Shown here one piece after another: positions 1 to 64,000 of a stretch of 64,000 bases of DNA (the first letter of the stretch is position 1; the number at the start of each line of letters is the position of its first letter). The stretch is from NCBI GenBank assembly GCA_965205605.1, contig CBDBHE010000007.1, positions 83,479 to 147,478 on the forward strand, written 5' to 3'. This stretch comes from Spirochaetota bacterium. Lineage in GTDB: Bacteria; Spirochaetota; UBA12135; COTS27; CBDBHE01. The notes beneath the pieces were generated by a model. The model had not been told where the DNA came from, did not search any database, and saw only the letters and a list, made by a program, of their open reading frames with translations. A program made the translations under genes and the position numbers.

Positions 1-2089
1 GAAAAATATACTCTTAGCTGAAGAATCCAAGTTTATCCCCGGCACTGCAGGAGACCCCCTCAAGGCAGTAAAAAACCTTCCTGGTGTTGTAAACACAGGC
101 TCTGCCATACTCGATGGCTTGTATGTAAGAGGGGGAAATCAAGGGGATGTGTTGTATACAATTGACGATATTAAAATTGGAAATCCATATCATAACATAG
201 GATTTTATTCTGTATTTGCTTCTGAAATGATTGATAGTACTGATTTTTATCCGAGTGCTTATCCTTTTGATTTTGGAAATACCCAAGGAGCCGCCATTAA
301 TATTTTAAGTCGCTCCGATAATCCTCAAGAAATTTCAGGAGTGGTTGATTTGAATATAGGCATCGCTTTTGCTAATTTAATTATTCCTTTAATTAAAAAT
401 AAATTAGATCTTTACACTAGTTTTAAACGCTCTAATTATGAAATCTATCTTGCTATTGCAAAAAGTATCCCTGAGATTCCAAGAAACCTAATTGATTTTC
501 CTGCCCCTGTTTTTTTTGATAACTACAATAAACTTAGCTGGAAAATTGATTCTAAACAATCACTTTCTTTGCTTGTTATTGGAAAATACGATGATATTAA
601 AATAGCAACCTCTTTTCCGTTTGAAGATGAGGATAGTAAAACAAATGATGTGCTCATTGAAAATGCTTTTAGAAATTATTGGAATACCGCTGCAGTTACC
701 TATTTATGGGATAGTGGGAAAATGAAAAACAAATTGATTGTTTCTCAACTTTTTGAAAGAAACAATGTCTTTTTATTTGGGAGCTCTTTTAGCAAAACAG
801 ATGCGACCAAATGGAGCATTCAAGATAAATGGAGTTATCAAATGAACGACTCCTTCAACTTTAAAGCAGGAGTCGAATACACTTATGACGAAGAAACGGG
901 AGAAGGAAGAATCTTTAGTCAAAGAGAAGTCTTTGAAAATCAACAAGTAGCCAATAGAGTTACAAGTGATTATGCTGCTATTACCAATACCATTGAGTTT
1001 TTTTCTTCTGGAAATTTAAAAAGCCTCGATGACTTTAACAGGCACTCTATCAGTTTTTATGGGGGTTTCGACTGGAAATTAAATCAATTCATTTTTTCTC
1101 TTGGAGCTTTTTCCACTTACAAGATTTCAGAAAAATTCAATTATTTTATTGACCCTCGTTTAGAAATCACCTACCTTGTTAATGATCATTACTCTATTTT
1201 CACACGTATTGGGAAGTATAGTCAACTACCTCCTTTAATTGAACAAATCCCTATGGAGTTTCCTAAAAAAATTGATGATAATATCACAAGCCCTTATATC
1301 GAGCATTACGTTTTAGGATTAGAAACAAAAAAGCTTCCTTTGGATATCAAAGGAGAACTTTATTACCAAAATGGAATCGATCAAATTTTACCCAATCCTG
1401 AGCTTGATCCGAGTAAAGATCTTGACCCAAAAACCAATCCAACCACTTTAAACTCAGGATATAATCGAGGATATGGAGCTGAAATTTTAATCAAAAAAAA
1501 ATTTTCAAAAAAACAATTTGGATGGCTTGCTTATACGTATTCTGTTGCCCAAAGATATGAATATAAAGAAAACTCAAGCGTACAAGAATGGATTTTTTTT
1601 AATGAAGATGTCACACATCAAGTTAATTTAGTTTACTCTTATAAAATAAATAAAAACTGGAGAATTGGGACAAGAGCTAATATAACATCAGGAAAACCAA
1701 GAACAGAGACTCTCCTTGTTTTCAATGATAAAGATAGTAATGGAAAAATTAACCGTAACGAACTCTCTTATCTAGATGATAATAATCATCGAAATCAAGC
1801 GAGAAATCCTTATAATTATCGTCTAGATTTTAGAGTGGATTATATTACCAAACTATTTGGAGGAGAGCTTAATTTTTATTTAGATTTTTGGAATATTGAA
1901 GGGTTTTTTCATCAAAATATTTTAGGCTATCAAAGCAGTATTAGTTACTTATCAAAAGAGGCTCCTAACCAACTAGGTCCAGGTGATTTCAACAGTGATA
2001 ATCAGCGAGTCGTCCCTACCAGTAAATTACAATCTACTAGTCAAGTACCCCCCTTTTTACCTTTATTAGGAGTGCAGTATAAATTTTAA
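1..2089 (+). CDS. TonB-dependent receptor-like outer-membrane beta-barrel protein; 5' end lies outside the window (partial)
   Basis: The reading frame is open from base 2, upstream of the listed ORF start at 119. The translation has a plug-domain-like motif, DPLKAVKNLPGVVNTGSAILDGLYVRGG. The protein is long, rich in beta-strand-type residues, and ends in an aromatic residue (..YKF), as outer-membrane barrels usually do. Confidence 0.6.
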   Translation, partial: KNILLAEESKFIPGTAGDPLKAVKNLPGVVNTGSAILDGLYVRGGNQGDVLYTIDDIKIGNPYHNIGFYSVFASEMIDSTDFYPSAYPFDFGNTQGAAINILSRSDNPQEISGVVDLNIGIAFANLIIPLIKNKLDLYTSFKRSNYEIYLAIAKSIPEIPRNLIDFPAPVFFDNYNKLSWKIDSKQSLSLLVIGKYDDIKIATSFPFEDEDSKTNDVLIENAFRNYWNTAAVTYLWDSGKMKNKLIVSQLFERNNVFLFGSSFSKTDATKWSIQDKWSYQMNDSFNFKAGVEYTYDEETGEGRIFSQREVFENQQVANRVTSDYAAITNTIEFFSSGNLKSLDDFNRHSISFYGGFDWKLNQFIFSLGAFSTYKISEKFNYFIDPRLEITYLVNDHYSIFTRIGKYSQLPPLIEQIPMEFPKKIDDNITSPYIEHYVLGLETKKLPLDIKGELYYQNGIDQILPNPELDPSKDLDPKTNPTTLNSGYNRGYGAEILIKKKFSKKQFGWLAYTYSVAQRYEYKENSSVQEWIFFNEDVTHQVNLVYSYKINKNWRIGTRANITSGKPRTETLLVFNDKDSNGKINRNELSYLDDNNHRNQARNPYNYRLDFRVDYITKLFGGELNFYLDFWNIEGFFHQNILGYQSSISYLSKEAPNQLGPGDFNSDNQRVVPTSKLQSTSQVPPFLPLLGVQYKF

Positions 2090-2115
2090 ATAAAATAATG
2101 GTTTAATTTACTTGA

Positions 2116-2520
2116 TTGGTTTATACTACTACTAATAATGAAATGATCATTAAAAAAATGGAAAAGCTTAAAATTCTAACTAAAAGATTCGAAATTTTTC
2201 TTAAAAAAAGATGGGTTTATGTGAGAAGACTTCGTTTTTTAAAAAAAATTAAGCCGATTCATAGAAATAAAATCATTTCTGATATTTTTAAAATCATTCA
2301 AAAGTCAAAAGACCCTCATTTCATCGATAGAAACATTCATCATTTTGCTTTTAAGCCAAGAAAAGAGAATGAAAACAAATGGTACAATAAAGATGCTGAA
2401 ATTTGGCTTATTTATAATTCGCTTCCTTTGGCAGATTCACATACAGCTAAAGATATTAAAAGATACTTACAAGAACAAAAAAATAAAATAAAAACCTCAC
2501 TTTTTTTTGTTTTTTTATAA
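2116..2520 (+). CDS. hypothetical Lys-rich small protein; the true start may be the internal ATG (MIIKKMEK..)
   Basis: ORF only. No recognisable motif. Its composition matches the host genome. Confidence 0.25.
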   Translation: MVYTTTNNEMIIKKMEKLKILTKRFEIFLKKRWVYVRRLRFLKKIKPIHRNKIISDIFKIIQKSKDPHFIDRNIHHFAFKPRKENENKWYNKDAEIWLIYNSLPLADSHTAKDIKRYLQEQKNKIKTSLFFVFL

Positions 2521-3174
2521 AATCACTTTATTTTCAAAAAAATCTTTTTGATCATTAAATTAAAATAAATTGATTCTAAGCAAATTTTTTTCACTTTAAA
2601 ATTTGGCTTCTCACCTCATTATAATAAAGATCGTATTTACAAACTCTAAGAAGCAAAAAAACTACAATGCATTTTTGTAGCCTTTATTTCAAAGGACAAT
2701 CAAGTAAGTGCCAAAACAAATTCAACAACCTTTGTATAACGTGCTAATAAATAAGATGAACCTGCCAAATTCAAATCATTGGCCATACAAACTAAAGCTT
2801 GCTTAAGTCATAAAACAATTTTCTTGTAAAATTACTTTTTCCCGTACATTTATAGAAAATTGGATTGAATCGGGATTGATTGATTGATACAAGTATTTTG
2901 CTTAATTCTAAAATACCAAACACAACGATCAGCGATACCTATAGAAAGACTAAAAGAAATTACTTAGATATAGAAATTAATGAAAATGATATAAACATAG
3001 TAAACAAAAGGTTGAATGAGAGCAAAGAAAAATAGAGAAAATAAGTATTTTCACACTCACAAATGCATTCTTGATCCGCTTTTAAAAGTTTATTTAGATA
3101 ATAAATTTTAGGTCATTTTGAAATAAACAAGCATACGGGACTTTAAATAGAACTACCTATAAAGGTAGATATTC

Positions 3175-3270
3175 AATTTGGATAAAGTTTATCGTGAAAA
3201 TAAAAAATTAGCTTTAACTGAGCAAAAATATGAAGCAAGAAAAGAAATAGATTGAATTTTAGTGCTTTTT
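3175..3270. repeat. about 95 bp direct repeat, copy 1, upstream of the lyase gene 3401-6094
   Basis: aatttggataaagtttatcgtgaaaataaaaaattagctttaactgagcaaaaatatgaagcaag.. recurs at 6262-6355 with roughly 80% identity. It encodes an orphan C-terminal peptide, ..YRENKKLALTEQKYEARKEID*, and ends in agtgcttttttt. Confidence 0.7.
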
Positions 3271-3400
3271 TTTATATGTGTATTTTTCCTATAGAAAAAG
3301 TATGAAATATTTTATACTTAAATAAAGTTTAAAAAAAATAAAGCTTTAAGCATAATGTTATTATATATAGTCAAATATTTATAAAGAAGGGGTAAAAACA

Positions 3401-6094
3401 ATGTTTTATAAGAGTTTTTTGCTAAAAGGTCTATTTTTATGTTTATTGTTGCTAATAGTAGTACCAACTTTGCAGGGGCAAACGGATGCAGAAAAGAAAA
3501 AATCGGTAGATTACATTCGCTCTATGATGTTGCAGGGCTTATATTATAACGCGGAACCTAAAGCAGAAGTGTTAGGGTTAGGTCAAACAAAAGTTATTGT
3601 AAACGAAAAATCAAGAGCGATATATAACGGAAAAAACTTACAAAATATGGATTTAAATAGCGTCCATGCCTTTTTTGCCTCTGGTACCTACAAAAATATC
3701 AACAAGGACAATATTGTTGATTACCAACACAAATTGGTTGTATTAGCTTTTATTTACCATGGAATAGAAAAATTTTACTTACCACGATTTAAATTTAAAA
3801 ATGTAGAATCTGCTAAGAAACGCAAAGGTAATAAGGATGTACGCAAGCTTATTTTAGAGGGCATAAAGCTTATTTTATCCGAAAAACATCGACCTGGGCA
3901 TGCCTACCATGTGACATATTCTTATCACTACTATCCGAAATACACGACGACTACGATAAGTGCGGTGGCAACTTTATTGTTTGATGAATTCAACAAAAAG
4001 AATGACAATATGGATTTAATAGAAAAAAAAGAATTTGCTGAAGTGTTTAAGAAAATTAAAGATTACTGTAGAATTTTAGGATATGGGGGGGTGCAAATTA
4101 CAGGTGCTAACTGGGCTATTCGAGGCAGCTTTAATGCCCTTTTATATCTATCAGCTGTTAGCCAAGTGGAAGAAATGGAAGCCTTTATGAAGCAGCACGA
4201 TATTTCTATGAGGCGTTTAAATGATGAGGGCGTTACCTACGATTATGGTTTTTTTCATCACACTTATTGTAACTACTGGGGCAAATATGGTATTCATTAT
4301 TTTAAGTTAACCGCTGATTTAGCCATGCTATTGGAGGCCACACCGTGGAAATTTTCCACGTGGAAAAAACGTTTTTTGCGCAATTGCTTGTTAGATGGGT
4401 TTGGACCCCTGGTTTATCGAGGCAATATACTTGCCCTTGAAGGTGGCAAGGCTTCGCTGACGGGAGGCATTACTAAAGCTTACAGTTCACAATACTTAAA
4501 ACCCGTTGAAAAATTAATAAAATTGTGGGGCATTGATGAGTTTGGTGGCTCACGTAAAGACGAAGTACTGGCCTACATCAACAATTTTGATAGTAGTGCT
4601 GACCACAAGCCAGAAGATAGTAAATTAATCGAATCAGAAAACCACAAAGTATATTGGTATAGTGCTAAACAAGTACATCGACGCAAAAACTATGCTGTAC
4701 TAGTCGGTAGGCTTAATAAATGGGTTGGTTCACCTGAACGCGAACAAAGGGTACAACCCGATTTATCTTTTGCTACATCTTCTTACTATGCTTTTGGCTA
4801 CACATCATTTTTAACCAAAGGACCAGAGCATACCCATGCCAGAGCCGCTTGGGATTTTACCACACTTCCAGGTACTACTGTGGCAATTGGTATGCGTGGT
4901 ATTTATAAACTCAAACAAAATATAGAAACAAAGGTGCCATATTCTGGCGGCGTTTCCGATGGCATGTATGGGGTGGGTGGTTTTATTTGTGATGCTGGAA
5001 ATAAGGGAAATAATAGGCGGCATCCCGTTGTGTCTACCAAAGGCAATTTCTTTTTTGATGACGAAATAGTGATGTTAGGACAAAGTATTTCGCGCAAGTA
5101 TGATGTTTTTGAACCTTACCCAAGCCCACCCTGGAGCGATAATTCGGATAATCCTGTGTGGACTACCATCGACCAAACTGATGCTCGTACTTCGCTCACT
5201 TACAACTTAGGCGATAACTCTGCTACAAAAGTCATTCCTAAAATTTCCAATTCCGATCAAGGTACTTCTCTTAAAATAAAAACCAAAGGGGATGTGGCAT
5301 GGTTTCACCACGATGACAAAGGCTACCTTATTTTAGGAAAAAACAAAGCTATTGTGTTAGAGATGAAAAATTTTCCGGTGTACGAAGCTAGATTTTCCCT
5401 TGGTTCGTACACAGGCGCTCTTGTCGCATTGGGTGATCAAACACCTCCTCGGAAATTAAAAAATTTAGGTCGTTCTATTAAAAAAAAATTAATAAAAAAA
5501 TATGGCAGAAAAAAATTAAACGGATTTGCTACTATAAATAGCCCCGAGTTGAAAGTAATAAGGCAACTTCCCTTGATACGTCTTGCCATTGATCACGGCA
5601 AAAAACCTAAAAACGAGTCTTATGACTATGTGTTGCTACCCAATGTAACCGCTAAACAAGTTGAAAATTACGCAAAAAATTTGCCTTTTAACATTATTAT
5701 CAATAAAAAGGGTATTCAAGCAGTCGTGCATAAAAATCTTAATATGGCTCAAGTACTCTTTTATAAAAATGGCGGCAATATTAAATTTAAGCTTGGTGGT
5801 AAAAATATCGAATTAAAAGCTTCTACATACTCTGCTATTTTGCTAGCACGTGATAAAAATAATGAAAAAGCATATCGTATTTCAGTCTCCGAACCCACTT
5901 ATTTGGCAAGCTCTTTGAAAGTAACCATCAAAGGATTGGCCTTTTCTTTAGATACCAAAAAAACCAAAAAAAAAGCTGCTATAGCTACAAAAGTAAAAGG
6001 GAATGACAAAAGCCAAATGACTTCCATAAGTTTTAAACTTTCAAAGAAAAACATAACCGATAAAAGCATAACTGCTCATCTCATTTTGTTGTGA
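3401..6094 (+). CDS. secreted polysaccharide lyase, family 8-like (hyaluronate/chondroitin AC/xanthan lyase family)
   Basis: N-terminal Sec signal peptide (MFYKSFLLKGLFLCLLLLIVVPTLQG). Contains PL8-type blocks: an aromatic catalytic region (YDYGFFHHTYCNYWGKYG), a W..LPGTT block (AWDFTTLPGTTVAIG) and a C-terminal YDYVLLPNV block comparable to ..GYMLIPNV.. of hyaluronate lyases. GC content is clearly above the genomic background. It is a paralogue of 22356-24908 and 51518-53971. Confidence 0.6.
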   Translation: MFYKSFLLKGLFLCLLLLIVVPTLQGQTDAEKKKSVDYIRSMMLQGLYYNAEPKAEVLGLGQTKVIVNEKSRAIYNGKNLQNMDLNSVHAFFASGTYKNINKDNIVDYQHKLVVLAFIYHGIEKFYLPRFKFKNVESAKKRKGNKDVRKLILEGIKLILSEKHRPGHAYHVTYSYHYYPKYTTTTISAVATLLFDEFNKKNDNMDLIEKKEFAEVFKKIKDYCRILGYGGVQITGANWAIRGSFNALLYLSAVSQVEEMEAFMKQHDISMRRLNDEGVTYDYGFFHHTYCNYWGKYGIHYFKLTADLAMLLEATPWKFSTWKKRFLRNCLLDGFGPLVYRGNILALEGGKASLTGGITKAYSSQYLKPVEKLIKLWGIDEFGGSRKDEVLAYINNFDSSADHKPEDSKLIESENHKVYWYSAKQVHRRKNYAVLVGRLNKWVGSPEREQRVQPDLSFATSSYYAFGYTSFLTKGPEHTHARAAWDFTTLPGTTVAIGMRGIYKLKQNIETKVPYSGGVSDGMYGVGGFICDAGNKGNNRRHPVVSTKGNFFFDDEIVMLGQSISRKYDVFEPYPSPPWSDNSDNPVWTTIDQTDARTSLTYNLGDNSATKVIPKISNSDQGTSLKIKTKGDVAWFHHDDKGYLILGKNKAIVLEMKNFPVYEARFSLGSYTGALVALGDQTPPRKLKNLGRSIKKKLIKKYGRKKLNGFATINSPELKVIRQLPLIRLAIDHGKKPKNESYDYVLLPNVTAKQVENYAKNLPFNIIINKKGIQAVVHKNLNMAQVLFYKNGGNIKFKLGGKNIELKASTYSAILLARDKNNEKAYRISVSEPTYLASSLKVTIKGLAFSLDTKKTKKKAAIATKVKGNDKSQMTSISFKLSKKNITDKSITAHLILL

Positions 6095-6261
6095 GTTAGC
6101 TCTAATTAAACAAGTAACCGTTTTTTTGTAAAACAGAGATGAAATGTTAATGAAATTAACACTTTTAATAGATTGTCTATTCTCGCCATGCTCACCAAAC
6201 AAAAGATAACCTTCACAAGAATAGTGCTATTTTGTAACAGAGCTTTTGTTTAAACTTAGCA

Positions 6262-6355
6262 AATTTGGCTCAAAGCTTATCGTGAAAATAAAAAATCGAC
6301 TTTAACTAGACAAAAATATAAGAAAAAAAGCAGATTGAATCTTAGTGCTTTTTTG
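6262..6355. repeat. about 95 bp direct repeat, copy 2, downstream of the lyase gene 3401-6094
   Basis: aatttggctcaaagcttatcgtgaaaataaaaaatcgactttaactagacaaaaatataag..cagattgaatcttagtgctttttt is homologous to 3175-3270. Confidence 0.7.
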
Positions 6356-6506
6356 TATTACATAGCTGGCATAAAAAAAAGACGAAGATGAGAAAAAACA
6401 ATCGTTATTTTCAATTGTTTATTTTCTCTAAATAAGAAAGAATCACTACATCTCTTGTCCCAAGAGGTTTTATTAATAGAAGATAAACATAAGAATCTTT
6501 TTTTTT

Positions 6507-7508
6507 TTAAGAAAATTTCTTACTATTTTTAATTTTAATTGATAATTTTTCCTTCCATTCTTTTATGGACTCAACGTTACTAACCAAACTGTTTTCATCT
6601 CCCCCAAGTGCTTCTGAAATACCACCTCGATTAGAAGCCAACACATCAATTCCCAAAGCTTTCGCCTCAACAATGATACGAGGATAAGATTCAAACCACC
6701 TCGAAGGCACTAAAACAAGAAAAGCATATTGGTAAACCAAAACAACTTCTTTTTCCCAAGGCATATAAGAAATATTTTTAACTACTTTTTTTTTTTCAAA
6801 AAATCGATCAAAAAAATAAAAATGTTCTTCTGTAAAAAACTTTGCTAGCTTATAAAAAACATCAACTCCTTTAAAAAAATTATTTCCAATAAAAACAATG
6901 CCCTTTACAAAGGGTTTCTTTTTAAGTTTCTTAAAAGAAGTCATCAAGGCTTTTTTACTTGTTTTTGGTAAATTAACAAAAACATTATTTTGAGTAAGTT
7001 GTAAAGCTTCCCGCTTAATAAATTCAGAATTGGCCATCACTTGAGCTTTCTTAAAGCATTTTTTCAAATCACGCTTCCAATAAAAATAAAAAGGCAACGC
7101 ACTAAAAGAATAACAAAACCTCAAAAATCTTTTAAAACCTCTGTAATAGTTATTATTCCAACCAAGTCCCGTTTCATCTCGAATACAATAAACACAAGGC
7201 CCCCTATACGCATTAATGGCTGCCGGTGCAAAATACCCATAACTATAAAGGATATCTTCTGTAGGTAATTGTTTAAAAAAATATTCAATTTTTTTTTTAT
7301 TTAAAAAATATTCAATGTAAATCCATCTCGTAAAAGAAAAAGGAATCAAAAAAGAGAACGTTATTTTTCGCCAAGTTTTAGGAAAAGTCATCTGATGTTT
7401 ATGAGCCCCAAAAGATTTAATTTTATCACAAAAAACCACTGTAACCTTCTTTCCTTGTTTTTCTTGATCCAAACAAAACTGATGCATACTTATTTCAGCA
7501 CCCCCCAC
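6507..7508 (-). CDS. glycosyltransferase, GT4 family (the N-terminus probably extends upstream of the listed Met)
   Basis: A GGAE motif sits at the N-terminus (..QVGGAE..). A GT4 C-terminal motif is present: PSRWFESYPRIIVEAKALGIDVLASNRGGISEAL. The frame stays open upstream (..KNILIFSKFFGYQVGGAE) with no canonical ATG there. Confidence 0.6.
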   Translation of the reverse strand: MGGAEISMHQFCLDQEKQGKKVTVVFCDKIKSFGAHKHQMTFPKTWRKITFSFLIPFSFTRWIYIEYFLNKKKIEYFFKQLPTEDILYSYGYFAPAAINAYRGPCVYCIRDETGLGWNNNYYRGFKRFLRFCYSFSALPFYFYWKRDLKKCFKKAQVMANSEFIKREALQLTQNNVFVNLPKTSKKALMTSFKKLKKKPFVKGIVFIGNNFFKGVDVFYKLAKFFTEEHFYFFDRFFEKKKVVKNISYMPWEKEVVLVYQYAFLVLVPSRWFESYPRIIVEAKALGIDVLASNRGGISEALGGDENSLVSNVESIKEWKEKLSIKIKNSKKFS

Positions 7509-7615
7509 TTGATACCCAAAAAATTTAGAAAAAATTAAAATATTTTTTAGATGATTTCATCACTAATAATTAGCTTTTAAAAAAAATATTTTTAGATTAA
7601 AATATAACTTAATTC

Positions 7616-7645
7616 AGATTTAGATTTAGATTTAGATTTAGATTC
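7616..7645. repeat. hexanucleotide tandem repeat (AGATTT)x4 plus one imperfect unit, in a divergent promoter region
   Basis: The sequence reads agatttagatttagatttagatttagattc. It lies between the GT4 gene (minus strand) and the membrane-protein gene 7686-9263 (plus strand). Confidence 0.8.
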
Positions 7646-7685
7646 AAAATACTGTTAACAACATTCTAGCAAAAAATTATTTTTT

Positions 7686-9263
7686 ATGAAAAAAAAAACA
7701 ATTCTATTAATTGCAAGCTCAATTATTTTCTTTATAAGCTATAAGTATCTAATGAATTATATCCTATGGCAAGGTCGATCTATCCCCCCTATTAATGACA
7801 TTTTAAACTACACTACTAGGGTCCAAACCGTTATAAATAATACTTACCAAAATGATAATACTTTTTTCTATACTTATCCATTGGGCTTTCTAGGAAAGTT
7901 GTTTAAGTTAAGTGCTTTTACAACAATCAAATATAGCTACTACCTAGGGCCTCTACTTGCTGCTTGGGTACTTTTCACCTACCTAAAACCTATTTTTAAA
8001 AATAACTATCTCACTGCTTTATTTTTTTTTCTAATTTCTTTTTATGCTGCTGGTATCGGCTTCCATTCTTTTACACATTTTGTTCCTAGCTTTTATTTAG
8101 TGCTACTTTCCTTTGTTTTTTTACAATATTTATTTTCATATTATTTCAAAATAAGCCTAAAAAAAATCATAATCCTACTTGTTATTATTACAGTTAGTTT
8201 GAATATTCATGGTGCTGGGTTTTATATGCTAATAACTCAAGGAATTATTTTTTCGATCCTAATTTTTTTAAAAGAAAAGAAAAAAATTAATTTCAAAAAA
8301 ATAGCTTTATTATTTCTTCTCATTTTTATCATCCAAAAAATACAATTGTTTTCAACTCCTGCTTACAAAAATCTTTTAAACAATTACTCAAATGAAACAT
8401 TAAAACTTAAAGGACCATTAACACCATTATTTTCTTACATTAAAATAATTTTGACACAAAAACACTATATTGCCTTTTTCAAATACTTTTGGCCAAATCC
8501 TTATTTAGGAAGCTTAATCGTCCTTACACTTATTGGCTTAATCTTTTTTTCTTTAAAAAAACCAAGCAGTTTGATTAAAAAACCTATTATTTTTGTCCCT
8601 CCTTTAGTTTGGTTTTTTCTTTTTCTCATCATTCCTTTTTTTAAAGAAAGAGCAAATCGAATTGTTGAGTTTTTGTTCCCTTACTTTATAATTTTTCTGA
8701 CTGTTTTGTTTTATGATTTTTTAAAAACACAAAAAAAATATATCACTCTTGGTGGGAGCCTTTTTATTTTTTCACTAGGATTATTAATGAGTGGAAGCTT
8801 TGCTTTAGAAGAAAATATCCAATACAAAAAAGTCAAGCCTATTCCAAAACACATTGTCTCCTACTTAAAAAAAGAAAAAAAAGAAATAATTTCTAATCAC
8901 TCTTTCTTTTTTAATTATTTAAAATTACACTTTTTGATACGTACAAAAAAAACTTCTTCTCATTTTTCAATTCAAAAACTTTTTTTCCAAGAAAGCAAAA
9001 ATATTATTGACAACTTAGCCCAAGTTACTAATAAATCAAAATATATGGTGATCGTTTTTAATCCAAATTATGAACGAGAAACTTACCGTTTCAAAAAAAT
9101 TCTTAAAAAAATACTAATTAAAATGGACATCCTAAAGTCAAATACCCATAATGCCTTATCTAAAAATAAAATTAAAGATCCTAAAAAAATCTTGTTTGAA
9201 ATCAAAACAGAAAAAATGAAACTCATTTATAAGAATAAAACTTTTTCGATTTATCATTTATAA
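7686..9263 (+). CDS. polytopic integral membrane protein, possibly a GT-C/ArnT-like glycosyltransferase or O-antigen-related membrane protein
   Basis: The 525-aa sequence has many hydrophobic segments. Its position inside the LPS/O-antigen cluster is the only functional clue; no specific motif was recognised. Confidence 0.45.
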   Translation: MKKKTILLIASSIIFFISYKYLMNYILWQGRSIPPINDILNYTTRVQTVINNTYQNDNTFFYTYPLGFLGKLFKLSAFTTIKYSYYLGPLLAAWVLFTYLKPIFKNNYLTALFFFLISFYAAGIGFHSFTHFVPSFYLVLLSFVFLQYLFSYYFKISLKKIIILLVIITVSLNIHGAGFYMLITQGIIFSILIFLKEKKKINFKKIALLFLLIFIIQKIQLFSTPAYKNLLNNYSNETLKLKGPLTPLFSYIKIILTQKHYIAFFKYFWPNPYLGSLIVLTLIGLIFFSLKKPSSLIKKPIIFVPPLVWFFLFLIIPFFKERANRIVEFLFPYFIIFLTVLFYDFLKTQKKYITLGGSLFIFSLGLLMSGSFALEENIQYKKVKPIPKHIVSYLKKEKKEIISNHSFFFNYLKLHFLIRTKKTSSHFSIQKLFFQESKNIIDNLAQVTNKSKYMVIVFNPNYERETYRFKKILKKILIKMDILKSNTHNALSKNKIKDPKKILFEIKTEKMKLIYKNKTFSIYHL

Positions 9264-9271
9264 CTTTTTTT

Positions 9272-10414
9272 TTATTTTTTATCTTTTCTTAACTCTAAAA
9301 CACCTTGATGATAAGCTTTAAAAATAAACTTTTCATCAAAAAAACGAATGACTTTTTGTCTTCCTTTTTTTCCCATTGTTTTTCTCTTTAAAGGACTAAG
9401 TCGCATCATTAAAAGCATTTTATTAAAAAGAGATTGTTCATCTCTAGGAGAACATAAAAATCCATTTTCTCCATTATCAACGATATCTCGGCATCCCGTG
9501 TGATCGGTTGCGATAATAGGAATTTGAAGGCTACAAGCCTCTAAAAGCACTCTTGGCACTCCTTCTTTATAATAAGAAGGGAGAACAACACAATTGGCTT
9601 TTTGCATCTCTTTAGAAACTTCATCCGAAGACCCCAAATAACGAATCATCCCTTCTACTTCCCATTTTTTCAAATCTTCTTTTTGGACCTCTTTTTTAAG
9701 CCCACTTAAGATCCCAAGGACATCACAAATAACTTCTTCTTTGATTTTTTTTTTCAAAAGATGACAAGCTTTTACATATTCTAAAATTCCTTTTTCCCAA
9801 AGCAAACGTCCTACAAATAAAAATCGAAAAGGTTTATTTTGAAGTGCTTTTCCTGAAAATTTATTTTTATAACGATCAATATCAATCCCCGAGCCTGGTA
9901 ATTTTTCAGTAAATGCCTCTTCAATCAATTGATGTTGAATAAAAAATTGTTTATCTTCTTCATTTTGAAAAAAGGCTTTTGTGACTTTTTTAAAAGCGAT
10001 TTTATATAAAAAACAAACGACCCAAAACAACAATGATTTTTTTGAAAAAACATGGCCTCGTCCAGAAACATTAACAAAAATAGGAATTCGTCTCCAAGAA
10101 CATATTAAAGAAGCATAAAGATTGGCTTTAATCGTAAAACTAATCACTAAAAAAGGATTTATTTTCTTTAAAGAATAGTATAAAAAAGTCAGTAAATATA
10201 AATCTTTTAAAGGATTAAGACTACGAGAATACAAAGGAATCGAATTAATTTCAAAAGGGATCTTGTCAAAATAAGAATCTTTTGGAACAAAAACAATAAT
10301 TTTATAACCTTGTTTTTCTAAAAAATAAAGTAAAGAGAGACGAAAATTAAAAATATTCCAAGCACTGTTTGAAATAACACAGATACTTTTTTTTAAAGCC
10401 AGATTTCTCTCCAA
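9272..10414 (-). CDS. glycosyltransferase, GT4 family
   Basis: GT4 C-terminal motif EGVPRVLLEACSLQIPIIATDHTGCRDIVDNGENGFL. Size is about 380 aa. Confidence 0.65.
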   Translation of the reverse strand: MERNLALKKSICVISNSAWNIFNFRLSLLYFLEKQGYKIIVFVPKDSYFDKIPFEINSIPLYSRSLNPLKDLYLLTFLYYSLKKINPFLVISFTIKANLYASLICSWRRIPIFVNVSGRGHVFSKKSLLFWVVCFLYKIAFKKVTKAFFQNEEDKQFFIQHQLIEEAFTEKLPGSGIDIDRYKNKFSGKALQNKPFRFLFVGRLLWEKGILEYVKACHLLKKKIKEEVICDVLGILSGLKKEVQKEDLKKWEVEGMIRYLGSSDEVSKEMQKANCVVLPSYYKEGVPRVLLEACSLQIPIIATDHTGCRDIVDNGENGFLCSPRDEQSLFNKMLLMMRLSPLKRKTMGKKGRQKVIRFFDEKFIFKAYHQGVLELRKDKK

Positions 10415-12318
10415 CGCTCAAATTGGATCAAATACCAGATAAGATGATAATTAGGGTATTTACCCGTTAAAAAAGAATCACACACTTTCTTAACCGAATT
10501 TGCATTAAAAAGACCTATTTCTTGTAGCCTTTTTTTATTTAAATATTTTTCAATAAGGTAATAAAGATCTTTCTTTAACAATTTTCCCATAGGAATTTCG
10601 AATCCATATTTAGGACGTTGCATTGTCTTTTCAGGTAAATAACGATGTGAAATATTTTTTAAAAGGACTTTAGGATTTTTAAAATCAAATCGATCTGTAG
10701 AAGAAAGGCTATTAGCAAACTCAACCAACCTATGATCTAAAAAAGGCACTCGAGCTTCCAAACCATACGCCATAGAAGAACGATCTGATTTAACCAAAAC
10801 ATCATCAAGCAAAAAAGAAGAAAAATCCACTGCTGTCATCCATTCCAAATTAGACATTTGTTTTTCTTTTTTCAAAAAAAAATTTTTGAGAGAAATATCT
10901 TTTTTTAAATTAAACCATTCTTTTTGATTTAAAAATAATTTGAAAACATCTTTTGCATTGGATTTTGCTGTAATTTCAAAAAAAATCTCTTCTAAAGTTT
11001 TTTTCCTAACTCCTCTTTTAGCTTTTTCAAGTTTAACCCAAGAATTATGAATCCGGTATTTATCTGGTAAACAACTATTTAAAAAACCAATGGCAGAAGC
11101 GGGAAAAATATAAATGAAAAAACTAAATATTTGTTGATTTAAAAAACTTTTTTTAAAAAAATTTAAAGCAAATTGATATTTTGAATACCCCCCAAAAAGC
11201 TCATCTGCCCCATCTCCTGTTAAAGCGACATCGATGTATTGTTTGGCTTTTTTAGAAATAAACATCATCGGTATTGATGAAGTATCACCGAAAGGTTCAT
11301 CATAAACTTGAGGCAAATAGTCTAAAATCTCTGCAAGATCTTTTTGATTCAAATAAAAAGTTTGGTGATTTGTTTTTAATTCTTGTGCAATTTTTTTGGC
11401 AAAAAAAGCTTCGTTATATTCTTTATCATCAAAGCCAATGGTAAACGTATTAATTTTTTTTTGCTTGGATAGCAATGTTGCAAGTAAAGTAGAATCAAAC
11501 CCCCCTGATAAAAAAAGACCTAAAGGTTTATCAGAAATTTGATGATCTTTAGTAATATTGTTTAAAAGAGATTCCAAATCATCTAAAAGATTTTTTTTAT
11601 TCTTAAAAGTCAATCTTTCTTTTCCCAAAGCCAAAGAAGAAGACCAATAATGAGTTGTTTTATAATTACCTGTTGAAAGATCAAAAGTCAAAAAAGACCC
11701 TGGTTTAAGTTTATAAGTGTTTTTATAAATCGTTTTAGGCGATGGAATATAACCTAAACGAAAATAAATTGGTAAAATTTTTTGATTCAGTTCTTTTTTA
11801 AAATAAGGATTCTGAACAAAAGATTTTAATTCTGAGCCAAAGAAAAAAACAGTATTAGAAAAGCTATAATAAAGTGGTTTGATTCCAACTCGATCCCGAA
11901 CAAAAAATACTTTTTGTTTTTTTAAATCAATAAAACAAAAAGCAAACATTCCAACTAATTTATTGACACATTCAGGACCCCATTCGATAAAAGCTCTAAA
12001 TAAAACTTCTGTATCTCCTTTAGTTTTAAAAGTATGTTTTTTTAAAAGTTGCTCTTTAATTTCTAAAAAATTGTAAATTTCACCATTATAAACTAATAGA
12101 TAATTTTGGCATTCAGAAACAAAAGGTTGATCACAACTTTCTCTGGGATCTAAAATTCCCAAACGCGTATGGCCCAAACCTATCCTAAAAAGTCCTTCTT
12201 CTTTTATCAGATACTTTTGCCTATTAGGTCCCCTAGATGCCAAACTATCTGTCATTTCTTTTAAATCTTTTTCATTAATATTTTTAAAAGGATCAAAAAA
12301 ACCAACAATCCCACACAT
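10393..12318 (-). CDS. asnB: asparagine synthetase (glutamine-hydrolysing) family amidotransferase, AsnB/WbpS-like
   Basis: N-terminal MCGIVGFFD with Cys2 as the glutaminase nucleophile. SGGFDSTLLATLL is a PP-loop. The 641-aa length fits the family. It sits inside the glycosyltransferase cluster. Confidence 0.8.
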   Translation of the reverse strand: MCGIVGFFDPFKNINEKDLKEMTDSLASRGPNRQKYLIKEEGLFRIGLGHTRLGILDPRESCDQPFVSECQNYLLVYNGEIYNFLEIKEQLLKKHTFKTKGDTEVLFRAFIEWGPECVNKLVGMFAFCFIDLKKQKVFFVRDRVGIKPLYYSFSNTVFFFGSELKSFVQNPYFKKELNQKILPIYFRLGYIPSPKTIYKNTYKLKPGSFLTFDLSTGNYKTTHYWSSSLALGKERLTFKNKKNLLDDLESLLNNITKDHQISDKPLGLFLSGGFDSTLLATLLSKQKKINTFTIGFDDKEYNEAFFAKKIAQELKTNHQTFYLNQKDLAEILDYLPQVYDEPFGDTSSIPMMFISKKAKQYIDVALTGDGADELFGGYSKYQFALNFFKKSFLNQQIFSFFIYIFPASAIGFLNSCLPDKYRIHNSWVKLEKAKRGVRKKTLEEIFFEITAKSNAKDVFKLFLNQKEWFNLKKDISLKNFFLKKEKQMSNLEWMTAVDFSSFLLDDVLVKSDRSSMAYGLEARVPFLDHRLVEFANSLSSTDRFDFKNPKVLLKNISHRYLPEKTMQRPKYGFEIPMGKLLKKDLYYLIEKYLNKKRLQEIGLFNANSVKKVCDSFLTGKYPNYHLIWYLIQFERWREIWL

Positions 12319-12320
12319 GG

Positions 12321-13469
12321 TTAACTTACCCTTTGATAAACTGAGAAAACATTCTCAGCATATCTCTTCCAAGAATATTTTTTAATCGATTCAAGAGCAT
12401 TTTGACTTATTTTTTTTCTAAAATGATTATTTTCTTTAACTGTCTTCATTTTATCTCTAAGCTCATTGACATTCCCTACACTCACTATCAAACCATCATA
12501 ACCATCTTTAATAATGGAACCACTGTTTTCCGTGACAACACAAGCCAATCCCTCCCCCATCGCTTCATAAACAGATTTTGAAGACCCTTCTAAAAAAGAA
12601 GGAAACACATAAATATCACATTTTTTAAAATATTCTTTAGTAGAAATAAACCCTGGTAAAAGAACATTTTTAAAATTTTTTCTTTGCAAAATTTTTTTAA
12701 TATCTGGATAAAGTCTACCACATAAATGTAATTTATCGTGAAAAAAAATTGGGTCTTCCCAAGCTTTTAAGAGAAGATCAATTCCTTTTCGCTTATTAAG
12801 ATTGCCTGCAAAACAGTAGTGCAGAGTTTTCTTTTTTGATAAAACAAGTTTTTTATTATTAATTGTTGTGTCTGTACCAAAAGGAACCATTGTTATTTTA
12901 TTGTTAGGAAGACCTATTTTTAACAATTCTTTTTTAACGAAATTGGAAGGCACGATAACATGACTGGCCATTTTAAAACTCTCAAGCTCCATTTTACAAA
13001 TAGAATCAAAAAAACTAAGTTGTCTATTTTTTCCATACTGTTTCAAGAGTCTTTTATTTGTTAGTGAAGGAGCAATAGGGAGGTCTAAAATAACTTTATA
13101 TTTTTTTTTTTTCAAGGTAGCAATAATCTTTGGAGAAATCTCCCATAAGTGAAAAAGACAAGGCCCTTCTAAAGAAAAAGATTTTAAAGATTTAAGAAAA
13201 AAAAAATTAAAAAGCTTAATATCAAAAAATCGATGATTAAAGTTTGTCTGCCAATAAATCCGATAAGCATTTAGAATCCTTGGTACATGTCCAAAAATAC
13301 CCATATGTAAGTGCTTTTTGCTTAAAACGCTTACCGAAGGGGCCAACCCACGACTAAATGAATAGTGATTAATATTTTGTTGATTCAAAAAATCGAAAAT
13401 TTTACTAGTCCTAAAGCCTATATTTCCTTTTCTACCAATAAATGAATTAACTACATTAAAAATATTCAC
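12321..13469 (-). CDS. glycosyltransferase, GT4 family
   Basis: GT4 motif FPSFLEGSSKSVYEAMGEGLACVVTENSGSII. Length 382 aa. Confidence 0.65.
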   Translation of the reverse strand: MNIFNVVNSFIGRKGNIGFRTSKIFDFLNQQNINHYSFSRGLAPSVSVLSKKHLHMGIFGHVPRILNAYRIYWQTNFNHRFFDIKLFNFFFLKSLKSFSLEGPCLFHLWEISPKIIATLKKKKYKVILDLPIAPSLTNKRLLKQYGKNRQLSFFDSICKMELESFKMASHVIVPSNFVKKELLKIGLPNNKITMVPFGTDTTINNKKLVLSKKKTLHYCFAGNLNKRKGIDLLLKAWEDPIFFHDKLHLCGRLYPDIKKILQRKNFKNVLLPGFISTKEYFKKCDIYVFPSFLEGSSKSVYEAMGEGLACVVTENSGSIIKDGYDGLIVSVGNVNELRDKMKTVKENNHFRKKISQNALESIKKYSWKRYAENVFSVYQRVS

Positions 13470-13478
13470 ATTGAAACC

Positions 13479-14543
13479 TTAATGGTAAAAATTCAAATAC
13501 CACTCAACAAATTTTCCAACTCCTTTTTCAATAGAAGTGTTAGGTCGATACCCTGTAAGTGAAATTAAATCATCTGCCTCTGCCCAAGTTTCTACAACAT
13601 CTCCTGGTTCGATAGGCAAAAAGTTTTTAATTGCTTTTTTTCCAAGACATTTCTCCAAACATTCAATAAAATCAAGCAGTAAAATAGGAGCATTATTACC
13701 TATATTATAAATCACATAAGGCACGTTATTTTCATTAGAATGACTATTTTTTAAATTTTTTTCACTTTTTTTAGTAAGTCGATCTTTTAGTAAAAAAAGA
13801 TTTTCCGTAATATCATCAATATAAGTAAAATCACGTTTCATTTTTCCATGATTAAAAACATTAATAGGCTTCCCTTCCAATATCGCTTTTGTAAACAAAA
13901 AAGAAGCCATATCAGGTCTACCCCACGGACCATAAACCGTAAAAAAACGAAGTCCTGTTGTCGGTAATCCATATAAATAACTATAGGTGTGTGCCATCAA
14001 TTCATTTGCTTTCTTTGTAGCTGCATAAATACTAATAGGGTGATCAACTACATCTTTACACGAAAAAGGCATTTTTGTATTTAACCCATAAACAGAGCTA
14101 GAACTGGCGTAAATAAGATGTTTTATTTTCTGATGACGACAATTTTCTAAAATATTCATAAACCCTTCAACATTACTACTAATATAAGAATGAGGATTTT
14201 CAAGAGAATACCTCACCCCTGCTTGAGCGCCTAAATGGTAAACTGTATCAAATTGATACTCCAAAAAAATTGTTTTCATTCTCTCTTTATCTTCTAAATT
14301 TACCTTAATAAAAGTATAGTTTTCAAAAAGAGTACTTTTTACCCTGTCTCCTTTTTTGAGGCTCTTCTTCAAGTCAATACCCGTATCGCCAAGTCTAGCC
14401 TCTTTAAGAGACACGTCATAATAATCATTAATAGAATCCATCCCAATAATATCATTTTCTTTGCCCGAAGATAAAAATCGACGTGTTAAATGATATCCAA
14501 TAAAGCCAGCGACTCCTGTAATTAAAATTTTTTTTCTAGACAT
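13479..14543 (-). CDS. NAD-dependent nucleotide-sugar epimerase/dehydratase (UDP-glucuronate 4-epimerase-like)
   Basis: Rossmann motif ILITGVAGFIGYHL at the N-terminus. Catalytic YxxxK is present (YAATKKANE). Length 354 aa. Confidence 0.75.
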   Translation of the reverse strand: MSRKKILITGVAGFIGYHLTRRFLSSGKENDIIGMDSINDYYDVSLKEARLGDTGIDLKKSLKKGDRVKSTLFENYTFIKVNLEDKERMKTIFLEYQFDTVYHLGAQAGVRYSLENPHSYISSNVEGFMNILENCRHQKIKHLIYASSSSVYGLNTKMPFSCKDVVDHPISIYAATKKANELMAHTYSYLYGLPTTGLRFFTVYGPWGRPDMASFLFTKAILEGKPINVFNHGKMKRDFTYIDDITENLFLLKDRLTKKSEKNLKNSHSNENNVPYVIYNIGNNAPILLLDFIECLEKCLGKKAIKNFLPIEPGDVVETWAEADDLISLTGYRPNTSIEKGVGKFVEWYLNFYH

Positions 14544-14564
14544 AGAGTGAAAAAAAAATAAAGG

Positions 14565-15722
14565 TTAGACCAAATCTAATTGTGTCTTTGTAGAAGCCCA
14601 TTTCAAAATATTACTGGCTCTTTTTTGATAAGTCCTATTTTCTCTGACTTCTTCAAGCGCTTTTTTTGCCAGTTTTTTGCCAAGCACTTTATTTGTAAGT
14701 GCCTTTTTAACGGCTTCAACAAAATTTTTCCCCTCTTCATCTTCTAAATATAAAAAAGCATTTTGATCATTTAAAATTTCTACAACCGATCCAATCTTAG
14801 CCCCTACTATCACATTGCCTGTGGCCATATATTCACCAAGCTTAATCGGTGATGTACACCAATAATAATCGGTTGTTTTTTTTGAAAGCAGAAAAAGCAA
14901 AACATCAGCAGCCATTTGATAATTAATAACAGTTTCTCTTCCCTGATGGGACAAAAAAGAAATGCGTTTTTGATCTAAACCTTTTAAGGCATCTCTTTTG
15001 TAAACAGCAATTTCATCTTTTGTCCCCCCTAAATGCACAACCATGATGTTAGGAAAATTCTTTAAAAGCAAACCAAAATAATCCGATCCTTTCAATTTCG
15101 CTAAATTACCAGTATGAACCATTAAAAAATACTTTTGAGGTATCTTTAATTTCTTCTTAAGCTCTTTTTTGGGAATATTTCTCTTTTTATCATAATTTTC
15201 TATAAAAACACCCGCATGACTACAAAAAGAACGATCTGTAACCTCTTTATAAAAACCCACATAAAAATCTAATAAAGCTTGATTAGTAAAAACAAAAAAA
15301 AGTTTTTTATAAAAAAGAATTGTTTTAAATAAAAAAGAATTAATCCAATTTTTAGAATCATTGTGAATTTCACAAATACAGTAAATGTTAAAAAAAAAAC
15401 AGACCCAAGTAATAACAATATTTCGAGTATAAATTAATTTTGGTAATTCTCGAATTTTAAATAAAAACAAAAAAAAAACTTGAATCACAAATAAAAATTG
15501 TCTTATTAAGTTGCTCTTAGTCCAAAGCTTAATTTGTATCCACTTAAAAAGTTTTTTTTTTTGCTTTCTATTTCTAAAACTAGGGGAAATAAGGGTAAAA
15601 TCAAATAAACTTTCTTGCTTAAAACTAAGAACCATATCACAAACTTGGATCGACATCGCCTTAGTTGAAAAAAGAGAAACAGAAGTTACATACCAAAAAA
15701 AATTTTTTTGTTCATTAAGCAT
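14565..15722 (-). CDS. glycosyltransferase (GT4-like) with a hydrophobic N-terminal region
   Basis: The C-terminal half carries GT4-like motifs (..PIKLGEYMATGNVIVGAKIGSVVEIL..). The start codon is uncertain. Confidence 0.5.
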   Translation of the reverse strand: MLNEQKNFFWYVTSVSLFSTKAMSIQVCDMVLSFKQESLFDFTLISPSFRNRKQKKKLFKWIQIKLWTKSNLIRQFLFVIQVFFLFLFKIRELPKLIYTRNIVITWVCFFFNIYCICEIHNDSKNWINSFLFKTILFYKKLFFVFTNQALLDFYVGFYKEVTDRSFCSHAGVFIENYDKKRNIPKKELKKKLKIPQKYFLMVHTGNLAKLKGSDYFGLLLKNFPNIMVVHLGGTKDEIAVYKRDALKGLDQKRISFLSHQGRETVINYQMAADVLLFLLSKKTTDYYWCTSPIKLGEYMATGNVIVGAKIGSVVEILNDQNAFLYLEDEEGKNFVEAVKKALTNKVLGKKLAKKALEEVRENRTYQKRASNILKWASTKTQLDLV

Positions 15723-15816
15723 TTGTAAAAAAAATCTATATTTTTTTAAAAAAAATTAACTAATTCATTATATCATCAAGAAACTTTTATTTTTAAAGAC
15801 TCTCTAAAAAAACACC

Positions 15817-17061
15817 ATGTCTTCTTTTAAAAAATTTTCTAAATTCTTGCTTTTATTGATTTATCTAGGGATGCTGATCCCTAGTATTTTTGATACTTAC
15901 CTTACTTTTGAAATTAATTATTACACTTTACGTCTAAGCTACCTTTTTTTAATTTTAGGGCTACTTTATCTCTTATCCTTTAAAACAAACAAACTAAACT
16001 TAATAAAAAAACCCCCTCTTTTTTATTTACTATTTTTGTTTTTTTGTCTTTTAGGGCTTTTAAACTTATTCAAGACCATCTCCTTAAAACATTCTTTTCT
16101 TTATTGGGCATGGATAAGTCAAACAATTCTTTTACTGCCTTTAATCTTAAAAGAAATCATTTCTGCTCAACTCAAAAAAGTGATCCTCATTTTTTTAATT
16201 TACTATGGTCTTTGTTTAAGTTTTCTTTTATGGGATATCGTTCATTCTAATTTATCCACAGGACTTGAAATAGGGTTTATTAATCAAACTTTTTTTAAAA
16301 GACCTCATCTGTTTAAAGAAGAACCTGGCTACCTTGCTATTTTTTGGTTACAAGCTTCGATTAGTGTCAAACTTGCAAGCTGTTTTTTTTTGGAAAATCC
16401 AAAAATTAGAAAAACACTTTTTGGGTTTTATTTAGTGGGAGTGATTGCTTTATTTTTCTCTTTTTCGAAAATGGGAATGGTAGCAAGTTTATTTTTAATA
16501 AGCTCAGAAGGGTTTCTTTTTTTTAAAAACAAACCTTATTTAAAAAAACCAATTTTTTTAATTTGTGCTTCTTTTGTTTTTTTAGCAAGCTTATTTGTAA
16601 CCAAGCAAGCTTTTTTTTCAAACAGACCAATCAATTCTAAAAATATCAAAGGTATTTTCGAGACAAGATTAAAACAGCTTAAAAGATCGATGCTTGTTTT
16701 TAAACAGTCACCTATTTTAGGAGTCGGCTCTGGTAACGCTAAAAGTGCTTATGAAAAAACATTATCTATTCCAAGCTTTTCTGCTTTAAATCAAAAAAAC
16801 CTTCACAAACCACTAGCTCATAACTTATACACCGAAATATTAAGCGAATGGGGTCTCATTGGGTTTTTTCTTTTTTTCTCTGCTTTAGCGGTAATGTTTC
16901 TTAAAATTCCTATACAAACCACTAGTATCCAAATTTTAATTTGTCTTTTACTTGCCTACCTTTCCTCAGAAACCATTGCTCGCTTTGAAGTTTGGCTATT
17001 TTTATATCAAAATTATTTTTTTTTAAATTTGCTTAAACATAAAAAACATTTAAAAATTTAA
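15817..17061 (+). CDS. O-antigen ligase (WaaL)/O-antigen polymerase family membrane protein
   Basis: Polytopic membrane protein with a Wzy_C-like segment (..HNLYTEILSEWGLIGFFLFF..). Immediately followed by the heptosyltransferase gene. Confidence 0.55.
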   Translation: MSSFKKFSKFLLLLIYLGMLIPSIFDTYLTFEINYYTLRLSYLFLILGLLYLLSFKTNKLNLIKKPPLFYLLFLFFCLLGLLNLFKTISLKHSFLYWAWISQTILLLPLILKEIISAQLKKVILIFLIYYGLCLSFLLWDIVHSNLSTGLEIGFINQTFFKRPHLFKEEPGYLAIFWLQASISVKLASCFFLENPKIRKTLFGFYLVGVIALFFSFSKMGMVASLFLISSEGFLFFKNKPYLKKPIFLICASFVFLASLFVTKQAFFSNRPINSKNIKGIFETRLKQLKRSMLVFKQSPILGVGSGNAKSAYEKTLSIPSFSALNQKNLHKPLAHNLYTEILSEWGLIGFFLFFSALAVMFLKIPIQTTSIQILICLLLAYLSSETIARFEVWLFLYQNYFFLNLLKHKKHLKI

Positions 17062-17062
17062 C

Positions 17063-18079
17063 TTGAATCCAAAAGAAATAAAAAAAATTCTCATCATCGG
17101 CAATCGCTTACTAGGTGATAGTCTGATCACTCTTCATACGCTTTCTTCTCTTAAACAATTTTTCTCGTCCTCTTCTTTTCATTTACTGACAAGCACTTAC
17201 ACAAAAAAAATTTATGAAAACACTCAATTATTTAAAAAAACTTTCACTTTCAATGAAACAAAAAATTATCATCATAAGCAAAATATTTCTTTAAAACAAA
17301 AAATAAAACTGCTCTTTGCTTTAAAAAAAGAACAATACAAGATGGTGATGATTTTCCCAGGAGGATTTGGTTTTGCATTGCTATGCTTTGCTCTTAAAAT
17401 CCCCATTCGTATCGGTCATCAAAGTGATGGACGTTCTTTTTTATTAACTCATAAAACCCCTTTAAATCAAAAAATCCCTAATTATGATAATTATAAAAAT
17501 TTACTTAATACCCTTCCTTTTGAAATTCCTTATAAAAAATACAAACTTCCTATAAAAAATTCTTCTTCCTCTTCTTTAATATTAAAAAAAAATTATTTCG
17601 TCGTAGCTCCTTGTGCTTCTGAAAAAAACAGAGCCTGGAATCAAAAAGAAATGAAAACTCTATGCTTAAAAGTCTCTCAAAAAACAAAAAATGAAATTGT
17701 CTTCTTAGGGCTTAAAGAAGAAAAACAACAAATCGAAACAATCAGCAAAAAACTCAAAGGCATCAATCTCGCTGGAAAAACTAATTTTGAAGAACTTTGC
17801 TCTATTATTAACCAAAGTCGTTTTTTTCTAGGAATGGATACCGGGCTTGCCTATATCGCTGGCAACTTAAACAAAAAATCAATGATCCTTTACGGTCCTG
17901 CTAACCCAATTCTCTCTAGACCCAATGAAACCAATATTCTTGCTATTTACAAACAAGATCCTAAAATTCCGATTCATAAAAGAAAAAAATATCCTAAAAA
18001 ATTTGACATCAATCAACTAACAGCAAACGATGTTTTTAGAATAATAGTTAAAAAAGAATTTTTGTCATTTCTAAAATGA
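17063..18079 (+). CDS. ADP-heptose:LPS heptosyltransferase (GT9 family)
   Basis: N-terminal KKILIIGNRLLGDSLITLHTLSSLKQ. C-terminal ..FLGMDTGLAYIAGNLNKKSMILYGP is typical of RfaF/RfaC-type enzymes. Confidence 0.65.
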   Translation: MNPKEIKKILIIGNRLLGDSLITLHTLSSLKQFFSSSSFHLLTSTYTKKIYENTQLFKKTFTFNETKNYHHKQNISLKQKIKLLFALKKEQYKMVMIFPGGFGFALLCFALKIPIRIGHQSDGRSFLLTHKTPLNQKIPNYDNYKNLLNTLPFEIPYKKYKLPIKNSSSSSLILKKNYFVVAPCASEKNRAWNQKEMKTLCLKVSQKTKNEIVFLGLKEEKQQIETISKKLKGINLAGKTNFEELCSIINQSRFFLGMDTGLAYIAGNLNKKSMILYGPANPILSRPNETNILAIYKQDPKIPIHKRKKYPKKFDINQLTANDVFRIIVKKEFLSFLK

Positions 18080-18083
18080 AAAA

Positions 18084-19229
18084 TTAATGACCTGACTTAA
18101 TGAAAAAATCTTTTTGATGATTAACATCGTCCTTAGATTCAGGAGTTTCAAACGATTCAATTTGCTCCATTGGTTTTTCAAGTTTTCTAATACGTGTTGA
18201 TTCTAGTTCTCTAAAATCCTTAGAAGCACTTTCAAGACTTTTTCCAACATTATTCATTTTATCAACAAATTTCTGCCATTCTTTTTTGAAAGAAAACACC
18301 GCTTTTTGAATTTCAGCTGCTTTCTTTTCTACCTTAAAAGCCGAAACCGACTGACGAATTAACGACAAAACAGCATAAAGAGTCATCGGAGAACAAAGAA
18401 TGATTTTCCTGTCCAGCGAATAATCAATTAAACCTTTATCCTCCACATTAATAAACGCATACATACTTTCATGAGGGATAAAAATAAGCGCATAATTAAT
18501 GGTTCCATTTTTAGGATCCACATATTCTTTGTCCCCAATTTGTTTAATGTGATTTCTGATATCTTTAATAAATCCTTTCTTACTTTCTTCTTTTTCCAAT
18601 TTACTTTTTGCTTCTAAAAATGAATTATAATTCTTAAGAGGAAACTTCACATCCATATAAACCTTTAATTTTCCCGGTAAAAAAAACGTATAATCAGGTC
18701 GAATTTTTTTCCCATCTTCTCCCTCCTGCTGCTTTTGTCTCTCATAACTCTTGCCCTCAACAAGGCCAATAATACTAATAATATCCTCCGCCGCTCTCTC
18801 GCCCCAAGCACCTCTCTCTTGTGAATTAGAAAGAATCCGATTGAGCTTTGTTGTTTCTTGCCCTAAAGAACTAATTTGTTTTTGAGAATTTTCCAATTGC
18901 CCTTTAAGAAAAATCGTATTGTCCCCTAAATATTTAAGCTGAATCCCCATCGTTTTAAAATGCGACCCTAAACTCTCTTCCGAACTTTTTAAACGTGACC
19001 CCAAACTCTCTTGCGAACTTTTTAAAAGAGCCTTAAACTTATCTTCAGCTAAATTAAAAAAAGAATTTTGATTTTTATCTAACGCCTCTTTAGAAAGACG
19101 CCCAAAAAGATTTTCAAACTCTTTTTCAATCGAATGATTCTTCTTATGAAAAAAAAGAGCTAAAAACCAACCTAACCCACTCCCTAAGAGAATCCCAAAA
19201 AAGAACACCTGTAAAGAAAGTAAAACCAT
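18084..19229 (-). CDS. rmuC: DNA recombination protein RmuC
   Basis: N-terminal transmembrane segment, then coiled-coil, then a C-terminal RmuC domain (..DYTFFLPGKLKVYMDVKFPLKNY.., ..LCSPMTLYAVLSLIRQS..). Confidence 0.65.
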   Translation of the reverse strand: MVLLSLQVFFFGILLGSGLGWFLALFFHKKNHSIEKEFENLFGRLSKEALDKNQNSFFNLAEDKFKALLKSSQESLGSRLKSSEESLGSHFKTMGIQLKYLGDNTIFLKGQLENSQKQISSLGQETTKLNRILSNSQERGAWGERAAEDIISIIGLVEGKSYERQKQQEGEDGKKIRPDYTFFLPGKLKVYMDVKFPLKNYNSFLEAKSKLEKEESKKGFIKDIRNHIKQIGDKEYVDPKNGTINYALIFIPHESMYAFINVEDKGLIDYSLDRKIILCSPMTLYAVLSLIRQSVSAFKVEKKAAEIQKAVFSFKKEWQKFVDKMNNVGKSLESASKDFRELESTRIRKLEKPMEQIESFETPESKDDVNHQKDFFIKSGH

Positions 19230-19510
19230 TAATCTACACTATACCTTTCAATTTAAAATTAAAAAAGTTTAATTTTAAGCTTTTCAAAAAAAAAAATCCT
19301 TAAAATTAAAACCCTCATCTAAAAATAATCGCTTTCTAAAAAACTTTTCAAATCAGCTCAAATCTTCTCTAATTATTTTAAAAAAGTATCGTTTTGACTC
19401 ATTAGAGTCATTTTGATTCGATTTTTTGGGAATTTTTTGATTTCATAAAGGAAAAAAAATTCTCTTTTTTTAAAAAAAAGGCTTTTTTTCCTTTTTATTT
19501 TTTTAAAAAT

Positions 19511-19526
19511 TGGCACAAACATTGCT
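19511..19526 (+). promoter_or_regulatory. sigma-54 (RpoN)-type -24/-12 promoter upstream of hsp20
   Basis: TGGCACaaacaTTGCT matches the TGGCAC-N5-TTGCW consensus with the correct GG..GC spacing. It lies about 37 nt upstream of the hsp20 ATG, and a Shine-Dalgarno sequence (aaaggagataaacc) precedes that ATG. Confidence 0.55.
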
Positions 19527-19562
19527 TATTATTTTATGAAAATCAATAAAAGGAGATAAACC

Positions 19563-19958
19563 ATGTACTTAACAACATATAAACCATTTGACAATTTAAT
19601 CGACAATTTTTTTTCATTAGAAAAGACTAAAAATACCTTTGAGCCTAAAGCCAATATCTATGAAGATGACAAAAGCTACCATATCGATCTTGAGCTTGCT
19701 GGTGTCAACAAAAAAGATATTAAGATTGAAATTAAAGAAGGAGCCCTTTCGATCAAAGGAGAAAAAGAGAAGAAAATAAAAGAACCTAACCGTATCGAAT
19801 CTTTCTACGGAAAGTTTGAAAGAAGCTTTAATTTAGGAGATGAAGTAGAAGAAGCATCTATTGAAGCCAATCATAAAGATGGCATTCTTTCAATTACTTT
19901 ACCTAAAAGAGAAGAAGTAAAAGAAAAAAAATTGATCAAAAAAATAGAGATTAAGTAA
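19563..19958 (+). CDS. small heat-shock protein, Hsp20/alpha-crystallin family
   Basis: Alpha-crystallin domain motifs are present: ..ANIYEDDKSYHIDLELAGVNKKDIKIEIKEGALSIKGEKE... Length 131 aa. Confidence 0.8.
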   Translation: MYLTTYKPFDNLIDNFFSLEKTKNTFEPKANIYEDDKSYHIDLELAGVNKKDIKIEIKEGALSIKGEKEKKIKEPNRIESFYGKFERSFNLGDEVEEASIEANHKDGILSITLPKREEVKEKKLIKKIEIK

Positions 19959-19980
19959 ATCAAGTAAATCATTTTTTTTA

Positions 19981-20014
19981 AAGGGAGCTTTTCTTGAAAA
20001 GAGCTCCCTTTTTT
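19981..20014. terminator. rho-independent terminator hairpin between the convergent hsp20 and queD-like genes
   Basis: aagggagcttttcttgaaaagagctccctttttt forms a GC-containing inverted repeat followed by a T-run. Confidence 0.6.
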
Positions 20015-20038
20015 AAAAGGACTTACAATTTCTTTAAA

Positions 20039-20572
20039 TTAAAAATCATTAATAGAAAAGTCATTTCGAGTCCACCAAGCTGTTTTGTTACTACCAGTAG
20101 GTAAATAATGAAGATAAACTTTCTCCCCTTGTAAAGAAACCATATTTGTGGGAGTTTCTTCTATTTCTATTTTAGTACAGTTAACAAATAAACCTTCTCC
20201 ATCAAGGAAAACTTGCAGCTTTGACATTAAACAGGCGCAAAGCATTTCTGTGGTAGGGTCTCCTGGAGTGATAACGATTCTTTTTAAAGTTTCTTTTTCT
20301 TTGTCTTTAAAAAAGTTTATCAAAGGATCTTTTTGAGATAACTGGAAAGCATGATCGATATGATTATCAATGAAATCATGCCATTTCTTTTTTAGGTTTT
20401 CAAAAATTTCCACCATATTTTGATGACCATCAAGTGGCTTTGATTGCTTTGCTTGTAAAAAAACTCGGATCATTTCATTATGCCCATGAGGCACAGAACA
20501 TTTTTTAGAGCTTCCAGAAATAAGGCGATGAGCCATACTAAAGCGACGTCTAAAAATAAGTTTAAATCCCAT
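20039..20572 (-). CDS. queD: 6-carboxytetrahydropterin / 6-pyruvoyl-tetrahydropterin synthase family protein (QueD/PTPS)
   Basis: Carries the CxxxHGH zinc/active-site motif (KKCSVPHGHNEMIRV). Adjacent to folE. At 177 aa it is longer than the usual bacterial QueD. Confidence 0.6.
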   Translation of the reverse strand: MGFKLIFRRRFSMAHRLISGSSKKCSVPHGHNEMIRVFLQAKQSKPLDGHQNMVEIFENLKKKWHDFIDNHIDHAFQLSQKDPLINFFKDKEKETLKRIVITPGDPTTEMLCACLMSKLQVFLDGEGLFVNCTKIEIEETPTNMVSLQGEKVYLHYLPTGSNKTAWWTRNDFSINDF

Positions 20573-20581
20573 TTTAATGAC

Positions 20582-21277
20582 TTAAAAGAAATCCCCAAAC
20601 CCGTGACTTTTAATCACTTGAAAAAAATCTTTTTTAAGACTTTCATTGCTTTTCATACAGCCTCTAAAAACAGAAGTACTCATATTAGTGGCAGGTTCTT
20701 TAACACCTCTCCAATGCATACAAAAATGCTTTGCTTGAACAAGGACACCAACTCCTTTAGGAGAAACTGTTTTTTCAATCAAATCAGCAATTTCTACCGT
20801 TGCTTCTTCTTGAATCTGTGGTCGACTCATAATCCAATTTAAAAGACGACTAAATTTTGAAATCCCCACAACCCGTTCACTAGGCACAACTCCCACCCAA
20901 GCTTTACCAATAACAGGTACAAAATGATGACTACAAGTACTCCGCACTGTAATTGGCCCTAAGACATACAGTTCATCAAGTTTTTTAAAATTAGGATAAT
21001 CTTTCGTTTCAGGAATCGGATAATATCGACCTCGAAAGACTTCATCAATATACATTTTAGCAATTCGTTTACTCGTCTCTTGTACATTATGATCATTTGC
21101 TGTGTCAATGATTAAAATTTCCAACAGCTCTTGTATTTTTGCTTCAATTTCTATTTTAAGAGCTTCTATTTCTTCCCCTCTGATAAAAGCTGAAATATTA
21201 TCATTGGCAAAAAAAGAAGCTTTTTTATCTAATATTCGTTTTTTAATCGTTTTAGAAATAGGTGCTTCATCTGGCAT
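20582..21277 (-). CDS. folE: GTP cyclohydrolase I
   Basis: Conserved C-terminal region ..SCHHFVPVIGKAWVGVVP.. and ..ATVEIADLIEKTVSPKGVGVLVQAKHFCMHWRGVK... Confidence 0.85.
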   Translation of the reverse strand: MPDEAPISKTIKKRILDKKASFFANDNISAFIRGEEIEALKIEIEAKIQELLEILIIDTANDHNVQETSKRIAKMYIDEVFRGRYYPIPETKDYPNFKKLDELYVLGPITVRSTCSHHFVPVIGKAWVGVVPSERVVGISKFSRLLNWIMSRPQIQEEATVEIADLIEKTVSPKGVGVLVQAKHFCMHWRGVKEPATNMSTSVFRGCMKSNESLKKDFFQVIKSHGFGDFF

Positions 21278-21468
21278 GGAATAAGTTAAATTTAAAAAAA
21301 AACGTTTAAATTAATATTTATTAATTTATTTATTTTTCAAACGACTCCTTAATGTTAATATTTTAATTAAATATAACATCATTATTTATTAAGATAAAAA
21401 ATTTAATCTTATTTTTAGTTTTTACCTTTTTAAATAGATTGATTCTCTTAAAATACAAATAACCTAAA

Positions 21469-22167
21469 ATGACTTCTTCTCTTTTACCATCCCTTGTTGT
21501 TGAAACAGGCAACCATCCAAGTCATGTTGTTATTTGGCTTCACGGATTGGGAGCAGATGGCGAAGATTTTAAAGATATTGTTCATGAGTTAAAACTTCCA
21601 AAAGATAAACCGGTTCGATTTATTTTCCCTCATGCTCCTTATCGAAAAATAACTATCAATGGGGGGGTAGAAATGAGAGCTTGGTGCGATAGTGTCGGTT
21701 TTGAAATCACAAGTCGTATTGACTTAGAAGGGGTAAAGCAATCTAAAAAAAAAATCGAAGCCCTCATCAAAGCTGAAAAAAATAAAGGGATTGCTTCTGA
21801 AAAAATGATTCTAGCTGGGTTTTCTCAAGGAGGTGCCATTGCTTTACAAACGGCTCTTTTAAGCCAAACAAAACTAGGGGGAGTGATGGCTTTATCGACT
21901 TATTTTCCAAGCCTTTTTGTGTTTGAAAAAATGAAAAAAAATGAAGTCGAAGAAAAATTAACGATTAACAAAAAAATCCCTATTTTTTTAGCTCACGGCA
22001 AAGAAGATCCTGTAGTCCCTTTAAAAGCAGCTTTACTTTCCAAAATTTTTTTTGAAAAACACCAACTAAATGTAACCTATAAAGAATACTCAATGCCTCA
22101 TAGCCTCTGTGAACAAGAAATTGAAGATATTTCATCATGGCTTACAAAAAGACTAAACTCCAAATAA
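21469..22167 (+). CDS. alpha/beta-hydrolase, phospholipase/carboxylesterase family
   Basis: VIWLHGLGADGEDF at the N-terminus. GFSQGGA is a GxSxG nucleophile elbow. Length 232 aa. Confidence 0.6.
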   Translation: MTSSLLPSLVVETGNHPSHVVIWLHGLGADGEDFKDIVHELKLPKDKPVRFIFPHAPYRKITINGGVEMRAWCDSVGFEITSRIDLEGVKQSKKKIEALIKAEKNKGIASEKMILAGFSQGGAIALQTALLSQTKLGGVMALSTYFPSLFVFEKMKKNEVEEKLTINKKIPIFLAHGKEDPVVPLKAALLSKIFFEKHQLNVTYKEYSMPHSLCEQEIEDISSWLTKRLNSK

Positions 22168-22355
22168 AAGCATTGCTTGTTTATAGTTTTTTCAGATTTA
22201 TCAAAGTGAAAAATAAAATAAACAATCAAAAAAAAGTAATGGTTTAAAATATTAAATTAAATTAAATTAAAGTTACAATAGAGTGTAATAAATGATATTG
22301 TATAATTTACACACCTTAAATCAATATTAGAGCATTATAATAGGAGAAAAAAAAT

Positions 22356-24908
22356 ATGAATTTTAATCGTAGAAATTTTTTAAAAACAACTACTATCAGT
22401 AGTGGTCTTTTATTATTACCATTTAGTTTAGAAAAAAAATTATGGGGACTGGAGTCTTCGGGGTCTTTACTTAAAGACAAACAAGCCTTTTTGGATAAGT
22501 TAAGACTTGGGTTTTCAAAAACTGGCTATCGAAAAAATACTGATGAAGGATTGGAAGTGAAGGCTCTTGTAAAGGAAGGCCTTAAATCTCTTAATAAAAA
22601 AATCAGCGAACAGGGGACATTAATAGAAAAACCAATCAATTTAAAAAACATCCCAACGTATTGTAGGTATGCTTGGGCCCTTGCTATATTATCAAAAGGA
22701 AAAAATGAGAGTGATGGAGAGATTTATGGGGTAATAAAGAAAAAGATGTATCGTATGGCTATAATCATTCATAGGGTAGAAGTAACAAAGCCCAATAGTT
22801 ATAAACGTTTTCATTTTTCGTGTTTTGCCATACCGAATACTTTTGTTAATGTGTATTTTTATAATTTTAAAGATATGGTTGGAGTAGAGAAAGGGACCAT
22901 AAAAGACCCCTTAATCGTAAAAGGACACGACGTAATTGTCGAACTAGCAAAGCAGGCTTGGACACAACCGTATAGGAATGATGAAACTGATAAAAATCCA
23001 TTCCAAATTGCTCGTTTTAAAGGGCATGTTTGGTGGGTAACGGCTAATGCTATCACTTATAGGCCTGTCTATCCAGTTGCAGTTGCTTTAAATTCTATTG
23101 TTGGTATTGATGTATTGGTGGAGGTCTGTAATAGAGCCATTGATTTTCTTTACCCAGGAAACAAAAAAGACCCATTTTGGGAGGAAGGGTTTACCTCTGA
23201 TGGTCTTGGATGGGGACATGGCACTCAAAATTATACATTTGGTTACCCTGCACAAGGGGTTCAGGCACTACTTGACATGAAAAAAAATTTCCTCAATTCA
23301 CCTTGGGATAAAGGAAGTCGTGAACAAACTAGAACTAATGTGAAAATATTTTACGTACTCAAAGCTTTTGTACGTGGATCTCAGTGGATGAGGTACAAGG
23401 GTTTCATACACCCAGTAACAGGACGTAATTGTAAACAATATGTTGAGCCAAAAGCTAGAGATGCTTCTAAAAGTAAATTTGTTGGTATACTTAAAAATAT
23501 ATTAAATCATTTTGTAGATTATCTCCCTTCGGTTATTAAAGATAAACAAAAATTTGGAGTGTATGAAAAAGAAATATTAGATTTAAAAAAAGAAATGAAA
23601 AGTAAAACAGGTGTTTTTATGGATGATTATAAAGGTGTTTATACAGGAACAAAATATTTTTGGTGCAATGACCTGATGATTCGTAAAAGTAGAAATTTTT
23701 ACTGTACCATTAATATGGCTTCATCAAGAGTGAGTGGTATTGAGTTTGGGTCTGATGATAAAAATCAAAATGATATGTATCATTATCATTCTGCAGCTGG
23801 TTCGACTTTTTTTTCTAAGGAAGGTTATGAAGCCTGCCATGCTCTTGGGGGCCATAATCTTACTGCTTTACCAGGGGTGACGGCTAAACGTGGGGAAAAT
23901 AGTGACATTTTTAGTATCACTACTTGGAAGGGTTTTAATAGTTTCCACAACTTTTGTGGTGGCACAGGGTTACGTGGGCGTAATGCATGTTGTGGTTTTA
24001 TCCAAGAGTTTAATACAAGGAATGAAAAAATTAAAAGCCTACCTAAGGTTGTAATGGGGGTGTATGTGAAGAAAGGTTATTTTATTTTTGATGACATGAT
24101 GCTTGCTTTAGGGACTGGCATTAAATTAACCTCATCTGGATCTAACAAATTCCCGATATGCACAACGGTCGAAACTGCTTATTTTGAAAACCCAATAACC
24201 GTTACAGAAAATGGGAAATCAAAAACTTACGATACAACAAAAAAAAATAACGTTAATTTTGTTTTAAAGAAAAGTAAAACAGATGCCCTCAATTGGATCG
24301 AGCAAGAAAATAAATTTGCGTATGCTCCCCTCAGTAAACATAACAAGAGTGCTGTAGAGGTGGAAATTGGTGATCGAAAAACGATTTGGAACAGACAAAG
24401 TTATCCAAATCAGAAGAAAAAAAACTTACCTAAAAATATGAACGTTCTTGATATTCGTATTAATCACGGCAAGAGCCCATTTAAGGGCGGATATGCGTAT
24501 TTAGTCTATATGGGTGATAAAAAAGCTTCTCAGTCATTTAAAACATCCCCTATACAAGTCATTTCTAATAGCAGTAAAGTACAAGCGGCTTTGTATTCTA
24601 ATGGAAAAAATAGTCAAGTGGTACAGGCTGTTTTTTATAAAAGTTCTACTTTAGAAATCACAAAAGATTTTAAAATAAAAGCTACTATGCCATGTATTTT
24701 TACGTTTGAAGAGGAAAATGGTAGTGTGAAAGTGACTTTGTGTGATCCCCTATTCGATGTTTCTTTAAAGTCTATAAAAATTTCAATAACAAAGCCAATT
24801 GAAGGCAAAGCGGTTAAGAAGAAAAAAAAATGGTATGAAATCAACCTAAAGAGTGCTAGAAAGCCTTATGTAGGTCGACCAGTGAGTGCAAATTTCAAAT
24901 TAGTTTAG
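22356..24908 (+). CDS. polysaccharide lyase family 8-like protein with a twin-arginine (Tat) signal peptide
   Basis: The N-terminus MNFNRRNFLKTTTISSGLLLLPFS matches the Tat motif RRxFLK. PL8-type blocks are present: DGLGWGHGTQNYTFGYP, LTALPGVTAKRGE and a C-terminal AYLVYMGD. GC is above background. Confidence 0.55.
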   Translation: MNFNRRNFLKTTTISSGLLLLPFSLEKKLWGLESSGSLLKDKQAFLDKLRLGFSKTGYRKNTDEGLEVKALVKEGLKSLNKKISEQGTLIEKPINLKNIPTYCRYAWALAILSKGKNESDGEIYGVIKKKMYRMAIIIHRVEVTKPNSYKRFHFSCFAIPNTFVNVYFYNFKDMVGVEKGTIKDPLIVKGHDVIVELAKQAWTQPYRNDETDKNPFQIARFKGHVWWVTANAITYRPVYPVAVALNSIVGIDVLVEVCNRAIDFLYPGNKKDPFWEEGFTSDGLGWGHGTQNYTFGYPAQGVQALLDMKKNFLNSPWDKGSREQTRTNVKIFYVLKAFVRGSQWMRYKGFIHPVTGRNCKQYVEPKARDASKSKFVGILKNILNHFVDYLPSVIKDKQKFGVYEKEILDLKKEMKSKTGVFMDDYKGVYTGTKYFWCNDLMIRKSRNFYCTINMASSRVSGIEFGSDDKNQNDMYHYHSAAGSTFFSKEGYEACHALGGHNLTALPGVTAKRGENSDIFSITTWKGFNSFHNFCGGTGLRGRNACCGFIQEFNTRNEKIKSLPKVVMGVYVKKGYFIFDDMMLALGTGIKLTSSGSNKFPICTTVETAYFENPITVTENGKSKTYDTTKKNNVNFVLKKSKTDALNWIEQENKFAYAPLSKHNKSAVEVEIGDRKTIWNRQSYPNQKKKNLPKNMNVLDIRINHGKSPFKGGYAYLVYMGDKKASQSFKTSPIQVISNSSKVQAALYSNGKNSQVVQAVFYKSSTLEITKDFKIKATMPCIFTFEEENGSVKVTLCDPLFDVSLKSIKISITKPIEGKAVKKKKKWYEINLKSARKPYVGRPVSANFKLV

Positions 24909-25133
24909 AAAAAGAAAAAGAAGAACGTTTCCTGGTGGTTTTTTTCTATTGTTGATGAAGGACTTGCTAAAAGTATAATTTAGAAAATCCTAACTAGACT
25001 ATATAGACACTTATCATAGACACTTAATTTGTCAGAGGAAACTTGTTTTTTTTTGACATCTACCAAATTATTTGGAGTTTCTAATGTTTAACAGAAACTT
25101 CCCGAGGAAATCATACGAAAATAAATATATTAG

Positions 25134-25265
25134 TATCCAGAAGAGCTTGTAAAAAAAGGGAAGGTCGTTGTTTATGATGAGGATGATATTGTTTTTCTAA
25201 AAGATGGCAATCAGAAAATAAAAAATATTGTGATTTCACAAAAAGAAAATTTGAATATTTTATAG
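25134..25265 (+). pseudogene. orphan C-terminal gene fragment of unknown identity, 43 codons with no start codon
   Basis: The open frame YPEELVKKGKVVVYDEDDIVFLKDGNQKIKNIVISQKENLNIL* begins directly after an in-frame TAG. It lies in a 430-bp spacer downstream of the Tat-lyase gene. Confidence 0.25.
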
Positions 25266-25342
25266 CAAGAACATTTTTATAAAATTAGATGGATTTGGTT
25301 TCAATTTATTTTTATTGGTGTAAATTTGTAGGTTGCTATACA

Positions 25343-26638
25343 TTAAGAACGAACATGCCCTTCTCCATACACTTTGTACTTAAATGTTGTTAAATCACGT
25401 ACCCCCATGGGGCCTCTTGCATGTAACTTTCCTGTTGAAATCCCTACCTCAGCTCCAAGACCAAAACAACCCCCATCTGAAAAACGAGTTGACGCATTCA
25501 CTAAAACACAAGCCGAATCCACTTCTTCTAAAAAACGTTTTTGATTTTCATAACTCTCAGTAACAATCCCATCGGTATGATGAGAAGAATAAGTATTAAT
25601 CCACTTTATCGCTTCATCAGTGTCACTGATTATTTTAACAGAAAGCTTCATAGCTAAAAATTCTGTTTGAAAATCTTCTAACGTCGCTTTTTTAATCTCT
25701 TTAAAAAAAGAAGCACTTTCCTCGTCTCCTAAAATCTCAACCCCACTATCAAGCAAAGCTCGTAGTAAAGACTGTGTTGCTGGGTATTTTTTATGAATTA
25801 AAAGTGTTTCGACTGCATTACACACTCCAGGTCGCTGAGTTTTAGCGTTGATCACAATTGATTTAGCCATGCTTTCTTTTGCATTTGCATCAATAAACAA
25901 ATGACACAGTCCACTATCATGTTTAATAACCGGTATAGAGGTATGATCTAAAACATAATCAATCAACCCTTTACCACCTCTAGGAATGACCAAGTCAATC
26001 AAGTCTTTTTCCATAAGCAGTCCTCGCATCTTAGTCCTATCAATATCATCAATAAGCTGCATCCCATTTAAAGAAATGTTTGCTTTCTCAAAACTTTTCA
26101 AAATCAAATCTGAAAAAACTCTATTGGTAAAAGAGGCTTCCCTCCCTCCCCTTAAAATACAAGCATTCCCACTCTTTAAACAAAGAGAAGCAATATCAAT
26201 GACCACATTAGGTCTTGATTCAAAAATAACAAATAACACTCCAATTGATACCCTCTGTTGATAAACCGTCAGTCCATTGGGCAGTTTTTTAGAATACACA
26301 ATTTCTCCTACTGGATCCTCAAGCTGTTCAATTGATTTAACCGCTTGGCTTAACAATTTAAGGCGATCTGAGTTTAACGTTAAGCGATCCACTAAAGACG
26401 CTTTTAAATTAGTTTCTTTTGCCTTCTCAAGATCTTTTTTGTTTTCATTTAAAATAAAAGTCTTCTCTTTAAGCAATAATTCACTCAAAAAAGATAAAGC
26501 AAGATTTTTAGTTTCTGTTTTAAGAAGACTTAAACTATAAGCTGCTCTCTTAGCCTTAAAAGCGATTTGCTTAAAATCTAAATTAGAATGATTTTCTTGC
26601 AAAAAAAAATCAACCCCACTTTTCAATATCTTGTTCAA
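25343..26638 (-). CDS. proA: gamma-glutamyl phosphate reductase
   Basis: ProA family sequence over the full 431 aa, including ..VIFESRPNVVIDIASLCLKSGNACILRGG.. and a C-terminal ..GLGAEVGISTGKLHARGPMG... Confidence 0.8.
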   Translation of the reverse strand: MNKILKSGVDFFLQENHSNLDFKQIAFKAKRAAYSLSLLKTETKNLALSFLSELLLKEKTFILNENKKDLEKAKETNLKASLVDRLTLNSDRLKLLSQAVKSIEQLEDPVGEIVYSKKLPNGLTVYQQRVSIGVLFVIFESRPNVVIDIASLCLKSGNACILRGGREASFTNRVFSDLILKSFEKANISLNGMQLIDDIDRTKMRGLLMEKDLIDLVIPRGGKGLIDYVLDHTSIPVIKHDSGLCHLFIDANAKESMAKSIVINAKTQRPGVCNAVETLLIHKKYPATQSLLRALLDSGVEILGDEESASFFKEIKKATLEDFQTEFLAMKLSVKIISDTDEAIKWINTYSSHHTDGIVTESYENQKRFLEEVDSACVLVNASTRFSDGGCFGLGAEVGISTGKLHARGPMGVRDLTTFKYKVYGEGHVRS

Positions 26639-27611
26639 TATGAGTTATGATTTTATGATCAATGGCTTTCATACAATTTTCCAAAGCACTAAAAACTGCC
26701 TTAGCTCCACTGCTACCATGTCCAATATAAATAGGTTTTTTAACCCCTATCAAATTAGCTCCTCCAAAAGATTCTGCATCAGTATTCTTTTTGATACTTT
26801 TAAAAACTTCTTTTAAAAGGTACCCTCCTAATTTATACTTAAAACTCGTATAAACTTCCTTTCGGATTGTAGATGTTATCGCTTTAACACCGGTTTCTAA
26901 AGACTTAAGCAGTATATTACCAACAAATCCATCCGCCACAATCACATCGACTTTATTAGTCAAACAATGAGCTGGTTCAATATTTCCTATAAAATCATAA
27001 GGAAGCTTTTCAAGCATTTTATAAACTTTAAAAGTTAATTCATTACCTTTGGTGGATTCTTCTCCAACGCTTAAAAGACCTATTTTAGGAGAAACATTTC
27101 CCAAAATATACTTCACATAGTTATAGCCCATCACCGCAAATTGTTTTAAATACCTAGGGTGACAATCCACATTAGCCCCCGCATCTAATAAGTAAGAAAA
27201 TGACCCATCTTTTCTCGGTAAAGGAGACATGATAGCAGGTCGCTTGACTCCATCAATGCGACCCACAATCAAAAGAGCTGCTGCTAAAGTGGCTCCTGTA
27301 TTTCCAGGAGAAAAAAAACTATCATAAAGACCATTTTTAAGCCCACGACAACCAACCATAACAGAGGCATTTTTTTTAGCCCGACACGCTTTGGAAGGAT
27401 GCTCATCCATTGAAATGACTTCTTCAGCATGAATTAAGGTAATACGATTTTTATCATAAGAAAATGTTTCTAAATTTTCTTTAATAACAAACCGATCTCC
27501 AACCAAAAAAGTATGAAGATTTTTATATTGTTTACAAGCACTCAAGCACCCTTTGATAAGCTCATAAGGGGGCATATCGCCACTCATGACATCCACACCA
27601 ATTTTTAACAT
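26610..27611 (-). CDS. plsX: phosphate acyltransferase PlsX
   Basis: N-terminal MLKIGVDVMSGD. Conserved rpmF-plsX gene order. Length 333 aa. Confidence 0.85.
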   Translation of the reverse strand: MLKIGVDVMSGDMPPYELIKGCLSACKQYKNLHTFLVGDRFVIKENLETFSYDKNRITLIHAEEVISMDEHPSKACRAKKNASVMVGCRGLKNGLYDSFFSPGNTGATLAAALLIVGRIDGVKRPAIMSPLPRKDGSFSYLLDAGANVDCHPRYLKQFAVMGYNYVKYILGNVSPKIGLLSVGEESTKGNELTFKVYKMLEKLPYDFIGNIEPAHCLTNKVDVIVADGFVGNILLKSLETGVKAITSTIRKEVYTSFKYKLGGYLLKEVFKSIKKNTDAESFGGANLIGVKKPIYIGHGSSGAKAVFSALENCMKAIDHKIITHIEQDIEKWG

Positions 27612-27625
27612 TTTTAAAAAGTTAA

Positions 27626-27805
27626 AAAAAACAATCTAATCTTTTTTAATGATTGTTTTGCCCTTATACATACCACAATGATGACAAACATGATGAGGCT
27701 TCCTTTTTTGACCACACTCAGAACAAAGGGATAAGGTATCAAAGCTCCTCTTATCGTTAGCCCGTCTTCTCATCATTGTTTTTGATTTTGACTTTCGAAA
27801 TTTTT
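27626..27805 (-). CDS. rpmF: 50S ribosomal protein L32
   Basis: Not in the ORF track because it is under 60 aa. The minus-strand translation is MAVQKFRKSKSKTMMRRRANDKRSFDTLSLCSECGQKRKPHHVCHHCGMYKGKTIIKKD, with the CxxC..CxxC zinc ribbon. It lies directly upstream of plsX. Confidence 0.8.
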
Positions 27806-28434
27806 GTACTGCCATTTTATTTTTATTTTAAAAAAACCTTTTTTGAATTCAAATCAAATAATTTGTTTATTTTAAAAAATTATTAAAAATCATAGCATTA
27901 TTTTTTTAATACTTCAAATTAAAAAACAAGCAACCTATAGTTATCATTTTTAACTTTATTTTTATTCCCTTATTTAAAGGGACCCCTTCAAAAAATTTTA
28001 TAGGAAAAGATCCCAATATAAGGTGTTTTTTAAAAGACAATATGATTTTTAGAAATGTCTCTTTTAAACCAAATACACAGATCACCTTGTTCTTTTAAAA
28101 TGTAATTGAAAAAAAGGTATCAAAAATACCTTATGGGAAAGGGTAACAATCCAGTTTTAATTGATTCTCAAACAACTACCTTTGGTTTAATGATTTTTTT
28201 TTCCATTAAAAAAGGTGACCGGAAGCTCATTTTTTGCACTGATTTAGGGGCATGGGGTTTCAAAAAACTTGAAAACATAAAGACACAAAAAAAATATAAA
28301 CTCATAAACAATTTCTCTCTTTTACAACTCTTTGGCTTGAAAGAAGATCTAGATTGAATAAAAATTCTAAAGAAACTATAAAAGCTCGTTGAGATTTTTA
28401 AAGAATAATGCTAAAATAGCCAAAGGAATTAAAA

Positions 28435-28755
28435 ATGATTGGTATTATTGAAATTAAAGGCAAGCAATATTTTTTTGATAAAGAAAAAGCAACTCTTAAA
28501 GTAGACCGTCTTGATTTAAAAGAAAAATCTATTTACAAAGACATCAAAGTACTTTATTTTAAAGATAAAAATGGTAATGTACATATCGGCCAACCTTATG
28601 TAAAAAATGCTTTTGTTAAAGCAACTATTGAAAAAGAAATTAAAGCTGAAAAAATCCTTGTGAGACGATACAAGCCTAAAAGTGGTTATCAAAAATCAAG
28701 AGGACATCGACAAAAATTAACTTCTCTTAAAATTGAAGAAATTTCTATTTCCTAA
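28435..28755 (+). CDS. rplU: 50S ribosomal protein L21
   Basis: MIGIIEIKGKQYFFDKEKATLKVDRLD.. is typical of L21. Length 106 aa. Confidence 0.85.
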   Translation: MIGIIEIKGKQYFFDKEKATLKVDRLDLKEKSIYKDIKVLYFKDKNGNVHIGQPYVKNAFVKATIEKEIKAEKILVRRYKPKSGYQKSRGHRQKLTSLKIEEISIS

Positions 28756-28802
28756 ATTTTTTTTTTACCATTTCAATTAAAAAATTTTCTTTTCTATTAG
28801 AA

Positions 28803-29168
28803 TTGAAAACGTTGATTAAAACAAAAATTATTTTAAAAAAAGAAACCATCAAACAAATGACAACTACCGGTCACGCTTCTTATCCTTTAATTTTAAGAGG
28901 TTTGTTTCCAAAATTAAATTATTATCACAACCTTTGTACTGCTTTATCTACTTTAGAATACCATTTTATTTATTCTTTAAAATTAATGACTCAAGTTGCT
29001 TTTGATACCAACATCAAAAAAGGCTTTTTTGATTGCCAAATCAATCAGACTCCTGAAAAAGATTTATCTACTTTAAAAGTGCTTTCTCAATCTTTTTTAA
29101 TTGGAATTGAAATGGTAAAAAAAAAACATAAAACCATGTTAGATTATGAAATTAAAAAAGCATCGTAG
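28803..29168 (+). CDS. prp: ribosomal-processing cysteine protease Prp-like protein (YsxB family)
   Basis: Lies between rplU and rpmA. Has the Cys-His dyad signature GHA..(~20 aa)..C.A.S ([31 protein letters not shown]). A TTG start is likely. Confidence 0.6.
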
Positions 29169-29179
29169 GAGAAAAAATC

Positions 29180-29425
29180 ATGGCAAGTAAAAAAGGAAAA
29201 GGATCAACTGCTAACGGTAGAGATAGTCAGTCCAAACGTCTTGGAATCAAAAAATACGATGGAGAAGTTATTAAAGCCGGTAATATTATAGTACGCCAAA
29301 GAGGGACTCGTTTTTATCCTGGTGAAAATGTTTCTATAGGGAGAGATCATACTCTTTTTGCTCTTAAACAAGGTCAGGTAAAGTTTTTTTCTAGTAAAAA
29401 TAAAAAACTCGTTAGTGTTATTTAA
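29180..29425 (+). CDS. rpmA: 50S ribosomal protein L27, with no N-terminal propeptide
   Basis: [28 protein letters not shown]... An in-frame stop nine codons upstream rules out an N-terminal extension. Confidence 0.85.
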
Positions 29426-29428
29426 CTA

Positions 29429-31264
29429 ATGTGTGGCATTTTTGCTTGTATTGGCATTAAAGAAATCCACAAGGTCCTTTTAAACGGATTAAAAAGACTG
29501 GAGTATCGAGGGTATGACTCAGCTGGGATTTCTTTTATTGATAACAATAAAAAACAACTTCGTGTTTATAAAGAGGCTGGGAAAGTCTCAAAACTAGGGG
29601 CTAGGATCTCTGAGCTTAATAATAAAGAAACACAGGTAGGCATTAGCCATACTCGTTGGGCCACACATGGAAAACCTAATAAAAAAAATGCCCACCCCCA
29701 TGTAAATAAAAAAAAAACAATTGCGATTGTTCATAATGGCATCATTGAAAACTACATTGAGCTCAAAGAAGAGCTTCTTAATTTTGGGTATAAAATTATT
29801 TCGGAAACTGATTCCGAGTTACTCGTTCATTTAATTGACTATTTTTACAAAGGAGATTTAAAAAAAGCTCTTAAAAAAGCTCTTTCAAAAGTAGTCGGTA
29901 CCTATGGAATCGCTGCTATTTCAAGAGAAGAACCCAATAAAATTTTTGGAGCCAGAAAAGGTTCTCCTTTAATTGTAGGGGTTAAAAATGGGTCTGCTTT
30001 TCTTTCTTCTGACACTGCTTCAATTGCCCCTCACACTAAAGAAGTCATTTATTTAGACGACGGAGAAATTATTTCTTTGGAAAAAGAAAGTTATAATATT
30101 TCTTCGTTATCCAAAAAATCGATCGAAAAGAAAACCACTTATATTGATTTTGATACCACTTCTATTCAAAAAAGAGGGTATGAACATTTTATGTTAAAAG
30201 AGATTTTTGAACAAGTAGAATCAGTTCGAAATACGTTTTTAGGAAGAATCTCTTTAGACAAAGGAACTGTCACTTTAGGGGGACTAAATATGAGTATCAC
30301 AGAAATTAATAAAATCAAACGAGTGGTGATTCTTGCTTGTGGGACTTCTTGGCATGCCGCCATGTTAGGCGAATATTTTATTGAAAATTGGGCTAATATT
30401 CCTGTAGAAGTTGATTATGCTTCTGAGTTTACTCACCGAAACTGCATTCTTGAAAAAGACACGTTTGTGATTGTTATTAGTCAATCAGGAGAAACAGCCG
30501 ACACATTAAGTGCTTTAAGAGAAGTCAAAAACAGAGGACTTAAAGTTTATGGAATGGTAAATACAGTTGGTTCAAGTATTGCAAGAGAAAGTGATGGAGG
30601 CATCTATATTCATGCTGGTCCTGAAATAGGAGTTGCTTCTACAAAAGCGTTTACATCTCAAGTGGTTGCCTTACTGCTTTTAAGTATTTATTTTGGAAGA
30701 GCACGCTTTTTATCCAAATCAAAGGGTATTGAAATATTAGAAGAAATCAACGACATTCCAAACAAAATAAAAGAAACTCTCCAATTAAAAGACGAAATCA
30801 AAAAAGTAAGTGAAAAATATCTCATCAAAAATCATGCCCTCTACCTTGGAAGAAGCTATAACTTCCCCATCGCTTTAGAAGGTGCTCTAAAATTAAAAGA
30901 AATTTCTTATATTCATGCAGAGGGATACCCTGCCGCTGAAATGAAACACGGTCCTATCGCCTTAATTGATAAAAATATGCCTGTAATTATCATTGCCACT
31001 CAAAGTCAACTCTATGACAAAACCCTCTCTAACATCCAAGAAATCAAAGCACGGGAAGGTAAAATCATTGCAATTGCCTCTAAAGGGGACTTGAAAATTA
31101 AAAATTACTGTGACCACGTACTTTATGTGCCTCAAACTATGGAAACTCTTTCAACTCTGCTTAATATCATTCCCCTTCAGTTAATCGCTTATTATACCGC
31201 TCTTGAAAGAGGGTGCAATGTTGATCAACCAAGAAATCTTGCTAAATCCGTTACAGTAGAATAA
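29429..31264 (+). CDS. glmS: glutamine--fructose-6-phosphate aminotransferase
   Basis: MCGIFACIG N-terminal nucleophile. Two SIS domains. C-terminal ..YYTALERGCNVDQPRNLAKSVTVE. Length 611 aa. Confidence 0.9.
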   Translation: MCGIFACIGIKEIHKVLLNGLKRLEYRGYDSAGISFIDNNKKQLRVYKEAGKVSKLGARISELNNKETQVGISHTRWATHGKPNKKNAHPHVNKKKTIAIVHNGIIENYIELKEELLNFGYKIISETDSELLVHLIDYFYKGDLKKALKKALSKVVGTYGIAAISREEPNKIFGARKGSPLIVGVKNGSAFLSSDTASIAPHTKEVIYLDDGEIISLEKESYNISSLSKKSIEKKTTYIDFDTTSIQKRGYEHFMLKEIFEQVESVRNTFLGRISLDKGTVTLGGLNMSITEINKIKRVVILACGTSWHAAMLGEYFIENWANIPVEVDYASEFTHRNCILEKDTFVIVISQSGETADTLSALREVKNRGLKVYGMVNTVGSSIARESDGGIYIHAGPEIGVASTKAFTSQVVALLLLSIYFGRARFLSKSKGIEILEEINDIPNKIKETLQLKDEIKKVSEKYLIKNHALYLGRSYNFPIALEGALKLKEISYIHAEGYPAAEMKHGPIALIDKNMPVIIIATQSQLYDKTLSNIQEIKAREGKIIAIASKGDLKIKNYCDHVLYVPQTMETLSTLLNIIPLQLIAYYTALERGCNVDQPRNLAKSVTVE

Positions 31265-31615
31265 TTTCAACTGTTGAAATAAAATAGCACCAAAGTACTC
31301 CCCCAACTACCTCTCTTTCACGGTTTCCAATACACACAAAAACCATCTTAGGTGATTACGTTCTAACTTATGCTTGATCTCCGCCATAACCATATTTCAT
31401 GATCATAACCCAAAATATATATTTCATTTAGGCCAAGTCCTTACTTTACATTACCTCACAAATCCAAGTATAAACACCACTTAAGATCTTTATTGTCTCT
31501 CATAAGAAAGCCTCTTTCAGGCTTACTAAAATGAAACATTTTAAACTCTCAATCACCTAAGATGGCAAAAAAATCTACTGAATGATACATTTTCTTTAAA
31601 ATTATAGGGGCTTAA

Positions 31616-32280
31616 AAAATACCAGTACCTGATTATCAAACGTTAATGAAACCAATTTTAGAAATCTCTGTGTCAGAGCAGAAATTTTCAGAAGCAGTTG
31701 AGGTAATGGGAAACTAGTTTAACCTCTCTGAAGATGACCAAAACGAAACAACAAAGCACGATAAAAACCTATGGAGTATTAGGGTTGGTTGGTCAATCAC
31801 ATATTTGCTAAAAGCGGGACTCGTTGAGCGATCTAGAAGAAATTATTTTAAAATTACAAAGATGGGAAAGGAGGTTTTGAAAAAGGCTCCCGATAAAATA
31901 AACTACCAATATTTATCTCAATTATCTGAATCTTTTCGAAATTTTATTAAAGGCAAATCAACCAAAAATACTTACCAAGATGACACTACTAAACTTACTA
32001 CAGTTTCAAACACAACCCCAGGAGAACACATTGACACTGCATTTATAGAGATTGAAGAGGTTCTCAAGGGTGATCTTTTAGATCGTATCCGTAAAAACTC
32101 TCCGAAGTTTTTTGAGGAATTGGTGGTGGCCTTATTGTCTGCGATGGGATATTTGTAAAAGTCAAACAACCCTACGAAGTCTGCTGGGGAGATGAAGACT
32201 TTTTTCTGGACTAAAGTTATGATCTCTAGGATAAATCGTTTTTTGGTGCTTTCTGCTGATTTTAATAGGGATACTGACAT
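31616..32280 (+). pseudogene. mrr: Mrr-family restriction endonuclease pseudogene (lost start, in-frame stop, truncated and degenerate catalytic domain)
   Basis: The translation IPVPDYQTLMKPILEISVSEQKFSEAVEVMGN*FNLSEDDQ..WSIRVGWSITYLLKAGLVERSRRNYFKITKMGKEVL....LLDRIRKNSPKFFEELVVALLSAMGY aligns with the Mrr N-terminal winged-helix and linker regions. There is a TAG at 31715-31717. The ORF stops right after MGY(L), and the downstream frames show only degenerate traces of the GDGGIDG catalytic region. Base composition here is unlike the surrounding DNA. Confidence 0.7.
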
Positions 32281-32494
32281 CTAAAAGAAAACCAAAAAAA
32301 GCTAGCGAAATTTTTTTAATCGATGAGAAGTCTATCAAAAACCTAGTAACAAAATTAATTTAATACCCTTAATCTCTAAAAGAGAAAATAAGTTTAAAAA
32401 AAAATCATTTGATCGTTAAAATCTAACTAAATTTAATTAACAGATGATTCTAAAATTGCATAAAAATAAAAAGAATGTAAAAATTCTACTCTAC

Positions 32495-32567
32495 GCTGGC
32501 TTAGCTCAATTGGTAGAGCAGCTGATTTGTAATCAGCAGGTTGCGGGTTCAACTCCCGTGGCCAGCT
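32495..32567 (+). tRNA. tRNA-Thr (anticodon UGU)
   Basis: The sequence GCTGGCTTAGCTCAATTGGTAGAGCAGCTGATTTGTAATCAGCAGGTTGCGGGTTCAACTCCCGTGGCCAGCT folds as a cloverleaf. Anticodon loop TTTGTAA. CCA is not encoded. Confidence 0.85.
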
Positions 32568-32687
32568 AAGTGTTTTTTTTTAAAAAAAAAACACTAGTTT
32601 AAATTTTTAATAATAAAGTGTCGATAATTTTATATACTTTACTTTATAATAAAATTTTAAAAAAAAAAAAAATTAGAGACAAAAATA

Positions 32688-33755
32688 ATGGAAAATAGAA
32701 CAAAAGAAGAAATCGCTTTAGACCTCTCCCAAGGAGATGAAAATATTAAAGATAAACTATTAAATGGAGAAATAAAAAATATTTTCATTATCAAGGGTTA
32801 TTTTGAAGACCAAAATAGAAAAAGAAAACATTATTTTTCTATGACAATGAAAAAAAACCCTGCAAGTATTCAAAACATAATCGCCACTTCCCCTTCTCTT
32901 TCTACAACAGGGCACATCAACATAAAAGAAAAATGGGAAAATTTTTTTTCGTTTCAATACGCTCAGTATGCTAGTAAAAATACAAGTAATAAAGAATCAG
33001 CTACTGTTATCAAAATACTACAAAGCATCACAGCTAATAAATTAACTTCTTTATTACACTCTTCTAACTCAAATCGAGATTTGGATCAAATATTAAATTT
33101 GTTTTCAGATAATCTCTACAATTACACCGGCCAAGATGTTAATTTAAAATGCCACATCGACAATATCAATGAGCTTGAATACATCTATGGGAATCAACAG
33201 ATCCAGCTAGCAGAACAACAACAAAGAGAAACGAAGGATAAAGACGCTAAAGATAATAAAGAACCTGAAGATATTAAGCCAACAGGCCCTAATTTAAGTA
33301 GTCTCAATTATTGGAAAGAACGCTACCCTAATATGGATTTTCTAAAAGCAACTAGCGTTATTAGTATCAAAGGTCAACCTCCAAACTATCATGAAAAAGG
33401 GGATAAGCTATATATTAAGCTTGACATTTCTTCTCCAAAGGAAAAAGAACTTGCAAAAAAACTAAATGTTTATAATGAAAAAACGGATCAAGCTTACAAA
33501 GTCGCCTCTACTATTTTAGAAATCACTAAAGATAATGTTGAAACTTATCATGTTGTAGCTCAAGTTACAGAAAATAAAGTAGCAAAGATATTAATAGAAG
33601 ACAAACATGCTTTATTAGCAGCTCCTACTCCTCCTAAAAAAAAAATGCTTGAAGACGAAATCAAAAGCAATAAAAAAAAATTGTTTAATTTTATTATGGT
33701 TGGATCTATCGTTTTGGCTTTTTTAATAGTCACTTTAATAGCTTTATTTCTCTAG
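32688..33755 (+). CDS. hypothetical tail-anchored protein with a single C-terminal transmembrane helix and no signal peptide
   Basis: The 355-aa protein is polar and Asn/Gln/Lys-rich and ends in ..LFNFIMVGSIVLAFLIVTLIALFL. It lies immediately 3' of tRNA-Thr. No family was recognised. Confidence 0.45.
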   Translation: MENRTKEEIALDLSQGDENIKDKLLNGEIKNIFIIKGYFEDQNRKRKHYFSMTMKKNPASIQNIIATSPSLSTTGHINIKEKWENFFSFQYAQYASKNTSNKESATVIKILQSITANKLTSLLHSSNSNRDLDQILNLFSDNLYNYTGQDVNLKCHIDNINELEYIYGNQQIQLAEQQQRETKDKDAKDNKEPEDIKPTGPNLSSLNYWKERYPNMDFLKATSVISIKGQPPNYHEKGDKLYIKLDISSPKEKELAKKLNVYNEKTDQAYKVASTILEITKDNVETYHVVAQVTENKVAKILIEDKHALLAAPTPPKKKMLEDEIKSNKKKLFNFIMVGSIVLAFLIVTLIALFL

Positions 33756-34430
33756 TTTATTTTTAAAAAAAGCAGCTTCTCTTTGAATAATTTTTAAAAG
33801 AGAAGGAATTTTATTTTTTTCAAAAGAAAAAATCCTTTTTGAAAATATTTTCAAATCTTCTTTGGTGTCAATGCTAATTCTCATTTTTGAATAATGGTAT
33901 TCTTTAGGTGCTTTTTTAATATTAATACAAAAAAGATGTTGGTTACGATAAAGAAACTGAGTTGGGTGTTCTCTCTCAAAAGAATCAACTGCTAAAGAAG
34001 CTGCTTTTTTTAAACTAGCTGTTTTCACGACTTCCACCCCAGCTCCATAAGGTAGCCCTTCAAAATAAGACACGTCATGCCTCACCTTATCATGTAGCCT
34101 CACAATTCCAAGCAAGCACTTCACTGATGTCAATGGATTATCAGCGGTGACTCTTACAAAAGTGTTTGATGGCACTGCTTCACAAGCTTTTTCGTAACGC
34201 AAAAGCAAATCTTCTTCACTGCCCCCAACAATTAAAAGAGAATATTTTTTTTCTAAAAATGAAAAGGCTTCTTTTTCTTTTTCTGGCACTGCTAAAACAA
34301 GTGGCAACTTTGTTAAAAGCAAACGATCTAAAAGGTATTCAATGAGAGTCTTATTTTTTACTTTTTTAAAAACTTTTCCATACAGTCTCGCTGAATTAAT
34401 TCTTGCTTGAATAATAATAGGGACTTTCAT
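33744..34430 (-). CDS. cytidylyltransferase-family protein (SpsF / CMP-sugar synthetase-like)
   Basis: N-terminus MKVPIIIQARINSARLYGKV.. Also ..VRVTADNPL.. and ..EREHPTQFLYRN.. resemble the CTP_transf_3 family. Confidence 0.55.
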   Translation of the reverse strand: MKVPIIIQARINSARLYGKVFKKVKNKTLIEYLLDRLLLTKLPLVLAVPEKEKEAFSFLEKKYSLLIVGGSEEDLLLRYEKACEAVPSNTFVRVTADNPLTSVKCLLGIVRLHDKVRHDVSYFEGLPYGAGVEVVKTASLKKAASLAVDSFEREHPTQFLYRNQHLFCINIKKAPKEYHYSKMRISIDTKEDLKIFSKRIFSFEKNKIPSLLKIIQREAAFFKNKLEK

Positions 34431-35869
34431 ACCTTAAGAGAGGGTGGTTTTAAAGGTTTGAAATTTTTAAGAAAAGGGTTTACCGATGTTTTAATAAAAT
34501 CTACGGTTATCACATCACTAAGCCCAATATAATTTTTAGCATTTTTAAGTTTGTTTAATGCTTCTTCTGAAAGATTAAAAGCAGGCTCTGCTGCGATAAG
34601 TTGTAAAAGGTTATTATTTTTTCCTTCTTCTTTAATGCGTTTACCAGCCTCCATTGATAAGACTCGTATCACTTCATGAAGTTTTTGTCGATCTCCACCA
34701 TTTTTAACACTTTCCATTAAGATGTTTTCACTCATCATAAAAGGCAGCTCTTCTTGAAGATGCCTATCAATCATTTTTGGGTAAACAACAATTCCACTAC
34801 TAATATTGCGATAAATATCTAAAATAGCATCTACTGCTAAAAAAGCTTGCGGGATCGAAAGTCGTTTATTAGCTGAATCATCGAGAGTCCTCTCAAACCA
34901 CTGGGTAGATGCTGTGTAAGCTGTTGTGTGGTTTAAAGCCATCACAAAACGACTAAGAGATCCTATTCGTTCACTTTTCATCGGATTTCTTTTATATGGC
35001 ATTGCCGAAGAACCTATTTGATTTTCTTCAAAAGGTTCTTCTAATTCTTTTTTGTTTTGCAAAAGCCTCATGTCAAAAGCAAACTTCGAAGCACTTTGCC
35101 CAAGAGAAGATAAAATAGAAAGGGCCTTATCATCCAATTTTCTTGTGTAAGTTTGACCTGTAATGAGTAAATTTTTTTCAAAACCACATTTGTTTCGAAT
35201 GGATTCATCAATTTTTTTAATTTTTTTTAAATCGCCATTAAAAAGTTTTGCAAAACTTGCTAAAGTGCCTGTGGTTCCTTTGATGCCTCGAAAAGGAAGA
35301 TCCTCTATAAAATCAATGACTGCTTGCAAATCTAAAAGAAGCTCTTGAAGCCAAAGACAAGCTCGCTTACCAACAGTAGTCAATTGAGCTGCTTGAAAAT
35401 GAGTGTACCCTAAAGTAGGTAAATCTTTATATTTTAAAGCAAATTTTTTCAAATTAAAAATAATGTCTAAAATCTTACTTTTAAGAAGAAAAAAAGCTTT
35501 TTTAATCTGAATCAAATCCGTATTATCAACGACATAAGCAGAAGTGGCCCCTAAATGAATGATCGGTGCTGACTTAGGACAAAGATCACAAAAAGCATGA
35601 ATGTGAGCCATCACATCATGTTTAAAATTTTTTTCATATTGAGCAATCAATTCATAATCAAATTTTTCTAAGTTTTCTTTCATTTGATCAATTTGCTCTT
35701 TTGTAATAGAAAGCCCTTGTTCTTTTTGAGCTTCTGCTAAATAAACCCACAACTTTCTCCAAGTTGTAAATCTAAAATGAGAAGAAAAAATAAATAACAT
35801 TTCTTTTGAAGCATATCTTTTTTCAAGAGGATTTTCATACACATCATTAATTTGATTGTTTTGTTTCAT
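34427..35869 (-). CDS. purB: adenylosuccinate lyase
   Basis: Fumarate-lyase signature GSSAMPYKRNPMKSERI. Length 480 aa. Confidence 0.85.
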   Translation of the reverse strand: MKQNNQINDVYENPLEKRYASKEMLFIFSSHFRFTTWRKLWVYLAEAQKEQGLSITKEQIDQMKENLEKFDYELIAQYEKNFKHDVMAHIHAFCDLCPKSAPIIHLGATSAYVVDNTDLIQIKKAFFLLKSKILDIIFNLKKFALKYKDLPTLGYTHFQAAQLTTVGKRACLWLQELLLDLQAVIDFIEDLPFRGIKGTTGTLASFAKLFNGDLKKIKKIDESIRNKCGFEKNLLITGQTYTRKLDDKALSILSSLGQSASKFAFDMRLLQNKKELEEPFEENQIGSSAMPYKRNPMKSERIGSLSRFVMALNHTTAYTASTQWFERTLDDSANKRLSIPQAFLAVDAILDIYRNISSGIVVYPKMIDRHLQEELPFMMSENILMESVKNGGDRQKLHEVIRVLSMEAGKRIKEEGKNNNLLQLIAAEPAFNLSEEALNKLKNAKNYIGLSDVITVDFIKTSVNPFLKNFKPLKPPSLKV

Positions 35870-35905
35870 CGAATTCCCTTTTTTATGATCCCTTAATAAA
35901 TAAAA

Positions 35906-36832
35906 TCAACGTTTTTTTCGCTTTTTTCTCTTTAAAGCAAGTTTTTCTTTAAACCTAAAAAACACTTCAACTGAAAAAGAATTCTTATTCCCAGCCCAAT
36001 CTTCACATTCTCCCTCAAAAACATGCCTTTTTTTACGAGGCGTAAAAGCTCCTAAACGATAATTATGCTTAACACCATAAGTTTCTTTAAAAGAGTATTT
36101 AGAGGAAACAAGCAGATTTTTATTTTCTTTAGTCAAATAAGAAAAATCATAACTCCTTAAGGTTTTTCCATCGACTTTCAAAGTAATTTTTTTTATCCCA
36201 CACCCTGTATACGAATTAATGGGTGTTTTTGGAGAATAAAAAGGTTTTAAATCCCAAGCAACTATAAAAAGCTTCATAGTCCCCCCATAATTAAAAAAAG
36301 AACGATTCTTAATTTTATAAATCTTATTAGCAATAACAGCTAAAATAGCAGGCACACGTGGTTTCACAACATCTTCTATTTTGGGAAGGTATTTTAAAGG
36401 ATTGACAATACGTCCTTTTTTAAACTCTTCTAAAAGAAAATGAAGATGCGCTCCAAGTGATCTTCCTGAATTACCAGAAACCGCAAGAAATGTCTCAGGG
36501 TAAACTTTTACAAGATCTCTTTCAACGCTCCCTTTTTTTAAATGATAATAATAACTTCTTACTTCTTCATGTTCGATCACCATTAAATTGCCACAACCTA
36601 AAATAAGTTGTAAAGGATTTTTAGCACGATCTTTGGTAAAAATCACTTCCCCTTCTTTAATAGGGTACACTCTTTGGGTACCGGAAAAATCAATCCCATT
36701 ATGAAAATGATCCCCTCGAAACTCTCCAAAAAGAGACGTGATGCGGTTTCTCCTTACAGGAAACGAAGTCGCCTTCCAATTAGCTTCTAAAAATAAAGGC
36801 ACTAATAATAAAACAAAAAAAATAAGTCTCAT
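35906..36832 (-). CDS. M23 family metallopeptidase with a signal peptide
   Basis: Signal peptide MRLIFFVLLLVPLFLEA. HNGIDFSG and GNSGRSLGAHLHF are the M23 HxxxD and HxH motifs. Confidence 0.7.
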   Translation of the reverse strand: MRLIFFVLLLVPLFLEANWKATSFPVRRNRITSLFGEFRGDHFHNGIDFSGTQRVYPIKEGEVIFTKDRAKNPLQLILGCGNLMVIEHEEVRSYYYHLKKGSVERDLVKVYPETFLAVSGNSGRSLGAHLHFLLEEFKKGRIVNPLKYLPKIEDVVKPRVPAILAVIANKIYKIKNRSFFNYGGTMKLFIVAWDLKPFYSPKTPINSYTGCGIKKITLKVDGKTLRSYDFSYLTKENKNLLVSSKYSFKETYGVKHNYRLGAFTPRKKRHVFEGECEDWAGNKNSFSVEVFFRFKEKLALKRKKRKKR

Positions 36833-36975
36833 AATTACTAAATTAAATCAATACAAAACGATAGTATTTAGTTTTCATTGTATCAAAATTCCCTTAAAAA
36901 CACAATTTTTTTAAACAAAACAGCCAATGGTATAATTAATCTTTAAACAAAACAAATTAAGTTTTAGATTCAAAA

Positions 36976-37854
36976 ATGGCTTTAGAAATTAATGGAGAAA
37001 TCTTAGATGACGATTTAATCAATGAAGAATTAGATCATTTTAAAAAAAAACATGCTCCAGATCTAACTGAAAAAACACTCACTCAAAAAGAACTTTTAAA
37101 AAAAGTTAAAAATCATCTCATTAAAAAAACACTTTTATTTCAAGAAGCTAAAAAAAGTCATACTCATTTCTCTAAGCAAGAAATTGAAAACTTTTACAAA
37201 AAAAAAATGCAGTCTTATCAAAATGAAAATGATTTCTATACCCTCTACGGTCTATCTTTTTATCAAAAACAAAAAGTAAAACAACATCTTGAGCTTAATA
37301 TGAAAGTAGAATCTTTATTAGAAAATTACTGTAAAGACATTCAACCCATCACAAAAGAACATCTAAAAATGTTTTATGAAGATAATTTGTCCTCATACCT
37401 TAGTCCAGAAAGTTTTACCTTGGCTATTTTAGCAACACAAGACAGTCCTAAATTGAAAAAAAAAATCGACTTTATTCAAAAAGAAACAAATCTTATCAAA
37501 AAAAAATCAGCTTTTATTAATCTAATAAAAACCACACCCCCCTTAACAGAAGACTATTTATTAAAAGAAATTCCTAAAAAAGAGATGCTTAAAAACAATC
37601 AATTTCAATTAATTCATTTTGAAGAGGGAGAGATTGCTACAAAAGAAACCACCTATCAAAAAAAAACTTTTGCCATGATCATTAAAAAACATGCGAGGAT
37701 ACTACTTTCTTTTGAAAAAACCAAGCAAAAAGTTTATCAAGACTTAATCGAAGAGCTAAGAATCCTTAAAGTACAAGCTTACTTAAATCAATTGGAAAAA
37801 AATGCTACTATCATCGATGATGGTACCAATACTAATCTATTTTCTTTTTCTTAG
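36976..37854 (+). CDS. hypothetical protein, possibly a SurA-N-terminal-domain-like chaperone
   Basis: ALEINGEILDDDLINEELDHFKK resembles SurA/PpiD N-terminal domains. No PPIase domain was found. Confidence 0.3.
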   Translation: MALEINGEILDDDLINEELDHFKKKHAPDLTEKTLTQKELLKKVKNHLIKKTLLFQEAKKSHTHFSKQEIENFYKKKMQSYQNENDFYTLYGLSFYQKQKVKQHLELNMKVESLLENYCKDIQPITKEHLKMFYEDNLSSYLSPESFTLAILATQDSPKLKKKIDFIQKETNLIKKKSAFINLIKTTPPLTEDYLLKEIPKKEMLKNNQFQLIHFEEGEIATKETTYQKKTFAMIIKKHARILLSFEKTKQKVYQDLIEELRILKVQAYLNQLEKNATIIDDGTNTNLFSFS

Positions 37855-38056
37855 TTGAAAACAAAGGGTTAATTGGAGACAAGAAAATAAGTCCTAAAAA
37901 AAAAGAAACCATTAATAGAAGACTCACTTGTACTTCTTTAAAAGTCCAACCTAAAAAATTAATTTGCACACGTCTAGAAATATTTTGAACCACAAAAAAA
38001 ACAATAGCAATAATGAAAACCCATCTTAAAATAAGTCGAAATTGATTTTTCCCCAT
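37832..38056 (-). CDS. small inner-membrane protein, LapA/DUF1049-like
   Basis: Length 74 aa with two hydrophobic helices: MGKNQFRLILRWVFIIAIVFFVVQN...VSLLLMVSFFLGLIF. Confidence 0.35.
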   Translation of the reverse strand: MGKNQFRLILRWVFIIAIVFFVVQNISRRVQINFLGWTFKEVQVSLLLMVSFFLGLIFLSPINPLFSTKKKKID

Positions 38057-38101
38057 CTTTAATTTAAGTATATAATGTTTACAAATTGACTTTAATAGAC
38101 G

Positions 38102-38545
38102 ATGTATCTTTTACTTAAAAAAAAATCTTCTTCAGAAAAAAGCTCAAAAAAAATCGCCAAACTTATTTGGAATACACTAAACTTCAATGACAACATTATT
38201 GTTACAGGAGCTCTTGGAGCTGGAAAATCATTTTTTATTAGAGAAATCCTAAGGCTTTCAAAGGTAAAACCCCCTATCCCTTCTCCTAGCTTTTCTTTAA
38301 TATTGTCTTATGAAATCTATCTAAAAAAAAAATGGATTTCCTGTCATCATTTAGACTTATATCGCATTGCAAAAGAAAGCGAATTGTTTGATCTTGGCAT
38401 CAATGACTATTTAAATCAAAATTGTCTTATTTTTATTGAATGGGCCAATCGATTTCCTAATTATTTTAACAAAAAAATAACCAAAGAAATCACCATCAAT
38501 TTAAAAGAAAATAAACGTGTTATTTCCCTTTGGGAATATAATTAA
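38102..38545 (+). CDS. tsaE: tRNA threonylcarbamoyladenosine biosynthesis protein TsaE (YjeE ATPase)
   Basis: P-loop GALGAGKSFF. Conserved SPSF, HLDLYRI and the FIEWAN C-terminal motif. Length 147 aa. Confidence 0.65.
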   Translation: MYLLLKKKSSSEKSSKKIAKLIWNTLNFNDNIIVTGALGAGKSFFIREILRLSKVKPPIPSPSFSLILSYEIYLKKKWISCHHLDLYRIAKESELFDLGINDYLNQNCLIFIEWANRFPNYFNKKITKEITINLKENKRVISLWEYN

Positions 38546-39266
38546 CATTTTCCCCAAATCCTATTTCTGTTACGTATTCATTATTAGGATCAAGCATTAA
38601 CTTTCCATCAACTCTATATTTATAAAAAGTGCGATTAGAATCAATGTGTTTCTCAATCACCCAATACACCCCTTCTAAACGCATATAATCCACATACGGA
38701 TCCCAGAGGTTGTCATTCCCTATCCAACTGACTTTTTGATAACGCTGATCTTTTAAAAAAAACTTATACACCCTACCTTTAATTCTCTTAGGGCTTTTTT
38801 TAATAAAAACCATATCCTTTTCTAAGTAAAAAGCCGACATCAAAGTCCCATAACGATCATTAACTTGGTGTGATTGACTAGGGTCATTAATCCAAACTTT
38901 ATTAACAAAAAAACGATAGGTATATTCTCCTGCTTTGAGTTCTAAAGGAATAAAAACTTCATAAATACCATAATCTTTTTTTTTCATTTTAAATTTCCTC
39001 GTCCAATTTAAAAAGCTACCTGAAAGAGAAACTGTATCATTCTCTTTACCCCCATAGGTAAATAAAATCCCATCTTGGTATAAAATAGGGACTCCTATCC
39101 CCATTTGTTTCTTTTTTAAAATAGACTCTCGATACAAAAGATCAACTTTTTGAATGGACTCTATAACAACTCCATCATCTTTTTTAATGAAGGCTTGTTC
39201 GAAAGCCATTGAATAATTAACAAACAAAGCCGTAAGCAAGATGAAATTAAAACTAATTTTAAGCAT
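38520..39266 (-). CDS. secreted protein with two CBM48/AMPK-beta-type glycogen-binding-like (E-set) repeats
   Basis: Signal peptide present. Both repeats follow the pattern GSF.NW......K...G.YEV.I.L..G.Y.YRFFV...W..DP.. (..SLSGSFLNWTRKFKM..YTYRFFVNKVWINDPSQ.., ..YKYRVDGKLMLDPNNEYV). Confidence 0.45.
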   Translation of the reverse strand: MLKISFNFILLTALFVNYSMAFEQAFIKKDDGVVIESIQKVDLLYRESILKKKQMGIGVPILYQDGILFTYGGKENDTVSLSGSFLNWTRKFKMKKKDYGIYEVFIPLELKAGEYTYRFFVNKVWINDPSQSHQVNDRYGTLMSAFYLEKDMVFIKKSPKRIKGRVYKFFLKDQRYQKVSWIGNDNLWDPYVDYMRLEGVYWVIEKHIDSNRTFYKYRVDGKLMLDPNNEYVTEIGFGENVNYIPKGK

Positions 39267-40104
39267 TTTTTTTCCGAAAATAAATATATTTTTTCAGATC
39301 TTTTTTTGAATAAAAAGGCTTAAGGGGTACCCCATGTCCGCCTATATTTCTTTTTCTTCTTCCTTCAATTAAAAAAGAAATGGTGTCAAAAGATTTTTTT
39401 GAAGAAGGAATGGTTAACAACGTCCATAAGAGTTGTTGAATCTGAAGATGCAGTCCTTTATCTCCATAACGATTGATTTCAAAAGCTTTATTAAAATCTA
39501 AAATCAAAACCCTGTTTTCAATCCATGCTTTTCTTAAAATAATTTTTTTATTAAAAGAATCAAGCAGGCCTTCTTTAATTGACCGATAAGTGATAAGGTT
39601 TTTAATAATTTTAAAATAAGCACTCTCTTGTTTAAAATTAATTTTAGCTTTATCTTTAACCGCTATAAATTGAATGCGATTTTTGCGATCATCCATCTTT
39701 GGAAAATAATAAAGGATTAATTGATTTTCTCTCTTGTTAGTTAAAAGAGGCTTTTCTTTAATGATTTTTTTTTCAATAGGTGTTTTTTTAGACTGCGTTT
39801 TTTTTTGAGAATAAGGGGTGACTTGCTTAGACTTAGAAAAATGATTTGTTATGATTTCATAAAGATCAGAAAAAACAGAATTTTTTTGATAAAGCACCTG
39901 ATAACGAACATAAAGAAAAGAACTGGCTAAAATAAAAAAAATAATTAAATAAAATCTAAATCGGTAATTAGGCTTAAGCATTTTAGAAGGTGGTTTTTTT
40001 GCAAAAAAAGCAGATTGATCAACTCGAAGAAAATTTGAATAAGCCGGTTTTGAATCAAGTTTTGAATTTTCTTGATGACTTTTGTTAAAATCAAAATACT
40101 TCAT
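39259..40104 (-). CDS. membrane-anchored GerMN-domain protein
   Basis: N-terminal transmembrane segment LIIFFILASSFLYV. The C-terminal ..LHLQIQQLLWTLLTIPS...ISFLIEGRRKRNIGGHGVPLKPFY resembles the GerMN domain. Confidence 0.4.
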   Translation of the reverse strand: MKYFDFNKSHQENSKLDSKPAYSNFLRVDQSAFFAKKPPSKMLKPNYRFRFYLIIFFILASSFLYVRYQVLYQKNSVFSDLYEIITNHFSKSKQVTPYSQKKTQSKKTPIEKKIIKEKPLLTNKRENQLILYYFPKMDDRKNRIQFIAVKDKAKINFKQESAYFKIIKNLITYRSIKEGLLDSFNKKIILRKAWIENRVLILDFNKAFEINRYGDKGLHLQIQQLLWTLLTIPSSKKSFDTISFLIEGRRKRNIGGHGVPLKPFYSKKDLKKYIYFRKKNA

Positions 40105-40308
40105 TTTGTAATATTCTTAAGAAGATTATCGATATTTTTTTCAGTCGCATTATTTCTTTTTTAAGTTTTGAAAATTTTTAAAAAATATTCTTTAAAAAAA
40201 AAGCAGAAAAATCATAATATAATCAAATCTTACTTGATAATTGACAAAAATAAAATTTCATATTTATTTTAAATACAACCTCTTGAAAATAGCAACATTA
40301 ATCAAAAA

Positions 40309-41268
40309 ATGAAAAGCAATACTATTAATTTAAAAAAAATCATTGATTATTCACAAAACACCAATGACAACCTTAAGATCAATTTAATTTCTAAAAATCA
40401 CACATTAAATCGCCCTATTTCTCCAATTGAAATTAATCGACCAGGTTTAAGCTTAGTAGGATTCTATGATTATTTTGCTTATCACCGTATCCAAGTCATT
40501 GGTCAAGGAGAATATGCTTATCTTAAAAAGATAAAAACAGATTCTCAAAAAAAAGAACTCAAAAAAATGTTTTCTTATGAGATTCCTTGTTTTATTTTTT
40601 CTCATAAAAACATACCCCCTAATTTTTTTATCGAAATGGCAAAAGAAAAAAAAATCCCTGTTGCTGTTTCAGAATTAGAAACAGGCCATTTGATTAAATT
40701 GATTAAAAATTCATTTAGAAAAATTTTAGCTCCCAAAATTATTTATCATGGAGTCATGATGGAGCTTTATGGAATGGGTGTCCTTGTTACTGGAGAACAC
40801 GGCATCGGTAAAAGTGAATGTTGTTTAGAAATTATTGAAAAAGGGCATCTTTTTATCGCTGATGATGTCATTGATATTAGACTGCTTGAAAACAATGCTT
40901 TAATGGCTTCTGGGTCTAAAGTGATCGCTCATCATATGGAGATACAAGGGATTGGGATTATTAATATTGCCCATCTTTTTGGCGTAGGTTCTATTAGAAA
41001 TGAAAAAGAAATTGACTTAATCATTCATTTAGAAACCTATGAAGCTAAAAAACATTATGAAAGAATTGGTCTTAAAACTAATAAAAAAGAAATCTTAGGA
41101 GTTAAAATCCCCATTGTAACCATTCCGATACAGCCGGGTACCAACTTACCTGTCTTAATAGAAACTGCCACTATGAATCAAAGGCTTAAAACAAATGGAT
41201 ACAATACAGCTAAAGAATTTAGTAAAAAATTAATAGACTATCTTGAAGAAGGAAAAAATATCTTTTAA
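40309..41268 (+). CDS. hprK: HPr kinase/phosphorylase
   Basis: Walker A GEHGIGKSECCLEIIEKGHLFIADD. Conserved ..IQGIGIINIAHLFG... ptsH follows immediately. Confidence 0.85.
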   Translation: MKSNTINLKKIIDYSQNTNDNLKINLISKNHTLNRPISPIEINRPGLSLVGFYDYFAYHRIQVIGQGEYAYLKKIKTDSQKKELKKMFSYEIPCFIFSHKNIPPNFFIEMAKEKKIPVAVSELETGHLIKLIKNSFRKILAPKIIYHGVMMELYGMGVLVTGEHGIGKSECCLEIIEKGHLFIADDVIDIRLLENNALMASGSKVIAHHMEIQGIGIINIAHLFGVGSIRNEKEIDLIIHLETYEAKKHYERIGLKTNKKEILGVKIPIVTIPIQPGTNLPVLIETATMNQRLKTNGYNTAKEFSKKLIDYLEEGKNIF

Positions 41269-41274
41269 TACAAA

Positions 41275-41532
41275 GTGCAGCACTTCACAATAACCATTAA
41301 ACATCTCCAAGGGATTCATTTAAAACCCGCCACTAAAATAATTAATATCCTAAAAAAATACCCTAACACAAAAATAGAAATCAAAAAAGAAACCGAAAAA
41401 ATTGAAGCAACTTCTATTATCAATATCTTAAGCCTCAATCTATCCTATCAAAAAGAAGTCACTCTTTATATCGAAGGGGAAGAAGAAGAAAAATGCTCCC
41501 AAGAATTAAAAAAAATTTTTCAAGACACTTAA
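41275..41532 (+). CDS. ptsH: phosphocarrier protein HPr
   Basis: 85 aa with the His15 motif ..LQGIHLKPATKI.. and a Ser46 region. It is 6 bp downstream of hprK. Confidence 0.75.
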   Translation: MQHFTITIKHLQGIHLKPATKIINILKKYPNTKIEIKKETEKIEATSIINILSLNLSYQKEVTLYIEGEEEEKCSQELKKIFQDT

Positions 41533-41814
41533 ATTAAAAAAAAACAATTCAGTTTTATTTATATTATTTTCAAAAAACAAACTTTAAACTTTTTTACTTA
41601 AAAAGAAATTTTCATCGATTCTAAAAAATAGCTCATTAACTTTTTCTTTTTCTCGATACTCTTTTTAAAAAGCGATGATTTTCTTCCCTCAAAAAAAAAC
41701 CATAACAAAAGTCAAAACCCATTTTCATTTAATTTATAAAATGATCCCCGGAGAACTCAAAATAACGACTTCTTATGAATTTAATTTTCAAGGTAATTTT
41801 TTTCAGTCTTTTGT

Positions 41815-42522
41815 TTAAGGTAATTTTTTTTTTAATTCATTTAAATAATCTTGAGTCTGCTTAACTAATGTTGATTTTAATTGATTGATTGATGCTGGCT
41901 TATTTAACACTTCTTCTAAAAATAAATAACTTGTCTTTTTGCCTTGAACAAAAGATTCTTTTAAATAATCTTCTAGCCTACGGTCCCTTTTATAAACAGG
42001 AATAGATCCATGTTGCAAAAATCCATTTTGACCTCTTTTTTGAGCAGAGCCAATTAATTTTTTTCCTTTGACGGTAATCTCAAACACTCCATGATATTGA
42101 TAACAAATAGCCGAACGTTTTTCTCTAGGCAATTTTTTTCTAACAAGATCCGCCTTAATTCCTAAAGAATTTAGAAATTTCAAAAGTAAATCAGCTATTT
42201 TTTCATAACTTTCAAACAGCCCCCCCCCTAAATACACACTGTCATTAGACGCTGCAATTGAATAAGTAATCTCTCTATAATGATAAACAGCCAACCCTCC
42301 TGTAATACGCTTAACAATTTCTACCTCTTCTTCTTGACAGACTTCCTCTTTTAAAATCGATGAATCTTGGGAAAACCCTAAAGAAATACAAGGGCTTTTC
42401 CATTCATAAAAACGAATAAAATAATCTTCTTTTGACATTTCTTGAGATTTTTTAAAATTTTCTCCATCCAACTTCATGTTTTCCATCCCACTTAAAGGAG
42501 CATTTACTTCGATACGTTGCAT
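41815..42522 (-). CDS. lipoate-protein ligase A / octanoyltransferase family protein (BPL_LplA_LipB catalytic domain)
   Basis: ..KRITGGLAVYHYREITYSI.. and ..IGSAQKRGQNGFLQHGSIPV.., with the catalytic lysine context. Length 235 aa. Confidence 0.6.
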   Translation of the reverse strand: MQRIEVNAPLSGMENMKLDGENFKKSQEMSKEDYFIRFYEWKSPCISLGFSQDSSILKEEVCQEEEVEIVKRITGGLAVYHYREITYSIAASNDSVYLGGGLFESYEKIADLLLKFLNSLGIKADLVRKKLPREKRSAICYQYHGVFEITVKGKKLIGSAQKRGQNGFLQHGSIPVYKRDRRLEDYLKESFVQGKKTSYLFLEEVLNKPASINQLKSTLVKQTQDYLNELKKKLP

Positions 42523-42608
42523 TTTTTTAAAAAGAGATAAAATTTGTCTCTTCTTTACATTAACTCTAATCTATAAATTTTGTAACCTACTTTTTTGGAG
42601 AAATTACT

Positions 42609-42752
42609 ATGAAACAAACCAGCAATGAAAAAAACTTGATTGCGACAAATAAAAAAAAAAATAAACAATCTAATGAAATGATGTATTCTAATGCTTATGA
42701 TGCTTATGATGCTTTACTAACTCATCATATTTTAAAAAAAACTCATTTCTAA
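42609..42752 (+). CDS. possible small protein (47 aa) with a good Shine-Dalgarno sequence
   Basis: ggagaaattactATG precedes MKQTSNEKNLIATNKKKNKQSNEMMYSNAYDAYDALLTHHILKKTHF*. Not in the ORF track because it is under 60 aa. Confidence 0.2.
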   Translation: MKQTSNEKNLIATNKKKNKQSNEMMYSNAYDAYDALLTHHILKKTHF

Positions 42753-42755
42753 AAT

Positions 42756-44468
42756 TTAATAACTGACTTGCTTATCGGTTGCTTCATGATGTTCTTGGAT
42801 AGGCGCTACGTTAATCCCATCGATACTAGGATCATAAATATAGCAAGTAGGTGTATTGATGTTTTTTGATAACGTCTTTGTAGCATTTCTAATATTAATA
42901 ACGACCCCTTCAAAAGCTTGCTGGAAAACTGCAATTCTTGCTTGATGGCTACCTTTTTCTATAGTGTGACGAAGATATCGAATTTCACTTTCAATTTCTT
43001 TTCTTTGCTGTAAGTATTCTTTCAGTTTGATTAGGTTTTCTTTAATCGCTTGAATTTTTTGAGGATTAGAAGCCACTTTTAAAAGGAAAGCTTTAGGATT
43101 TTTAAAATAACCTTCCCCAATATTACTTTTATATTTAAAAATATGATTATTATTTTCTTTAAGAGAGGCTTCATACCCAATTATTTTAGCAACCACTCTA
43201 GGGTTATATCCTACAGAAAGGACTGTTTTAATTGCATTAACATTACCTACAATAGCAGACTGTATTCCTTTATACGCTTCTAGTACCCCCCCAATAATTT
43301 TTCCTTTTTGAAGATTTTCAACAATAATCATTCCACTAACAGAAGCATGACAATTCATTAAATACGTTTTAATAATCAAATCTCCCTCACATTGTATTTT
43401 AAAATTATTAGCATAACCAATATGAACGCTTCCTTCGGCTTTAATGAAAGAATTGTCTCCTCCCATGACTCCCCCTCTAATAAAAATATCACGTTGGCTT
43501 TCAATATTAGCTTCTTCAACATTCCCATTAATTTTAATCGTTCCTTTTGATTTAACCGAAAATCCTTTTGTCACATTTCCTTTAATCCAAACATTACTTT
43601 CTGAATCAATATTCCCTGTTGAAATATTGACATCACTACTAATCGTTTGTTCAGAAAGGACACTGAGTTTTTGCAACCGATTAATATCCAAAATTCCTTG
43701 GATTTCTGCATAAACCTTTTTTTCTTCTTCATCAATCTCAAGGCCTTTTCCTAAAGTATAAGTATTTATTTTTTCTGATTTTGGTTTAATTATCTCTCCA
43801 AAAATTGTTCTTCCATTTATTCCTTTTTGAGGGAGTTCATAGGTGGCAATTAATTCCCCTTTTTTTACATTACGAACGTAGTTTTTTTCTTTATAATTCA
43901 TCTTCCCTGTTTTTTTTTCTAATATCCCTAATTTGTTTTTATTGAGATCATAAACCATCTTAACAACCATCGGTCTTTGATGAACAACACCAAGCCCCTC
44001 GACAATGAGATGTCTTCCACCTACATTAGAATTATAAGAACTCATGGCTTTATTAAAAGCTTGTGTATTATAAAGAATTTTAATTCCAAAAAGTTTCATT
44101 TCTTTTTCTAAGATTTCACTATCTAAAACACTGTTTTGCGTGTCACTTGAAATAGGAATAATCACATAACCCTTCGTTCTATCTTTTGAATTAAAAAGAA
44201 ATGAATAAACATTTACTCCTAATTTTGTATAGTGAACAAAACCAGCCGCTAAAGAATATAAGGTTTTTTCATCTTTTTCATACCTAACTAAACCATTATA
44301 ACGGATTTGAATGTCTCTTTTTTGTTTTAAAAGAGGCTGATCAGCAAGAACAAAATTTGTCGAAATTTCCTTTAACTGATCTAGATTGACTTCATCAGCT
44401 TCTTTAATAGCATTATATAAATAAAGCGTGTCAACACCTTTATTGTAAAAATATTCTCCATCATACAT
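42756..44468 (-). CDS. FapA/DUF342-family protein (flagellar-assembly-protein-A-like, beta-helical repeats)
   Basis: 570 aa. Glycine-rich repeat region ..IKGNVTKGFSVKSKGTIKINGNVEEANIESQRDIFIRGGVMGGDNSFIKAEGSVHIGYANNFKIQCEGDLII.. typical of DUF342. Confidence 0.5.
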   Translation of the reverse strand: MYDGEYFYNKGVDTLYLYNAIKEADEVNLDQLKEISTNFVLADQPLLKQKRDIQIRYNGLVRYEKDEKTLYSLAAGFVHYTKLGVNVYSFLFNSKDRTKGYVIIPISSDTQNSVLDSEILEKEMKLFGIKILYNTQAFNKAMSSYNSNVGGRHLIVEGLGVVHQRPMVVKMVYDLNKNKLGILEKKTGKMNYKEKNYVRNVKKGELIATYELPQKGINGRTIFGEIIKPKSEKINTYTLGKGLEIDEEEKKVYAEIQGILDINRLQKLSVLSEQTISSDVNISTGNIDSESNVWIKGNVTKGFSVKSKGTIKINGNVEEANIESQRDIFIRGGVMGGDNSFIKAEGSVHIGYANNFKIQCEGDLIIKTYLMNCHASVSGMIIVENLQKGKIIGGVLEAYKGIQSAIVGNVNAIKTVLSVGYNPRVVAKIIGYEASLKENNNHIFKYKSNIGEGYFKNPKAFLLKVASNPQKIQAIKENLIKLKEYLQQRKEIESEIRYLRHTIEKGSHQARIAVFQQAFEGVVINIRNATKTLSKNINTPTCYIYDPSIDGINVAPIQEHHEATDKQVSY

Positions 44469-44591
44469 ATTAAAACCTAAATCAAAATCAATTTTTTATT
44501 CTCACACTAATTAAGTAAATAATACAATTACTATTATCGGTCTTTTTTTAATTAAATTCAACTTTCCAAATCAATGTTAAAATGAACCAAA

Positions 44592-46547
44592 ATGAAAGCC
44601 ATATTATACCCTATCTTAGAAAAACTCAAAAATCCTAAAGATATTAAAAAAATGAGCACCCCTCAATTAAAAGCACTTGCCGAAGAAGTGCGATTATTTA
44701 TCAATGAAACCGTTGTAGAAACAGGCGGGCATTTGGGGCCTAACTTAGGTTGTGTAGAAATCATTATTGCTTGTCATTTTGTCTTTGATTTAATTAAGGA
44801 TAGATTTATTTTTGATGTCGGGCATCAATGCTACCCTCACAAAATTATAACCGGTCGCTTCGCTTATTTCAAGACTCTTCGTCAAAAGGGAGGGATTAGT
44901 GGTTATCCTCACCAAAAAGAAAGTCCTTATGATGTTTTTAGAAGTGGTCACGCTTCAACAGCAATTTCAACTGCTTTAGGAATGCAAAAAGGATATATTT
45001 TAAATAATGAAAAAGACAGAAAAGCAATTGCTTTAGTTGGAGATGGCTCCTTAACAGGAGGAATGGCGTTTGAAGGACTAAATAATACGGGAATTTTAAA
45101 AGATAATTTAATGGTTATTTTAAACGATAATACAATGTCTATTTCCCCAACAGTAGGTGCTCTTTCTAATGCACTTAATAAAATTCGTCATCAAAAAATT
45201 TATTCTAATATTAGAGAAGAATTCATTAAAATCATTAAAAAAATTCCTAAGTTTGGCTCTAGAATAGAAGGAACAATGAAACTTTTTTTAGAAGAAGCCA
45301 AAACACTCATTAATCCAAATCAAATTTTCACCACCCTTGGATTTGACTATATAGGGCCTATTAAAGGACATAATATCTCAGAAATTATTAGTTCTTTAAA
45401 AAAAGCGAAAGAAATCAAAGGGCCTGTTTTACTACATATCCTAACAGAAAAAGGCAAAGGGTATAGGCCCGATGGCCCTTATGGAAAAACGATCCAAGGA
45501 CCACACGCACTTAGCCCAAAAAAAAAGAACTTCATTCAAAACCATCAACAAGAAAATCCTCCTGATTTAATTGTTAAAAAAAGAAAGAATTATTCTGCTT
45601 GTTTTGTTAATAAATTAATAGAGATCGCTAAAGAAAATGAAGACATTGTTGCCATTACAGCGGCCATGGCAGAAGGAACCGGTCTTGAACGTTTTGGAAA
45701 AATTTTTCCAAAAAGATATTTTGACGTAGGTATTTGTGAAGCACACGCTACTGGGTTTGCGGCTGGATTAGCTAGTACAGGGAAAAAACCTGTCTTTGCT
45801 GTTTATTCAACTTTTCTTCAAAGAGCTTTTGACCAAATTTTTCATGAAATTGTGCTTCAAAAAGATATTTCTGTTTTATTTTGTATTGATCGAGCAGGAC
45901 TTGTTGGGGATGATGGACCCAGCCATCACGGAATGTATGATATTGCTTATTTAAGATTATACCCATCTTTTGTCCTTATGGCTCCAAAAAATGGAGAAGA
46001 ACTTGGAAAAATGATACAATTTGGATTAAAGCTAAAACAACCTGTAGCAATTCGATATCCAAAAAATTCTATTCCTGATAAAAAAATTTTTAACACCAAT
46101 GAAGAAATTCAATTAGGTAAAGCAGAAATCATTGCTAAAGGGGAAAAAATTTGTCTTTTTGCTTATGGAAGCATGGTTGAAATCGCCTTGGAAGCAGCCA
46201 ATCAATTAGAAGATATTGGCATCTTTACGACAGTTGTCAATGCTCGTTTTGCTAAACCAATTGATCACCTGATGATAGAATACCTTTTAAAAACTCACGA
46301 ATCTCTAATCACTTTAGAAGAAGGGACCCTTAAAGGAGGATTTGGAAGTGGGGTTTTAGAATGCGCTAATGAAAAAAATCTTGATACTCGAAAAATAAAA
46401 ATCTTAGGCTGTGCTGATAAATTAATCGAACACGCCTCAAGAAAAGAACAATTATCTGAATGTTCTTTAGATACAAAAGGCATCGTTTTAGAAGTGAAAA
46501 AAAAAATGATTCACTTAAAAAAAAAACTAAACAATTTTAAAAAATAA
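44592..46547 (+). CDS. dxs: 1-deoxy-D-xylulose-5-phosphate synthase
   Basis: GGHLGPNLGCVE and GHASTAIS thiamine-diphosphate-binding motifs and a C-terminal transketolase domain. Length 651 aa. Confidence 0.85.
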   Translation: MKAILYPILEKLKNPKDIKKMSTPQLKALAEEVRLFINETVVETGGHLGPNLGCVEIIIACHFVFDLIKDRFIFDVGHQCYPHKIITGRFAYFKTLRQKGGISGYPHQKESPYDVFRSGHASTAISTALGMQKGYILNNEKDRKAIALVGDGSLTGGMAFEGLNNTGILKDNLMVILNDNTMSISPTVGALSNALNKIRHQKIYSNIREEFIKIIKKIPKFGSRIEGTMKLFLEEAKTLINPNQIFTTLGFDYIGPIKGHNISEIISSLKKAKEIKGPVLLHILTEKGKGYRPDGPYGKTIQGPHALSPKKKNFIQNHQQENPPDLIVKKRKNYSACFVNKLIEIAKENEDIVAITAAMAEGTGLERFGKIFPKRYFDVGICEAHATGFAAGLASTGKKPVFAVYSTFLQRAFDQIFHEIVLQKDISVLFCIDRAGLVGDDGPSHHGMYDIAYLRLYPSFVLMAPKNGEELGKMIQFGLKLKQPVAIRYPKNSIPDKKIFNTNEEIQLGKAEIIAKGEKICLFAYGSMVEIALEAANQLEDIGIFTTVVNARFAKPIDHLMIEYLLKTHESLITLEEGTLKGGFGSGVLECANEKNLDTRKIKILGCADKLIEHASRKEQLSECSLDTKGIVLEVKKKMIHLKKKLNNFKK

Positions 46548-46571
46548 CAAAAAAAGGAATAAAAAAGTAAA

Positions 46572-47201
46572 TTGAATATTATTCTTTTAGGGTCCCCGGG
46601 AGCTGGAAAAGGGACTTTAGCGTCTTTTTTAAGTAAAAAATTTAATTATTCTCATTTTTCTACAGGTGACATCTTAAGAGAAGAGATCAAAAGTAAAACA
46701 ACTATTGGGAAAAAAATTACCAATATTCTAAATAAAGGAGAGCTGGTAAAAGACGACTTGATGATTAAAATTATTAAATCCAAAACTAAAAAAGCCACCC
46801 AAGGGACAATTTTAGATGGTTTTCCTAGGACTTATAATCAAATATTAGCATTAGAAAAAATTATTAAAATTGACTTAGTCATTTATCTTTATGTTTCAAA
46901 AACAGTTGCTTTTAAAAGAGTTTTTGGTAGACTTAAATGTAAAAAGTGCACTTCTATCTTTAATATTTATTACAAGCCTCACCAAAAAAAAGGCGTTTGT
47001 GATGATTGCGGAGGGACTACTTTTGAAAAAAGAAGTGATGATAACAAAGAAATCTTTGATAATCGAATTGCTATTTTTGAGAAAACAATAAACGATTTAA
47101 TTTTTTTTTATGATCAAAAAAATGTTTTAGTAAAACTTAATGGAGAAGAAAAAATGGAAATAATTCAAAAAAAAGTGTTTGAAAAAATTACTGCTAAATA
47201 G
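46572..47201 (+). CDS. adk: adenylate kinase (TTG start)
   Basis: MNIILLGSPGAGKGT P-loop. Zinc-lid CKKC..CDDCGG. Confidence 0.85.
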   Translation: MNIILLGSPGAGKGTLASFLSKKFNYSHFSTGDILREEIKSKTTIGKKITNILNKGELVKDDLMIKIIKSKTKKATQGTILDGFPRTYNQILALEKIIKIDLVIYLYVSKTVAFKRVFGRLKCKKCTSIFNIYYKPHQKKGVCDDCGGTTFEKRSDDNKEIFDNRIAIFEKTINDLIFFYDQKNVLVKLNGEEKMEIIQKKVFEKITAK

Positions 47202-47224
47202 TAAAACCTAAATCACTTTAAAAA

Positions 47225-48247
47225 ATGAATCAATTTTTATTATTAAAAATTTTTATCTTCTGCTTTTTTTTAGAATCTGCTTTCCCCATTCCAAAAATCT
47301 TAAAAGAAGTTTTAAATAAAAGTTACGACTACCAATCTGCTCTTAATAAAAAAGAATACTATACTGGTGAAAAAGCCTTCTTTTCAAATCAAGTTAAAAA
47401 AGGAGATTATAATATTTCAGGCAAACCTATTCTTCTTCATTTACAGCAAGGTCATTTCTTAAAAAATCAAGAAAAAAAAATCCAAGAAATTACAGATGCT
47501 TTTGGTTCGCTGACATTTGCATTTAATGTTGGAAAAAAAGAAGGAACCTATATGGCTTCTGCTTATTTTCTCAATTCAAAACACGGTTATACCGAACACG
47601 CCAACTTTACCCCTTACATGGTCATCTCAAAATGGAAACTATGGATTCAGGTGCTTATTTTAATGAGTATGATGATCTTTTTTTATTTTAAAGAAATTAA
47701 AAACCATTCGATTGAAAAGTCAGTTCATTTTTTTTTTTTAAGCCCTTTTCTTGTAAAAGTAAAAGGAAAGAAAAAAAAATATAAATTAAATGCCTTATTT
47801 TGGATTCAAATTTCTTATGGGATTGTTTTTTTAACTTTTTTAGCTTTTTATTTAGCTTTTTATTCTAATCTTTATTTAGTGCTTTCTTTATTTTTTATCT
47901 ACACATTTTTTTTTAAAAATAGTAAAGTAGATACTTCTTTTTTTATTTATAGTTTTTTTATAACTTTTAGCTGGTTTATTTTAAAAAATTATGGACAGAC
48001 ATTTCTTTTTTCTAGTTTTTTTTCCCACCCTATTTTTATTGTTCTTTTATCATTTTTGATAATGTGTTTTCCTAGTCCTTTATTTTTTATTCCTTTAAGT
48101 GTTCTTCTAATTTTTTTAACTTCTTTTACACCTATTAACATTTTATACATCGTTTTATTTTCTGTTTTTACTTTTATCATCCACTGCTTTTTGACCTCTA
48201 ATACTTTTAAACAAATAAACAACCTACTCCCAAAGAAAAAAAAGTGA
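47225..48247 (+). CDS. membrane protein: signal peptide, about 130-aa periplasmic domain, then multiple transmembrane helices; overlaps the sigma-factor gene by 4 bp
   Basis: Hydrophobicity pattern only. No family was recognised. Confidence 0.45.
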   Translation: MNQFLLLKIFIFCFFLESAFPIPKILKEVLNKSYDYQSALNKKEYYTGEKAFFSNQVKKGDYNISGKPILLHLQQGHFLKNQEKKIQEITDAFGSLTFAFNVGKKEGTYMASAYFLNSKHGYTEHANFTPYMVISKWKLWIQVLILMSMMIFFYFKEIKNHSIEKSVHFFFLSPFLVKVKGKKKKYKLNALFWIQISYGIVFLTFLAFYLAFYSNLYLVLSLFFIYTFFFKNSKVDTSFFIYSFFITFSWFILKNYGQTFLFSSFFSHPIFIVLLSFLIMCFPSPLFFIPLSVLLIFLTSFTPINILYIVLFSVFTFIIHCFLTSNTFKQINNLLPKKKK

Positions 48248-49200
48248 AGAAGATAAAAACAAAAAAAAAAAAAACCAATTTTGCAAGCACTACTTCAGCT
48301 TACATAAAAGAAATACCTGGTTATTTTCTAAGTAAAAACGAACAGCTCCATTATGGAAAGCTTTTTCAAAAAGGCACCCTAAAAGAGCAAGATAAGGCGA
48401 TGAATAAACTCGTTAACTCATCGCTTTATCTTGTTATTAAATTAGCAAAAACGGTGGGGCATTCAGGATTAGAGCTAGATGACTTAATCCAAGAAGGCAA
48501 TATCGGCCTTATAGAAGCTGTTAAACGTTATGATTATACAAAAGGATTTGCTTTTACTACTTATGCAACCTGGTGGATACGACAATCTATTTTGAAATCA
48601 ATTAAAGAAAAAGCCACCAACGTAAGATTACCTAATCATATCTATGACCTTCAAAGAAAAATTGATGAAGAAGAAAAAAAGTTTTTAAAGAAAGGTGAGA
48701 AAATTGACTCAACAACCATCGCCCATAATTTAGGAAAAAAAGTAGAACAAATTAAAAAGCATAAAGTTCATATTAAGATGAGATATACTAAAAACCTAGA
48801 TGATTTTTTTAATGGGAACCAAAATACAGATAATTTAAAAATTAAGGTTTCAAATGAAACAGTCTTTGATGAAATTGCAAAGGGAGAAATTCAAAACTTT
48901 ATTAAAAAGCTTTTGAAAAAAAATATTTTAAACGAACGTGAAGTAGAAATTGTTTGCTTAAGATTTGGACTTATTAACCTCATTAACCCAAGTCACTATA
49001 AAGCGTACCAAAAAATCTTGTCTAAAACCAAAAAAAATCGTCAAAAAAATCGAAAAATAAAATTAAACCTTACTTTACAAGAAGTCAGCTTTTGTATTGG
49101 TATTAGCAAAGAACGCATTCGTCAAATCGAAGGAATCGCTATTAAAAAATTAAAAAGCTACCGAAAATTTAATGAAAAAGTTTTTTCTAACCTTCTTTAA
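48244..49200 (+). CDS. RNA polymerase sigma factor, sigma-70 family (group 3, FliA/WhiG-like), GTG start
   Basis: Region 2 LIQEGNIGLIEAVKRYDYTKGFAFTTYATWWIRQSI. Region 4 HTH LTLQEVSFCIGISKERIRQIEGIAIKKL. The 5' end of the gene carries a 14-A homopolymer. Confidence 0.75.
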   Translation: MKKIKTKKKKTNFASTTSAYIKEIPGYFLSKNEQLHYGKLFQKGTLKEQDKAMNKLVNSSLYLVIKLAKTVGHSGLELDDLIQEGNIGLIEAVKRYDYTKGFAFTTYATWWIRQSILKSIKEKATNVRLPNHIYDLQRKIDEEEKKFLKKGEKIDSTTIAHNLGKKVEQIKKHKVHIKMRYTKNLDDFFNGNQNTDNLKIKVSNETVFDEIAKGEIQNFIKKLLKKNILNEREVEIVCLRFGLINLINPSHYKAYQKILSKTKKNRQKNRKIKLNLTLQEVSFCIGISKERIRQIEGIAIKKLKSYRKFNEKVFSNLL

Positions 49201-49330
49201 AATTTTTTAAAAAAATTTAATAACCCATCAATAACTCCTTAATGACTATTTTAGGGCAACTTGGATTTTAACTATTTACTTTAAGCTTGTTGTTTATTTA
49301 TAATGGGGTATAATTATAATATTACGTTAA

Positions 49331-49500
49331 AGATTTATGATTTAATACTTTATATTTTCTAAAATTAAAGCAGAATCTATTGTTAGGTATAAATATTTAT
49401 TTTATTAGATCAAATAACCCTAAAGGAAATCCATATGATATTTAAATGTTTATTAGTCTTAATAGCGATGCAGTTAAATGACTTGTTTTCTTATGAAGCT
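49331..49500. repeat. duplicated 5' module, copy A: upstream block plus signal-peptide coding region of gene 49435-51408
   Basis: agatttatgatttaatactttatattttctaaaattaaagcagaatctattgttaggtataaata followed by ATGATATTTAAATGTTTATTAGTCTTAATAGCGATGCAGTTAAATGACTTGTTTTCTTATGAA. It is near-identical to 51456-51583. Confidence 0.75.
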
Positions 49501-51408
49501 GATACTAAATCCAACACCTCTCAAACAAAAAAACTATACAAAAAATCCTTACCCATTAAAACTAAAATCCTATCCATTAACAAACCTATCTCTTTTACTG
49601 AAGAAGTAACAGATAATTTCCATATTGTCTATAATAAAAATAAAAAACACGCACTCTATGATCACAATATAAAAATAGAAGAGGAGGCTCTTTTAACACC
49701 ATTTACAAAAAAAAAAAAAATGAAACCCTTATTTTTGTATTATAAAAAAGGATATCTAGCTAATAATGCGATTGTCTCTATCTATATTCATAAAATTAAA
49801 ACTAAATCAACTCTAGGAGGCAAAAATGGATTAATATTAGGGGACGCTTCTATCAGTGTGAAAACAAGCGAGACTCTATCTTCAGTAAGCATAAGACATA
49901 TTAAAAATAAAAAGGAAAATTACATTTTTTATTTTCCTGGGATACCTAAAGATACTAAAGATGGATTAGCACTCTCAGCCAAAATGTCCTCAAACGATAC
50001 ACTACAATGGTTCTTAACTTATAATTCATTTTCTTATAGAGGAGAATGTTTATTAAAGCAAACTTCTAAATACTACCCCATTGGTCTCTATCTAACACCC
50101 TCTAAACATCCACAGGAGATAAGTTCTTTTACTATTCGAAAGCTACTACAATCAAAGGAATTAAAAGCTAAATATGCCTTTAAAGAATTAACACATAAAT
50201 ATAACCCAAAATTCCATCCCCAGTATCAAAGCAGTCAATTAAAGTACGATCGTAACCACCCTGCTACAAAATACCTCGTGCTTAAATCCATACAAGGGCC
50301 TTTACACAAAGAAGAGATCGCAGGTTTAGAGAATTATTTATTAAACTATGGCAAACCCACTATTAACTGGCTAAATTATTATTTTAGAAGGACTTATATG
50401 CCCTATATGTTGGAATGGGTATGGGAAAAAAAGAATAACCAAAAATTAATCAACCAATCTATCCAAATGGCACAAAGTGTCATTGCCCATAGAAGTGATA
50501 AACTTGGGGACGAAGGTATTTATACTATAGGTCAGGTCCCTGTATGGCCCCATTACAGGGGTGTACAATTCTTAAAAGGAAAGATGACCTTGAGTTCTGG
50601 TTTCGCATCATTTGGTTCTGCTCTTTCATGGATAACTGTCCCTTCTAAACTAATTGCAAATAATAAAAACCTATGGGATCAAACAACAAGTATAAATAAC
50701 AAAAACTATAAACAAATAGCCTATGAGTTAATTGATGAAGCAATGGTGACTATTGATTTTACTTTAAAACACTATCTCGAAAAGAAAACAAAACTCTTAA
50801 AATCCCCTGCATGGGGAGCAGAACCTGAAGGTTGGGTTCCTCAGTGGAATCGTTCACTTCCTTTTATAACGGCCTTAATACCTCTCATTGATGCGATGAA
50901 AGCTTTTAAAATCCACCCTAAAAAAATAGTATTATTAGAAGAAATTGTAAAAAGATACATTTCGTATTTTTTATCCTATGTCAAGTACTACGATCACAAT
51001 GGAAAAACCGTACTCAACTATCCATATGGAGACTACCGTACTGTGAATAATCCAGAACAATCTGAAGACATCGGTCATGCCGGTTTTGATGGGCGTCAGC
51101 TTCAGATGATCTACAAAGCGAAAAGATATAGCTTAAAGGAAAAATTTCCAAAAGCCTATGCTAACACACTGGCAGATATCGTGTGTAAAGGAAATGGTGT
51201 CTTTAAAAAACGTTTAAAAGGAGACAGAACCTTTGCTTTTACCTATTTTGCAGGATTAGAAGGGCTTATCTGGCTTGCTCACTGGCGTCCTGAGCTCTAC
51301 GAGCACGTCATTGAATACACCTATAACAAAGTTCTCAAAAAGAGGCTCGATTCCAGGTTTGTCTGGGAAGTCCTTAAATTAAAAGAACAAAAACAGCAAA
51401 AAAAATAA
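49435..51408 (+). CDS. secreted hypothetical protein sharing its promoter and signal-peptide module with the PL8 lyase gene downstream; possibly a polysaccharide-lyase-associated alpha-helical protein
   Basis: Signal peptide MIFKCLLVLIAMQLNDLFSY. Length 657 aa. GC above background. No catalytic block confidently recognised. Contains a 14-A tract at 49707-49720. Confidence 0.5.
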   Translation: MIFKCLLVLIAMQLNDLFSYEADTKSNTSQTKKLYKKSLPIKTKILSINKPISFTEEVTDNFHIVYNKNKKHALYDHNIKIEEEALLTPFTKKKKMKPLFLYYKKGYLANNAIVSIYIHKIKTKSTLGGKNGLILGDASISVKTSETLSSVSIRHIKNKKENYIFYFPGIPKDTKDGLALSAKMSSNDTLQWFLTYNSFSYRGECLLKQTSKYYPIGLYLTPSKHPQEISSFTIRKLLQSKELKAKYAFKELTHKYNPKFHPQYQSSQLKYDRNHPATKYLVLKSIQGPLHKEEIAGLENYLLNYGKPTINWLNYYFRRTYMPYMLEWVWEKKNNQKLINQSIQMAQSVIAHRSDKLGDEGIYTIGQVPVWPHYRGVQFLKGKMTLSSGFASFGSALSWITVPSKLIANNKNLWDQTTSINNKNYKQIAYELIDEAMVTIDFTLKHYLEKKTKLLKSPAWGAEPEGWVPQWNRSLPFITALIPLIDAMKAFKIHPKKIVLLEEIVKRYISYFLSYVKYYDHNGKTVLNYPYGDYRTVNNPEQSEDIGHAGFDGRQLQMIYKAKRYSLKEKFPKAYANTLADIVCKGNGVFKKRLKGDRTFAFTYFAGLEGLIWLAHWRPELYEHVIEYTYNKVLKKRLDSRFVWEVLKLKEQKQQKK

Positions 51409-51455
51409 GACCCATTCAATCCTAAAAATTGGGATTCAGAAAGAATTAGTTTCGT

Positions 51456-51583
51456 AGATTTATGATTTAATATTTTATATTTTCTAAAATTAGAGTAACA
51501 TCTATTGTTAGATATAAATGATGTTTAAATACTTATTAGTCATATTAGTCATGCAGTTAACTGTCTTGTTTTCTTATGATAAA
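51456..51583. repeat. duplicated 5' module, copy B: upstream block plus signal-peptide coding region of gene 51518-53971
   Basis: agatttatgatttaatattttatattttctaaaattagagtaacatctattgttagatataaat followed by gATGATGTTTAAATACTTATTAGTCATATTAGTCATGCAGTTAACTGTCTTGTTTTCTTATGAT. Confidence 0.75.
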
Positions 51584-53971
51584 TTTCAACTTTTATTAGA
51601 CACTCCAGTTGATGCTGCAGTTTTTGATTTAGACAGAGCTGGTAGTCGGGATCTAATCAAAGAAAAACAAAAGAATCCAAATTATAAGGCCGTTTTTGAT
51701 AAAAAATCTCTACCTGATATGAAATGGGTTAAAAAAATGATGATTAAGTTGGATAAAGTTAAATCATTAAGACAAAGTCTACCCAAAGTTAAAGTTGATT
51801 TAAAAACAATAAAACATAGAAAATTACCTTATCCTGATAAAGCAGAAGCAGAAAAATATTTAGTTCATTGTAGTTTTCTTAATGATTTAATCTCTCTTTG
51901 TAGGGTAGTACGGTTAAAAGAAGAACTAAAAAATGATAAAGCCTTATCTAAAAAAGTGATTGATTTGATTTTTAAAAATTTGAATTTCTATATGGTAGAA
52001 TTTGCACCAGATAGGCCTTATTGGAGAGTGACGATGCGTTTTAGCAATTATAAAGCTACACGTTTAGCATCCCCCGTTCTTGCTCTTTTAGACAGGATAG
52101 TGCTTCTGCTCCATCCTTATACCACTAAAAAGACGTTAGAGGCTAATCAACGTAAATTTGTTTGTTTAAATGTATTGAATTACACAGACCACCTTATAAA
52201 TAATTCAGTTGGTGCTCAAAATAGAGGTGTGAACTGGATGGCAAGATTAAACCATATAAATACCCATTTTTTTACTAAACATCTCTATGGCTTTACTGGG
52301 GCATTAAAAGAGTTAAAGGAGCATTTAGCTGATGGATATGAATATGCTCCTTTTCAAAGAAGAATGGGGACTTTACCAGATGGTGGATTTTGGCATCATG
52401 GATCTCAAGCGTATTGTGTTCCCTATGGAACTGGAGACTTCAATCATGCTGTTTATTATCTTAAAAATTTTGAAAAGACACCGCTTGAACTAGATCGTAT
52501 TCATTATGCAGTCTATGAAACTCAATTGTTAGATAAATGGCAATATATTATTTACAATAAAGAATGGCTAGATCTATCAATAACAGGTGGAAAAAACGTA
52601 GCTCAAATTAAACGTTACAAAGCGAAAGTCTACCCTCGGACACTAAGTAAGATGGTCTCTAATATTATGAAACTTGATAAAAGCAAACTAACACGTTTAA
52701 AGGAATTGAAAGAGCTAAGTAAGAAAATAAAAAATAAAGAGTTTGAAAGTAAGCTTATAATTAATAAAAATTTTTGGCATTGGGAATATATGGTACATCG
52801 TCGACCTGGTTGGTATATTGGTTTCAAAGGGATGTCGTCAAGGACAATCACTGCTGAATGGGATCAAAACGCCCATCTTACTAGTGGTCATACTGCGATA
52901 ATGAGAAAAGGAGATGAATATTGGAGAATTCGACCGGCTCTTAATTGGACTGCGTTACCAGGTATAACTACAGAACAACTTCCTTCTAAATATTTACTAA
53001 ATCGCTTCGTAGCGACAACGGGTCAATCAGATTTTGCTAATGGAGTTAGTGATGGGAAGTATGGTTTATTTGCATTTGAGCACAAACCAAAAGATAAGGT
53101 TATAGGAACCGTTCATGCTAATAAAGCAGGCTTCTTCTTTGAAAAGGGGATGGTTGCATTGACTTCAGGCATAAACCGACATAATCGTGGGTGGGGAAAT
53201 GATGTTTGGACTACACTTGACCAACGTATACGTCGAGGGGTAGTTACAGCTTTTATCAATGGTAATATAATTGTTTTTGAAGATCAGGAGTTTAATAAAT
53301 CATTTGATGTACGTGGATTTGCATGGGTACACCATGATGGCATTACTTATTTTTTGCCTGAAAATCAAAATCGAAAGATCATAATAAAAAGTGATAGAAA
53401 GCAAGGGGAAGTCAAAGACGTATTACCTCATAACAAAAAAGGTCTTACTTATGACCAAACTGTTTTTTTGGTAACCGTTAATCATGAAAAGCAGGTAATA
53501 AATGATAAATGTTCATATATGGTCATTCCAAATATGAGCTTAGATGAAGTTAAAAAAATTACTAGTTTTCCATTTTATAAAATTATTAAAAATGATATAA
53601 AGCAACAAGCTGTTATTGATGAAAATCAAGGTATTTCACAGTTGGTTTTTTATAGTTGGGGAGAGATTAAAATCCCAAATGGTTTAATAGTATCCTCTGA
53701 ACATCCATTAATCTTAATGTTACGGAAGGACTTAAAAAAGATTTCTGCAGTGGTAGCGAATCCTTTACAGCTTAAGAAACATATGGATTTTTCTCTACAT
53801 AAAAACAAATCTGCAATTAGCTTTTTTATAAGTGGTAAATTATTATCAAAAAATAAGAAGGCTATTTGTACTTATGATAAAAAATTAAATAAAACAAAAG
53901 TGTCCGTTTTATTTAATAAAGCTGCTGGATATGAGGGGGATTCTGTCACGGCAGAGCTTTTAGTTAAATGA
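51518..53971 (+). CDS. secreted polysaccharide lyase, family 8 (hyaluronate/chondroitin AC/xanthan lyase-like)
   Basis: Signal peptide present. DGGFWHHGSQAYCVPYGTGDFN matches the FW.RDGSYIDHTNVAYTGAYGN catalytic His/Tyr block of hyaluronate lyases. ..RPGWYIGFKGMSSR.. matches ..RGWYTSDGM... ..NWTALPGITTEQLP.. matches ..VNPYKMPGTTETD... C-terminal ..SYMVIPNMSLDEV.. matches ..GYMLIPNVDRATF... GC above background. Confidence 0.7.
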   Translation: MMFKYLLVILVMQLTVLFSYDKFQLLLDTPVDAAVFDLDRAGSRDLIKEKQKNPNYKAVFDKKSLPDMKWVKKMMIKLDKVKSLRQSLPKVKVDLKTIKHRKLPYPDKAEAEKYLVHCSFLNDLISLCRVVRLKEELKNDKALSKKVIDLIFKNLNFYMVEFAPDRPYWRVTMRFSNYKATRLASPVLALLDRIVLLLHPYTTKKTLEANQRKFVCLNVLNYTDHLINNSVGAQNRGVNWMARLNHINTHFFTKHLYGFTGALKELKEHLADGYEYAPFQRRMGTLPDGGFWHHGSQAYCVPYGTGDFNHAVYYLKNFEKTPLELDRIHYAVYETQLLDKWQYIIYNKEWLDLSITGGKNVAQIKRYKAKVYPRTLSKMVSNIMKLDKSKLTRLKELKELSKKIKNKEFESKLIINKNFWHWEYMVHRRPGWYIGFKGMSSRTITAEWDQNAHLTSGHTAIMRKGDEYWRIRPALNWTALPGITTEQLPSKYLLNRFVATTGQSDFANGVSDGKYGLFAFEHKPKDKVIGTVHANKAGFFFEKGMVALTSGINRHNRGWGNDVWTTLDQRIRRGVVTAFINGNIIVFEDQEFNKSFDVRGFAWVHHDGITYFLPENQNRKIIIKSDRKQGEVKDVLPHNKKGLTYDQTVFLVTVNHEKQVINDKCSYMVIPNMSLDEVKKITSFPFYKIIKNDIKQQAVIDENQGISQLVFYSWGEIKIPNGLIVSSEHPLILMLRKDLKKISAVVANPLQLKKHMDFSLHKNKSAISFFISGKLLSKNKKAICTYDKKLNKTKVSVLFNKAAGYEGDSVTAELLVK

Positions 53972-54202
53972 AAAAACTAAAAAATGGTGCAGGCCTGTGG
54001 GATACGGGTAATTATTATTATTATTTATTGTAAAGGAAGGATAAAAAAAAAGTCTTCTTTTGAGGGCGTGCTGGAGATAAATTAGATTTTGATAAAAATC
54101 GATTCATCGTTCTTTAAAAATAAAAAAATTAGTTGTATAATTAACCCTATTAATAATGATATAAAGAATTATTTAAAAGAAAAGAAACAAGGAGATGAAA
54201 TT

Positions 54203-55381
54203 ATGAAAAACAAACAATTAATTTGTTGCACTTTGTTGAGTATTTTGATGTTTGGTAATCTGCTCGCAAAGAAGGCATTTTCAGACCAGAAACCAGAATA
54301 TTTTGGTGACCCCAATTTTATTTTTGACGAATCCAAGTATGATGAAAATTATCCTGACATGAAAGAGTGGGCGAAAGCAGGTGTTAAGGGAGGGATCCCT
54401 TACAGGGGGACGCTTCCGATTATTGCACGCATTACTACAAAAGATAATATTCAAAAAGCTATTGATCAAGCCAATCCTACTAAACCGTCAGTAATTCTAC
54501 TCGCAAATGGGATCTACACAATCACTAATTCTGTGAAAATGAAGTCTAAGATCATCTTACAGGGCACAGATAAAAACAAAACAATCATCAATGTGAACAT
54601 GCGCCAAAAGTGGAAAGGATGGGGCAGAAAAAAAATCGGTATTTACTTTCGTAAGGTCAATTATGCTGGATTGGAAAACCTGACTGTACGTTTTGACTCC
54701 GGTGGAATTGAACCTGTAGATAACAAAAATTATTCAGACAAATGGCGCAAGGGTATGATGAATAATGATGTAAAAAGAGATGACTTTTATGTGGCGCTTG
54801 TAAAATTCAGGGAAGCTACAAACTGTTGGGTGGATGATTGTATGTTGCTTAATTCTGGTACCGACCCAGTAATTACTTCAGGTAACGACATGCACCTTAC
54901 TTTCCGAAATAACTTTGTGGATCGTGCACACAATAAAGGCGCAGGAGGTAATGGCTATTTTACCATGCGTGGACAGTATACATTAATATGTGGCAATACT
55001 ATCAAGCGTCTACGTCATTTTGCTATTGAAGTAGGTGCTAAATATTGCGTGGTAGTAAACAATAAATTTGAAGTGGATGTAAACTTTCACCAAAGAGACA
55101 AGGGTCACAATTTGGTGGAAGGCAATAGTATACGCATCCCTGAATGGCACCGACACGCTGCCACCCATAGCGGCTGGGCGGTATTTGCAGCAGGTGGTTC
55201 TATTCACGGTGCTACAGGTCCAGGTAACCGTATGTTTAACAATACCAGCGATCTACGTAATTCTGGCCCTAGATTTGCAAATCCGGACACAGTCTATAAA
55301 ACCCAAGGAAAATCAATCAGAGTCCACAGCACTACACCACCAAAACATGGCACTCTTTATGCTGTAAAGCTTGACTTTTAA
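54203..55381 (+). CDS. secreted right-handed beta-helix (pectate-lyase fold) protein, putative polysaccharide lyase or glycosidase
   Basis: The ORF is open from 54089, but ATG 54203 has the SD aaggagatgaaatt upstream and is followed by the signal peptide MKNKQLICCTLLSILMFGNLLA. Repetitive ..N.G.D..I..GN..H-type segments appear. GC is roughly 40-45% by eye, the highest in the window. The protein ends in ..KLDF. Confidence 0.5.
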   Translation: MKNKQLICCTLLSILMFGNLLAKKAFSDQKPEYFGDPNFIFDESKYDENYPDMKEWAKAGVKGGIPYRGTLPIIARITTKDNIQKAIDQANPTKPSVILLANGIYTITNSVKMKSKIILQGTDKNKTIINVNMRQKWKGWGRKKIGIYFRKVNYAGLENLTVRFDSGGIEPVDNKNYSDKWRKGMMNNDVKRDDFYVALVKFREATNCWVDDCMLLNSGTDPVITSGNDMHLTFRNNFVDRAHNKGAGGNGYFTMRGQYTLICGNTIKRLRHFAIEVGAKYCVVVNNKFEVDVNFHQRDKGHNLVEGNSIRIPEWHRHAATHSGWAVFAAGGSIHGATGPGNRMFNNTSDLRNSGPRFANPDTVYKTQGKSIRVHSTTPPKHGTLYAVKLDF

Positions 55382-56361
55382 CTAATTAGCACGAAAAATC
55401 GTTTCCTAAATTAGTATGTAGAACTTAGGTACTAGATTTTCTTTTAGGATTTCAATAAGTAGTGTAAATGAATAGAAGATTTTTTACAAAATCGACCAAG
55501 ATAAAATTGTACTAAATACTGATTAATGTGTATACTTGCTAAAAAAGCACCCCATTTTCAATATTTATGATTTTTAAGAGAACAACTTTAGTTAAATTGA
55601 TAGAAGTAATTCGAAATTACCCAATTTTAATTTTATCTTTTTATCATTCAGCTCAAATTACAATCATATCGCTCTGGGGACTGCGATACCACTGGCACAT
55701 ACATTGAGAATGTTTAATTTTAAAGGTTTTATTTCATTTAAAAAGATGATGAATCAAAAATTATAAATGGCTCTTCTTTGCTATACTGATTGCGTTTATT
55801 TTTGCAACACCAAATGCTGTTTTGGAGTATAAGAAATTTTGGTCTGGTTTCTACTGGAACTACACAATAGCTCCAATCTGGGGTGGACAATTAGGTGATA
55901 TAACTTAATTACAAAAACTACCTATTACTTTAAACAGCAAGATGATTTTTCAAAAATGGGCTAAACTTAATCTTAAGCCTAGCACATTGATCTATAAGAG
56001 TCCTTTAATATACTTTGCCAATAAGTAATGTCACTAAAAGATTAACCATATAAATTAAATATGCCGTACTTTGGTGGAAGAGCAAGAAATCAGTTAAAAT
56101 AGGCTAAAGAAAATAATAATAAATACAGAGATGGAAAGAAAAAAGATACTAATTAATGGGAGTTATACTACTAAAGCTCTTTCAAGGAGTAAACCCTGAC
56201 ATCATTTCTTCAGCTCATTATAATCGTTTTTTAGGTGTTAAAAGAGGGTATCTTAAAGTAAAAGACAATTCAAAAATTGAAGCATCATATTAATATTGTG
56301 CATTTTCACATAGAGTTTAGGCCGTGTAAAGAAAGCGAATTGGAAAAGGAAAAAACATGGT

Positions 56362-56434
56362 TGGGTGAGGACAGAATCGAACTGCCGACATCTACCTTGT
56401 AAGGGTAGCGCTCTACCAATTGAGCTACTCACCC
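56362..56434 (-). tRNA. tRNA-Val (anticodon UAC)
   Basis: Reverse complement GGGTGAGTAGCTCAATTGGTAGAGCGCTACCCTTACAAGGTAGATGTCGGCAGTTCGATTCTGTCCTCACCCA folds as a cloverleaf. Anticodon loop CTTACAA. CCA not encoded. Confidence 0.85.
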
Positions 56435-56670
56435 AAGATTTTGTTAAATAGTGCTATCATATAATGAAAAGACTCAATGAGTCAAACTTTTTTCAAAAAA
56501 TAATTTCTTATCATTTTTTTATCTTTTAAAACAAAAAACATACTTCAATTTTTAAAAAAATCTTATAAGATAAGAAAAGCAAAGCAAAATGTTCCAAATA
56601 AAAAAAAATTCTTTAAAACCAAAGTTGTATCAAATAACAAAAAAAAGTTATAATTTTTTTTAAAAATTCA

Positions 56671-59600
56671 ATGACTGATTTTGTTCACTTACACACTTAT
56701 TCTGACTACTCTCTTTTAAAAGGAATGTCTCCCATCTCTCAGCTGACTCAAAAAGTAGCTGAAGAAACAATGCCTGCTTTGGCTTTAACTGATTTTGGAA
56801 ATCTCTATGGAGCGATGGAATTTTATACTTCCGTTGAAAAAATCAATCAATCAATCAAAACGCCAATTAAACCTATTTTAGGATGTGAAATCTTAATTAA
56901 TACCAATCATGCTTTTTTTCCTCTACTTCTTTTGGTGAAAAATTTAAAAGGATATAAAAACTTAATTAAATTAATTTCAACGGCTTGTCTTAAAAAAAAA
57001 TCAACCGACCCTTTCCCTTCTATTAAAAAAAAAGTACTTGAAAATTATAAAGAAGGACTCATCGCTCTTTCTGCTGGTCTTGAAGGTGAAATTGCTTGTT
57101 TAATCCTTCAAAACAAATCTCCTGAAAAAGTAATCGATTTTTATGCTTCTTTATTTGGAAAAGATCACTTTTTTTTAGAAATACAAAACCATCAGAATAA
57201 AGATGAACTTCGTATTCGTGAAAAATTAAGCCAGCTTTCTAAAACAATGAAGCTTCCTTTAGTTGCCACTAATGAAGTGCGCTACCTCAATAAAGAAGAT
57301 GCCTCAGCTCATGAAATTTTACTACGTATTCAATCAAAAGAGACGATTTTTGAAACAGAAAAAAATGGAAAAATCACTCAATTTTCTACTCCTGGTACAG
57401 GGTATCACTTTAAAACTTATGAAGAAATGTTAGTTAATTTTCCAGATCAAAAAGAAGCTTTAAAAAACACTGTCAAAATTGCAGAAATGTGTCATTTAAC
57501 TTTTCCAAAAACAAAAATTCACTACCCTCTTTTTACAGTCCCCAAAAAAAAAAGCGAGTTTGAATTTTTAAAAGAAGAGTGCTTAAAAAGATTAAAAGAA
57601 AAAAAGCAAACTCTTAGTGAAACTTATTTAAACAGACTTGAATACGAACTTGATATTATCAAACGAATGGGCTTCTCTTCTTACTTTCTTATTACAGCTG
57701 ATTTTATTAATTTTGCTAAAAAAAAAGGAATCCTCGTAGGGCCAGGTAGAGGTTCAGCAGCAGGATCTTTGGTGGTGTATGCCATGGGGATCACTTCTAT
57801 TGATCCAATTGAAAATGGACTCCTTTTCGAACGTTTTTTAAATCCTGAAAGAATCACCCTTCCTGATATTGATATTGATTTTCAAGATAATCGAAGAGAA
57901 GAAATTATTGAATATTGTAAAAAAAAATATGGCACCAATCGAATCGCTCAAATTATTACTTACGGAAAATTAAAAGCAAGAGCTGTTTTTAAAGATATCT
58001 CAAGAGTTTTTAAAATTGACTTTAACAAAGCCAATCAAATTTCATCTCTCATTACTCAAGGAAAAACTCTAAAAACAACTTATGAAGAAAATGATGCTTT
58101 CAAAGACACCATTATAGGTAATATCTTACTACAAAATGTTTATCGGTATGCTTTAAAATTAGAAGGCCTTACGCGACACACCGGGGTTCATGCTGCTGGA
58201 GTGATTATTTCCGATCGGAGTATTGATTCTTACGTTCCTCTGACAAAAGACGAAGAAGGCAATATTTTGACTCAATATGAAGGGGGTCTTCTTGAAGAAA
58301 AATGTGGTTTAATAAAAATGGATTTTTTAGGCCTCAAAACACTTTCTATTTTACAAGAATGCATCACTCTTATTAAACAAACTAAAAAAGAAACCATTGA
58401 TTTAGAATCAATTTCCTTAAAAGATCTCAAAACCTATTCCTTGCTTTCAAAAGGAAACTCTTTAGGTGTTTTTCAGTTTGAATCTTCAGGGATGAGGCAA
58501 TGTCTAAAAGAATTAAAACCCAATTGTCTTGAAGACTTAACAACGATGAACGCCATGTATCGTCCAGGTCCAATGAGTTGGATTTCTATTTATATCGCTA
58601 AAAAACATCATAAAAAACCACGTTTTGAAGACCCAAAGCTTAAATCAGATTTTGAAAAACATGAAAAACTTTTAAAAAAATATCCCGTATTAGAAGAAAT
58701 CTTAAAAACAACCAATGGAATCCCTATTTACCAAGAACAAATTATGGAAATAGGTAAAAACTACGCTGGGCTTTCTTTTGGAAAAGCAGATTTGATGAGA
58801 CGAGCTATGGGGAAAAAAAAAATTAAAGAACTCGCTAAAATCGAAAAGGAATTTATCAAAGGAGCTGAAAATAAAGGTTATCAAGGCAAAGATTCAAAGT
58901 TTTTATTTGAAAAAATTATTATGCCTTTCGCCGGCTATGGTTTTAATAAGTCTCATGCTGTTTGTTATGCCTATATCGCTTATCAAACCGCTTATTTAAA
59001 AGCTAATTATACGGCTGAGTTTATGACTTCTTTACTTAATTCAGAATGTGATAATACTGACAAAATTAAATTTTATCTCGATGAAGCCACTCTTTTAAAA
59101 ATTAAAGTCCTTCCCCCAGATATTAATAATTCTAGCATTAACTTTAAAGTCATTCCCCCCCACATCACCTATGCTTTAAGGGCCATTAAAGGTGTGGGAA
59201 AAAATGTTAGCTTACAAATCATTGAAAACAGAAAAACAAAAGGAACCTATACTTCCTTTGAAGATTTCCTTAGAAAAAATAACAATAATCTTAACAAGCA
59301 AGTCGTAGAAAACTTAATCAAAGTAGGTTCTTTTCTTTCTTTAGGCGTTAAAATACAAACACTCCTAGAGGCATACCCTTTAATCACCGAAAAACTAAAT
59401 GAAGAAGAAACAATGAAACGAGGTGGACAAGTAACCCTTTTTGATAACAAAAAACTTTTAGATCAAACAGCTCACGAAGACCAATTTAAAAAATTACTAA
59501 TCCCTAAAGCAGACTTCATTGATAATTTAAAAGAATATGAAAAACAAGCTTTAGGGTTTAATTTACGCCATAATGAAGTCATCCAACATTCCAAAGAAAT

Positions 59601-60216
59601 GGTAACAAAAACCAATATTGATTTTTCTAATAAAACCATTTGGATCGATAGAAAAATTGTAAAAGCACTAGTCTTTATTGAAAATATTAGAGCCATTAAA
59701 ACAAAAAAAAACTCTGATATGGCTTTTGTAACCATCAAACACCCAACTGGTGTCTCAGATGCTATTATTTTTCCAACTCAATACAAAAAAATTAAAGATC
59801 AAAAAACTAAAACAAAAAACTTGGTTTTACAAAAAGGAATCCTCGTCTATATCATTGGAATAATACAAAATAATACAAAAGGACAAAGTATTATTATCGA
59901 AAAAATTAAAGAATTTATCCCTGAAAAAAAAAACCATCATCTTAACTCTGAGCCTAAACAACCAAAAATAATGCCTTCTATTTTAAACACCTTATCTATT
60001 AAATTTTCAAACAATCAAGCCACTAAAGAAGAGCTTTTAGATTTAAAAAGTACTCTTAAAAAACAAGCTGGAAAAAAATGTAAAATTGTATTGCTTTTTA
60101 ACAATGGCCAAAAAGATATCAAAGTAGAAACAAATGATGTTTTAGTTGATTATTCAGAAAAATTAATTGAAAATCTTTATAAAAAAAATTTTGTTCAAAA
60201 AGCTTGGTTTCATTAA
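56671..60216 (+). CDS. dnaE: DNA polymerase III alpha subunit
   Basis: PHP domain MTDFVHLHTYSDYSLLKG. Polymerase core ..PDIDIDF.. and ..GVHAAGVIIS... C-terminal OB domain. Length 1181 aa. Confidence 0.9.
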   Translation: MTDFVHLHTYSDYSLLKGMSPISQLTQKVAEETMPALALTDFGNLYGAMEFYTSVEKINQSIKTPIKPILGCEILINTNHAFFPLLLLVKNLKGYKNLIKLISTACLKKKSTDPFPSIKKKVLENYKEGLIALSAGLEGEIACLILQNKSPEKVIDFYASLFGKDHFFLEIQNHQNKDELRIREKLSQLSKTMKLPLVATNEVRYLNKEDASAHEILLRIQSKETIFETEKNGKITQFSTPGTGYHFKTYEEMLVNFPDQKEALKNTVKIAEMCHLTFPKTKIHYPLFTVPKKKSEFEFLKEECLKRLKEKKQTLSETYLNRLEYELDIIKRMGFSSYFLITADFINFAKKKGILVGPGRGSAAGSLVVYAMGITSIDPIENGLLFERFLNPERITLPDIDIDFQDNRREEIIEYCKKKYGTNRIAQIITYGKLKARAVFKDISRVFKIDFNKANQISSLITQGKTLKTTYEENDAFKDTIIGNILLQNVYRYALKLEGLTRHTGVHAAGVIISDRSIDSYVPLTKDEEGNILTQYEGGLLEEKCGLIKMDFLGLKTLSILQECITLIKQTKKETIDLESISLKDLKTYSLLSKGNSLGVFQFESSGMRQCLKELKPNCLEDLTTMNAMYRPGPMSWISIYIAKKHHKKPRFEDPKLKSDFEKHEKLLKKYPVLEEILKTTNGIPIYQEQIMEIGKNYAGLSFGKADLMRRAMGKKKIKELAKIEKEFIKGAENKGYQGKDSKFLFEKIIMPFAGYGFNKSHAVCYAYIAYQTAYLKANYTAEFMTSLLNSECDNTDKIKFYLDEATLLKIKVLPPDINNSSINFKVIPPHITYALRAIKGVGKNVSLQIIENRKTKGTYTSFEDFLRKNNNNLNKQVVENLIKVGSFLSLGVKIQTLLEAYPLITEKLNEEETMKRGGQVTLFDNKKLLDQTAHEDQFKKLLIPKADFIDNLKEYEKQALGFNLRHNEVIQHSKEMVTKTNIDFSNKTIWIDRKIVKALVFIENIRAIKTKKNSDMAFVTIKHPTGVSDAIIFPTQYKKIKDQKTKTKNLVLQKGILVYIIGIIQNNTKGQSIIIEKIKEFIPEKKNHHLNSEPKQPKIMPSILNTLSIKFSNNQATKEELLDLKSTLKKQAGKKCKIVLLFNNGQKDIKVETNDVLVDYSEKLIENLYKKNFVQKAWFH

Positions 60217-60238
60217 ATAAATAAGCTAGAAATTTTAT

Positions 60239-62659
60239 TTAGAGGGTATATATCTTCATATTAACTTCAAGCTCTTTTGGATAAGAACCATCTTCATTTT
60301 GAAATTTCCTGTATTTTGCTTCTAAAGAAGATAAACTTCTTGATGCTTGATGATGATGTCGACTAACCAGCCTTTCAAAAGCAGGTAAATTAGCAAGCTT
60401 TTTTCTAATAGATTTGCTAAAAGGTAAGTGTCTAAAAAAGAGATCTCTTACAACAGTATCTAATTTCATCACCCCTTGACTTTCGTACTTAATCCATAAA
60501 GAATAATAAAATCCAAAAATTCGCTTATTATCTTTACGATTAGAGGTAATGATTTTTTTAATTTTTTCTTTTGCTCCTGTCGATAATTTAGAGTTTTTCT
60601 TATAAGTAGTAATATAATTATAAAAAGCACCCGTAATGCCTCCATCAATAGGATCCGACCAAGAAAGACCTTTGACTGTACAACAAATCTCCCACCGATA
60701 TTCTCCCAAAGCTTTAATAAACGCTTTTTCTAAATCCCCTGTAAAAAACAAAGGAATCAAAAAACGTGCTCTAGTTTGTTTATTAGTCCCACTAATGTCT
60801 TGCCAAAAAAAGACTTTATCTCCTATTACTGGTAAAATAACTACATAAGGGAAGACCTCCATTTGAATAATGGTATTGGCTTTTTTTGAAAGCCGGTAAA
60901 GAGTTTCCCTATAAAAAAGGCTATAATCTCTTTCAATAATGGATTGAAAGATTTTATCAATTTTTTGTTTTTGAATCATAATTTCTTTAAAATCATGTGG
61001 CTTGTTAAGCTCTGTCATAAAAAAAAGTGCTCTAGGAGGAGATTCATTAACAATTTTAAGAGCAACTGAAATCATATTATCCATTTCATATTTAACAATG
61101 GCTTTTTTTATATCTTCCTCGCTTAAACCTTCTTCTATTTTTCTTTGTTTAGAAGACTTTCGCTTTTCTTTTTCTAAAAGAAATTTTTGATAAGTCACTC
61201 CAAGCTCTGTATTAGAAGGGATTTCCTCTCCATTATAAATATTTTTAAGCCAATCAAATAAAGAAATAAAAATCAATTGACTCTCCACTTCTTCAGAATA
61301 ACTTTCTAAAAAATTTTTTGCTTCTGCATCCACTAGATCTTTACTGATAAAACTAAAATTCAAAAACAACAAAAAATCTTTATTTTTTTTTATTGGTAAT
61401 TCTTTTTGAAAAAGATGGGTGCTTACCTTAATATAAAGATTGACATAATTTTCATTTATTTTCTTAATCACAATACGTTCTTTATCATTGGCATCTTGAA
61501 GATTTTTTATCTGTCCCAAAGCTTTATAGCTAGTGCTTAATTCTTTTAGGAATTCTGGTTCTAAAAAATCAGCCTCTTTAATAGAAGGCAGCATTGCCGC
61601 ACTTAATTGCACTTCTTTTTTTCTTTTTAATGGCCTGCCTATTTCTTCACTGTCTTCTGCCCCTTCTCCTTTATAGATTTTTTCTAAGGAAGAAGTAAGT
61701 AGAAAACTAATTTTTTTAAAATCAAATAATTTTTCAATCGAATCTTTTATTTCTGAAAAAGCCATCAAAAAATCCTCTTTAAGCATATTTAAACTTTCTG
61801 ATATTTCTTGATTCCAATTAATTTTTTTGTTAATACTTAAAGAAACTGTTTTAGCCAAAATGGATTCTTCTCCTTCAACAAGAGCTAAGATTTCTGTATA
61901 AATTCTCTTTACTTTCTTTTCTATATTAAGAAAATAATAATGAATCTCACTACCGAGTACTTCATAAATTTTACTCAAAATATGTAAATGTTGTTTGGAA
62001 AGTTGCTTTAAAAACCGATCTTCTTTTTCAAAAAAATCATTAATAAAAATCGTTTCTTTTTTAGAAAAATCTTCTTTTTCAAAAAAAGGAGTAAAGTTCA
62101 TTGTAAAAGCTTTTCCTTCAGTAAAGCTAATATTTTCATCTGCAACTTTTTCAATGAATTGCTCCATGATTTTTTGATAACCGACATTCTTTTCAAAGCT
62201 TATACCACAAATAGAAATATGAAGAAGAAATTTTCTATTAAGTTCAAAAATATTGTCATAAAAAGTCTTTAATTTTTGATACAGATCTTTATATTCTTTT
62301 AAAGATTGCTCCATTTGCCTTAAGACTTTAATTCCTAAGTCAATATTATGATAAAAAAAAGTTTGACTATTTTTAATCGGATAAATAGAAATCGACCCTT
62401 TTCTCTCTGAAAAAATATTTGGAAAAACAAGGCTTTTGGTGCAAAGAGAAAGTCCGCCTAAAAAATCATTGGTACTTAAAGTTTTAATTTTAAAAAAAAC
62501 ACGACCTCCTTCAAGTTTTTTATCCGGATAAGAAATAACGCTAACAACACCACTATTAAGTCTAATAAAATAAGAACCTCGACTATTTTCATCTAAAAGA
62601 AGCTCCCCTTCTTTAAAAACAACTTGTTCTTGAAAAACATTTAATTTTTTTAAAGACAC
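60239..62659 (-). CDS. large hypothetical cytoplasmic protein (806 aa) with an N-terminal cyclic-nucleotide-binding-like domain
   Basis: N-terminal ..EQVVFKEGELLLDENSRGSYFIRLNSGVVSV.. resembles cNMP-binding/CAP beta-roll motifs. The rest is unassigned. Confidence 0.5.
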   Translation of the reverse strand: MSLKKLNVFQEQVVFKEGELLLDENSRGSYFIRLNSGVVSVISYPDKKLEGGRVFFKIKTLSTNDFLGGLSLCTKSLVFPNIFSERKGSISIYPIKNSQTFFYHNIDLGIKVLRQMEQSLKEYKDLYQKLKTFYDNIFELNRKFLLHISICGISFEKNVGYQKIMEQFIEKVADENISFTEGKAFTMNFTPFFEKEDFSKKETIFINDFFEKEDRFLKQLSKQHLHILSKIYEVLGSEIHYYFLNIEKKVKRIYTEILALVEGEESILAKTVSLSINKKINWNQEISESLNMLKEDFLMAFSEIKDSIEKLFDFKKISFLLTSSLEKIYKGEGAEDSEEIGRPLKRKKEVQLSAAMLPSIKEADFLEPEFLKELSTSYKALGQIKNLQDANDKERIVIKKINENYVNLYIKVSTHLFQKELPIKKNKDFLLFLNFSFISKDLVDAEAKNFLESYSEEVESQLIFISLFDWLKNIYNGEEIPSNTELGVTYQKFLLEKEKRKSSKQRKIEEGLSEEDIKKAIVKYEMDNMISVALKIVNESPPRALFFMTELNKPHDFKEIMIQKQKIDKIFQSIIERDYSLFYRETLYRLSKKANTIIQMEVFPYVVILPVIGDKVFFWQDISGTNKQTRARFLIPLFFTGDLEKAFIKALGEYRWEICCTVKGLSWSDPIDGGITGAFYNYITTYKKNSKLSTGAKEKIKKIITSNRKDNKRIFGFYYSLWIKYESQGVMKLDTVVRDLFFRHLPFSKSIRKKLANLPAFERLVSRHHHQASRSLSSLEAKYRKFQNEDGSYPKELEVNMKIYTL

Positions 62660-62779
62660 GTTTTACTCATCATTTTTTTTATAACAAAATTTTTTAATAA
62701 AAAACAAGAAAGGATCAATTTTTTCAAAATGATTGACAACGAAATCATACTAATATTTTTCGGAAAGAATCTAAAAATC

Positions 62780-63550
62780 TTAAAACAAAACTCCATCTTC
62801 AAAAACAACTTTCCAATCTTTTTTCTCAAGTAATTGCTCAACAAATAAAGGAATCACTTTAGTGGCTTTTCCATAAATACTTTTTTGAAAAAACTTTTGA
62901 TTAACAGAAGGTTGTAAATTGATTTCAATGGTTTGTGCCCCTGCTAAAAAAGCTTGCTCTACAAAACCAGCAGCCGGAGACACATTTCCCGAAGTTCCTA
63001 TAGAAATAAACAAGCCGGCTTGGGCTAATTTTTCATCAATTAGCTCCATCTCAAAAGGCATTTCTTCAAACCACACAATGCGAGGTCTTAAGCTTTTAGT
63101 TTTTAAGCATTTGGGACAAGGTAAAGCCGTACTTGTGTGTTTTTTCCACTCAAAGATATTTTCACAATAAATACAAAAAACTTTTAAAAGTTCTCCATGC
63201 ATATGGATGACTTCTGTTTGCTTTGCTCTTTCATGCATGTTGTCTACATTCTGAGTAATCACACACACTTCTTCTTTCCATTCTTTTTGTAATTTGGATA
63301 AAGCAAAATGAGCTTTATTAGGCTTGATAGATGGATGCTTAAGCGCTTTTCGTCTTTCATTATAAAAGTGATGCACTAAATCTGGATTTCTTATAAATCC
63401 TCCAGGCGTTGCAATATCTTCAATCACATGACCTTCCCAAAGCCCTTCTTGCTCTCTAAAAGTTTTAATTCCTGATTCTGCAGAAATACCTGCACCCGTT
63501 AAAATAACAATTTTTTTTTTAGAATTCAATGATAAAAAAAAATCTTTCAA
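62780..63550 (-). CDS. cobB: NAD-dependent protein deacylase (sirtuin, CobB/Sir2 family)
   Basis: GAGISAESGIKTFR NAD-binding motif. Zn-ribbon cysteines ..CIYCEN...CPKC... Conserved ..ITQNVDNMHERA... Confidence 0.8.
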   Translation of the reverse strand: MKDFFLSLNSKKKIVILTGAGISAESGIKTFREQEGLWEGHVIEDIATPGGFIRNPDLVHHFYNERRKALKHPSIKPNKAHFALSKLQKEWKEEVCVITQNVDNMHERAKQTEVIHMHGELLKVFCIYCENIFEWKKHTSTALPCPKCLKTKSLRPRIVWFEEMPFEMELIDEKLAQAGLFISIGTSGNVSPAAGFVEQAFLAGAQTIEINLQPSVNQKFFQKSIYGKATKVIPLFVEQLLEKKDWKVVFEDGVLF

Positions 63551-63598
63551 TTAATAATAAAAGTTCCAATGTAAAATAGTTAGTTAGTTAATTAAACA

Positions 63599-64000
63599 AT
63601 GAAAACGATATTTTTTTTCCTAGTTTTTTTTCTATTTTCTTGCTCTAACTCAAAAGAAAACGTAAAAAAAAAACCAAAGCAAAGCAAAAAAAATATCGTA
63701 AGAACGATTAAAGTCTTTCGTACTAACATTACCCAAATTTTAAAAGAAAGCGGCAGTATCGAACCCGAAAAAGAACCCGAAGTTAAATCTAGAATCAGTG
63801 GGCGTGTGACGTCTATTTTAGTGAACGAAGGGGATAAAGTAAAAAAAGGACAAGTGATTGCAAAAATAGAACCTAATTTAGAACAAATAAAAACCATTAG
63901 TTCGATCACAAAACGAAATCAACAGTTTCAAATTAACCTTGAAAATAAACAAAGGAATTTTGATCGTAATAAAGATTTGTTTAACAAGGGATTTATTTCT
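63599..64000 (+). CDS. efflux-pump membrane fusion protein (HlyD/MacA-like periplasmic adaptor lipoprotein); 3' end lies outside the window (partial)
   Basis: Lipoprotein signal MKTIFFFLVFFLFSCSNS, then ..SGSIEPEKEPEVKSRISGRVTSILVNEGDKVKKGQVIAKIEP.. (biotinyl/lipoyl-like hairpin of MFPs). The minus-strand ORF 63592-63909 in the track is judged spurious. Confidence 0.65.
   Translation, partial: MKTIFFFLVFFLFSCSNSKENVKKKPKQSKKNIVRTIKVFRTNITQILKESGSIEPEKEPEVKSRISGRVTSILVNEGDKVKKGQVIAKIEPNLEQIKTISSITKRNQQFQINLENKQRNFDRNKDLFNKGFIS

Follow-up and report, generated by a model that had tools for sequence, protein, structure and literature searches.

Three putative exported PL8-family lyases from separate clades in a 64-kb region of a Spirochaetota genome

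The window analyzed here, a stretch of DNA of 64,000 nucleotides, contains three genes, P1, P2, and P3, whose products are additional members of the known PL8 family (Table 1). The explanation that best accounts for the whole data set, to which we assign a probability of roughly 75%, is that the genes encode three exported PL8 lyases belonging to three anciently separated clades, and that they entered the lineage or persisted in it independently and are now turning over. Judged from sequence comparison, the three genes stem from three old branches of PL8 and not from a local duplication.

Table 1. Features of the window and their positions, with candidate catalytic residues for the three lyase-like proteins.
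Feature	Position	Strand	Description
TonB-dependent-receptor-like outer-membrane protein, C-terminal part	119..2089	+	Upstream of P1; cut by the window start; protein end ...YKF
Direct repeat, upstream copy	3184..3278	+	~95 nt; one of two copies bracketing P1
P1	3401..6094	+	897 aa; putative secreted PL8-family lyase, Sec-like signal, Lys-type clade; candidates N237, H287, Y296, K350 (replacing Arg), E446
Direct repeat, downstream copy	6272..6361	+	Partner of the 3184..3278 repeat
P2 presence/absence block	22170..25341	+	3.17 kb; P2 plus 186 nt upstream and 433 nt downstream
P2	22356..24908	+	850 aa; putative PL8-family lyase, Tat signal, Arg-type clade; candidates N231, H288, Y297, R357, E463
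Promoter/leader and signal-peptide cassette, copy 1	49331..49496	+	Belongs to orf49435
orf49435	49435..51408	+	657-aa secreted protein, directly upstream of P3; atypical codon usage
Promoter/signal-peptide cassette, copy 2	51456..51579	+	Before and within the start of P3
P3	51518..53971	+	817 aa; putative secreted PL8-family lyase, Sec-like signal, Lys-type clade; candidates N239, H294, Y303, K359 (in invariant GGK), E447
orf54089	54089..55381	+	Secreted right-handed beta-helix protein; probable start M39 at 54203
tRNA-Val(TAC)	56358..56435	-	ARAGORN and Rfam; 3' end toward the P3 block, about 1 kb off

Family membership, fold, and known relatives

The preliminary description had located the three open reading frames exactly, all on the + strand. 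Each product was recognized by the Pfam Lyase_8 model (P1, E = 3e-26, 92.8 bits; P2, 4e-33, 115.3 bits; P3, 9e-48, 163.4 bits) and by Lyase_8_C (37.2, 35.3, and 38.1 bits, respectively), above the curated cut-offs of 27 and 22 bits. Lyase_8_N (cut-off, 24 bits) was matched by P1 only, at 27.4 bits; P2 and P3 were unrecognized by this N-domain model, and the Asn and His/Tyr blocks of PL8 can be aligned in their N-terminal halves. Mutual homology was confirmed by BLASTP (E = 5e-9, 1e-25, and 5e-20), as were the common motif blocks GxN(W), HH/GH...Y(G), LPG(T/V/I)T, FFFD, and (I/V)(D/N)H. The identity of 25–35% estimated earlier by eye was too high, the pairwise values being 21%, 24%, and 23%, and the alignment of P1 with P2 is confined to the C-terminal halves. 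Searching the unannotated open reading frames of the window with an HMM of 89 PL8 sequences did not reveal a fourth PL8 gene.

The AF2 model of P1 (pTM 0.74) is helical over residues 30–410 and matches complete PL8 structures. In a Foldseek search of the PDB, the best 36 matches to this model were all PL8 enzymes, with PL17, PL23, PL33, and PL40 ranking below them and toroid-plus-sandwich lyase families other than PL8 appearing only from E = 6.5e-8; by sequence, P1 matched xanthan lyase and chondroitinase AC in the PDB at E values of about 1e-17. No match to the Pfam Hepar_II_III domain (PL12/PL15/PL21) was obtained with any of the three proteins. With the catalytic blocks aligned and the top structural matches of P1 all in PL8, the assignment to PL8 rather than to a heparinase II/III-type family held.

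The best solved relative is chondroitinase AC of Pedobacter (Flavobacterium) heparinus (1CB8/1HM2), to which P3 is the closest of the three (P3, E = 4e-35; P1, 3e-17; P2, 3e-9) and which also tops the structural matches of the P1 model (1cb8, E = 1.5e-25, target-normalized TM 0.71). Its His225, Tyr234, Asn175, and Glu371 have aligned counterparts in the window proteins, His225, Tyr234, and Glu371 corresponding to H294, Y303, and E447 of P3. However, its identity with P1 is 16% in the Foldseek alignment, Lys takes the place of its Arg288 in P1 and P3, and the window proteins exceed it in length by 120–220 residues, with extended N-terminal regions and, in P1, an insertion of ~60 residues (approximately residues 661–720) and a Lys-rich C-terminal tail. 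The best sequence matches of P1 are the xanthan lyases of Bacillus sp. GL1 (1J0M) and Paenibacillus (6F2P) (E = 2e-17 to 2e-16), which occupy structural ranks 2–6; the alignment with 6F2P is gapless over the His/Tyr/Arg block, placing K350 opposite the Arg that lies 54 residues past the catalytic Tyr. This Lys-for-Arg difference, an identity of ~16–17%, and a gene context without xanthan-related genes set P1 apart from these enzymes. The mannuronate-specific PsMan8A of Paradendryphiella salina (7R2X; PL8 subfamily 4) matches the central domain of all three proteins (P3, E = 3.5e-13), but it is a fungal enzyme of another clade, and only its super-sandwich domain aligns by sequence; in a profile search of the PDB with the P3 clade, the alignment stopped short of the N-domain of 7R2X. 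PsMan8A, with its non-glycosaminoglycan substrate, shows that specificity in PL8 follows the clades (PMC7911691). Literature searches combining PL8 with Leptospira or with DUF4955 yielded nothing useful.

Catalytic residues and candidate activity

Mapping of the catalytic Asn/His/Tyr/Arg set named in the preliminary description showed that Asn, His, and Tyr, together with a Glu, are kept in all three proteins, whereas Arg is found only in P2. The key columns of an 89-sequence alignment are nearly uniform (Asn in 87/89, His in 88/89, Tyr in 88/89, and Glu in 85/89), and the three window proteins follow this pattern, with Tyr located 9 residues past His in each. The N/H/Y/R/E residues of P2 are invariant across a 13-sequence alignment. 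At the site equivalent to Arg288 of chondroitinase AC—an enzyme in which the roles of His225, Arg288, and Arg292 have been described (PMC8733870)—Arg is present in 26/26 sequences of the P2 clade and in 37/40 other PL8 sequences, and Lys in 11/11 sequences of the P1 clade and in 11/11 of the P3 clade, where it forms part of GGK. Lys at this position is a conservative variant and not a loss, so that PL8 membership by homology and fold stands. Given the reported importance of the site in chondroitinase AC, the Arg-to-Lys change could reduce or alter the activity of P1 and P3.

By family membership, each protein most likely cleaves a uronic acid-containing polysaccharide by beta-elimination. In such a mechanism, Asn would neutralize the carboxylate, Tyr and His would abstract and donate the proton, and Glu and the basic residue—the canonical Arg in P2, the clade-invariant Lys in P1 and P3—would position the substrate. 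The reaction would take place outside the cytoplasm, with P1 and P3 probably exported via Sec and P2 via Tat, and outer-membrane receptors, the TonB-dependent one beside P1 for example, would presumably import the oligosaccharide products. The export signals postulated in the preliminary description are plausible: the N-terminus of P2 (NRRNFLK) barely reaches the cut-off of the TIGR01409 Tat signal model (16.8 versus 16.7 bits), and P1 and P3 have hydrophobic, Sec-like N-termini as judged by eye.

Hyaluronan, chondroitin, and heparosan remain guesses as substrates, because the scores of all three proteins are far below the equivalog cut-offs for chondroitinase AC (NF043001, cut-off 1000 bits; P1 92.6, P2 90.1, P3 151.7) and for the hyaluronate lyase HylB (NF053732, cut-off 1350 bits; P1 60.6, P2 53.2, P3 54.8). 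Genomic context provides a circumstantial indication of a sulfated chondroitin-like substrate for the P2 type only. No GH88/GH105, sulfatase, SusD, or uronate-catabolism genes were found within the window, and thus no complete utilization pathway is visible there; none of the 39 window open reading frames of at least 150 aa matched the SusD family, the sole related feature being the TonB-dependent-receptor-like gene.

A tentative extension of this picture, which we consider possible though doubtful, is that P1 and P3 represent two uncharacterized Lys-type clades, possibly with a new PL8 specificity, and that the host refits lyase genes related to those of Bacteroidota polysaccharide-utilization loci with its own promoter and signal-peptide cassettes and, in the case of P2, with a Tat signal; the P1 branch is nearly an orphan (best match, 32%). 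It is unlikely, by comparison, that P1 and P3 lack lyase activity and are instead carbohydrate-binding or otherwise repurposed proteins. The replacement of the Arg288 equivalent by Lys in both would fit such a loss of function, as would the absence from P3 of a Shine-Dalgarno-like sequence, which a 42-nt deletion has removed by comparison with the orf49435 cassette, and the loss that P1 is undergoing in a sister species. However, the invariance of Lys in 22/22 clade members, with Asn, His, Tyr, and Glu kept, points to an active variant under selection and not to decay; Lys is a conservative substitute for Arg, and both reading frames run uninterrupted for more than 800 codons.

Clades, relatives, and composition

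In a neighbor-joining tree of 88 sequences, P1, P2, and P3 each fall in a separate PL8 clade. Their best foreign relatives are 32% (P1), 37% (P2), and 46% (P3) identical, compared with 21–24% among the window paralogues; the best non-self relative of P1, among 1.84 billion representatives, shares 32% identity (E = 3e-59). Since relatives in other phyla are closer than the window paralogues are to one another, and since the three lie in separate clades, the several acquisitions entertained in the preliminary description are preferred over a recent expansion. Its view that such a family expansion is unusual did not survive, in that as many as five PL8-domain genes can lie within 22 kb in Bacteroidota loci.

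The nearest relatives (32–46% identity) are found mostly in polysaccharide-utilization loci of Bacteroidota, with SusC/SusD, sulfatases, and chondroitin-ABC-type lyases as neighbors; those of P1 stand behind SusC/SusD uptake pairs. The P2 clade includes uncharacterized PL8 genes of Bacteroides intestinalis (L072), Thermophagus (L086), and Mariniflexile ostreae, whose products are 31–37% identical to P2 over 80–95% of the length and share its invariant N/H/Y/R/E residues, and the beta-helix family represented next to P3 is a recurrent neighbor of these genes. Unlike the window, however, which contains none of them, these loci encode SusC/SusD, sulfatases, chondroitin-ABC-type lyases, GH95, and GH43, and the Bacteroidota proteins bear Sec or lipoprotein signals where P2 has a Tat signal.

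The alternative of an old duplication within the lineage—one ancestral PL8 gene copied twice, with the copies diverging to 21–24% identity within 50 kb and specializing—is improbable. It would account for the location of three genes on the same strand within 50 kb, for the host-like codon usage of P2 and P3, and for the basal position of all three proteins in their own clades, not nested within a Bacteroidota group. Yet each protein is far closer to foreign proteins than to the other two, the clades differ at the catalytic basic residue (Lys versus Arg), the N-terminal signal types differ, the sister species lacks P2 and has a clean empty site in its place, and the current tree already points against the window proteins being sisters. 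The basal placement itself could have been influenced by the AT-driven amino acid bias of the genome. The host was characterized as a deep-branching, AT-rich bacterium: a search of metagenomes with its DnaE returned nothing more than 40% identical, the closest metagenomic DnaE being 40% identical.

The claim that each gene is compositionally foreign applies clearly to P1 (GC3 0.326, z = 2.65, rank 2/39; codon bias B = 0.281) and mildly to P2, whose GC3 is raised (0.266, z = 0.95) with an ordinary codon bias (B = 0.214); it does not apply to P3, which is typical in both GC3 (0.233, z = 0.05) and codon bias (B = 0.216). The comparison genes, of at least 600 aa, have B values of 0.17–0.23 when the atypical orf49435 (0.297) is left out. 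The overall GC content of the three genes is 33–37%, as against 39–55% in the related foreign loci.

Loci and gene flux between sister species

A contig from a sister species (L081), with 88–92% DNA identity to the window, covers the P1 and P2 sites. There, P1 is reduced to a remnant of 86 codons (49% amino acid identity, E = 3e-13), which suggests that P1 was present before the two species separated and is decaying in the sister. The P2 block lies between the convergent stop codons of an Abhydrolase_2 gene and proA. In the blastn alignment, window position 22169 corresponds to position 2595 of the sister contig and window position 25342 to position 2593, with ~1 bp replacing the whole block; the junction reads TAA-aaaa-TTA, and no remnant of P2 was found in the sister contig by tblastn. 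In this comparison of two lineages, the difference may reflect either a gain in the present lineage or the exact loss of the block from the sister lineage, and the direction and timing of the transfers that we infer are to be read accordingly. Another contig carries P0015, a mosaic copy with 96% identity to P2; the 33/850 differing positions all fall within residues 58–144 and 554–564. The lack of an intact copy of two of the three PL8 genes in the sister species is an ordinary, well-documented case of gain and loss.

The setting had been described as a compact housekeeping region, which is partly right: P1 lies between the TonB-dependent-receptor-like gene, whose orthologue in the sister contig (842 aa, 95% identical) shows a faint Plug match, and a 12-kb LPS/O-antigen glycosyltransferase cluster encoding GT4 glycosyltransferases, an asparagine synthase, an epimerase, a Wzy-like polymerase/ligase, and a heptosyltransferase. 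The direct repeats bracketing P1 were identified by repeat search and alignment, with 85–87% identity over 48 and 39 nt, and are absent from the sister contig. The proximity of this cluster raises the question of whether P1, and possibly P2 and P3, might trim or release the surface polysaccharide of the host itself, like the lyases encoded in alginate and exopolysaccharide operons. We regard such a role as quite unlikely: P1 adjoins the cluster but is convergent to it and not co-oriented, the sister species retains the cluster (~89% DNA identity) while P1 decays, the SusC/SusD context of the P1 relatives is one of foraging, and no biosynthesis genes are found near P2 or P3.

P3 is part of a three-gene secreted block, sharing a cassette with orf49435 and followed by a beta-helix partner. 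The two cassette copies, the only ones within the window, are 91% identical over 64 nt and 85% identical over 62 nt, and the P3 copy is without the 42-nt stretch bearing the Shine-Dalgarno-like AAAGGAAA; co-regulation of the two genes would be conceivable on this basis. Besides this cassette, no upstream element common to P1, P2, and P3 was found, and a scan for promoters and terminators performed no better than on shuffled sequence. The upstream gene, orf49435 (GC3 0.298), had no homologues in Pfam, NCBIfam, the PDB, or the retrieved PL8 loci, and its single-sequence AF2 model (pLDDT 33) was unusable. The 656-aa and 657-aa open reading frames upstream of P1 and P3 were considered as a duplicated partner gene and proved unrelated on comparison.

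Downstream of P3, orf54089 (GC3 0.348; B = 0.389, the highest in the window) belongs to a family detected by tblastn at 28–38% identity (E = 1e-28 to 1e-45) in loci L080, L086/L008, L003, L026, and L010, and recurring beside P2-type PL8 genes in Bacteroidota polysaccharide-utilization loci. Sub-threshold matches to Pect-lyase_RHGA_epim (6/6 members) and Beta_helix (5/6) were obtained for this family, and a PDB profile search with orf54089 gave a pectinesterase (E = 2e-5). The 49.4–55.4 kb block is adjacent to tRNA-Val, and 2/3 of its genes are atypical in composition. Nevertheless, its status as an island is weak, as no integrase-sized open reading frame and no att-like or tRNA-end repeat was found for the block, and the codon usage of P3 is native-like.

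Finally, a misjoining of Bacteroidota PL8 DNA into the contig during assembly or binning, which the mostly Bacteroidota nearest relatives and the raised GC3 of P1 and of the neighbors of P3 might suggest, is extremely improbable given the lower GC content of the three genes than of the foreign loci, the identity of only 32–46% to those relatives, the host-like codons of P2 and P3, and the independent assembly of the sister contig, which matches the window on either side of P1 and P2 and has the P1 remnant at the same site.

PL8 enzymes serve to prepare glycosaminoglycan and gum oligosaccharides of defined structure; they also influence how host and algal glycans are turned over. Of the characterized PL8 enzymes compared here, through solved structures and NCBIfam equivalogs, none falls inside the P1, P2, or P3 clade; with the systematic Arg-to-Lys change in two of these clades, the proteins are therefore reasonable targets in the search for new specificities. 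The three genes otherwise form an ordinary CAZyme gene set in an AT-rich bacterium of a poorly sampled lineage. Overall, the locus constitutes a natural experiment in the gain of lyase genes, their re-equipping with export signals, and their loss between sister species.

Family membership and divergence of the three lyases

The three PL8-like ORFs, P1, P2, and P3, numbered by position, are true lyase genes of the PL8 family and represent three old clades, each new but lying within an already known family; their positions in the preliminary description were exact. All three proteins matched Pfam Lyase_8 (E values of 3e-26, 4e-33, and 9e-48, respectively) and Lyase_8_C above the curated cut-offs, with that of Lyase_8_N being passed by P1 only. 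The closest solved relative is the Pedobacter chondroitinase AC (1cb8; E 4e-35 for P3, 3e-17 for P1, and 3e-9 for P2), with xanthan lyases also among the best solved relatives of P1. P1 was modeled with AlphaFold from 13 sequences (mean pLDDT 66.7, pTM 0.74); the model comprises a helical domain at the N-terminus and two sandwich domains, one central and one C-terminal, with a low-confidence insertion at ~aa 661-720. Every one of the best 36 Foldseek matches of this model in the PDB was a PL8 enzyme, and other toroid-plus-sandwich lyases (PL17, PL23, PL33, and PL40) entered only from E 6.5e-8. Thus, a heparinase II/III-type family, the alternative named in the preliminary description, is not supported and the PL8 assignment survives. 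At the level of NCBIfam equivalogs, the three proteins scored 90-152 bits for chondroitinase AC against a threshold of 1000, and none approached the threshold for the hyaluronate lyase HylB. Searching the window's unannotated ORFs with an HMM derived from 89 PL8 sequences revealed no fourth PL8; the 806-aa ORF at 60239-62659 (-), beside dnaE, showed no family or PL8-profile match.

Coordinates and candidate active-site residues of the lyases and the P3 block
Feature	Position	Strand	Description	Candidate residues	Arg288-equivalent
P1	3401-6094	+	897-aa ORF	N237, H287, Y296, E446	K350
P2	22356-24908	+	850-aa ORF	N231, H288, Y297, E463	R357
P3	51518-53971	+	817-aa ORF	N239, H294, Y303, E447	K359
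orf49435	49435-51408	+	657 aa, secreted		
orf54089	54089-55381	+	right-handed beta-helix protein		
Promoter/leader and signal-peptide cassette, orf49435 copy	49331-49496				
Promoter/leader and signal-peptide cassette, P3 copy	51456-51579				

The three genes had been described as an unusual family expansion of paralogues with roughly 25-35% identity, each compositionally foreign; the observation was confirmed in part and the interpretation supported in part. Pairwise BLASTP showed the homology to be real but the divergence greater: P1 and P2 are 21% identical (E 5e-9), aligning only over the C-terminal half, P1 and P3 24% (E 1e-25), and P2 and P3 23% (E 5e-20). In a neighbor-joining tree (88 sequences, 694 columns), each lyase is basal in its own separate clade, pointing to three old subfamilies and contradicting a local expansion. 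Nor is it unusual for several PL8 genes to lie near one another; this is common elsewhere, with as many as five genes bearing PL8 domains within 22 kb at P2-type loci. With respect to composition (window GC of 30.5%; mean GC3 of 0.232 with a standard deviation of 0.036 across 39 ORFs), only P1 of the three is foreign, its GC3 being 0.326 (z 2.65) and its Karlin-type codon bias, scored against the other genes, 0.281, as compared with 0.17-0.23 in other genes of at least 600 aa except orf49435, the gene upstream of P3. By contrast, P2 (GC3 0.266, z 0.95; bias 0.214) and P3 (0.233, z 0.05; 0.216) have ordinary codon bias, and the extremes are the two neighbors of P3, orf54089 (0.389) and orf49435 (0.297).

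P1 appears to be a near-orphan: almost no relatives were found by word-index search, and exhaustive HMMER over 1.84 billion representatives gave just 13 matches at E <=1e-30, the best with 32% identity. The top non-self relative of P3 is 46% identical, followed by proteins at ~39-43% from Tamlana, Flavobacteriaceae, Puteibacter, and metagenome contigs, while P2 has a single relative at 96% (P0015), the remaining ones being <=37% identical. Of the 80 loci retained in the P2 genome scan, most belong to Bacteroidota and some to Paenibacillus, Lentisphaerae, and Verrucomicrobiota. A P3-type relative lies downstream of SusC/SusD and a sulfatase, and a P1-type relative downstream of two SusC/SusD pairs; P2-type relatives adjoin sulfatases, beta-helix/DUF4955/DUF1961 proteins, chondroitin-ABC-type lyases, GH95, and further PL8 genes. 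By gene association, P2-type enzymes could plausibly act on a sulfated, chondroitin-like substrate. PL8 clades have been reported to track substrate specificity (PMC7911691); if this rule holds, the three clades would suggest three specificities.

Catalytic residues and the Lys-type clades

Catalytic columns, read from a MAFFT alignment of 89 sequences, are highly conserved (Asn 87/89, His 88/89, Tyr 88/89, and Glu 85/89), and the mapping proposed in the preliminary description showed Asn, His, and Tyr to be kept in all three lyases, but the Arg in P2 only. In the HMMER alignment, H294, Y303, and E447 of P3 correspond to 1cb8 chain residues 203, 212, and 349, which correspond to His225, Tyr234, and Glu371 in precursor numbering. 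The chondroitinase AC numbering and the roles of His225, Arg288, and Arg292 follow PMC8733870. At the basic active-site position equivalent to Arg288, Arg occurs throughout the P2 clade (26/26) and in 37/40 other PL8-like sequences, but Lys in 11/11 members of the P1 clade and 11/11 of the P3 clade, the latter within an invariant GGK. A gap-free alignment pairs K350 of P1 with an Arg of the xanthan lyase 6f2p located 54 residues past the catalytic Tyr. On these counts, P1 and P3 are assigned to Lys-type PL8 clades. Because the Lys is invariant clade-wide and the remaining catalytic residues are intact, the substitution probably marks a variant that is still active and not one in decay.

The P3 block and its host

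The P3 block consists of orf49435, P3, and orf54089, in that order. No homologue of orf49435 was detected in Pfam, NCBIfam, the PDB, or the fetched loci. It shares with the adjacent but otherwise unrelated P3 a cassette (91% identity over 64 nt upstream and 85% over the initial 62 nt of coding sequence, which encode the signal peptide) found nowhere else in the window. The P3 copy lacks 42 nt, including the Shine-Dalgarno-like AAAGGAAA. In at least five loci from Bacteroidota (L080, L086, L003, L026, and L010), a homologue of orf54089 (28-38% identity) adjoins PL8 genes of the P2 type; this unannotated beta-helix family, with the motif GDP.V.FD..K.D..YPQM..W..AGV.GGIPF, recurs beside PL8 in Bacteroidota PULs. 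A tRNA-Val lies ~1 kb downstream of the block with its 3' end towards it, and neither an integrase nor an att repeat was found in the block. Overall, the block resembles a co-regulated unit of secreted, glycan-degrading proteins, apparently of foreign origin at least in part.

The window also carries housekeeping genes (dnaE, dxs, adk, hprK, fapA, glmS, plsX, proA, purB, folE, and lipB) and an LPS/O-antigen cluster. The host is a diderm, Shine-Dalgarno-using bacterium, and is not Bacteroidota-like, as the window contains full-length HprK and FapA and no SusD. Its lineage is poorly sampled, given that the DnaE of the window (56671-60216) shares only 40% identity with its nearest counterpart in the metagenome collection and that eight window ORFs (292-806 aa) match no family in Pfam or NCBIfam.

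Probable gain, copying, and loss of PL8 genes

A 67.7-kb ENA metagenome contig from a sister species (L081) is collinear with window 162-27901 at 88-92% DNA identity. At its P2 site, the Abhydrolase_2 and proA stop codons are convergent and 4 nt apart (TAA-aaaa-TTA), and the window has, at this exact junction, 3,172 bp (22170-25341) comprising P2 and its own flanks. No P2 remnant was detected in L081 by tblastn, and either gain in the window lineage or precise loss in the sister accounts for the difference. At the P1 site, L081 has the conserved TonB-dependent-receptor gene and small ORF, then only an unannotated 86-codon P1 fragment (18087-18338, equal to window 3806-4063; P1 aa 136-221; 49% aa and 72% nt identity, E 3e-13, with flanks at ~90% nt), then the first glycosyltransferase. 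This collinear remnant indicates that P1 predates the split of the two species and persists in the sister as a decaying pseudogene, a reading that stands although P1 is a compositional outlier. A ~95-nt direct repeat flanking P1 (3184-3278 and 6272-6361, ~86% identical) is absent in L081.

P0015, the 96%-identical P2 copy, is an 845-aa protein on another contig (320,264 bp). Of 850 aligned positions, 33 distinguish it from P2, and these are confined to two patches, aa 58-144 (29 positions, with a 5-aa indel among them) and aa 554-564 (the other 4); the ~750 residues outside are identical. Unlike P2, GlmS, Dxs, HprK, PlsX, PurB, DnaE, AsnB, and the adjacent hydrolase each form a singleton cluster at the 90% level, and P0015, like the window's own proteins, is absent from the contig index and genome collection; together these suggest, without proving, a fourth copy within the same assembly. 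Recent transfer between genomes is the alternative. Under either origin, P0015 and P2 show the pattern of a recent copy pair with recombination patches, mosaic or gene-conversion-like. P2 has a predicted twin-arginine signal (22356-22450, NRRNFLK; TIGR01409 16.8 bits, cut-off 16.7), in contrast to the Sec or lipoprotein-type N-termini of all Bacteroidota clade members examined, and its export signal thus appears to have been exchanged.

The surface-glycan cluster also diverges fast between the window and L081. A GT4 glycosyltransferase (12321-13469, 382 aa) corresponds to two L081 genes of 115 and 208 aa (11072-12021, ~200 bp missing), and the protein of the ORF at 7686-9263 shows 74% identity, with neighboring genes at ~90% in DNA.

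PL8 genes of this genome appear to be undergoing gain, copying, and loss. Worth attention are the clades with Lys in place of Arg, P1 as a near-orphan, the promoter/signal-peptide cassette, and the sister-species contrasts.

Follow-up and report, generated by a model that had tools for sequence, protein, structure and literature searches.

The best solved relative of the polysaccharide lyase described here is the chondroitinase AC of Pedobacter heparinus (CAZy PL8; PDB 1CB8, 1HM2). For its genomic setting, the chondroitin/GAG-type loci of Alteromonadales (Paraglaciecola sp. L3A3, CP047023.1; Colwellia sp. UCD-KL20, MPHL01000004.1) come close, in which a PL8 gene of the chondroitinase-ABC type (Lyase_N + Lyase_catalyt) is accompanied by DUF1961, GH88, KduI, KduD and transporters, and in Paraglaciecola, not in Colwellia, by a sulfatase. 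The closest named PL8 homologs lie in Bacteroidota PULs (Tamlana sp. 2201CG12-4; a SusC/D locus), amid SusC/SusD, sulfatases, GH29 and GH95 fucosidases, PL6, GH88 and a hybrid two-component regulator.

Here we analysed a block of three adjoining plus-strand open reading frames within a 64-kb stretch of DNA, hereafter the window (Table 1). A preliminary description had presented it as a higher-GC island of secreted polysaccharide-lyase genes inserted against the 3’ end of a tRNA-Val. The three reading frames, the PL8 motifs, the beta-helix, the 976-bp ORF-free stretch and the tRNA-Val(tac) were each found as described, and the claim of an apparently secreted, polysaccharide-degrading cluster around a real PL8 lyase is supported. 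The block is probably a cluster of three genes whose products are exported and degrade polysaccharides, set within a wider, dispersed repertoire of PL8 lyases in an AT-rich and phylogenetically isolated host. As such, it would be a fairly ordinary carbohydrate-degradation cluster, parts of which look foreign. The bacterium may, as the preliminary description suggested, lead a host-associated life.

Table 1. Features of the three-gene block and related loci, in window coordinates
Feature	Position	Strand	Description
Second PL8 lyase gene	3401..6094	+	897 aa, Sec-type signal; outside the three-gene block
Third PL8 lyase gene	22356..24908	+	850 aa, twin-arginine-type N-terminus (RRNFLK); outside the three-gene block
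5’ module copy 1, upstream part	49331..49394	+	64 nt; 91% identical to 51456-51519
5’ module copy 1, coding part	49435..49496	+	First 21 codons of gene 1 (MIFKCLLVLIAMQLNDLFSYE); 85% identical to 51518-51579
Gene 1	49435..51408	+	657 aa; lectin-like beta-sandwich and (alpha/alpha)6 barrel; uncharacterised CAZyme-like family
5’ module copy 2	51456..51579	+	62 nt upstream and first 21 codons of the PL8 gene (MMFKYLLVILVMQLTVLFSYD)
PL8-family polysaccharide lyase	51518..53971	+	817 aa; Lyase_8 and Lyase_8_C
Gene 3	54203..55381	+	392 aa; apparently secreted right-handed parallel beta-helix, unclassified family
Gene-free stretch	55382..56357		976 bp; without credible gene or known RNA
tRNA-Val (anticodon TAC)	56358..56435	-	ARAGORN; Rfam tRNA 73.3 bits

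The PL8 lyase and its two neighbours

The middle gene belongs to PL8, as had been proposed from its motifs. Pfam Lyase_8 matches the protein at 8.9e-48 (163 bits, cut-off 27) and Lyase_8_C at 2.1e-9 (38 bits, cut-off 22), and all the motif blocks quoted earlier are present (FWHHGSQAYCVPY at residues 291-303, WTALPGIT at 477-484, YMVIPN at 667-672). The gene is intact, aligning over its full length to its homologs and free of frameshifts; a database entry for its product begins at the second Met and thus counts 816 aa. Candidate catalytic residues are encoded at 52397-52399 (His294), 52424-52426 (Tyr303) and 52856-52858 (Glu447). As a single sequence, the protein is matched by PDB 1CB8/1HM2 at 3.7e-35, and in a profile search 1CB8 (6e-45) is followed by a mannuronate-specific PL8 as second-best PDB relative (2e-18) and by xanthan lyases (1e-13). 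Homologs at 39-46% identity occur in marine Bacteroidota, and the subfamily appears, from the sequences collected, to be small, uncharacterised and found mostly in that group. The enzyme would be exported and would act as a beta-eliminating lyase on a polymer that contains uronic acid, with His294 and Tyr303 working as a pair together with Glu447; this polymer most probably resembles chondroitin or hyaluronan, or is a marine analogue.

All three proteins of the block have signal-like N-termini, with a basic start followed by a hydrophobic stretch of 10-17 residues and a 12-residue Kyte-Doolittle maximum of 2.6-2.8. The N-termini of gene 1 and gene 3 (residues 2-19 and 2-27) are modelled by AF2 as helix, and Sec signal peptides are plausible on all three proteins.

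Gene 1 has no sequence match in Pfam, NCBIfam or PDB. Its AF2 model (pLDDT 83.5; barrel >95) consists of the signal-like N-terminal helix, a low-confidence linker, a lectin-like beta-sandwich at about residues 60-240 and an (alpha/alpha)6 barrel at about 270-657. HMMER retrieved 97 relatives, 24 of them below 1e-30, among which fusions to CBM32, fn3, T9SS tails, FGE-sulfatase or GH88 occur, and one homolog elsewhere neighbours DUF1961, two sulfatases and a transporter.

Gene 3 encodes a beta-helix, in agreement with the preliminary description (AF2 pLDDT 96). Sequence models for this fold are less decisive: its PF12708 score of 22.4 bits falls below the cut-off of 27, but 17 of 55 family members do match PF12708 and 8 match PF13229. 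A profile match links it to the N-terminal region of AlgE6 (3e-7). With the ATG at 54203, the N-terminal length agrees with that of the homologs; a longer, TTG-start version of the reading frame begins at 54089. The nearest relatives are marine Alteromonadales proteins (Paraglaciecola, Colwellia; 54-59% identity), and in Paraglaciecola sp. L3A3 and Colwellia sp. UCD-KL20, whose loci hold two copies each, the family adjoins the chondroitinase-ABC-type PL8, DUF1961, GH88 and KduI/KduD. Both accessory families are thus associated elsewhere with PL8, sulfatase and GH88 loci, and the modelled folds are typical of carbohydrate-active proteins.

Do these two proteins take part in the lyase pathway at all? 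They could instead be merely co-located, with gene 3 encoding a beta-helix adhesin or surface protein and gene 1 a lectin-type binder. A legume-lectin-like domain is indeed present in gene 1, neither protein significantly matches a characterised catalytic family, and the gene 3 homolog of Vibrio coralliilyticus lies in CAZyme-free surroundings. We nonetheless regard this as very improbable: gene 3 homologs repeatedly stand beside PL8, GH88 and KduI/KduD, with a sulfatase in the Paraglaciecola locus and in that of Tenacibaculum, where the homolog lies within a SusC/D and sulfatase locus. Furthermore, in relatives of gene 1 a CBM32 is present as a binding module in its own right, implying a catalytic role for the conserved barrel, and polar residues of that barrel are nearly invariant in the family (E294, R353, N472, Y531, E544, H548, D552). 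The products of gene 1 and gene 3 would then work on the same polymer as the PL8 enzyme, or on its fragments, as accessory depolymerases or trimming enzymes.

Composition, dispersed lyases and a duplicated 5’ module

No 6-kb stretch of the window is richer in GC than the block, which in part bears out its description as higher in GC; the difference is small (0.338 vs 0.305), and the 25-30% given for the background was slightly low. Measured against a GC3 background of 0.226 +/- 0.030 (36 genes, from 64 kb of the genome only), the expected departure in codon usage was found for two of the three genes: gene 3 (GC 0.399; GC3 0.364, z=4.6; codon-usage z=-3.9) and gene 1 (GC3 0.298, z=2.4; codon-usage z=-2.4) are atypical, whereas the PL8 gene (GC3 0.233, z=0.24) is indistinguishable from the host. 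This departure makes it plausible that gene 3 and gene 1 came from elsewhere. A horizontal origin of the PL8 gene, on the other hand, is not demonstrated, given its host-like composition and its place as the subfamily's most divergent member, with 39-45% identity to all the others.

It may be asked whether the cluster is simply ancestral and vertically inherited, with amino-acid content, expression level or local mutation bias behind the differences in composition. The native-like GC3 and codon usage of the PL8 gene, and its position as an outlier nested in no donor clade, are consistent with this, as is the placement of gene 3 as sister to the Alteromonadales clade and not inside it. Higher GC3 could also stem from selection or expression level instead of transfer. 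However, the GC3 of gene 3 lies 4.6 SD above the background and agrees with the values of its Paraglaciecola homologs (GC 0.39-0.40; GC3 0.29-0.34), and its identity to gammaproteobacterial proteins, 59% to a Paraglaciecola protein, exceeds anything seen for the host DnaE, which reaches at most 45% anywhere in the collections. Neither collection searched contained close relatives of the host. Overall, vertical inheritance of the whole cluster seems unlikely.

Two further PL8 genes, very divergent and passed over in the preliminary description, are present in the same 64 kb. The second (Lyase_8 3e-26, Lyase_8_C 4e-9, Lyase_8_N 2e-6) is 24% identical to the PL8 of the block and matches xanthan lyase and chondroitinase AC in the PDB at about 1e-17; the third (Lyase_8 4e-33, Lyase_8_C 1.5e-8) is 21-23% identical to the other two and matches 1CB8 at 3e-9. 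Both sit singly amid housekeeping genes and away from tRNAs, and therefore the lyase of the block is part of a dispersed repertoire and not a single insertion. Three PL8 genes this divergent suggest a long-standing lifestyle trait, which would fit vertical inheritance. At the same time, the second PL8 gene is the other compositional outlier of the window (GC3 0.326, codon-usage z=-3.1), and thus secreted CAZymes are the atypical class here, which speaks against it.

A 5’ module of about 125 nt, made up of upstream DNA and signal-peptide codons, is common to gene 1 and the PL8 gene, a duplication far beyond chance: a 37-mer of it has two matches in the window against none expected from shuffles. 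This sharing had gone unremarked in the preliminary description. A 40-nt segment carrying a ribosome-binding-like site (AAAGGAAA; 49395-49434, counted as 42 gap columns by MAFFT) is peculiar to copy 1 and absent from copy 2, and no third copy occurs in the 64-kb window. The module is host-like in composition, a point in favour of vertical inheritance.

Our preferred reading, held with moderate confidence, is that of a polysaccharide-degradation cluster acquired piecemeal and domesticated within the dispersed lyase repertoire. As to direction and timing, we infer that marine bacteria that degrade polysaccharides were the source of the genes, in the case of gene 3 a gammaproteobacterium-like donor with a GC of roughly 38-40%, and that the host-like 5’ module was copied to the front of gene 1 and of the PL8 gene afterwards. 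The subfamily of the PL8 gene is otherwise found mostly in Bacteroidota.

The tRNA-Val and the gene-free stretch

The 3’ end of the tRNA-Val points toward the block, as had been noted, with the tRNA on the minus strand at 976 bp from the last gene. A classic integrase-mediated island inserted at this 3’ end, with the gene-free stretch as its decayed integrase or att end, would account for that geometry, for the atypical composition of genes 1 and 3, and for the block being the GC-richest 6 kb. The stretch itself has a GC of 0.291 compared to 0.174 in a true spacer (56436-56670), and it may be decayed coding DNA. The composition fits this part of the earlier description, but no gene remnant was detected: the longest stop-to-stop frame has 56 codons, frames of at least 30 codons gave no Pfam match at E<=10, integrase or recombinase included, and there was no Rfam match apart from the adjoining tRNA, nor any tblastx, blastn or plasmid match.

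The insertion itself is not supported. No word of at least 11 nt from the 3’ half of the tRNA recurs elsewhere in the 64 kb, so that the anticipated direct repeat was not found, and an inverted repeat around gene 3, with 28 of 40 positions matching, does no better than chance (28-30 in simulated sequences). Moreover, the PL8 gene is native-like in codon usage, the other PL8 genes of the window lie away from tRNAs, and the nearest taxa differ among the three genes, which argues against one imported unit. The orientation of a tRNA is by itself a 50:50 matter. Overall, we consider an island of this kind quite improbable; on the piecemeal reading, the proximity of the tRNA-Val would be incidental, or the trace of a now-erased event.

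Comparison with characterised enzymes and loci

Like tRNA-associated integrative islands, the block adjoins a tRNA 3’ end and has two of its three genes atypical in composition; unlike them, it is without an att direct repeat, an integrase gene or remnant, or detectable mobility genes, and the apparent origin of its genes is heterogeneous. For gene 1, GH88/GH105 unsaturated uronyl hydrolases and PL35 GAG lyases share the (alpha/alpha)6 fold at a structural identity of only 6-12%, and gene 1 has an additional N-terminal lectin-like domain. No Pfam model matches gene 1, hhalign against GH88 yields a probability of 0.9%, and a genuine GH88 domain is found fused to one relative, implying a distinct function.

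The PL8 of the block has the Lyase_8 super-sandwich and C-terminal beta-sandwich domains of P. heparinus chondroitinase AC, whose His225, Tyr234 and Glu371 align with His294, Tyr303 and Glu447, and the W..LPGIT and Y.V.P blocks are common to both. The match is distant, covering residues 283-762 at low sequence identity. In contrast to chondroitinase AC, Lyase_8_N is undetected in the protein, and the NCBIfam chondroitinase-AC model reaches 152 bits (2.4e-44) against an equivalog cut-off of 1000; the catalytic Arg288 falls in an alignment gap, where the subfamily has an invariant GGK359. As the subfamily is small and uncharacterised, the substrate specificity of chondroitinase AC is not transferable.

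The Bacteroidota PULs hold PL8 homologs at 41-43% identity over at least 90% of the length, but the PL8 of the block has no adjoining SusC/D, sulfatase or regulator. Similarly, the ORF list and Pfam place no sulfatase, GH88, KduI/D, transporter or DUF1961 within the three-gene block, unlike the Alteromonadales loci, from which a gene 1 homolog is in turn absent. Although the PL8 of those loci is only about 21% identical to that of the block, it lies directly beside a member of the gene 3 family, the same arrangement as seen here.

A three-gene cluster centred on a PL8 lyase

Three intact plus-strand genes, here called gene 1, the PL8 gene and gene 3, lie side by side next to tRNA-Val. They form a real cluster that has a PL8 lyase at its centre and codes for carbohydrate-active proteins that are apparently exported. 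The genes are preceded by dxs, adk, a gene for a membrane protein and one for a sigma-70-family factor, the last ending at 49200. Downstream of gene 3, 976 bp without a credible gene separate its stop codon from the 3' end of tRNA-Val (position 56358), which points toward the block and is followed by dnaE. ORF and tRNA calls thus bear out the anatomy given in the preliminary description, namely three ORFs, gene-free DNA and a tRNA-Val facing them.

Features of the window discussed in the text
Feature	Coordinates	Strand	Description
ORF upstream of PL8-a	119-2089	+	656 aa, no Pfam domain
PL8-a (second PL8 gene)	3401-6094	+	897 aa, Sec-type signal; Lyase_8, Lyase_8_C, Lyase_8_N
Surface-polysaccharide biosynthesis cluster	6507-17061		two GT1/GT4 glycosyltransferases, AsnB-type amidotransferase, Wzy/O-antigen-ligase-like protein
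Third PL8 gene	22356-24908	+	850 aa; twin-arginine-type N-terminus MNFNRRNFLK...
Mrr-like ORF	31805-32158	+	117 aa
tRNA-Thr	32495-32567		the window's other tRNA
5' module, gene 1 copy	49331-49394 and 49435-49496		
Gene 1	49435-51408	+	657 aa
5' module, PL8 copy	51456-51519 and 51518-51579		
PL8 gene	51518-53971	+	817 aa
Gene 3	54203-55381	+	392 aa
Gene-free stretch	55382-56357		GC 0.291
tRNA-Val(tac)	56358-56435	-	
Distal large ORF	60239-62659	-	806 aa, no Pfam domain

The product of the PL8 gene matches Lyase_8 (PF02278) over profile positions 1-254 of 254, at 163.4 bits (cut-off 27, 8.9e-48), and Lyase_8_C (PF02884) at 38.1 bits (cut-off 22, 2.1e-9). Its earlier assignment to PL8 is therefore borne out, and of the three domain models proposed for it only Lyase_8_N (PF08124) gave no Pfam match. 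The N-terminal helical region aligns to the product of PL8-a, which does match Lyase_8_N. Since the NCBIfam equivalog models for chondroitinase AC and HylB match far under their cut-offs, the protein is to be regarded as a member of the family, and not as an equivalog of either enzyme. Its nearest solved relative is the chondroitinase AC of Pedobacter heparinus (1CB8/1HM2, 3.7e-35); the phmmer alignment to 1CB8 begins inside the helical domain (query residue 283, chain residue 192) and takes in the catalytic His and Tyr. Counted along this alignment, His294, Tyr303 and Glu447 correspond to His225, Tyr234 and Glu371 of chondroitinase AC, whose catalytic roles are established in the structural literature on that enzyme. 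As a PL8 enzyme, the window protein would be expected to cut by beta-elimination, leaving a 4,5-unsaturated uronate (A232). All three are invariant in an alignment of the PL8 gene product and ten homologs, as is a GAQNRGVNW block. Arg288 of chondroitinase AC falls in a one-residue gap, where the subfamily carries an invariant GGK359 block, and the carboxylate-neutralising Asn is left unaligned, with the invariant N235 and N239 as candidates. A profile of the subfamily matches chondroitinase AC (6e-45), a mannuronate-specific PL8 enzyme (2e-18) and xanthan lyases (1e-13). The window protein has few homologs, all distant (39-46% identity). Those with names belong to marine Bacteroidota such as Tamlana and Puteibacter, and by pairwise identity the window protein is the outlier of its subfamily.

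Two putative accessory proteins of unclassified families

The third gene had been read as encoding a beta-helix protein, and its AlphaFold model (pLDDT 96) is indeed a right-handed parallel beta-helix. Pfam, including the beta-helix and pectate-lyase models suggested for it, gave no match above cut-off: PF12708 reaches 22.4 bits (cut-off 27), and a search of PDB sequences at E<=1 returned nothing. Within an alignment of 55 family members, 17 match PF12708 and eight PF13229, and the alignment as a whole matches AlgE mannuronan epimerases over the N-terminal ~90 residues only (3e-7). As such, gene 3 encodes a beta-helix protein of an unclassified family, with no named beta-helix family above cut-off. 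The database version of the gene starts at a TTG at 54089 (430 aa); we favour the ATG at 54203 as the probable start, since it agrees better with the aligned homologs and with where the signal peptide lies. An inverted repeat around gene 3 (54089-54128 and 55728-55767, 28 of 40 positions) was considered as a boundary of a gene 3 cassette and rejected, because Markov-simulated sequences reach 28-30 of 40.

The nearest relatives of gene 3, at 54-59% identity, come from Paraglaciecola sp. L3A3 and Colwellia sp. UCD-KL20, where they are annotated as "hypothetical proteins". Both genomes hold two copies of the family directly beside chondroitinase-ABC-type PL8 genes, in loci that also contain DUF1961, GH88, KduI and KduD genes and, in Paraglaciecola only, a sulfatase. 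A Tenacibaculum homolog lies inside a SusC/D and sulfatase locus, and a Vibrio homolog lacks surroundings of this kind. The adjacency of a PL8 gene and a gene 3-type beta-helix gene is found in three unrelated genomes, and this recurrence is the strongest indication that both proteins act on one substrate.

Gene 1 might have been taken for an orphan, as a word-indexed search returned only itself. An exhaustive HMMER search, however, yielded 97 relatives, 24 of them below 1e-30 and mainly across residues 270-655, so that gene 1 is not an orphan; neither gene 1 nor any of these relatives matches a Pfam model in the conserved domain. Their additional modules include CBM32 (F5/8 type C), fn3, T9SS tails, chitobiase-C and CBM_X2, and fusions occur to GH88, DUF1961 and an FGE-sulfatase-like domain (single members) and to DUF6250 (two members). 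In the structural model (pLDDT 83.5 overall, above 95 in the C-terminal domain), a signal-like helix and a disordered linker precede a legume-lectin-like beta-sandwich, which is followed by an (alpha/alpha)6 barrel; Foldseek gave no closer structural match. So could gene 1 be an unsaturated uronyl hydrolase of GH88/GH105? The barrel fold is present, but there is no PF07470 match, alignment of the family profile to three GH88 sequences with hhalign gives a probability of 0.9%, and one relative bears a separate GH88 domain; at the sequence level this assignment is rejected. Polar residues of the barrel that are nearly invariant in the family (E294, R353, N472, Y531, E544, H548 and D552) suggest a putative catalytic site. 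We infer that gene 1 encodes a putative accessory enzyme of uronan breakdown.

One gene 1 homolog lies in a locus (L084) with DUF1961, two sulfatases, a sodium:solute symporter and an AraC regulator. DUF1961 (PF09224) recurs both here and beside the PL8 and beta-helix genes of Paraglaciecola (L082, CP047023.1) and Colwellia (L168), sulfatases being present in L082 and L084, and it may be another uncharacterised component of the polysaccharide-degradation guild. Literature searches covering the DUF1961/sulfatase/lyase guild, subfamilies of PL8, PL29, and the beta-helix proteins of GAG loci turned up no name for the gene 1 and gene 3 families.

Composition, shared 5' module and the tRNA-Val junction

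The block had been described as a higher-GC insertion of atypical composition; the atypical composition is seen in two of its three genes. It is the GC-richest 6-kb stretch of the window, at 0.338 against 0.305 (window GC 30.5%), a difference of 3.3 points. Against a GC3 background of 0.226 +/- 0.030, drawn from only 36 window genes, gene 3 (0.364, z=4.6) and gene 1 (0.298, z=2.4) stand out, while the PL8 gene (0.233, z=0.24) does not; leave-one-out codon log-likelihoods give z values of -3.9, -2.4 and -1.2, respectively. Gene 3 resembles its Paraglaciecola homologs in GC and GC3, and by pairwise identity it is sister to a tight Alteromonadales clade. The GC and GC3 of the PL8 gene equal both those of the host and those of its Tamlana homolog.

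A search of 185,579 species genomes and of the metagenome collection with the host DnaE gave no match above 45% identity. The Spirochaetes MAGs UBA12135 and UWPOB_SPIRO2 rank first, followed by CPR/Patescibacteria and Elusimicrobia at 35-41%, and the distant DnaE-bearing genomes have no neighbouring genes in common with the window. The host lineage appears to be deep-branching and AT-rich. Transfer of gene 3 is argued from this contrast, because a gammaproteobacterial relative is 59% identical to its product when the host DnaE finds at most 45% anywhere. We regard a foreign origin as likely for gene 3, plausible for gene 1 and possible for the PL8 gene.

Gene 1 and the PL8 gene have in common a 5' module of ~125 nt, made up of 62-64 nt of upstream DNA and the first 21 codons. 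The two copies are 91% identical in the upstream part and 85% in the coding part, and the chance expectation for such a duplication is zero. The module includes the sequence AGATTTATGATTTAATAYTTTATATTTTCTAAAATTA ... ATGCAGTTAANTGNCTTGTTTTCTTATGA, and its coding part reads MIFKCLLVLIAMQLNDLFSYE in gene 1 and MMFKYLLVILVMQLTVLFSYD in the PL8 gene. Only in the gene 1 copy is there a segment of 40 nt (42 gap columns in the alignment) that contains the ribosome-binding-like AAAGGAAA, and owing to this indel the PL8 copy is without such a site. No third copy was found within the 64-kb window. The module is AT-rich, like the host, and takes the place of the type of signal peptide that PL8 homologs carry. 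We infer that intragenomic recombination duplicated it, giving both genes one leader and export signal. Promoter and terminator scans gave counts the same as the shuffled expectation.

The preliminary description had further proposed that the block is an island inserted at the 3' end of tRNA-Val. The geometry is that of a tRNA-targeted island, with the block next to the 3' end of the tRNA, but neither an att repeat nor an integrase remnant accompanies it. Blastn-short and exact k-mer searches with the 3' half of tRNA-Val gave no match beyond chance: none of its words of at least 11 nt occurs elsewhere in the window, and in 49201-49440, where a repeat had been anticipated, or nearby, the best match to the tRNA 3' end is at chance level. 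The gene-free stretch between gene 3 and the tRNA has no ORF of at least 60 aa (its longest stop-to-stop frame has 56 codons), and nine stop-to-stop fragments from it gave no Pfam match at E<=10, and hence no integrase or pseudogene remnant. Comparison by tblastx with 167 retrieved loci and with the remainder of the window showed no similarity, blastn against 72,556 plasmids matched nothing, and Rfam, at gathering and E<=1 thresholds, returned the tRNA alone and no hidden RNA gene. An integrase/att mechanism is not supported. The GC of the stretch, at 0.291 well above the 0.174 of the adjoining spacer, is compatible with eroded coding DNA, without identifying that DNA.

The window's other tRNA, tRNA-Thr, lies beside a gene-poor stretch (~1.4 kb), which contains an apparently truncated ORF that by eye resembles an Mrr-type restriction protein in its N-terminal region.

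Dispersed PL8 genes and comparison with other loci

Two more PL8 genes lie in the same 64 kb, so the lyase of the block is part of a dispersed repertoire rather than a single isolated import. The three proteins share 21-24% identity with one another (24% between PL8-a and the PL8 gene of the block), and each gene stands single among housekeeping or envelope-biosynthesis genes. PL8-a, closest among PDB entries to xanthan lyase and chondroitinase AC (~1e-17), is the window's other strong codon-usage outlier (GC3 0.326, codon z=-3.1). The third PL8 gene is flanked by an esterase and folE/PTPS on one side and by an Aldedh-like gene and plsX on the other.

Around PL8-a, the surface-polysaccharide biosynthesis cluster adjoins the gene, and just upstream lies one of two large ORFs without Pfam domains (the other being the distal ORF of the table). 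The product of this upstream ORF ends in an outer-membrane-barrel-like C-terminus (...GVQYKF) and could be an unrecognised outer-membrane receptor.

The predicted target of the three-gene cluster is most likely a glycosaminoglycan-like or marine uronic polysaccharide, which it would depolymerise. If so, the locus represents a compact three-enzyme set against a uronic-acid polymer, two of the enzymes coming from families without a characterised member. A broader reading would make genes 1 and 3 two unclassified enzyme families that partner PL8 lyases in attacking glycosaminoglycan-like or marine sulfated uronic polysaccharides. Occurring alongside three divergent PL8 genes in a host that is deep-branching and AT-rich, they would then point to a matrix-degrading, possibly host-associated lifestyle, built by gene capture and a re-used native promoter and signal-peptide cassette. 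Taken as a whole we put this forward tentatively, and consider it rather doubtful. PL8 enzymes and horizontally acquired polysaccharide-degradation genes are both well known, and the tRNA-island mechanism is unsupported, so the overall significance of the locus is modest. Most interesting in it are the pair of uncharacterised accessory families and the 5' cassette that gene 1 and the PL8 gene share. The former turn up repeatedly beside PL8, sulfatase or GH88 genes of marine degraders and make reasonable candidates for new families of carbohydrate-active enzymes, and the latter illustrates how a poorly sampled AT-rich lineage may have fitted captured genes with a common native 5' end.

In Tamlana the homolog of the PL8 gene is surrounded by sulfatases, GH29 and GH95 fucosidases, two PL6 genes, GH88 and a hybrid two-component regulator, and in another genome it comes after SusC/SusD. 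The two closest homologs, which come from one metagenome (sample ERZ21861969; L081 10001-12439 and L085 10001-12421), are 46% and 42% identical to the window protein and 70% to each other, and on their 47%-GC contigs each is a lone PL8 gene among housekeeping genes, the same arrangement as in the window.

Follow-up and report, generated by a model that had tools for sequence, protein, structure and literature searches.

A common upstream block and signal-peptide-coding segment at the start of two unrelated, predicted secreted carbohydrate enzymes in a spirochaete-related bacterium

Two neighbouring genes of a Spirochaetota bacterium, here called A and B, begin with nearly the same DNA, which extends from upstream of the start codon into the coding sequence, and then go on to encode entirely different proteins. 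The question that this locus raises is how one 5' end came to stand ahead of two unrelated bodies, and whether it acts, as the initial annotation proposed, as a common cassette for expression and export. We addressed it within a window of 64,000 nucleotides (64 kb), the whole stretch of DNA that was analysed, in which the two genes lie in a chromosomal context of housekeeping genes (dxs, adk and dnaE). At its borders, the region has a tRNA-Val gene and ~1 kb of non-coding sequence. The features of the locus, in their order along the sequence, are the following.

48244-49200, + strand: divergent sigma-70-family gene, 318 aa, immediately upstream of the repeat; 4-nt overlap with the membrane-protein gene before it
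49331-49394, + strand: 64-nt upstream block of copy A; a leader that may act as a promoter; 91% identical to copy B
49393-49434, + strand: segment unique to copy A in the gapped alignment, 42 nt; carries the Shine-Dalgarno (SD)-like AAAGGAAAT at 49422-49430
49435-49496, + strand: signal-peptide-coding part, copy A, codons 1-21, MIFKCLLVLIAMQLNDLFSYE
49435-51408, + strand: gene A, 657 aa, predicted secreted; uncharacterised carbohydrate-enzyme-like family
51409-51455, + strand: spacer between the gene A stop and block B, 47 nt, without a terminator-like site
51456-51519, + strand: 64-nt upstream block of copy B; runs up to and into the start codon; without an SD
51518-51579, + strand: signal-peptide-coding part, copy B, MMFKYLLVILVMQLTVLFSYD
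51518-53971, + strand: gene B, polysaccharide lyase family 8 (PL8; chondroitin AC / hyaluronate lyase-like) by Pfam
53993-54009, + strand: terminator-like hairpin and T-run directly after gene B, the sole one in 48900-54400
54205-55381, + strand: third secreted protein, with a weak pectate-lyase-like beta-helix match, an unrelated signal peptide of its own and AAGGAG as a strong SD

The initial annotation described about 65 bp of near-identical sequence ahead of both genes, and this held: the two upstream blocks agree at 58/64 nt, their six mismatches falling at 49348, 49368, 49371, 49373, 49374 and 49387 of copy A. The similarity resumes at the start codons, where 49435-49496 and 51518-51579 agree at 53/62 nt (85% identity, 9 mismatches). 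This shared coding part was correctly noted, at a length of roughly 22 codons that our alignment shortens to 20.7. Of the 21 N-terminal residues, 13 are identical between the two proteins, and BLASTP of protein A against protein B found no similarity past residue 21, in line with the claim that the two diverge completely from there on. The extra segment of about 40 bp that was said to carry the SD of copy A is equally real, at 42 nt including AAAGGAAAT. The description as a tandem duplication does not apply in the strict sense, since 2.1 kb separates the copies, which lie on either side of the gene A body. A gapped local alignment of both 5' regions scored 71.25, as compared with a maximum of 20 among 1000 dinucleotide shuffles of these regions (mean 10.6, sd 1.4) and a maximum of 17 in control alignments of 692 other natural windows from the same sequence, so that a coincidence of AT-rich sequence, named at the outset as the outcome that would speak against the repeat, can be dismissed. 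No third copy was detected in the 64-kb window, either of the DNA (19-mers with up to 3 mismatches, and a repeat finder) or of the 23-aa peptides (tblastn).

The end of the repeat at codon 21 coincides with the predicted junction between a Sec signal peptide and the mature protein. In both copies a charged n-region and a hydrophobic core of at least 7 residues occur within the first ~20 residues: the n-region is positive (K4) and is followed by CLLVLIAM in copy A or YLLVILVM in copy B, with mean Kyte-Doolittle values of 3.29 and 3.11, respectively. The likeliest cleavage site, by inspection only, is LFS/Y, with a fitting Ser at -1 and an atypical Leu at -3. The homologues of either protein, PL8 lyases and relatives of gene A alike, have hydrophobic N-terminal signal peptides of their own in this position. 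From composition and position, we infer that residues 1-21 function as a Sec-type signal peptide. The lipobox L-x-x-C is absent in both copies, the sole Cys being residue 5 of copy A, which is Tyr in copy B.

The bodies that follow this signal peptide belong to different families. Gene A had no match in Pfam or NCBIfam and had seemed an orphan in a word-based search, a status that the 97 remote homologues recovered by an exhaustive HMMER search rejected. An AlphaFold2 model built with their alignment reached a pLDDT of 76.7, as compared with only 33.5 for single-sequence prediction, and its predicted architecture comprises a disordered linker, a beta-sandwich (residues ~75-240) and an (alpha/alpha)6 domain (~270-657). 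Foldseek matched this model to GH94, GH116, GH76, GH95 and lectin-like folds, and a profile search of PDB sequences with gene A gave no match. The homologues of gene A have their own signal peptides, with homology starting after about residue 95-130.

Gene B, for which the public annotation takes the second ATG as the start (51521; 816 aa), matched the Pfam families Lyase_8 (PF02278, 8.9e-48) and Lyase_8_C (PF02884, 2.1e-9), both above the gathering score, as well as the NCBIfam chondroitinase-AC family at 2.4e-44, below its cut-off. Its closest homologues are 41-46% identical, align from about residue 22 to the end and bear signal peptides unrelated to that of gene B; the two other PL8 genes of the window are 21-24% identical to it. 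The N-terminal alpha-helical domain PF08124 was undetected in gene B, yet residues ~22-415 align throughout with the homologues, and a distant PL8 match (P0013, 23% identity) carries this domain. N235/N239, H293/H294 and Y299/Y303 are invariant in 9 sequences, H294 and Y303 having the His-x8-Tyr spacing, and the His-x8-Tyr and Asn residues are candidate counterparts of those that are catalytic in characterised PL8 enzymes. Compared with PL8 enzymes in general (chondroitin AC lyase, hyaluronate lyase, xanthan lyase), gene B has the super-sandwich and C-terminal beta-sandwich domains and aligns in full length to PL8-annotated homologues; its signal peptide, however, is that of the neighbouring gene and not of the family. 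Neither a gene A homologue nor the cassette was found in the neighbourhoods of the nearest PL8 homologues, L015 and L016, and a literature search for small-genome spirochaetes with PL8 genes returned nothing relevant.

Three observations on the homologues point to a functional link between the two bodies. One gene A homologue, P0019, lies directly ahead of two sulfatase genes; the same 524,880-bp contig also carries a PL8 homologue, P0004; and another gene A homologue is fused to an FGE-sulfatase domain. On these grounds, the substrates of enzymes A and B are probably sulfated or acidic glycans of one kind, and with such a common target the sharing of export and expression signals would make biological sense.

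The two copies have diverged at nearly the same rate at silent and at amino-acid-changing positions (pS 0.18, pN 0.15, pN/pS ~0.85; 0.094 in the upstream block), and the differing codons, 7/20 or 8/21 if codon 21 is included, all change the amino acid, mostly hydrophobic for hydrophobic. This near-neutral divergence points to one old DNA-level copy event rather than to selection on the sequence. We thus favour, with some reserve, a single old copying event at the DNA level as what placed the same 5' end ahead of two unrelated enzyme bodies. The copied unit would have measured ~125-166 bp and comprised the 64-nt upstream leader and the first 21 codons with the Sec-type signal peptide; it would have been transferred by non-reciprocal or illegitimate recombination between the starts of a beta-sandwich/(alpha/alpha)6 carbohydrate-active-like protein (A) and a PL8 lyase (B), and would have drifted by ~12% since, in a near-neutral manner. 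Through this shared 5' end, A and B would use one export signal, and the sequence immediately before their start codons would be the same as well. The 42-nt indel that holds the SD would most simply be a deletion in B. As to the direction of copying, the hints conflict: GC3 (0.30 in gene A, 0.23 in gene B, 0.20-0.24 in native genes) suggests that gene A is more recent than B, and the indel suggests a deletion in B. With only two copies at hand, selection and shared ancestry are not rigorously separable.

How much of an expression signal travelled with this copy is less clear-cut. The initial annotation saw an expression and export cassette fused to different catalytic bodies; its export half stands, as a signal-peptide module on two non-homologous secreted enzymes, and its expression half is a candidate role only, as a scan with the sigma-70 consensus revealed no site of at least 9/12 matches within 49331-49394 or 51456-51519. 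The best candidate in the block, found by eye, is ATGATT (49337-42)-17 nt-TAAAAT (49360-65), with 8/12 matches, and the best consensus match of all (10/12; TTTACT-18-TATAAT, 49275-49304) lies upstream of block A. Taken together with the lack of a terminator-like site between genes A and B, this makes transcription as an operon equally possible. A reading that we regard as tentative, with a real but smaller chance of being right, holds that the block is a 5' untranslated leader only, that a promoter upstream of block A, such as TTTACT-18-TATAAT, transcribes A and B as one operon, and that copy B is an internal leader brought along with the copy of the signal peptide; the spacer of just 47 nt and the position of the only terminator, after gene B, fit it as well. 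However, in DNA this AT-rich, promoter-like matches turn up about as often as expected by chance (26 sigma-70-like sites in the region, as compared with 24.7 expected), so that their presence or absence says little. Moreover, the 8/12 candidate has both hexamers unchanged between the copies, and four of the six mismatches cluster just downstream of it, where the transcription start would fall.

Under the copying event that we favour, the block may hold a weak promoter, ATGATT-17-TAAAAT, from which gene B would receive a leader of ~20 nt without an SD, like most genes here. With a candidate promoter role for the block, the co-regulation of genes A and B that was originally put forward is no more than plausible. 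Copy B indeed runs straight into ATGATG (TATAA-ATGATG), with an anti-SD pairing energy of +0.4 kcal/mol as compared with -5.7 kcal/mol in copy A. The concern over the missing SD of gene B found no support: SD-like pairing was found in 8/32 ATG-start genes of the window and is missing from the other 24, including dxs and dnaE, so that its absence from copy B is not unusual. We also considered a structured RNA leader or riboswitch and rejected it, since folding gave no significant signal (z = +0.73 and -0.55), no inverted repeat or palindrome is conserved in both copies, and the only Rfam matches in the window are two tRNAs.

The repeat also has the layout of an insertion footprint, in which the body of gene A would have entered in frame after a resident PL8 signal peptide and duplicated a target of ~125 bp, by a Campbell-type single crossover or by site-specific integration, leaving direct repeats on either side of an insert at 49497-51455. 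The window has one further genuine direct repeat (3175-3275 and 6262-6358; ~100 nt, ~85%), which lies around 3401-6094 and flanks another PL8 gene in the same manner, and the GC3 of gene A exceeds that of gene B and of the native genes. Synteny with the nearest relative is limited to dxs, adk and the membrane-protein gene; downstream, the locus of that relative has no counterpart of the adjacent sigma gene, gene A, the PL8 gene or the third gene. This difference, the tRNA-Val gene and the non-coding DNA at the borders speak for an insertion. However, the fusion left by such an insertion would have to be in frame and functional, with its joint precisely where the signal peptide ends, unless the cassette was already part of the incoming molecule; integrase and recombinase genes are both absent, and the 42-nt indel would demand a second event. 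We consequently consider this origin unlikely. Generalising it, so that both repeat-enzyme gene-repeat arrangements reflect one recurrent mechanism of this small, AT-rich genome that inserts foreign enzyme bodies at targets of ~100-125 bp, with gene A joined in frame to the promoter and signal peptide of a resident gene, is a long shot; if true, it would amount to a cassette system that sends acquired enzymes straight into the secretion pathway.

Selection might instead have kept the two copies alike. The block would then be a promoter or the binding site of a dedicated regulator, such as the divergent sigma factor encoded upstream, the N-terminus would direct a specialised form of export, and further members would occur elsewhere in the genome. 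The sigma-70-family gene does lie directly upstream, and the upstream block is slightly better conserved than the coding part (91% and 85%). Nevertheless, the pN/pS of ~0.85 indicates a peptide that drifts almost neutrally, the block lacks a conserved palindrome, neither DNA nor peptide recurs in the 64 kb, and the signal peptides and upstream regions of the third secreted enzyme next door and of the two other PL8 genes are unrelated to the cassette, making this account quite improbable. Two further explanations are refuted. A chance match of low-complexity sequence has on its side the ~20% G+C of the region and the three exact matches of a 24-mer from the block in public metagenomes, themselves chance hits without flanking homology or related proteins, and fails on the alignment scores and on the collinearity of the match across the start codon, where it keeps the reading frame of both genes. 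Descent of A and B from a tandem duplication, with only the N-terminus still recognisable, would suit two adjacent, same-strand, carbohydrate-enzyme-like genes, and fails on the dissimilarity past residue 21, on the contrast between a beta-sandwich with an (alpha/alpha)6 domain (A) and a PL8 super-sandwich (B), and on each body having its own family of homologues whose members carry other signal peptides.

The shared start is real and, in the reading that we favour, a fairly ordinary product of old DNA copying, a modest new example that opens no new field. If this reading is right, it would represent a clean two-gene case of a small-genome bacterium making acquired enzymes usable, in which an existing 5' end was re-used through a copy of ~125 bp and no new expression or export signals had to evolve. 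Comparable arrangements have been described in the ssl and spl genes of Staphylococcus aureus, p35 of Mycoplasma penetrans and vsp of Mycoplasma bovis, in which a conserved or recombining segment spans the upstream region into the signal-peptide-encoding 5' end (PMC2568036). In those systems the genes with a common 5' end are paralogues, in which the shared end is linked to antigenic or phase variation, through site-specific inversion in the case of vsp, whereas the bodies here are non-homologous enzymes and show no sign of switching. By analogy, the closest counterpart is the promoter/leader cassette of the erp genes (OspE/OspF/Elp, with the "upstream homology box") of Borrelia burgdorferi, so that the kind of arrangement is already known: there, likewise, a conserved upstream region and leader peptide are found on diverse mature parts, and the host here is spirochaete-related, as is Borrelia. 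The erp genes, however, encode lipoproteins with a lipobox and a sorting sequence, occur in multiple copies on cp32 prophages and have operator sites that have been mapped for BpaB, BpuR and EbfC, whereas the present case comprises two chromosomal copies in the 64-kb window, a signal peptide without a lipobox and a block that is at most a candidate promoter. The erp products are surface antigens and those encoded here are enzymes; the pair would therefore extend promoter and leader sharing from surface-antigen families (erp, ssl/spl and the mycoplasma lipoproteins) to non-homologous secreted glycan-degrading enzymes, and it provides a natural signal-peptide swap that bears on how much of a signal-peptide sequence matters.

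Two neighbouring genes on the + strand, gene A and gene B, begin with the same DNA, consisting of an upstream block and the first codons of the reading frame (copy A and copy B). Alignment with MAFFT and a repeat finder placed the matching segments as follows.

49331-49394 and 51456-51519: upstream block pair, 64 nt, 91% identical
49435-49496 and 51518-51579: signal-peptide-coding pair, 62 nt, 85% identical
49435-51408 (+): gene A, 657 aa
51518-53971 (+): gene B, a polysaccharide lyase gene

Near-identical DNA upstream of both genes is thus found where the initial annotation had put it. Its additional ~40-bp segment with a Shine-Dalgarno (SD) motif in copy A corresponds to 42 nt (49393-49434) carrying AAAGGAAAT at 49422-49430, across which a gapped local alignment links the two halves, and in copy B the block indeed runs straight into the start codons (TATAA-ATGATG). 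This alignment scored 71.25, as compared with a mean of 10.6 (sd 1.4, maximum 20) in 1000 dinucleotide-preserving shuffles and with at most 17 when the same 5’ region was aligned to 692 other windows of this sequence, which rules out the low-complexity, AT-rich coincidence that had been proposed as a refutation. The repeat is confirmed and highly significant. Only two copies occur in the 64-kb window, where a scan with a 19-mer core, allowing up to 3 mismatches, detected no real third DNA site and tblastn with the 23-residue peptides gave no hit better than E = 0.1. The 42-nt indel, flanked by just 2 nt of microhomology, is most simply read as a deletion in copy B.

Comparing the two products by BLASTP revealed an alignment of residues 1-21 (13 identical) and nothing further. 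The module therefore sits on two different bodies, as the initial annotation had it, with the repeat ending at codon 21 (…LFSY-E/D) rather than at about codon 22. Both N-termini carry a lysine at position 4 and a hydrophobic core of eight residues (mean Kyte-Doolittle 3.29 in copy A and 3.11 in copy B), and are located where homologues of the two products have signal peptides, so that a cleavable Sec signal peptide is a reasonable prediction; cleavage would most likely fall at LFS|Y, where the residue at -3 is atypical. Eight of the 21 shared codons differ, all eight changing the amino acid (Nei-Gojobori pS = 0.18, pN = 0.15), which points to an almost neutral drift of the peptide within a loose hydrophobicity requirement. 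Upstream, 6 of the 64 nt are mismatched (0.094), and four of these mismatches lie close together at 49368-49374. Judged from these sequences, the likeness between the copies would reflect common descent of the DNA and not selection for a particular sequence.

The body of gene B belongs to polysaccharide lyase family 8 (PL8; Pfam Lyase_8, 8.9e-48; Lyase_8_C, 2.1e-9), with a match to the NCBIfam chondroitinase-AC model (2.4e-44) that falls under the model cut-off. Its nearest homologues are 41-46% identical, the named ones coming from Bacteroidota (e.g., Tamlana, Flavobacteriaceae and Puteibacter), and align from about residue 22 through the C-terminus, having unrelated N-terminal signal peptides of their own. 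In the public annotation the second ATG serves as the start of gene B, giving 816 aa. With gene B, the window has three PL8 genes (3401-6094, 22356-24908 and 51518-53971), which share only 21-24% identity and have different N-termini, the second beginning with MNFNRRNFLK, which looks like a twin-arginine signal. Three such genes in 64 kb of a small genome of ~30% G+C represent a heavy investment in acidic-glycan degradation.

Gene A gave no match in Pfam or NCBIfam, and its family none among PDB sequences. A word-indexed search suggested an orphan, a view overturned by an exhaustive HMMER search that found 97 homologues (24 at E <= 1e-30), most of them matching over residues ~270-653. An AlphaFold model built with the homologue alignment (mean pLDDT 76.7, and >90 across most of the C-terminal domain) comprised three parts.

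N-terminal ~75 residues: disordered
Residues ~75-240: beta-sandwich
Residues ~270-657: (alpha/alpha)6-type helical domain

Foldseek against the PDB matched gene A to the glycoside hydrolase/phosphorylase architectures GH94, GH116, GH76, GH95 and GH121, and its N-terminal domain to lectin-like sandwiches, in both cases with low TM-scores that are evidence of fold class only. F5/8 type C carbohydrate-binding domains occur in some homologues and an FGE-sulfatase domain in one, and the homologue P0019 is directly followed by two sulfatase genes. We infer that the product of gene A is a secreted enzyme active on carbohydrates, from a family not yet described, and that it probably acts on sulfated glycans, the predicted substrate class of the chondroitin-lyase-like PL8; the family as a whole may be an undescribed one for sulfated glycans. 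P0019 lies on one 524,880-bp contig with P0004, a PL8 homologue, and these two have different N-termini, so that the common 5’ end of genes A and B is specific to the present genome. The gene A coding sequence also contains a run of 14 adenines (49707-49720; …TKKKKMKP…), which could be a hotspot of slippage, frameshift or phase variation.

The proposed cassette is partly supported. The shared signal-peptide module stands; the weak part is the promoter and co-regulation reading, for which a consensus scan offered no support: neither block contains a sigma-70-like site of 9/12 or better, and such sites are no commoner in this AT-rich region than chance predicts (26 against an expected 24.7). Each block may nevertheless hold its own weak promoter, the best common candidate by eye being ATGATT-17 nt-TAAAAT (8/12; -10 at 49360-49365 and 51485-51490). 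Its hexamers are fully conserved between the copies and the mismatches cluster where transcription would start, a pattern that is not statistically meaningful at 6 mismatches in 64 nt. Alternatively, genes A and B may form one operon in which the block is merely leader: the 47-nt spacer between the gene A stop and block B contains no terminator-like structure, the sole one of the region following gene B (53993-54009), and the top-scoring site overall (TTTACT-18-TATAAT, 10/12, 49275-49304) lies upstream of and outside block A. A further candidate, built on the TATAAA that closes the block on its 3’ side, cannot serve gene B, because transcription would begin inside its coding region. Over the shared segment, neither copy showed RNA folding beyond that of shuffled controls (z = +0.73 and -0.55), Rfam gave nothing, and no inverted repeat was conserved in both copies. 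Both blocks contain a minimal ORF, ATG-ATT-TAA (49337-49345 and 51462-51470), probably by chance in AT-rich DNA.

The missing SD of gene B, raised as a concern in the initial annotation, proved unremarkable. When the 20 nt preceding each start codon were paired with a generic anti-SD (-4.5 kcal/mol or better; background rate 11%), only 8 of the 32 ATG-start genes in the window showed SD-like pairing, dxs, dnaE and most other housekeeping genes being among those lacking it; it is thus copy A, and not copy B, that departs from the norm of this genome. Half of the eight are secreted carbohydrate-enzyme genes, with the following upstream regions.

3381-3400 and 22336-22355: the two other PL8 genes
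49415-49434: gene A
54185-54204: beta-helix gene, encoding a third secreted protein (weakly pectate-lyase-like)

For this last gene, the mechanical ORF start is a TTG at 54089, adding the stretch 54089-54204; the true start is almost certainly the ATG at 54205, with AAGGAG lying 8 nt before it and the signal peptide MKNKQLICCTLLSILMFGNLLA after it.

The known system that comes closest is the Borrelia erp family (OspE/F/Elp, ‘upstream homology box’), in which a conserved promoter/operator and leader peptide precede diverse mature parts and co-expression results (PMC10016077). The likeness is one of event architecture and not of membership: the present pair lacks a lipobox and a prophage plasmid, numbers two copies only, and has at most a candidate promoter in place of the promoter and operator of the Borrelia genes. 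Conserved upstream-plus-5’ segments are also known in S. aureus ssl and spl, M. penetrans p35 and M. bovis vsp (PMC2568036), but these are paralogous antigen families, whereas genes A and B have unrelated bodies. With its shared 5’ end, the present pair adds a small new case to a known type of event.

A less likely reading is that the duplication arose as a side effect of an insertion, the repeats being the footprint of a gene A body inserted behind the resident PL8 signal peptide. In its favour, the ‘repeat - enzyme gene - repeat’ layout occurs twice within 64 kb: apart from the present pair, the window contains a single genuine direct repeat (3175-3275 and 6262-6358; ~100 nt, ~85%, with a 5-nt indel and a terminal T-run), which flanks the first PL8 gene.

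The window lies in a 742,916-bp NCBI/ENA contig (~30% G+C). The nearest DXS in the species collection (57% identical) is from a Spirochaetota MAG that keeps the order dxs, adk, membrane-protein gene, downstream of which the sigma factor, gene A, PL8 and beta-helix genes are absent; its sole sigma-factor match at this locus falls in a 585-aa ORF on the other strand, upstream of dxs. Here, a divergent sigma-70-family gene (48244-49200; 318 aa) overlaps the membrane-protein gene by 4 nt and immediately precedes the cassette; its product falls far short of the cut-off of every equivalog model, RpoD and RpoS included, and matches region 4 only in part. Gene A (0.30) and the beta-helix gene (0.38) have a higher GC3 than native genes (0.20-0.24) and gene B (0.23), which suggests, and does not prove, that the enzymes were gained by horizontal transfer at different times. 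Given this, the stop in synteny after the membrane-protein gene, and a terminal ~1 kb without a convincing ORF (55382-56360) followed by tRNA-Val (56358-56435, - strand), the region resembles the degraded margin of an acquired island. Elsewhere in the window, two tandem 33-nt units (85% identical; 18953-19018) lie inside a minus-strand gene (18084-19229).
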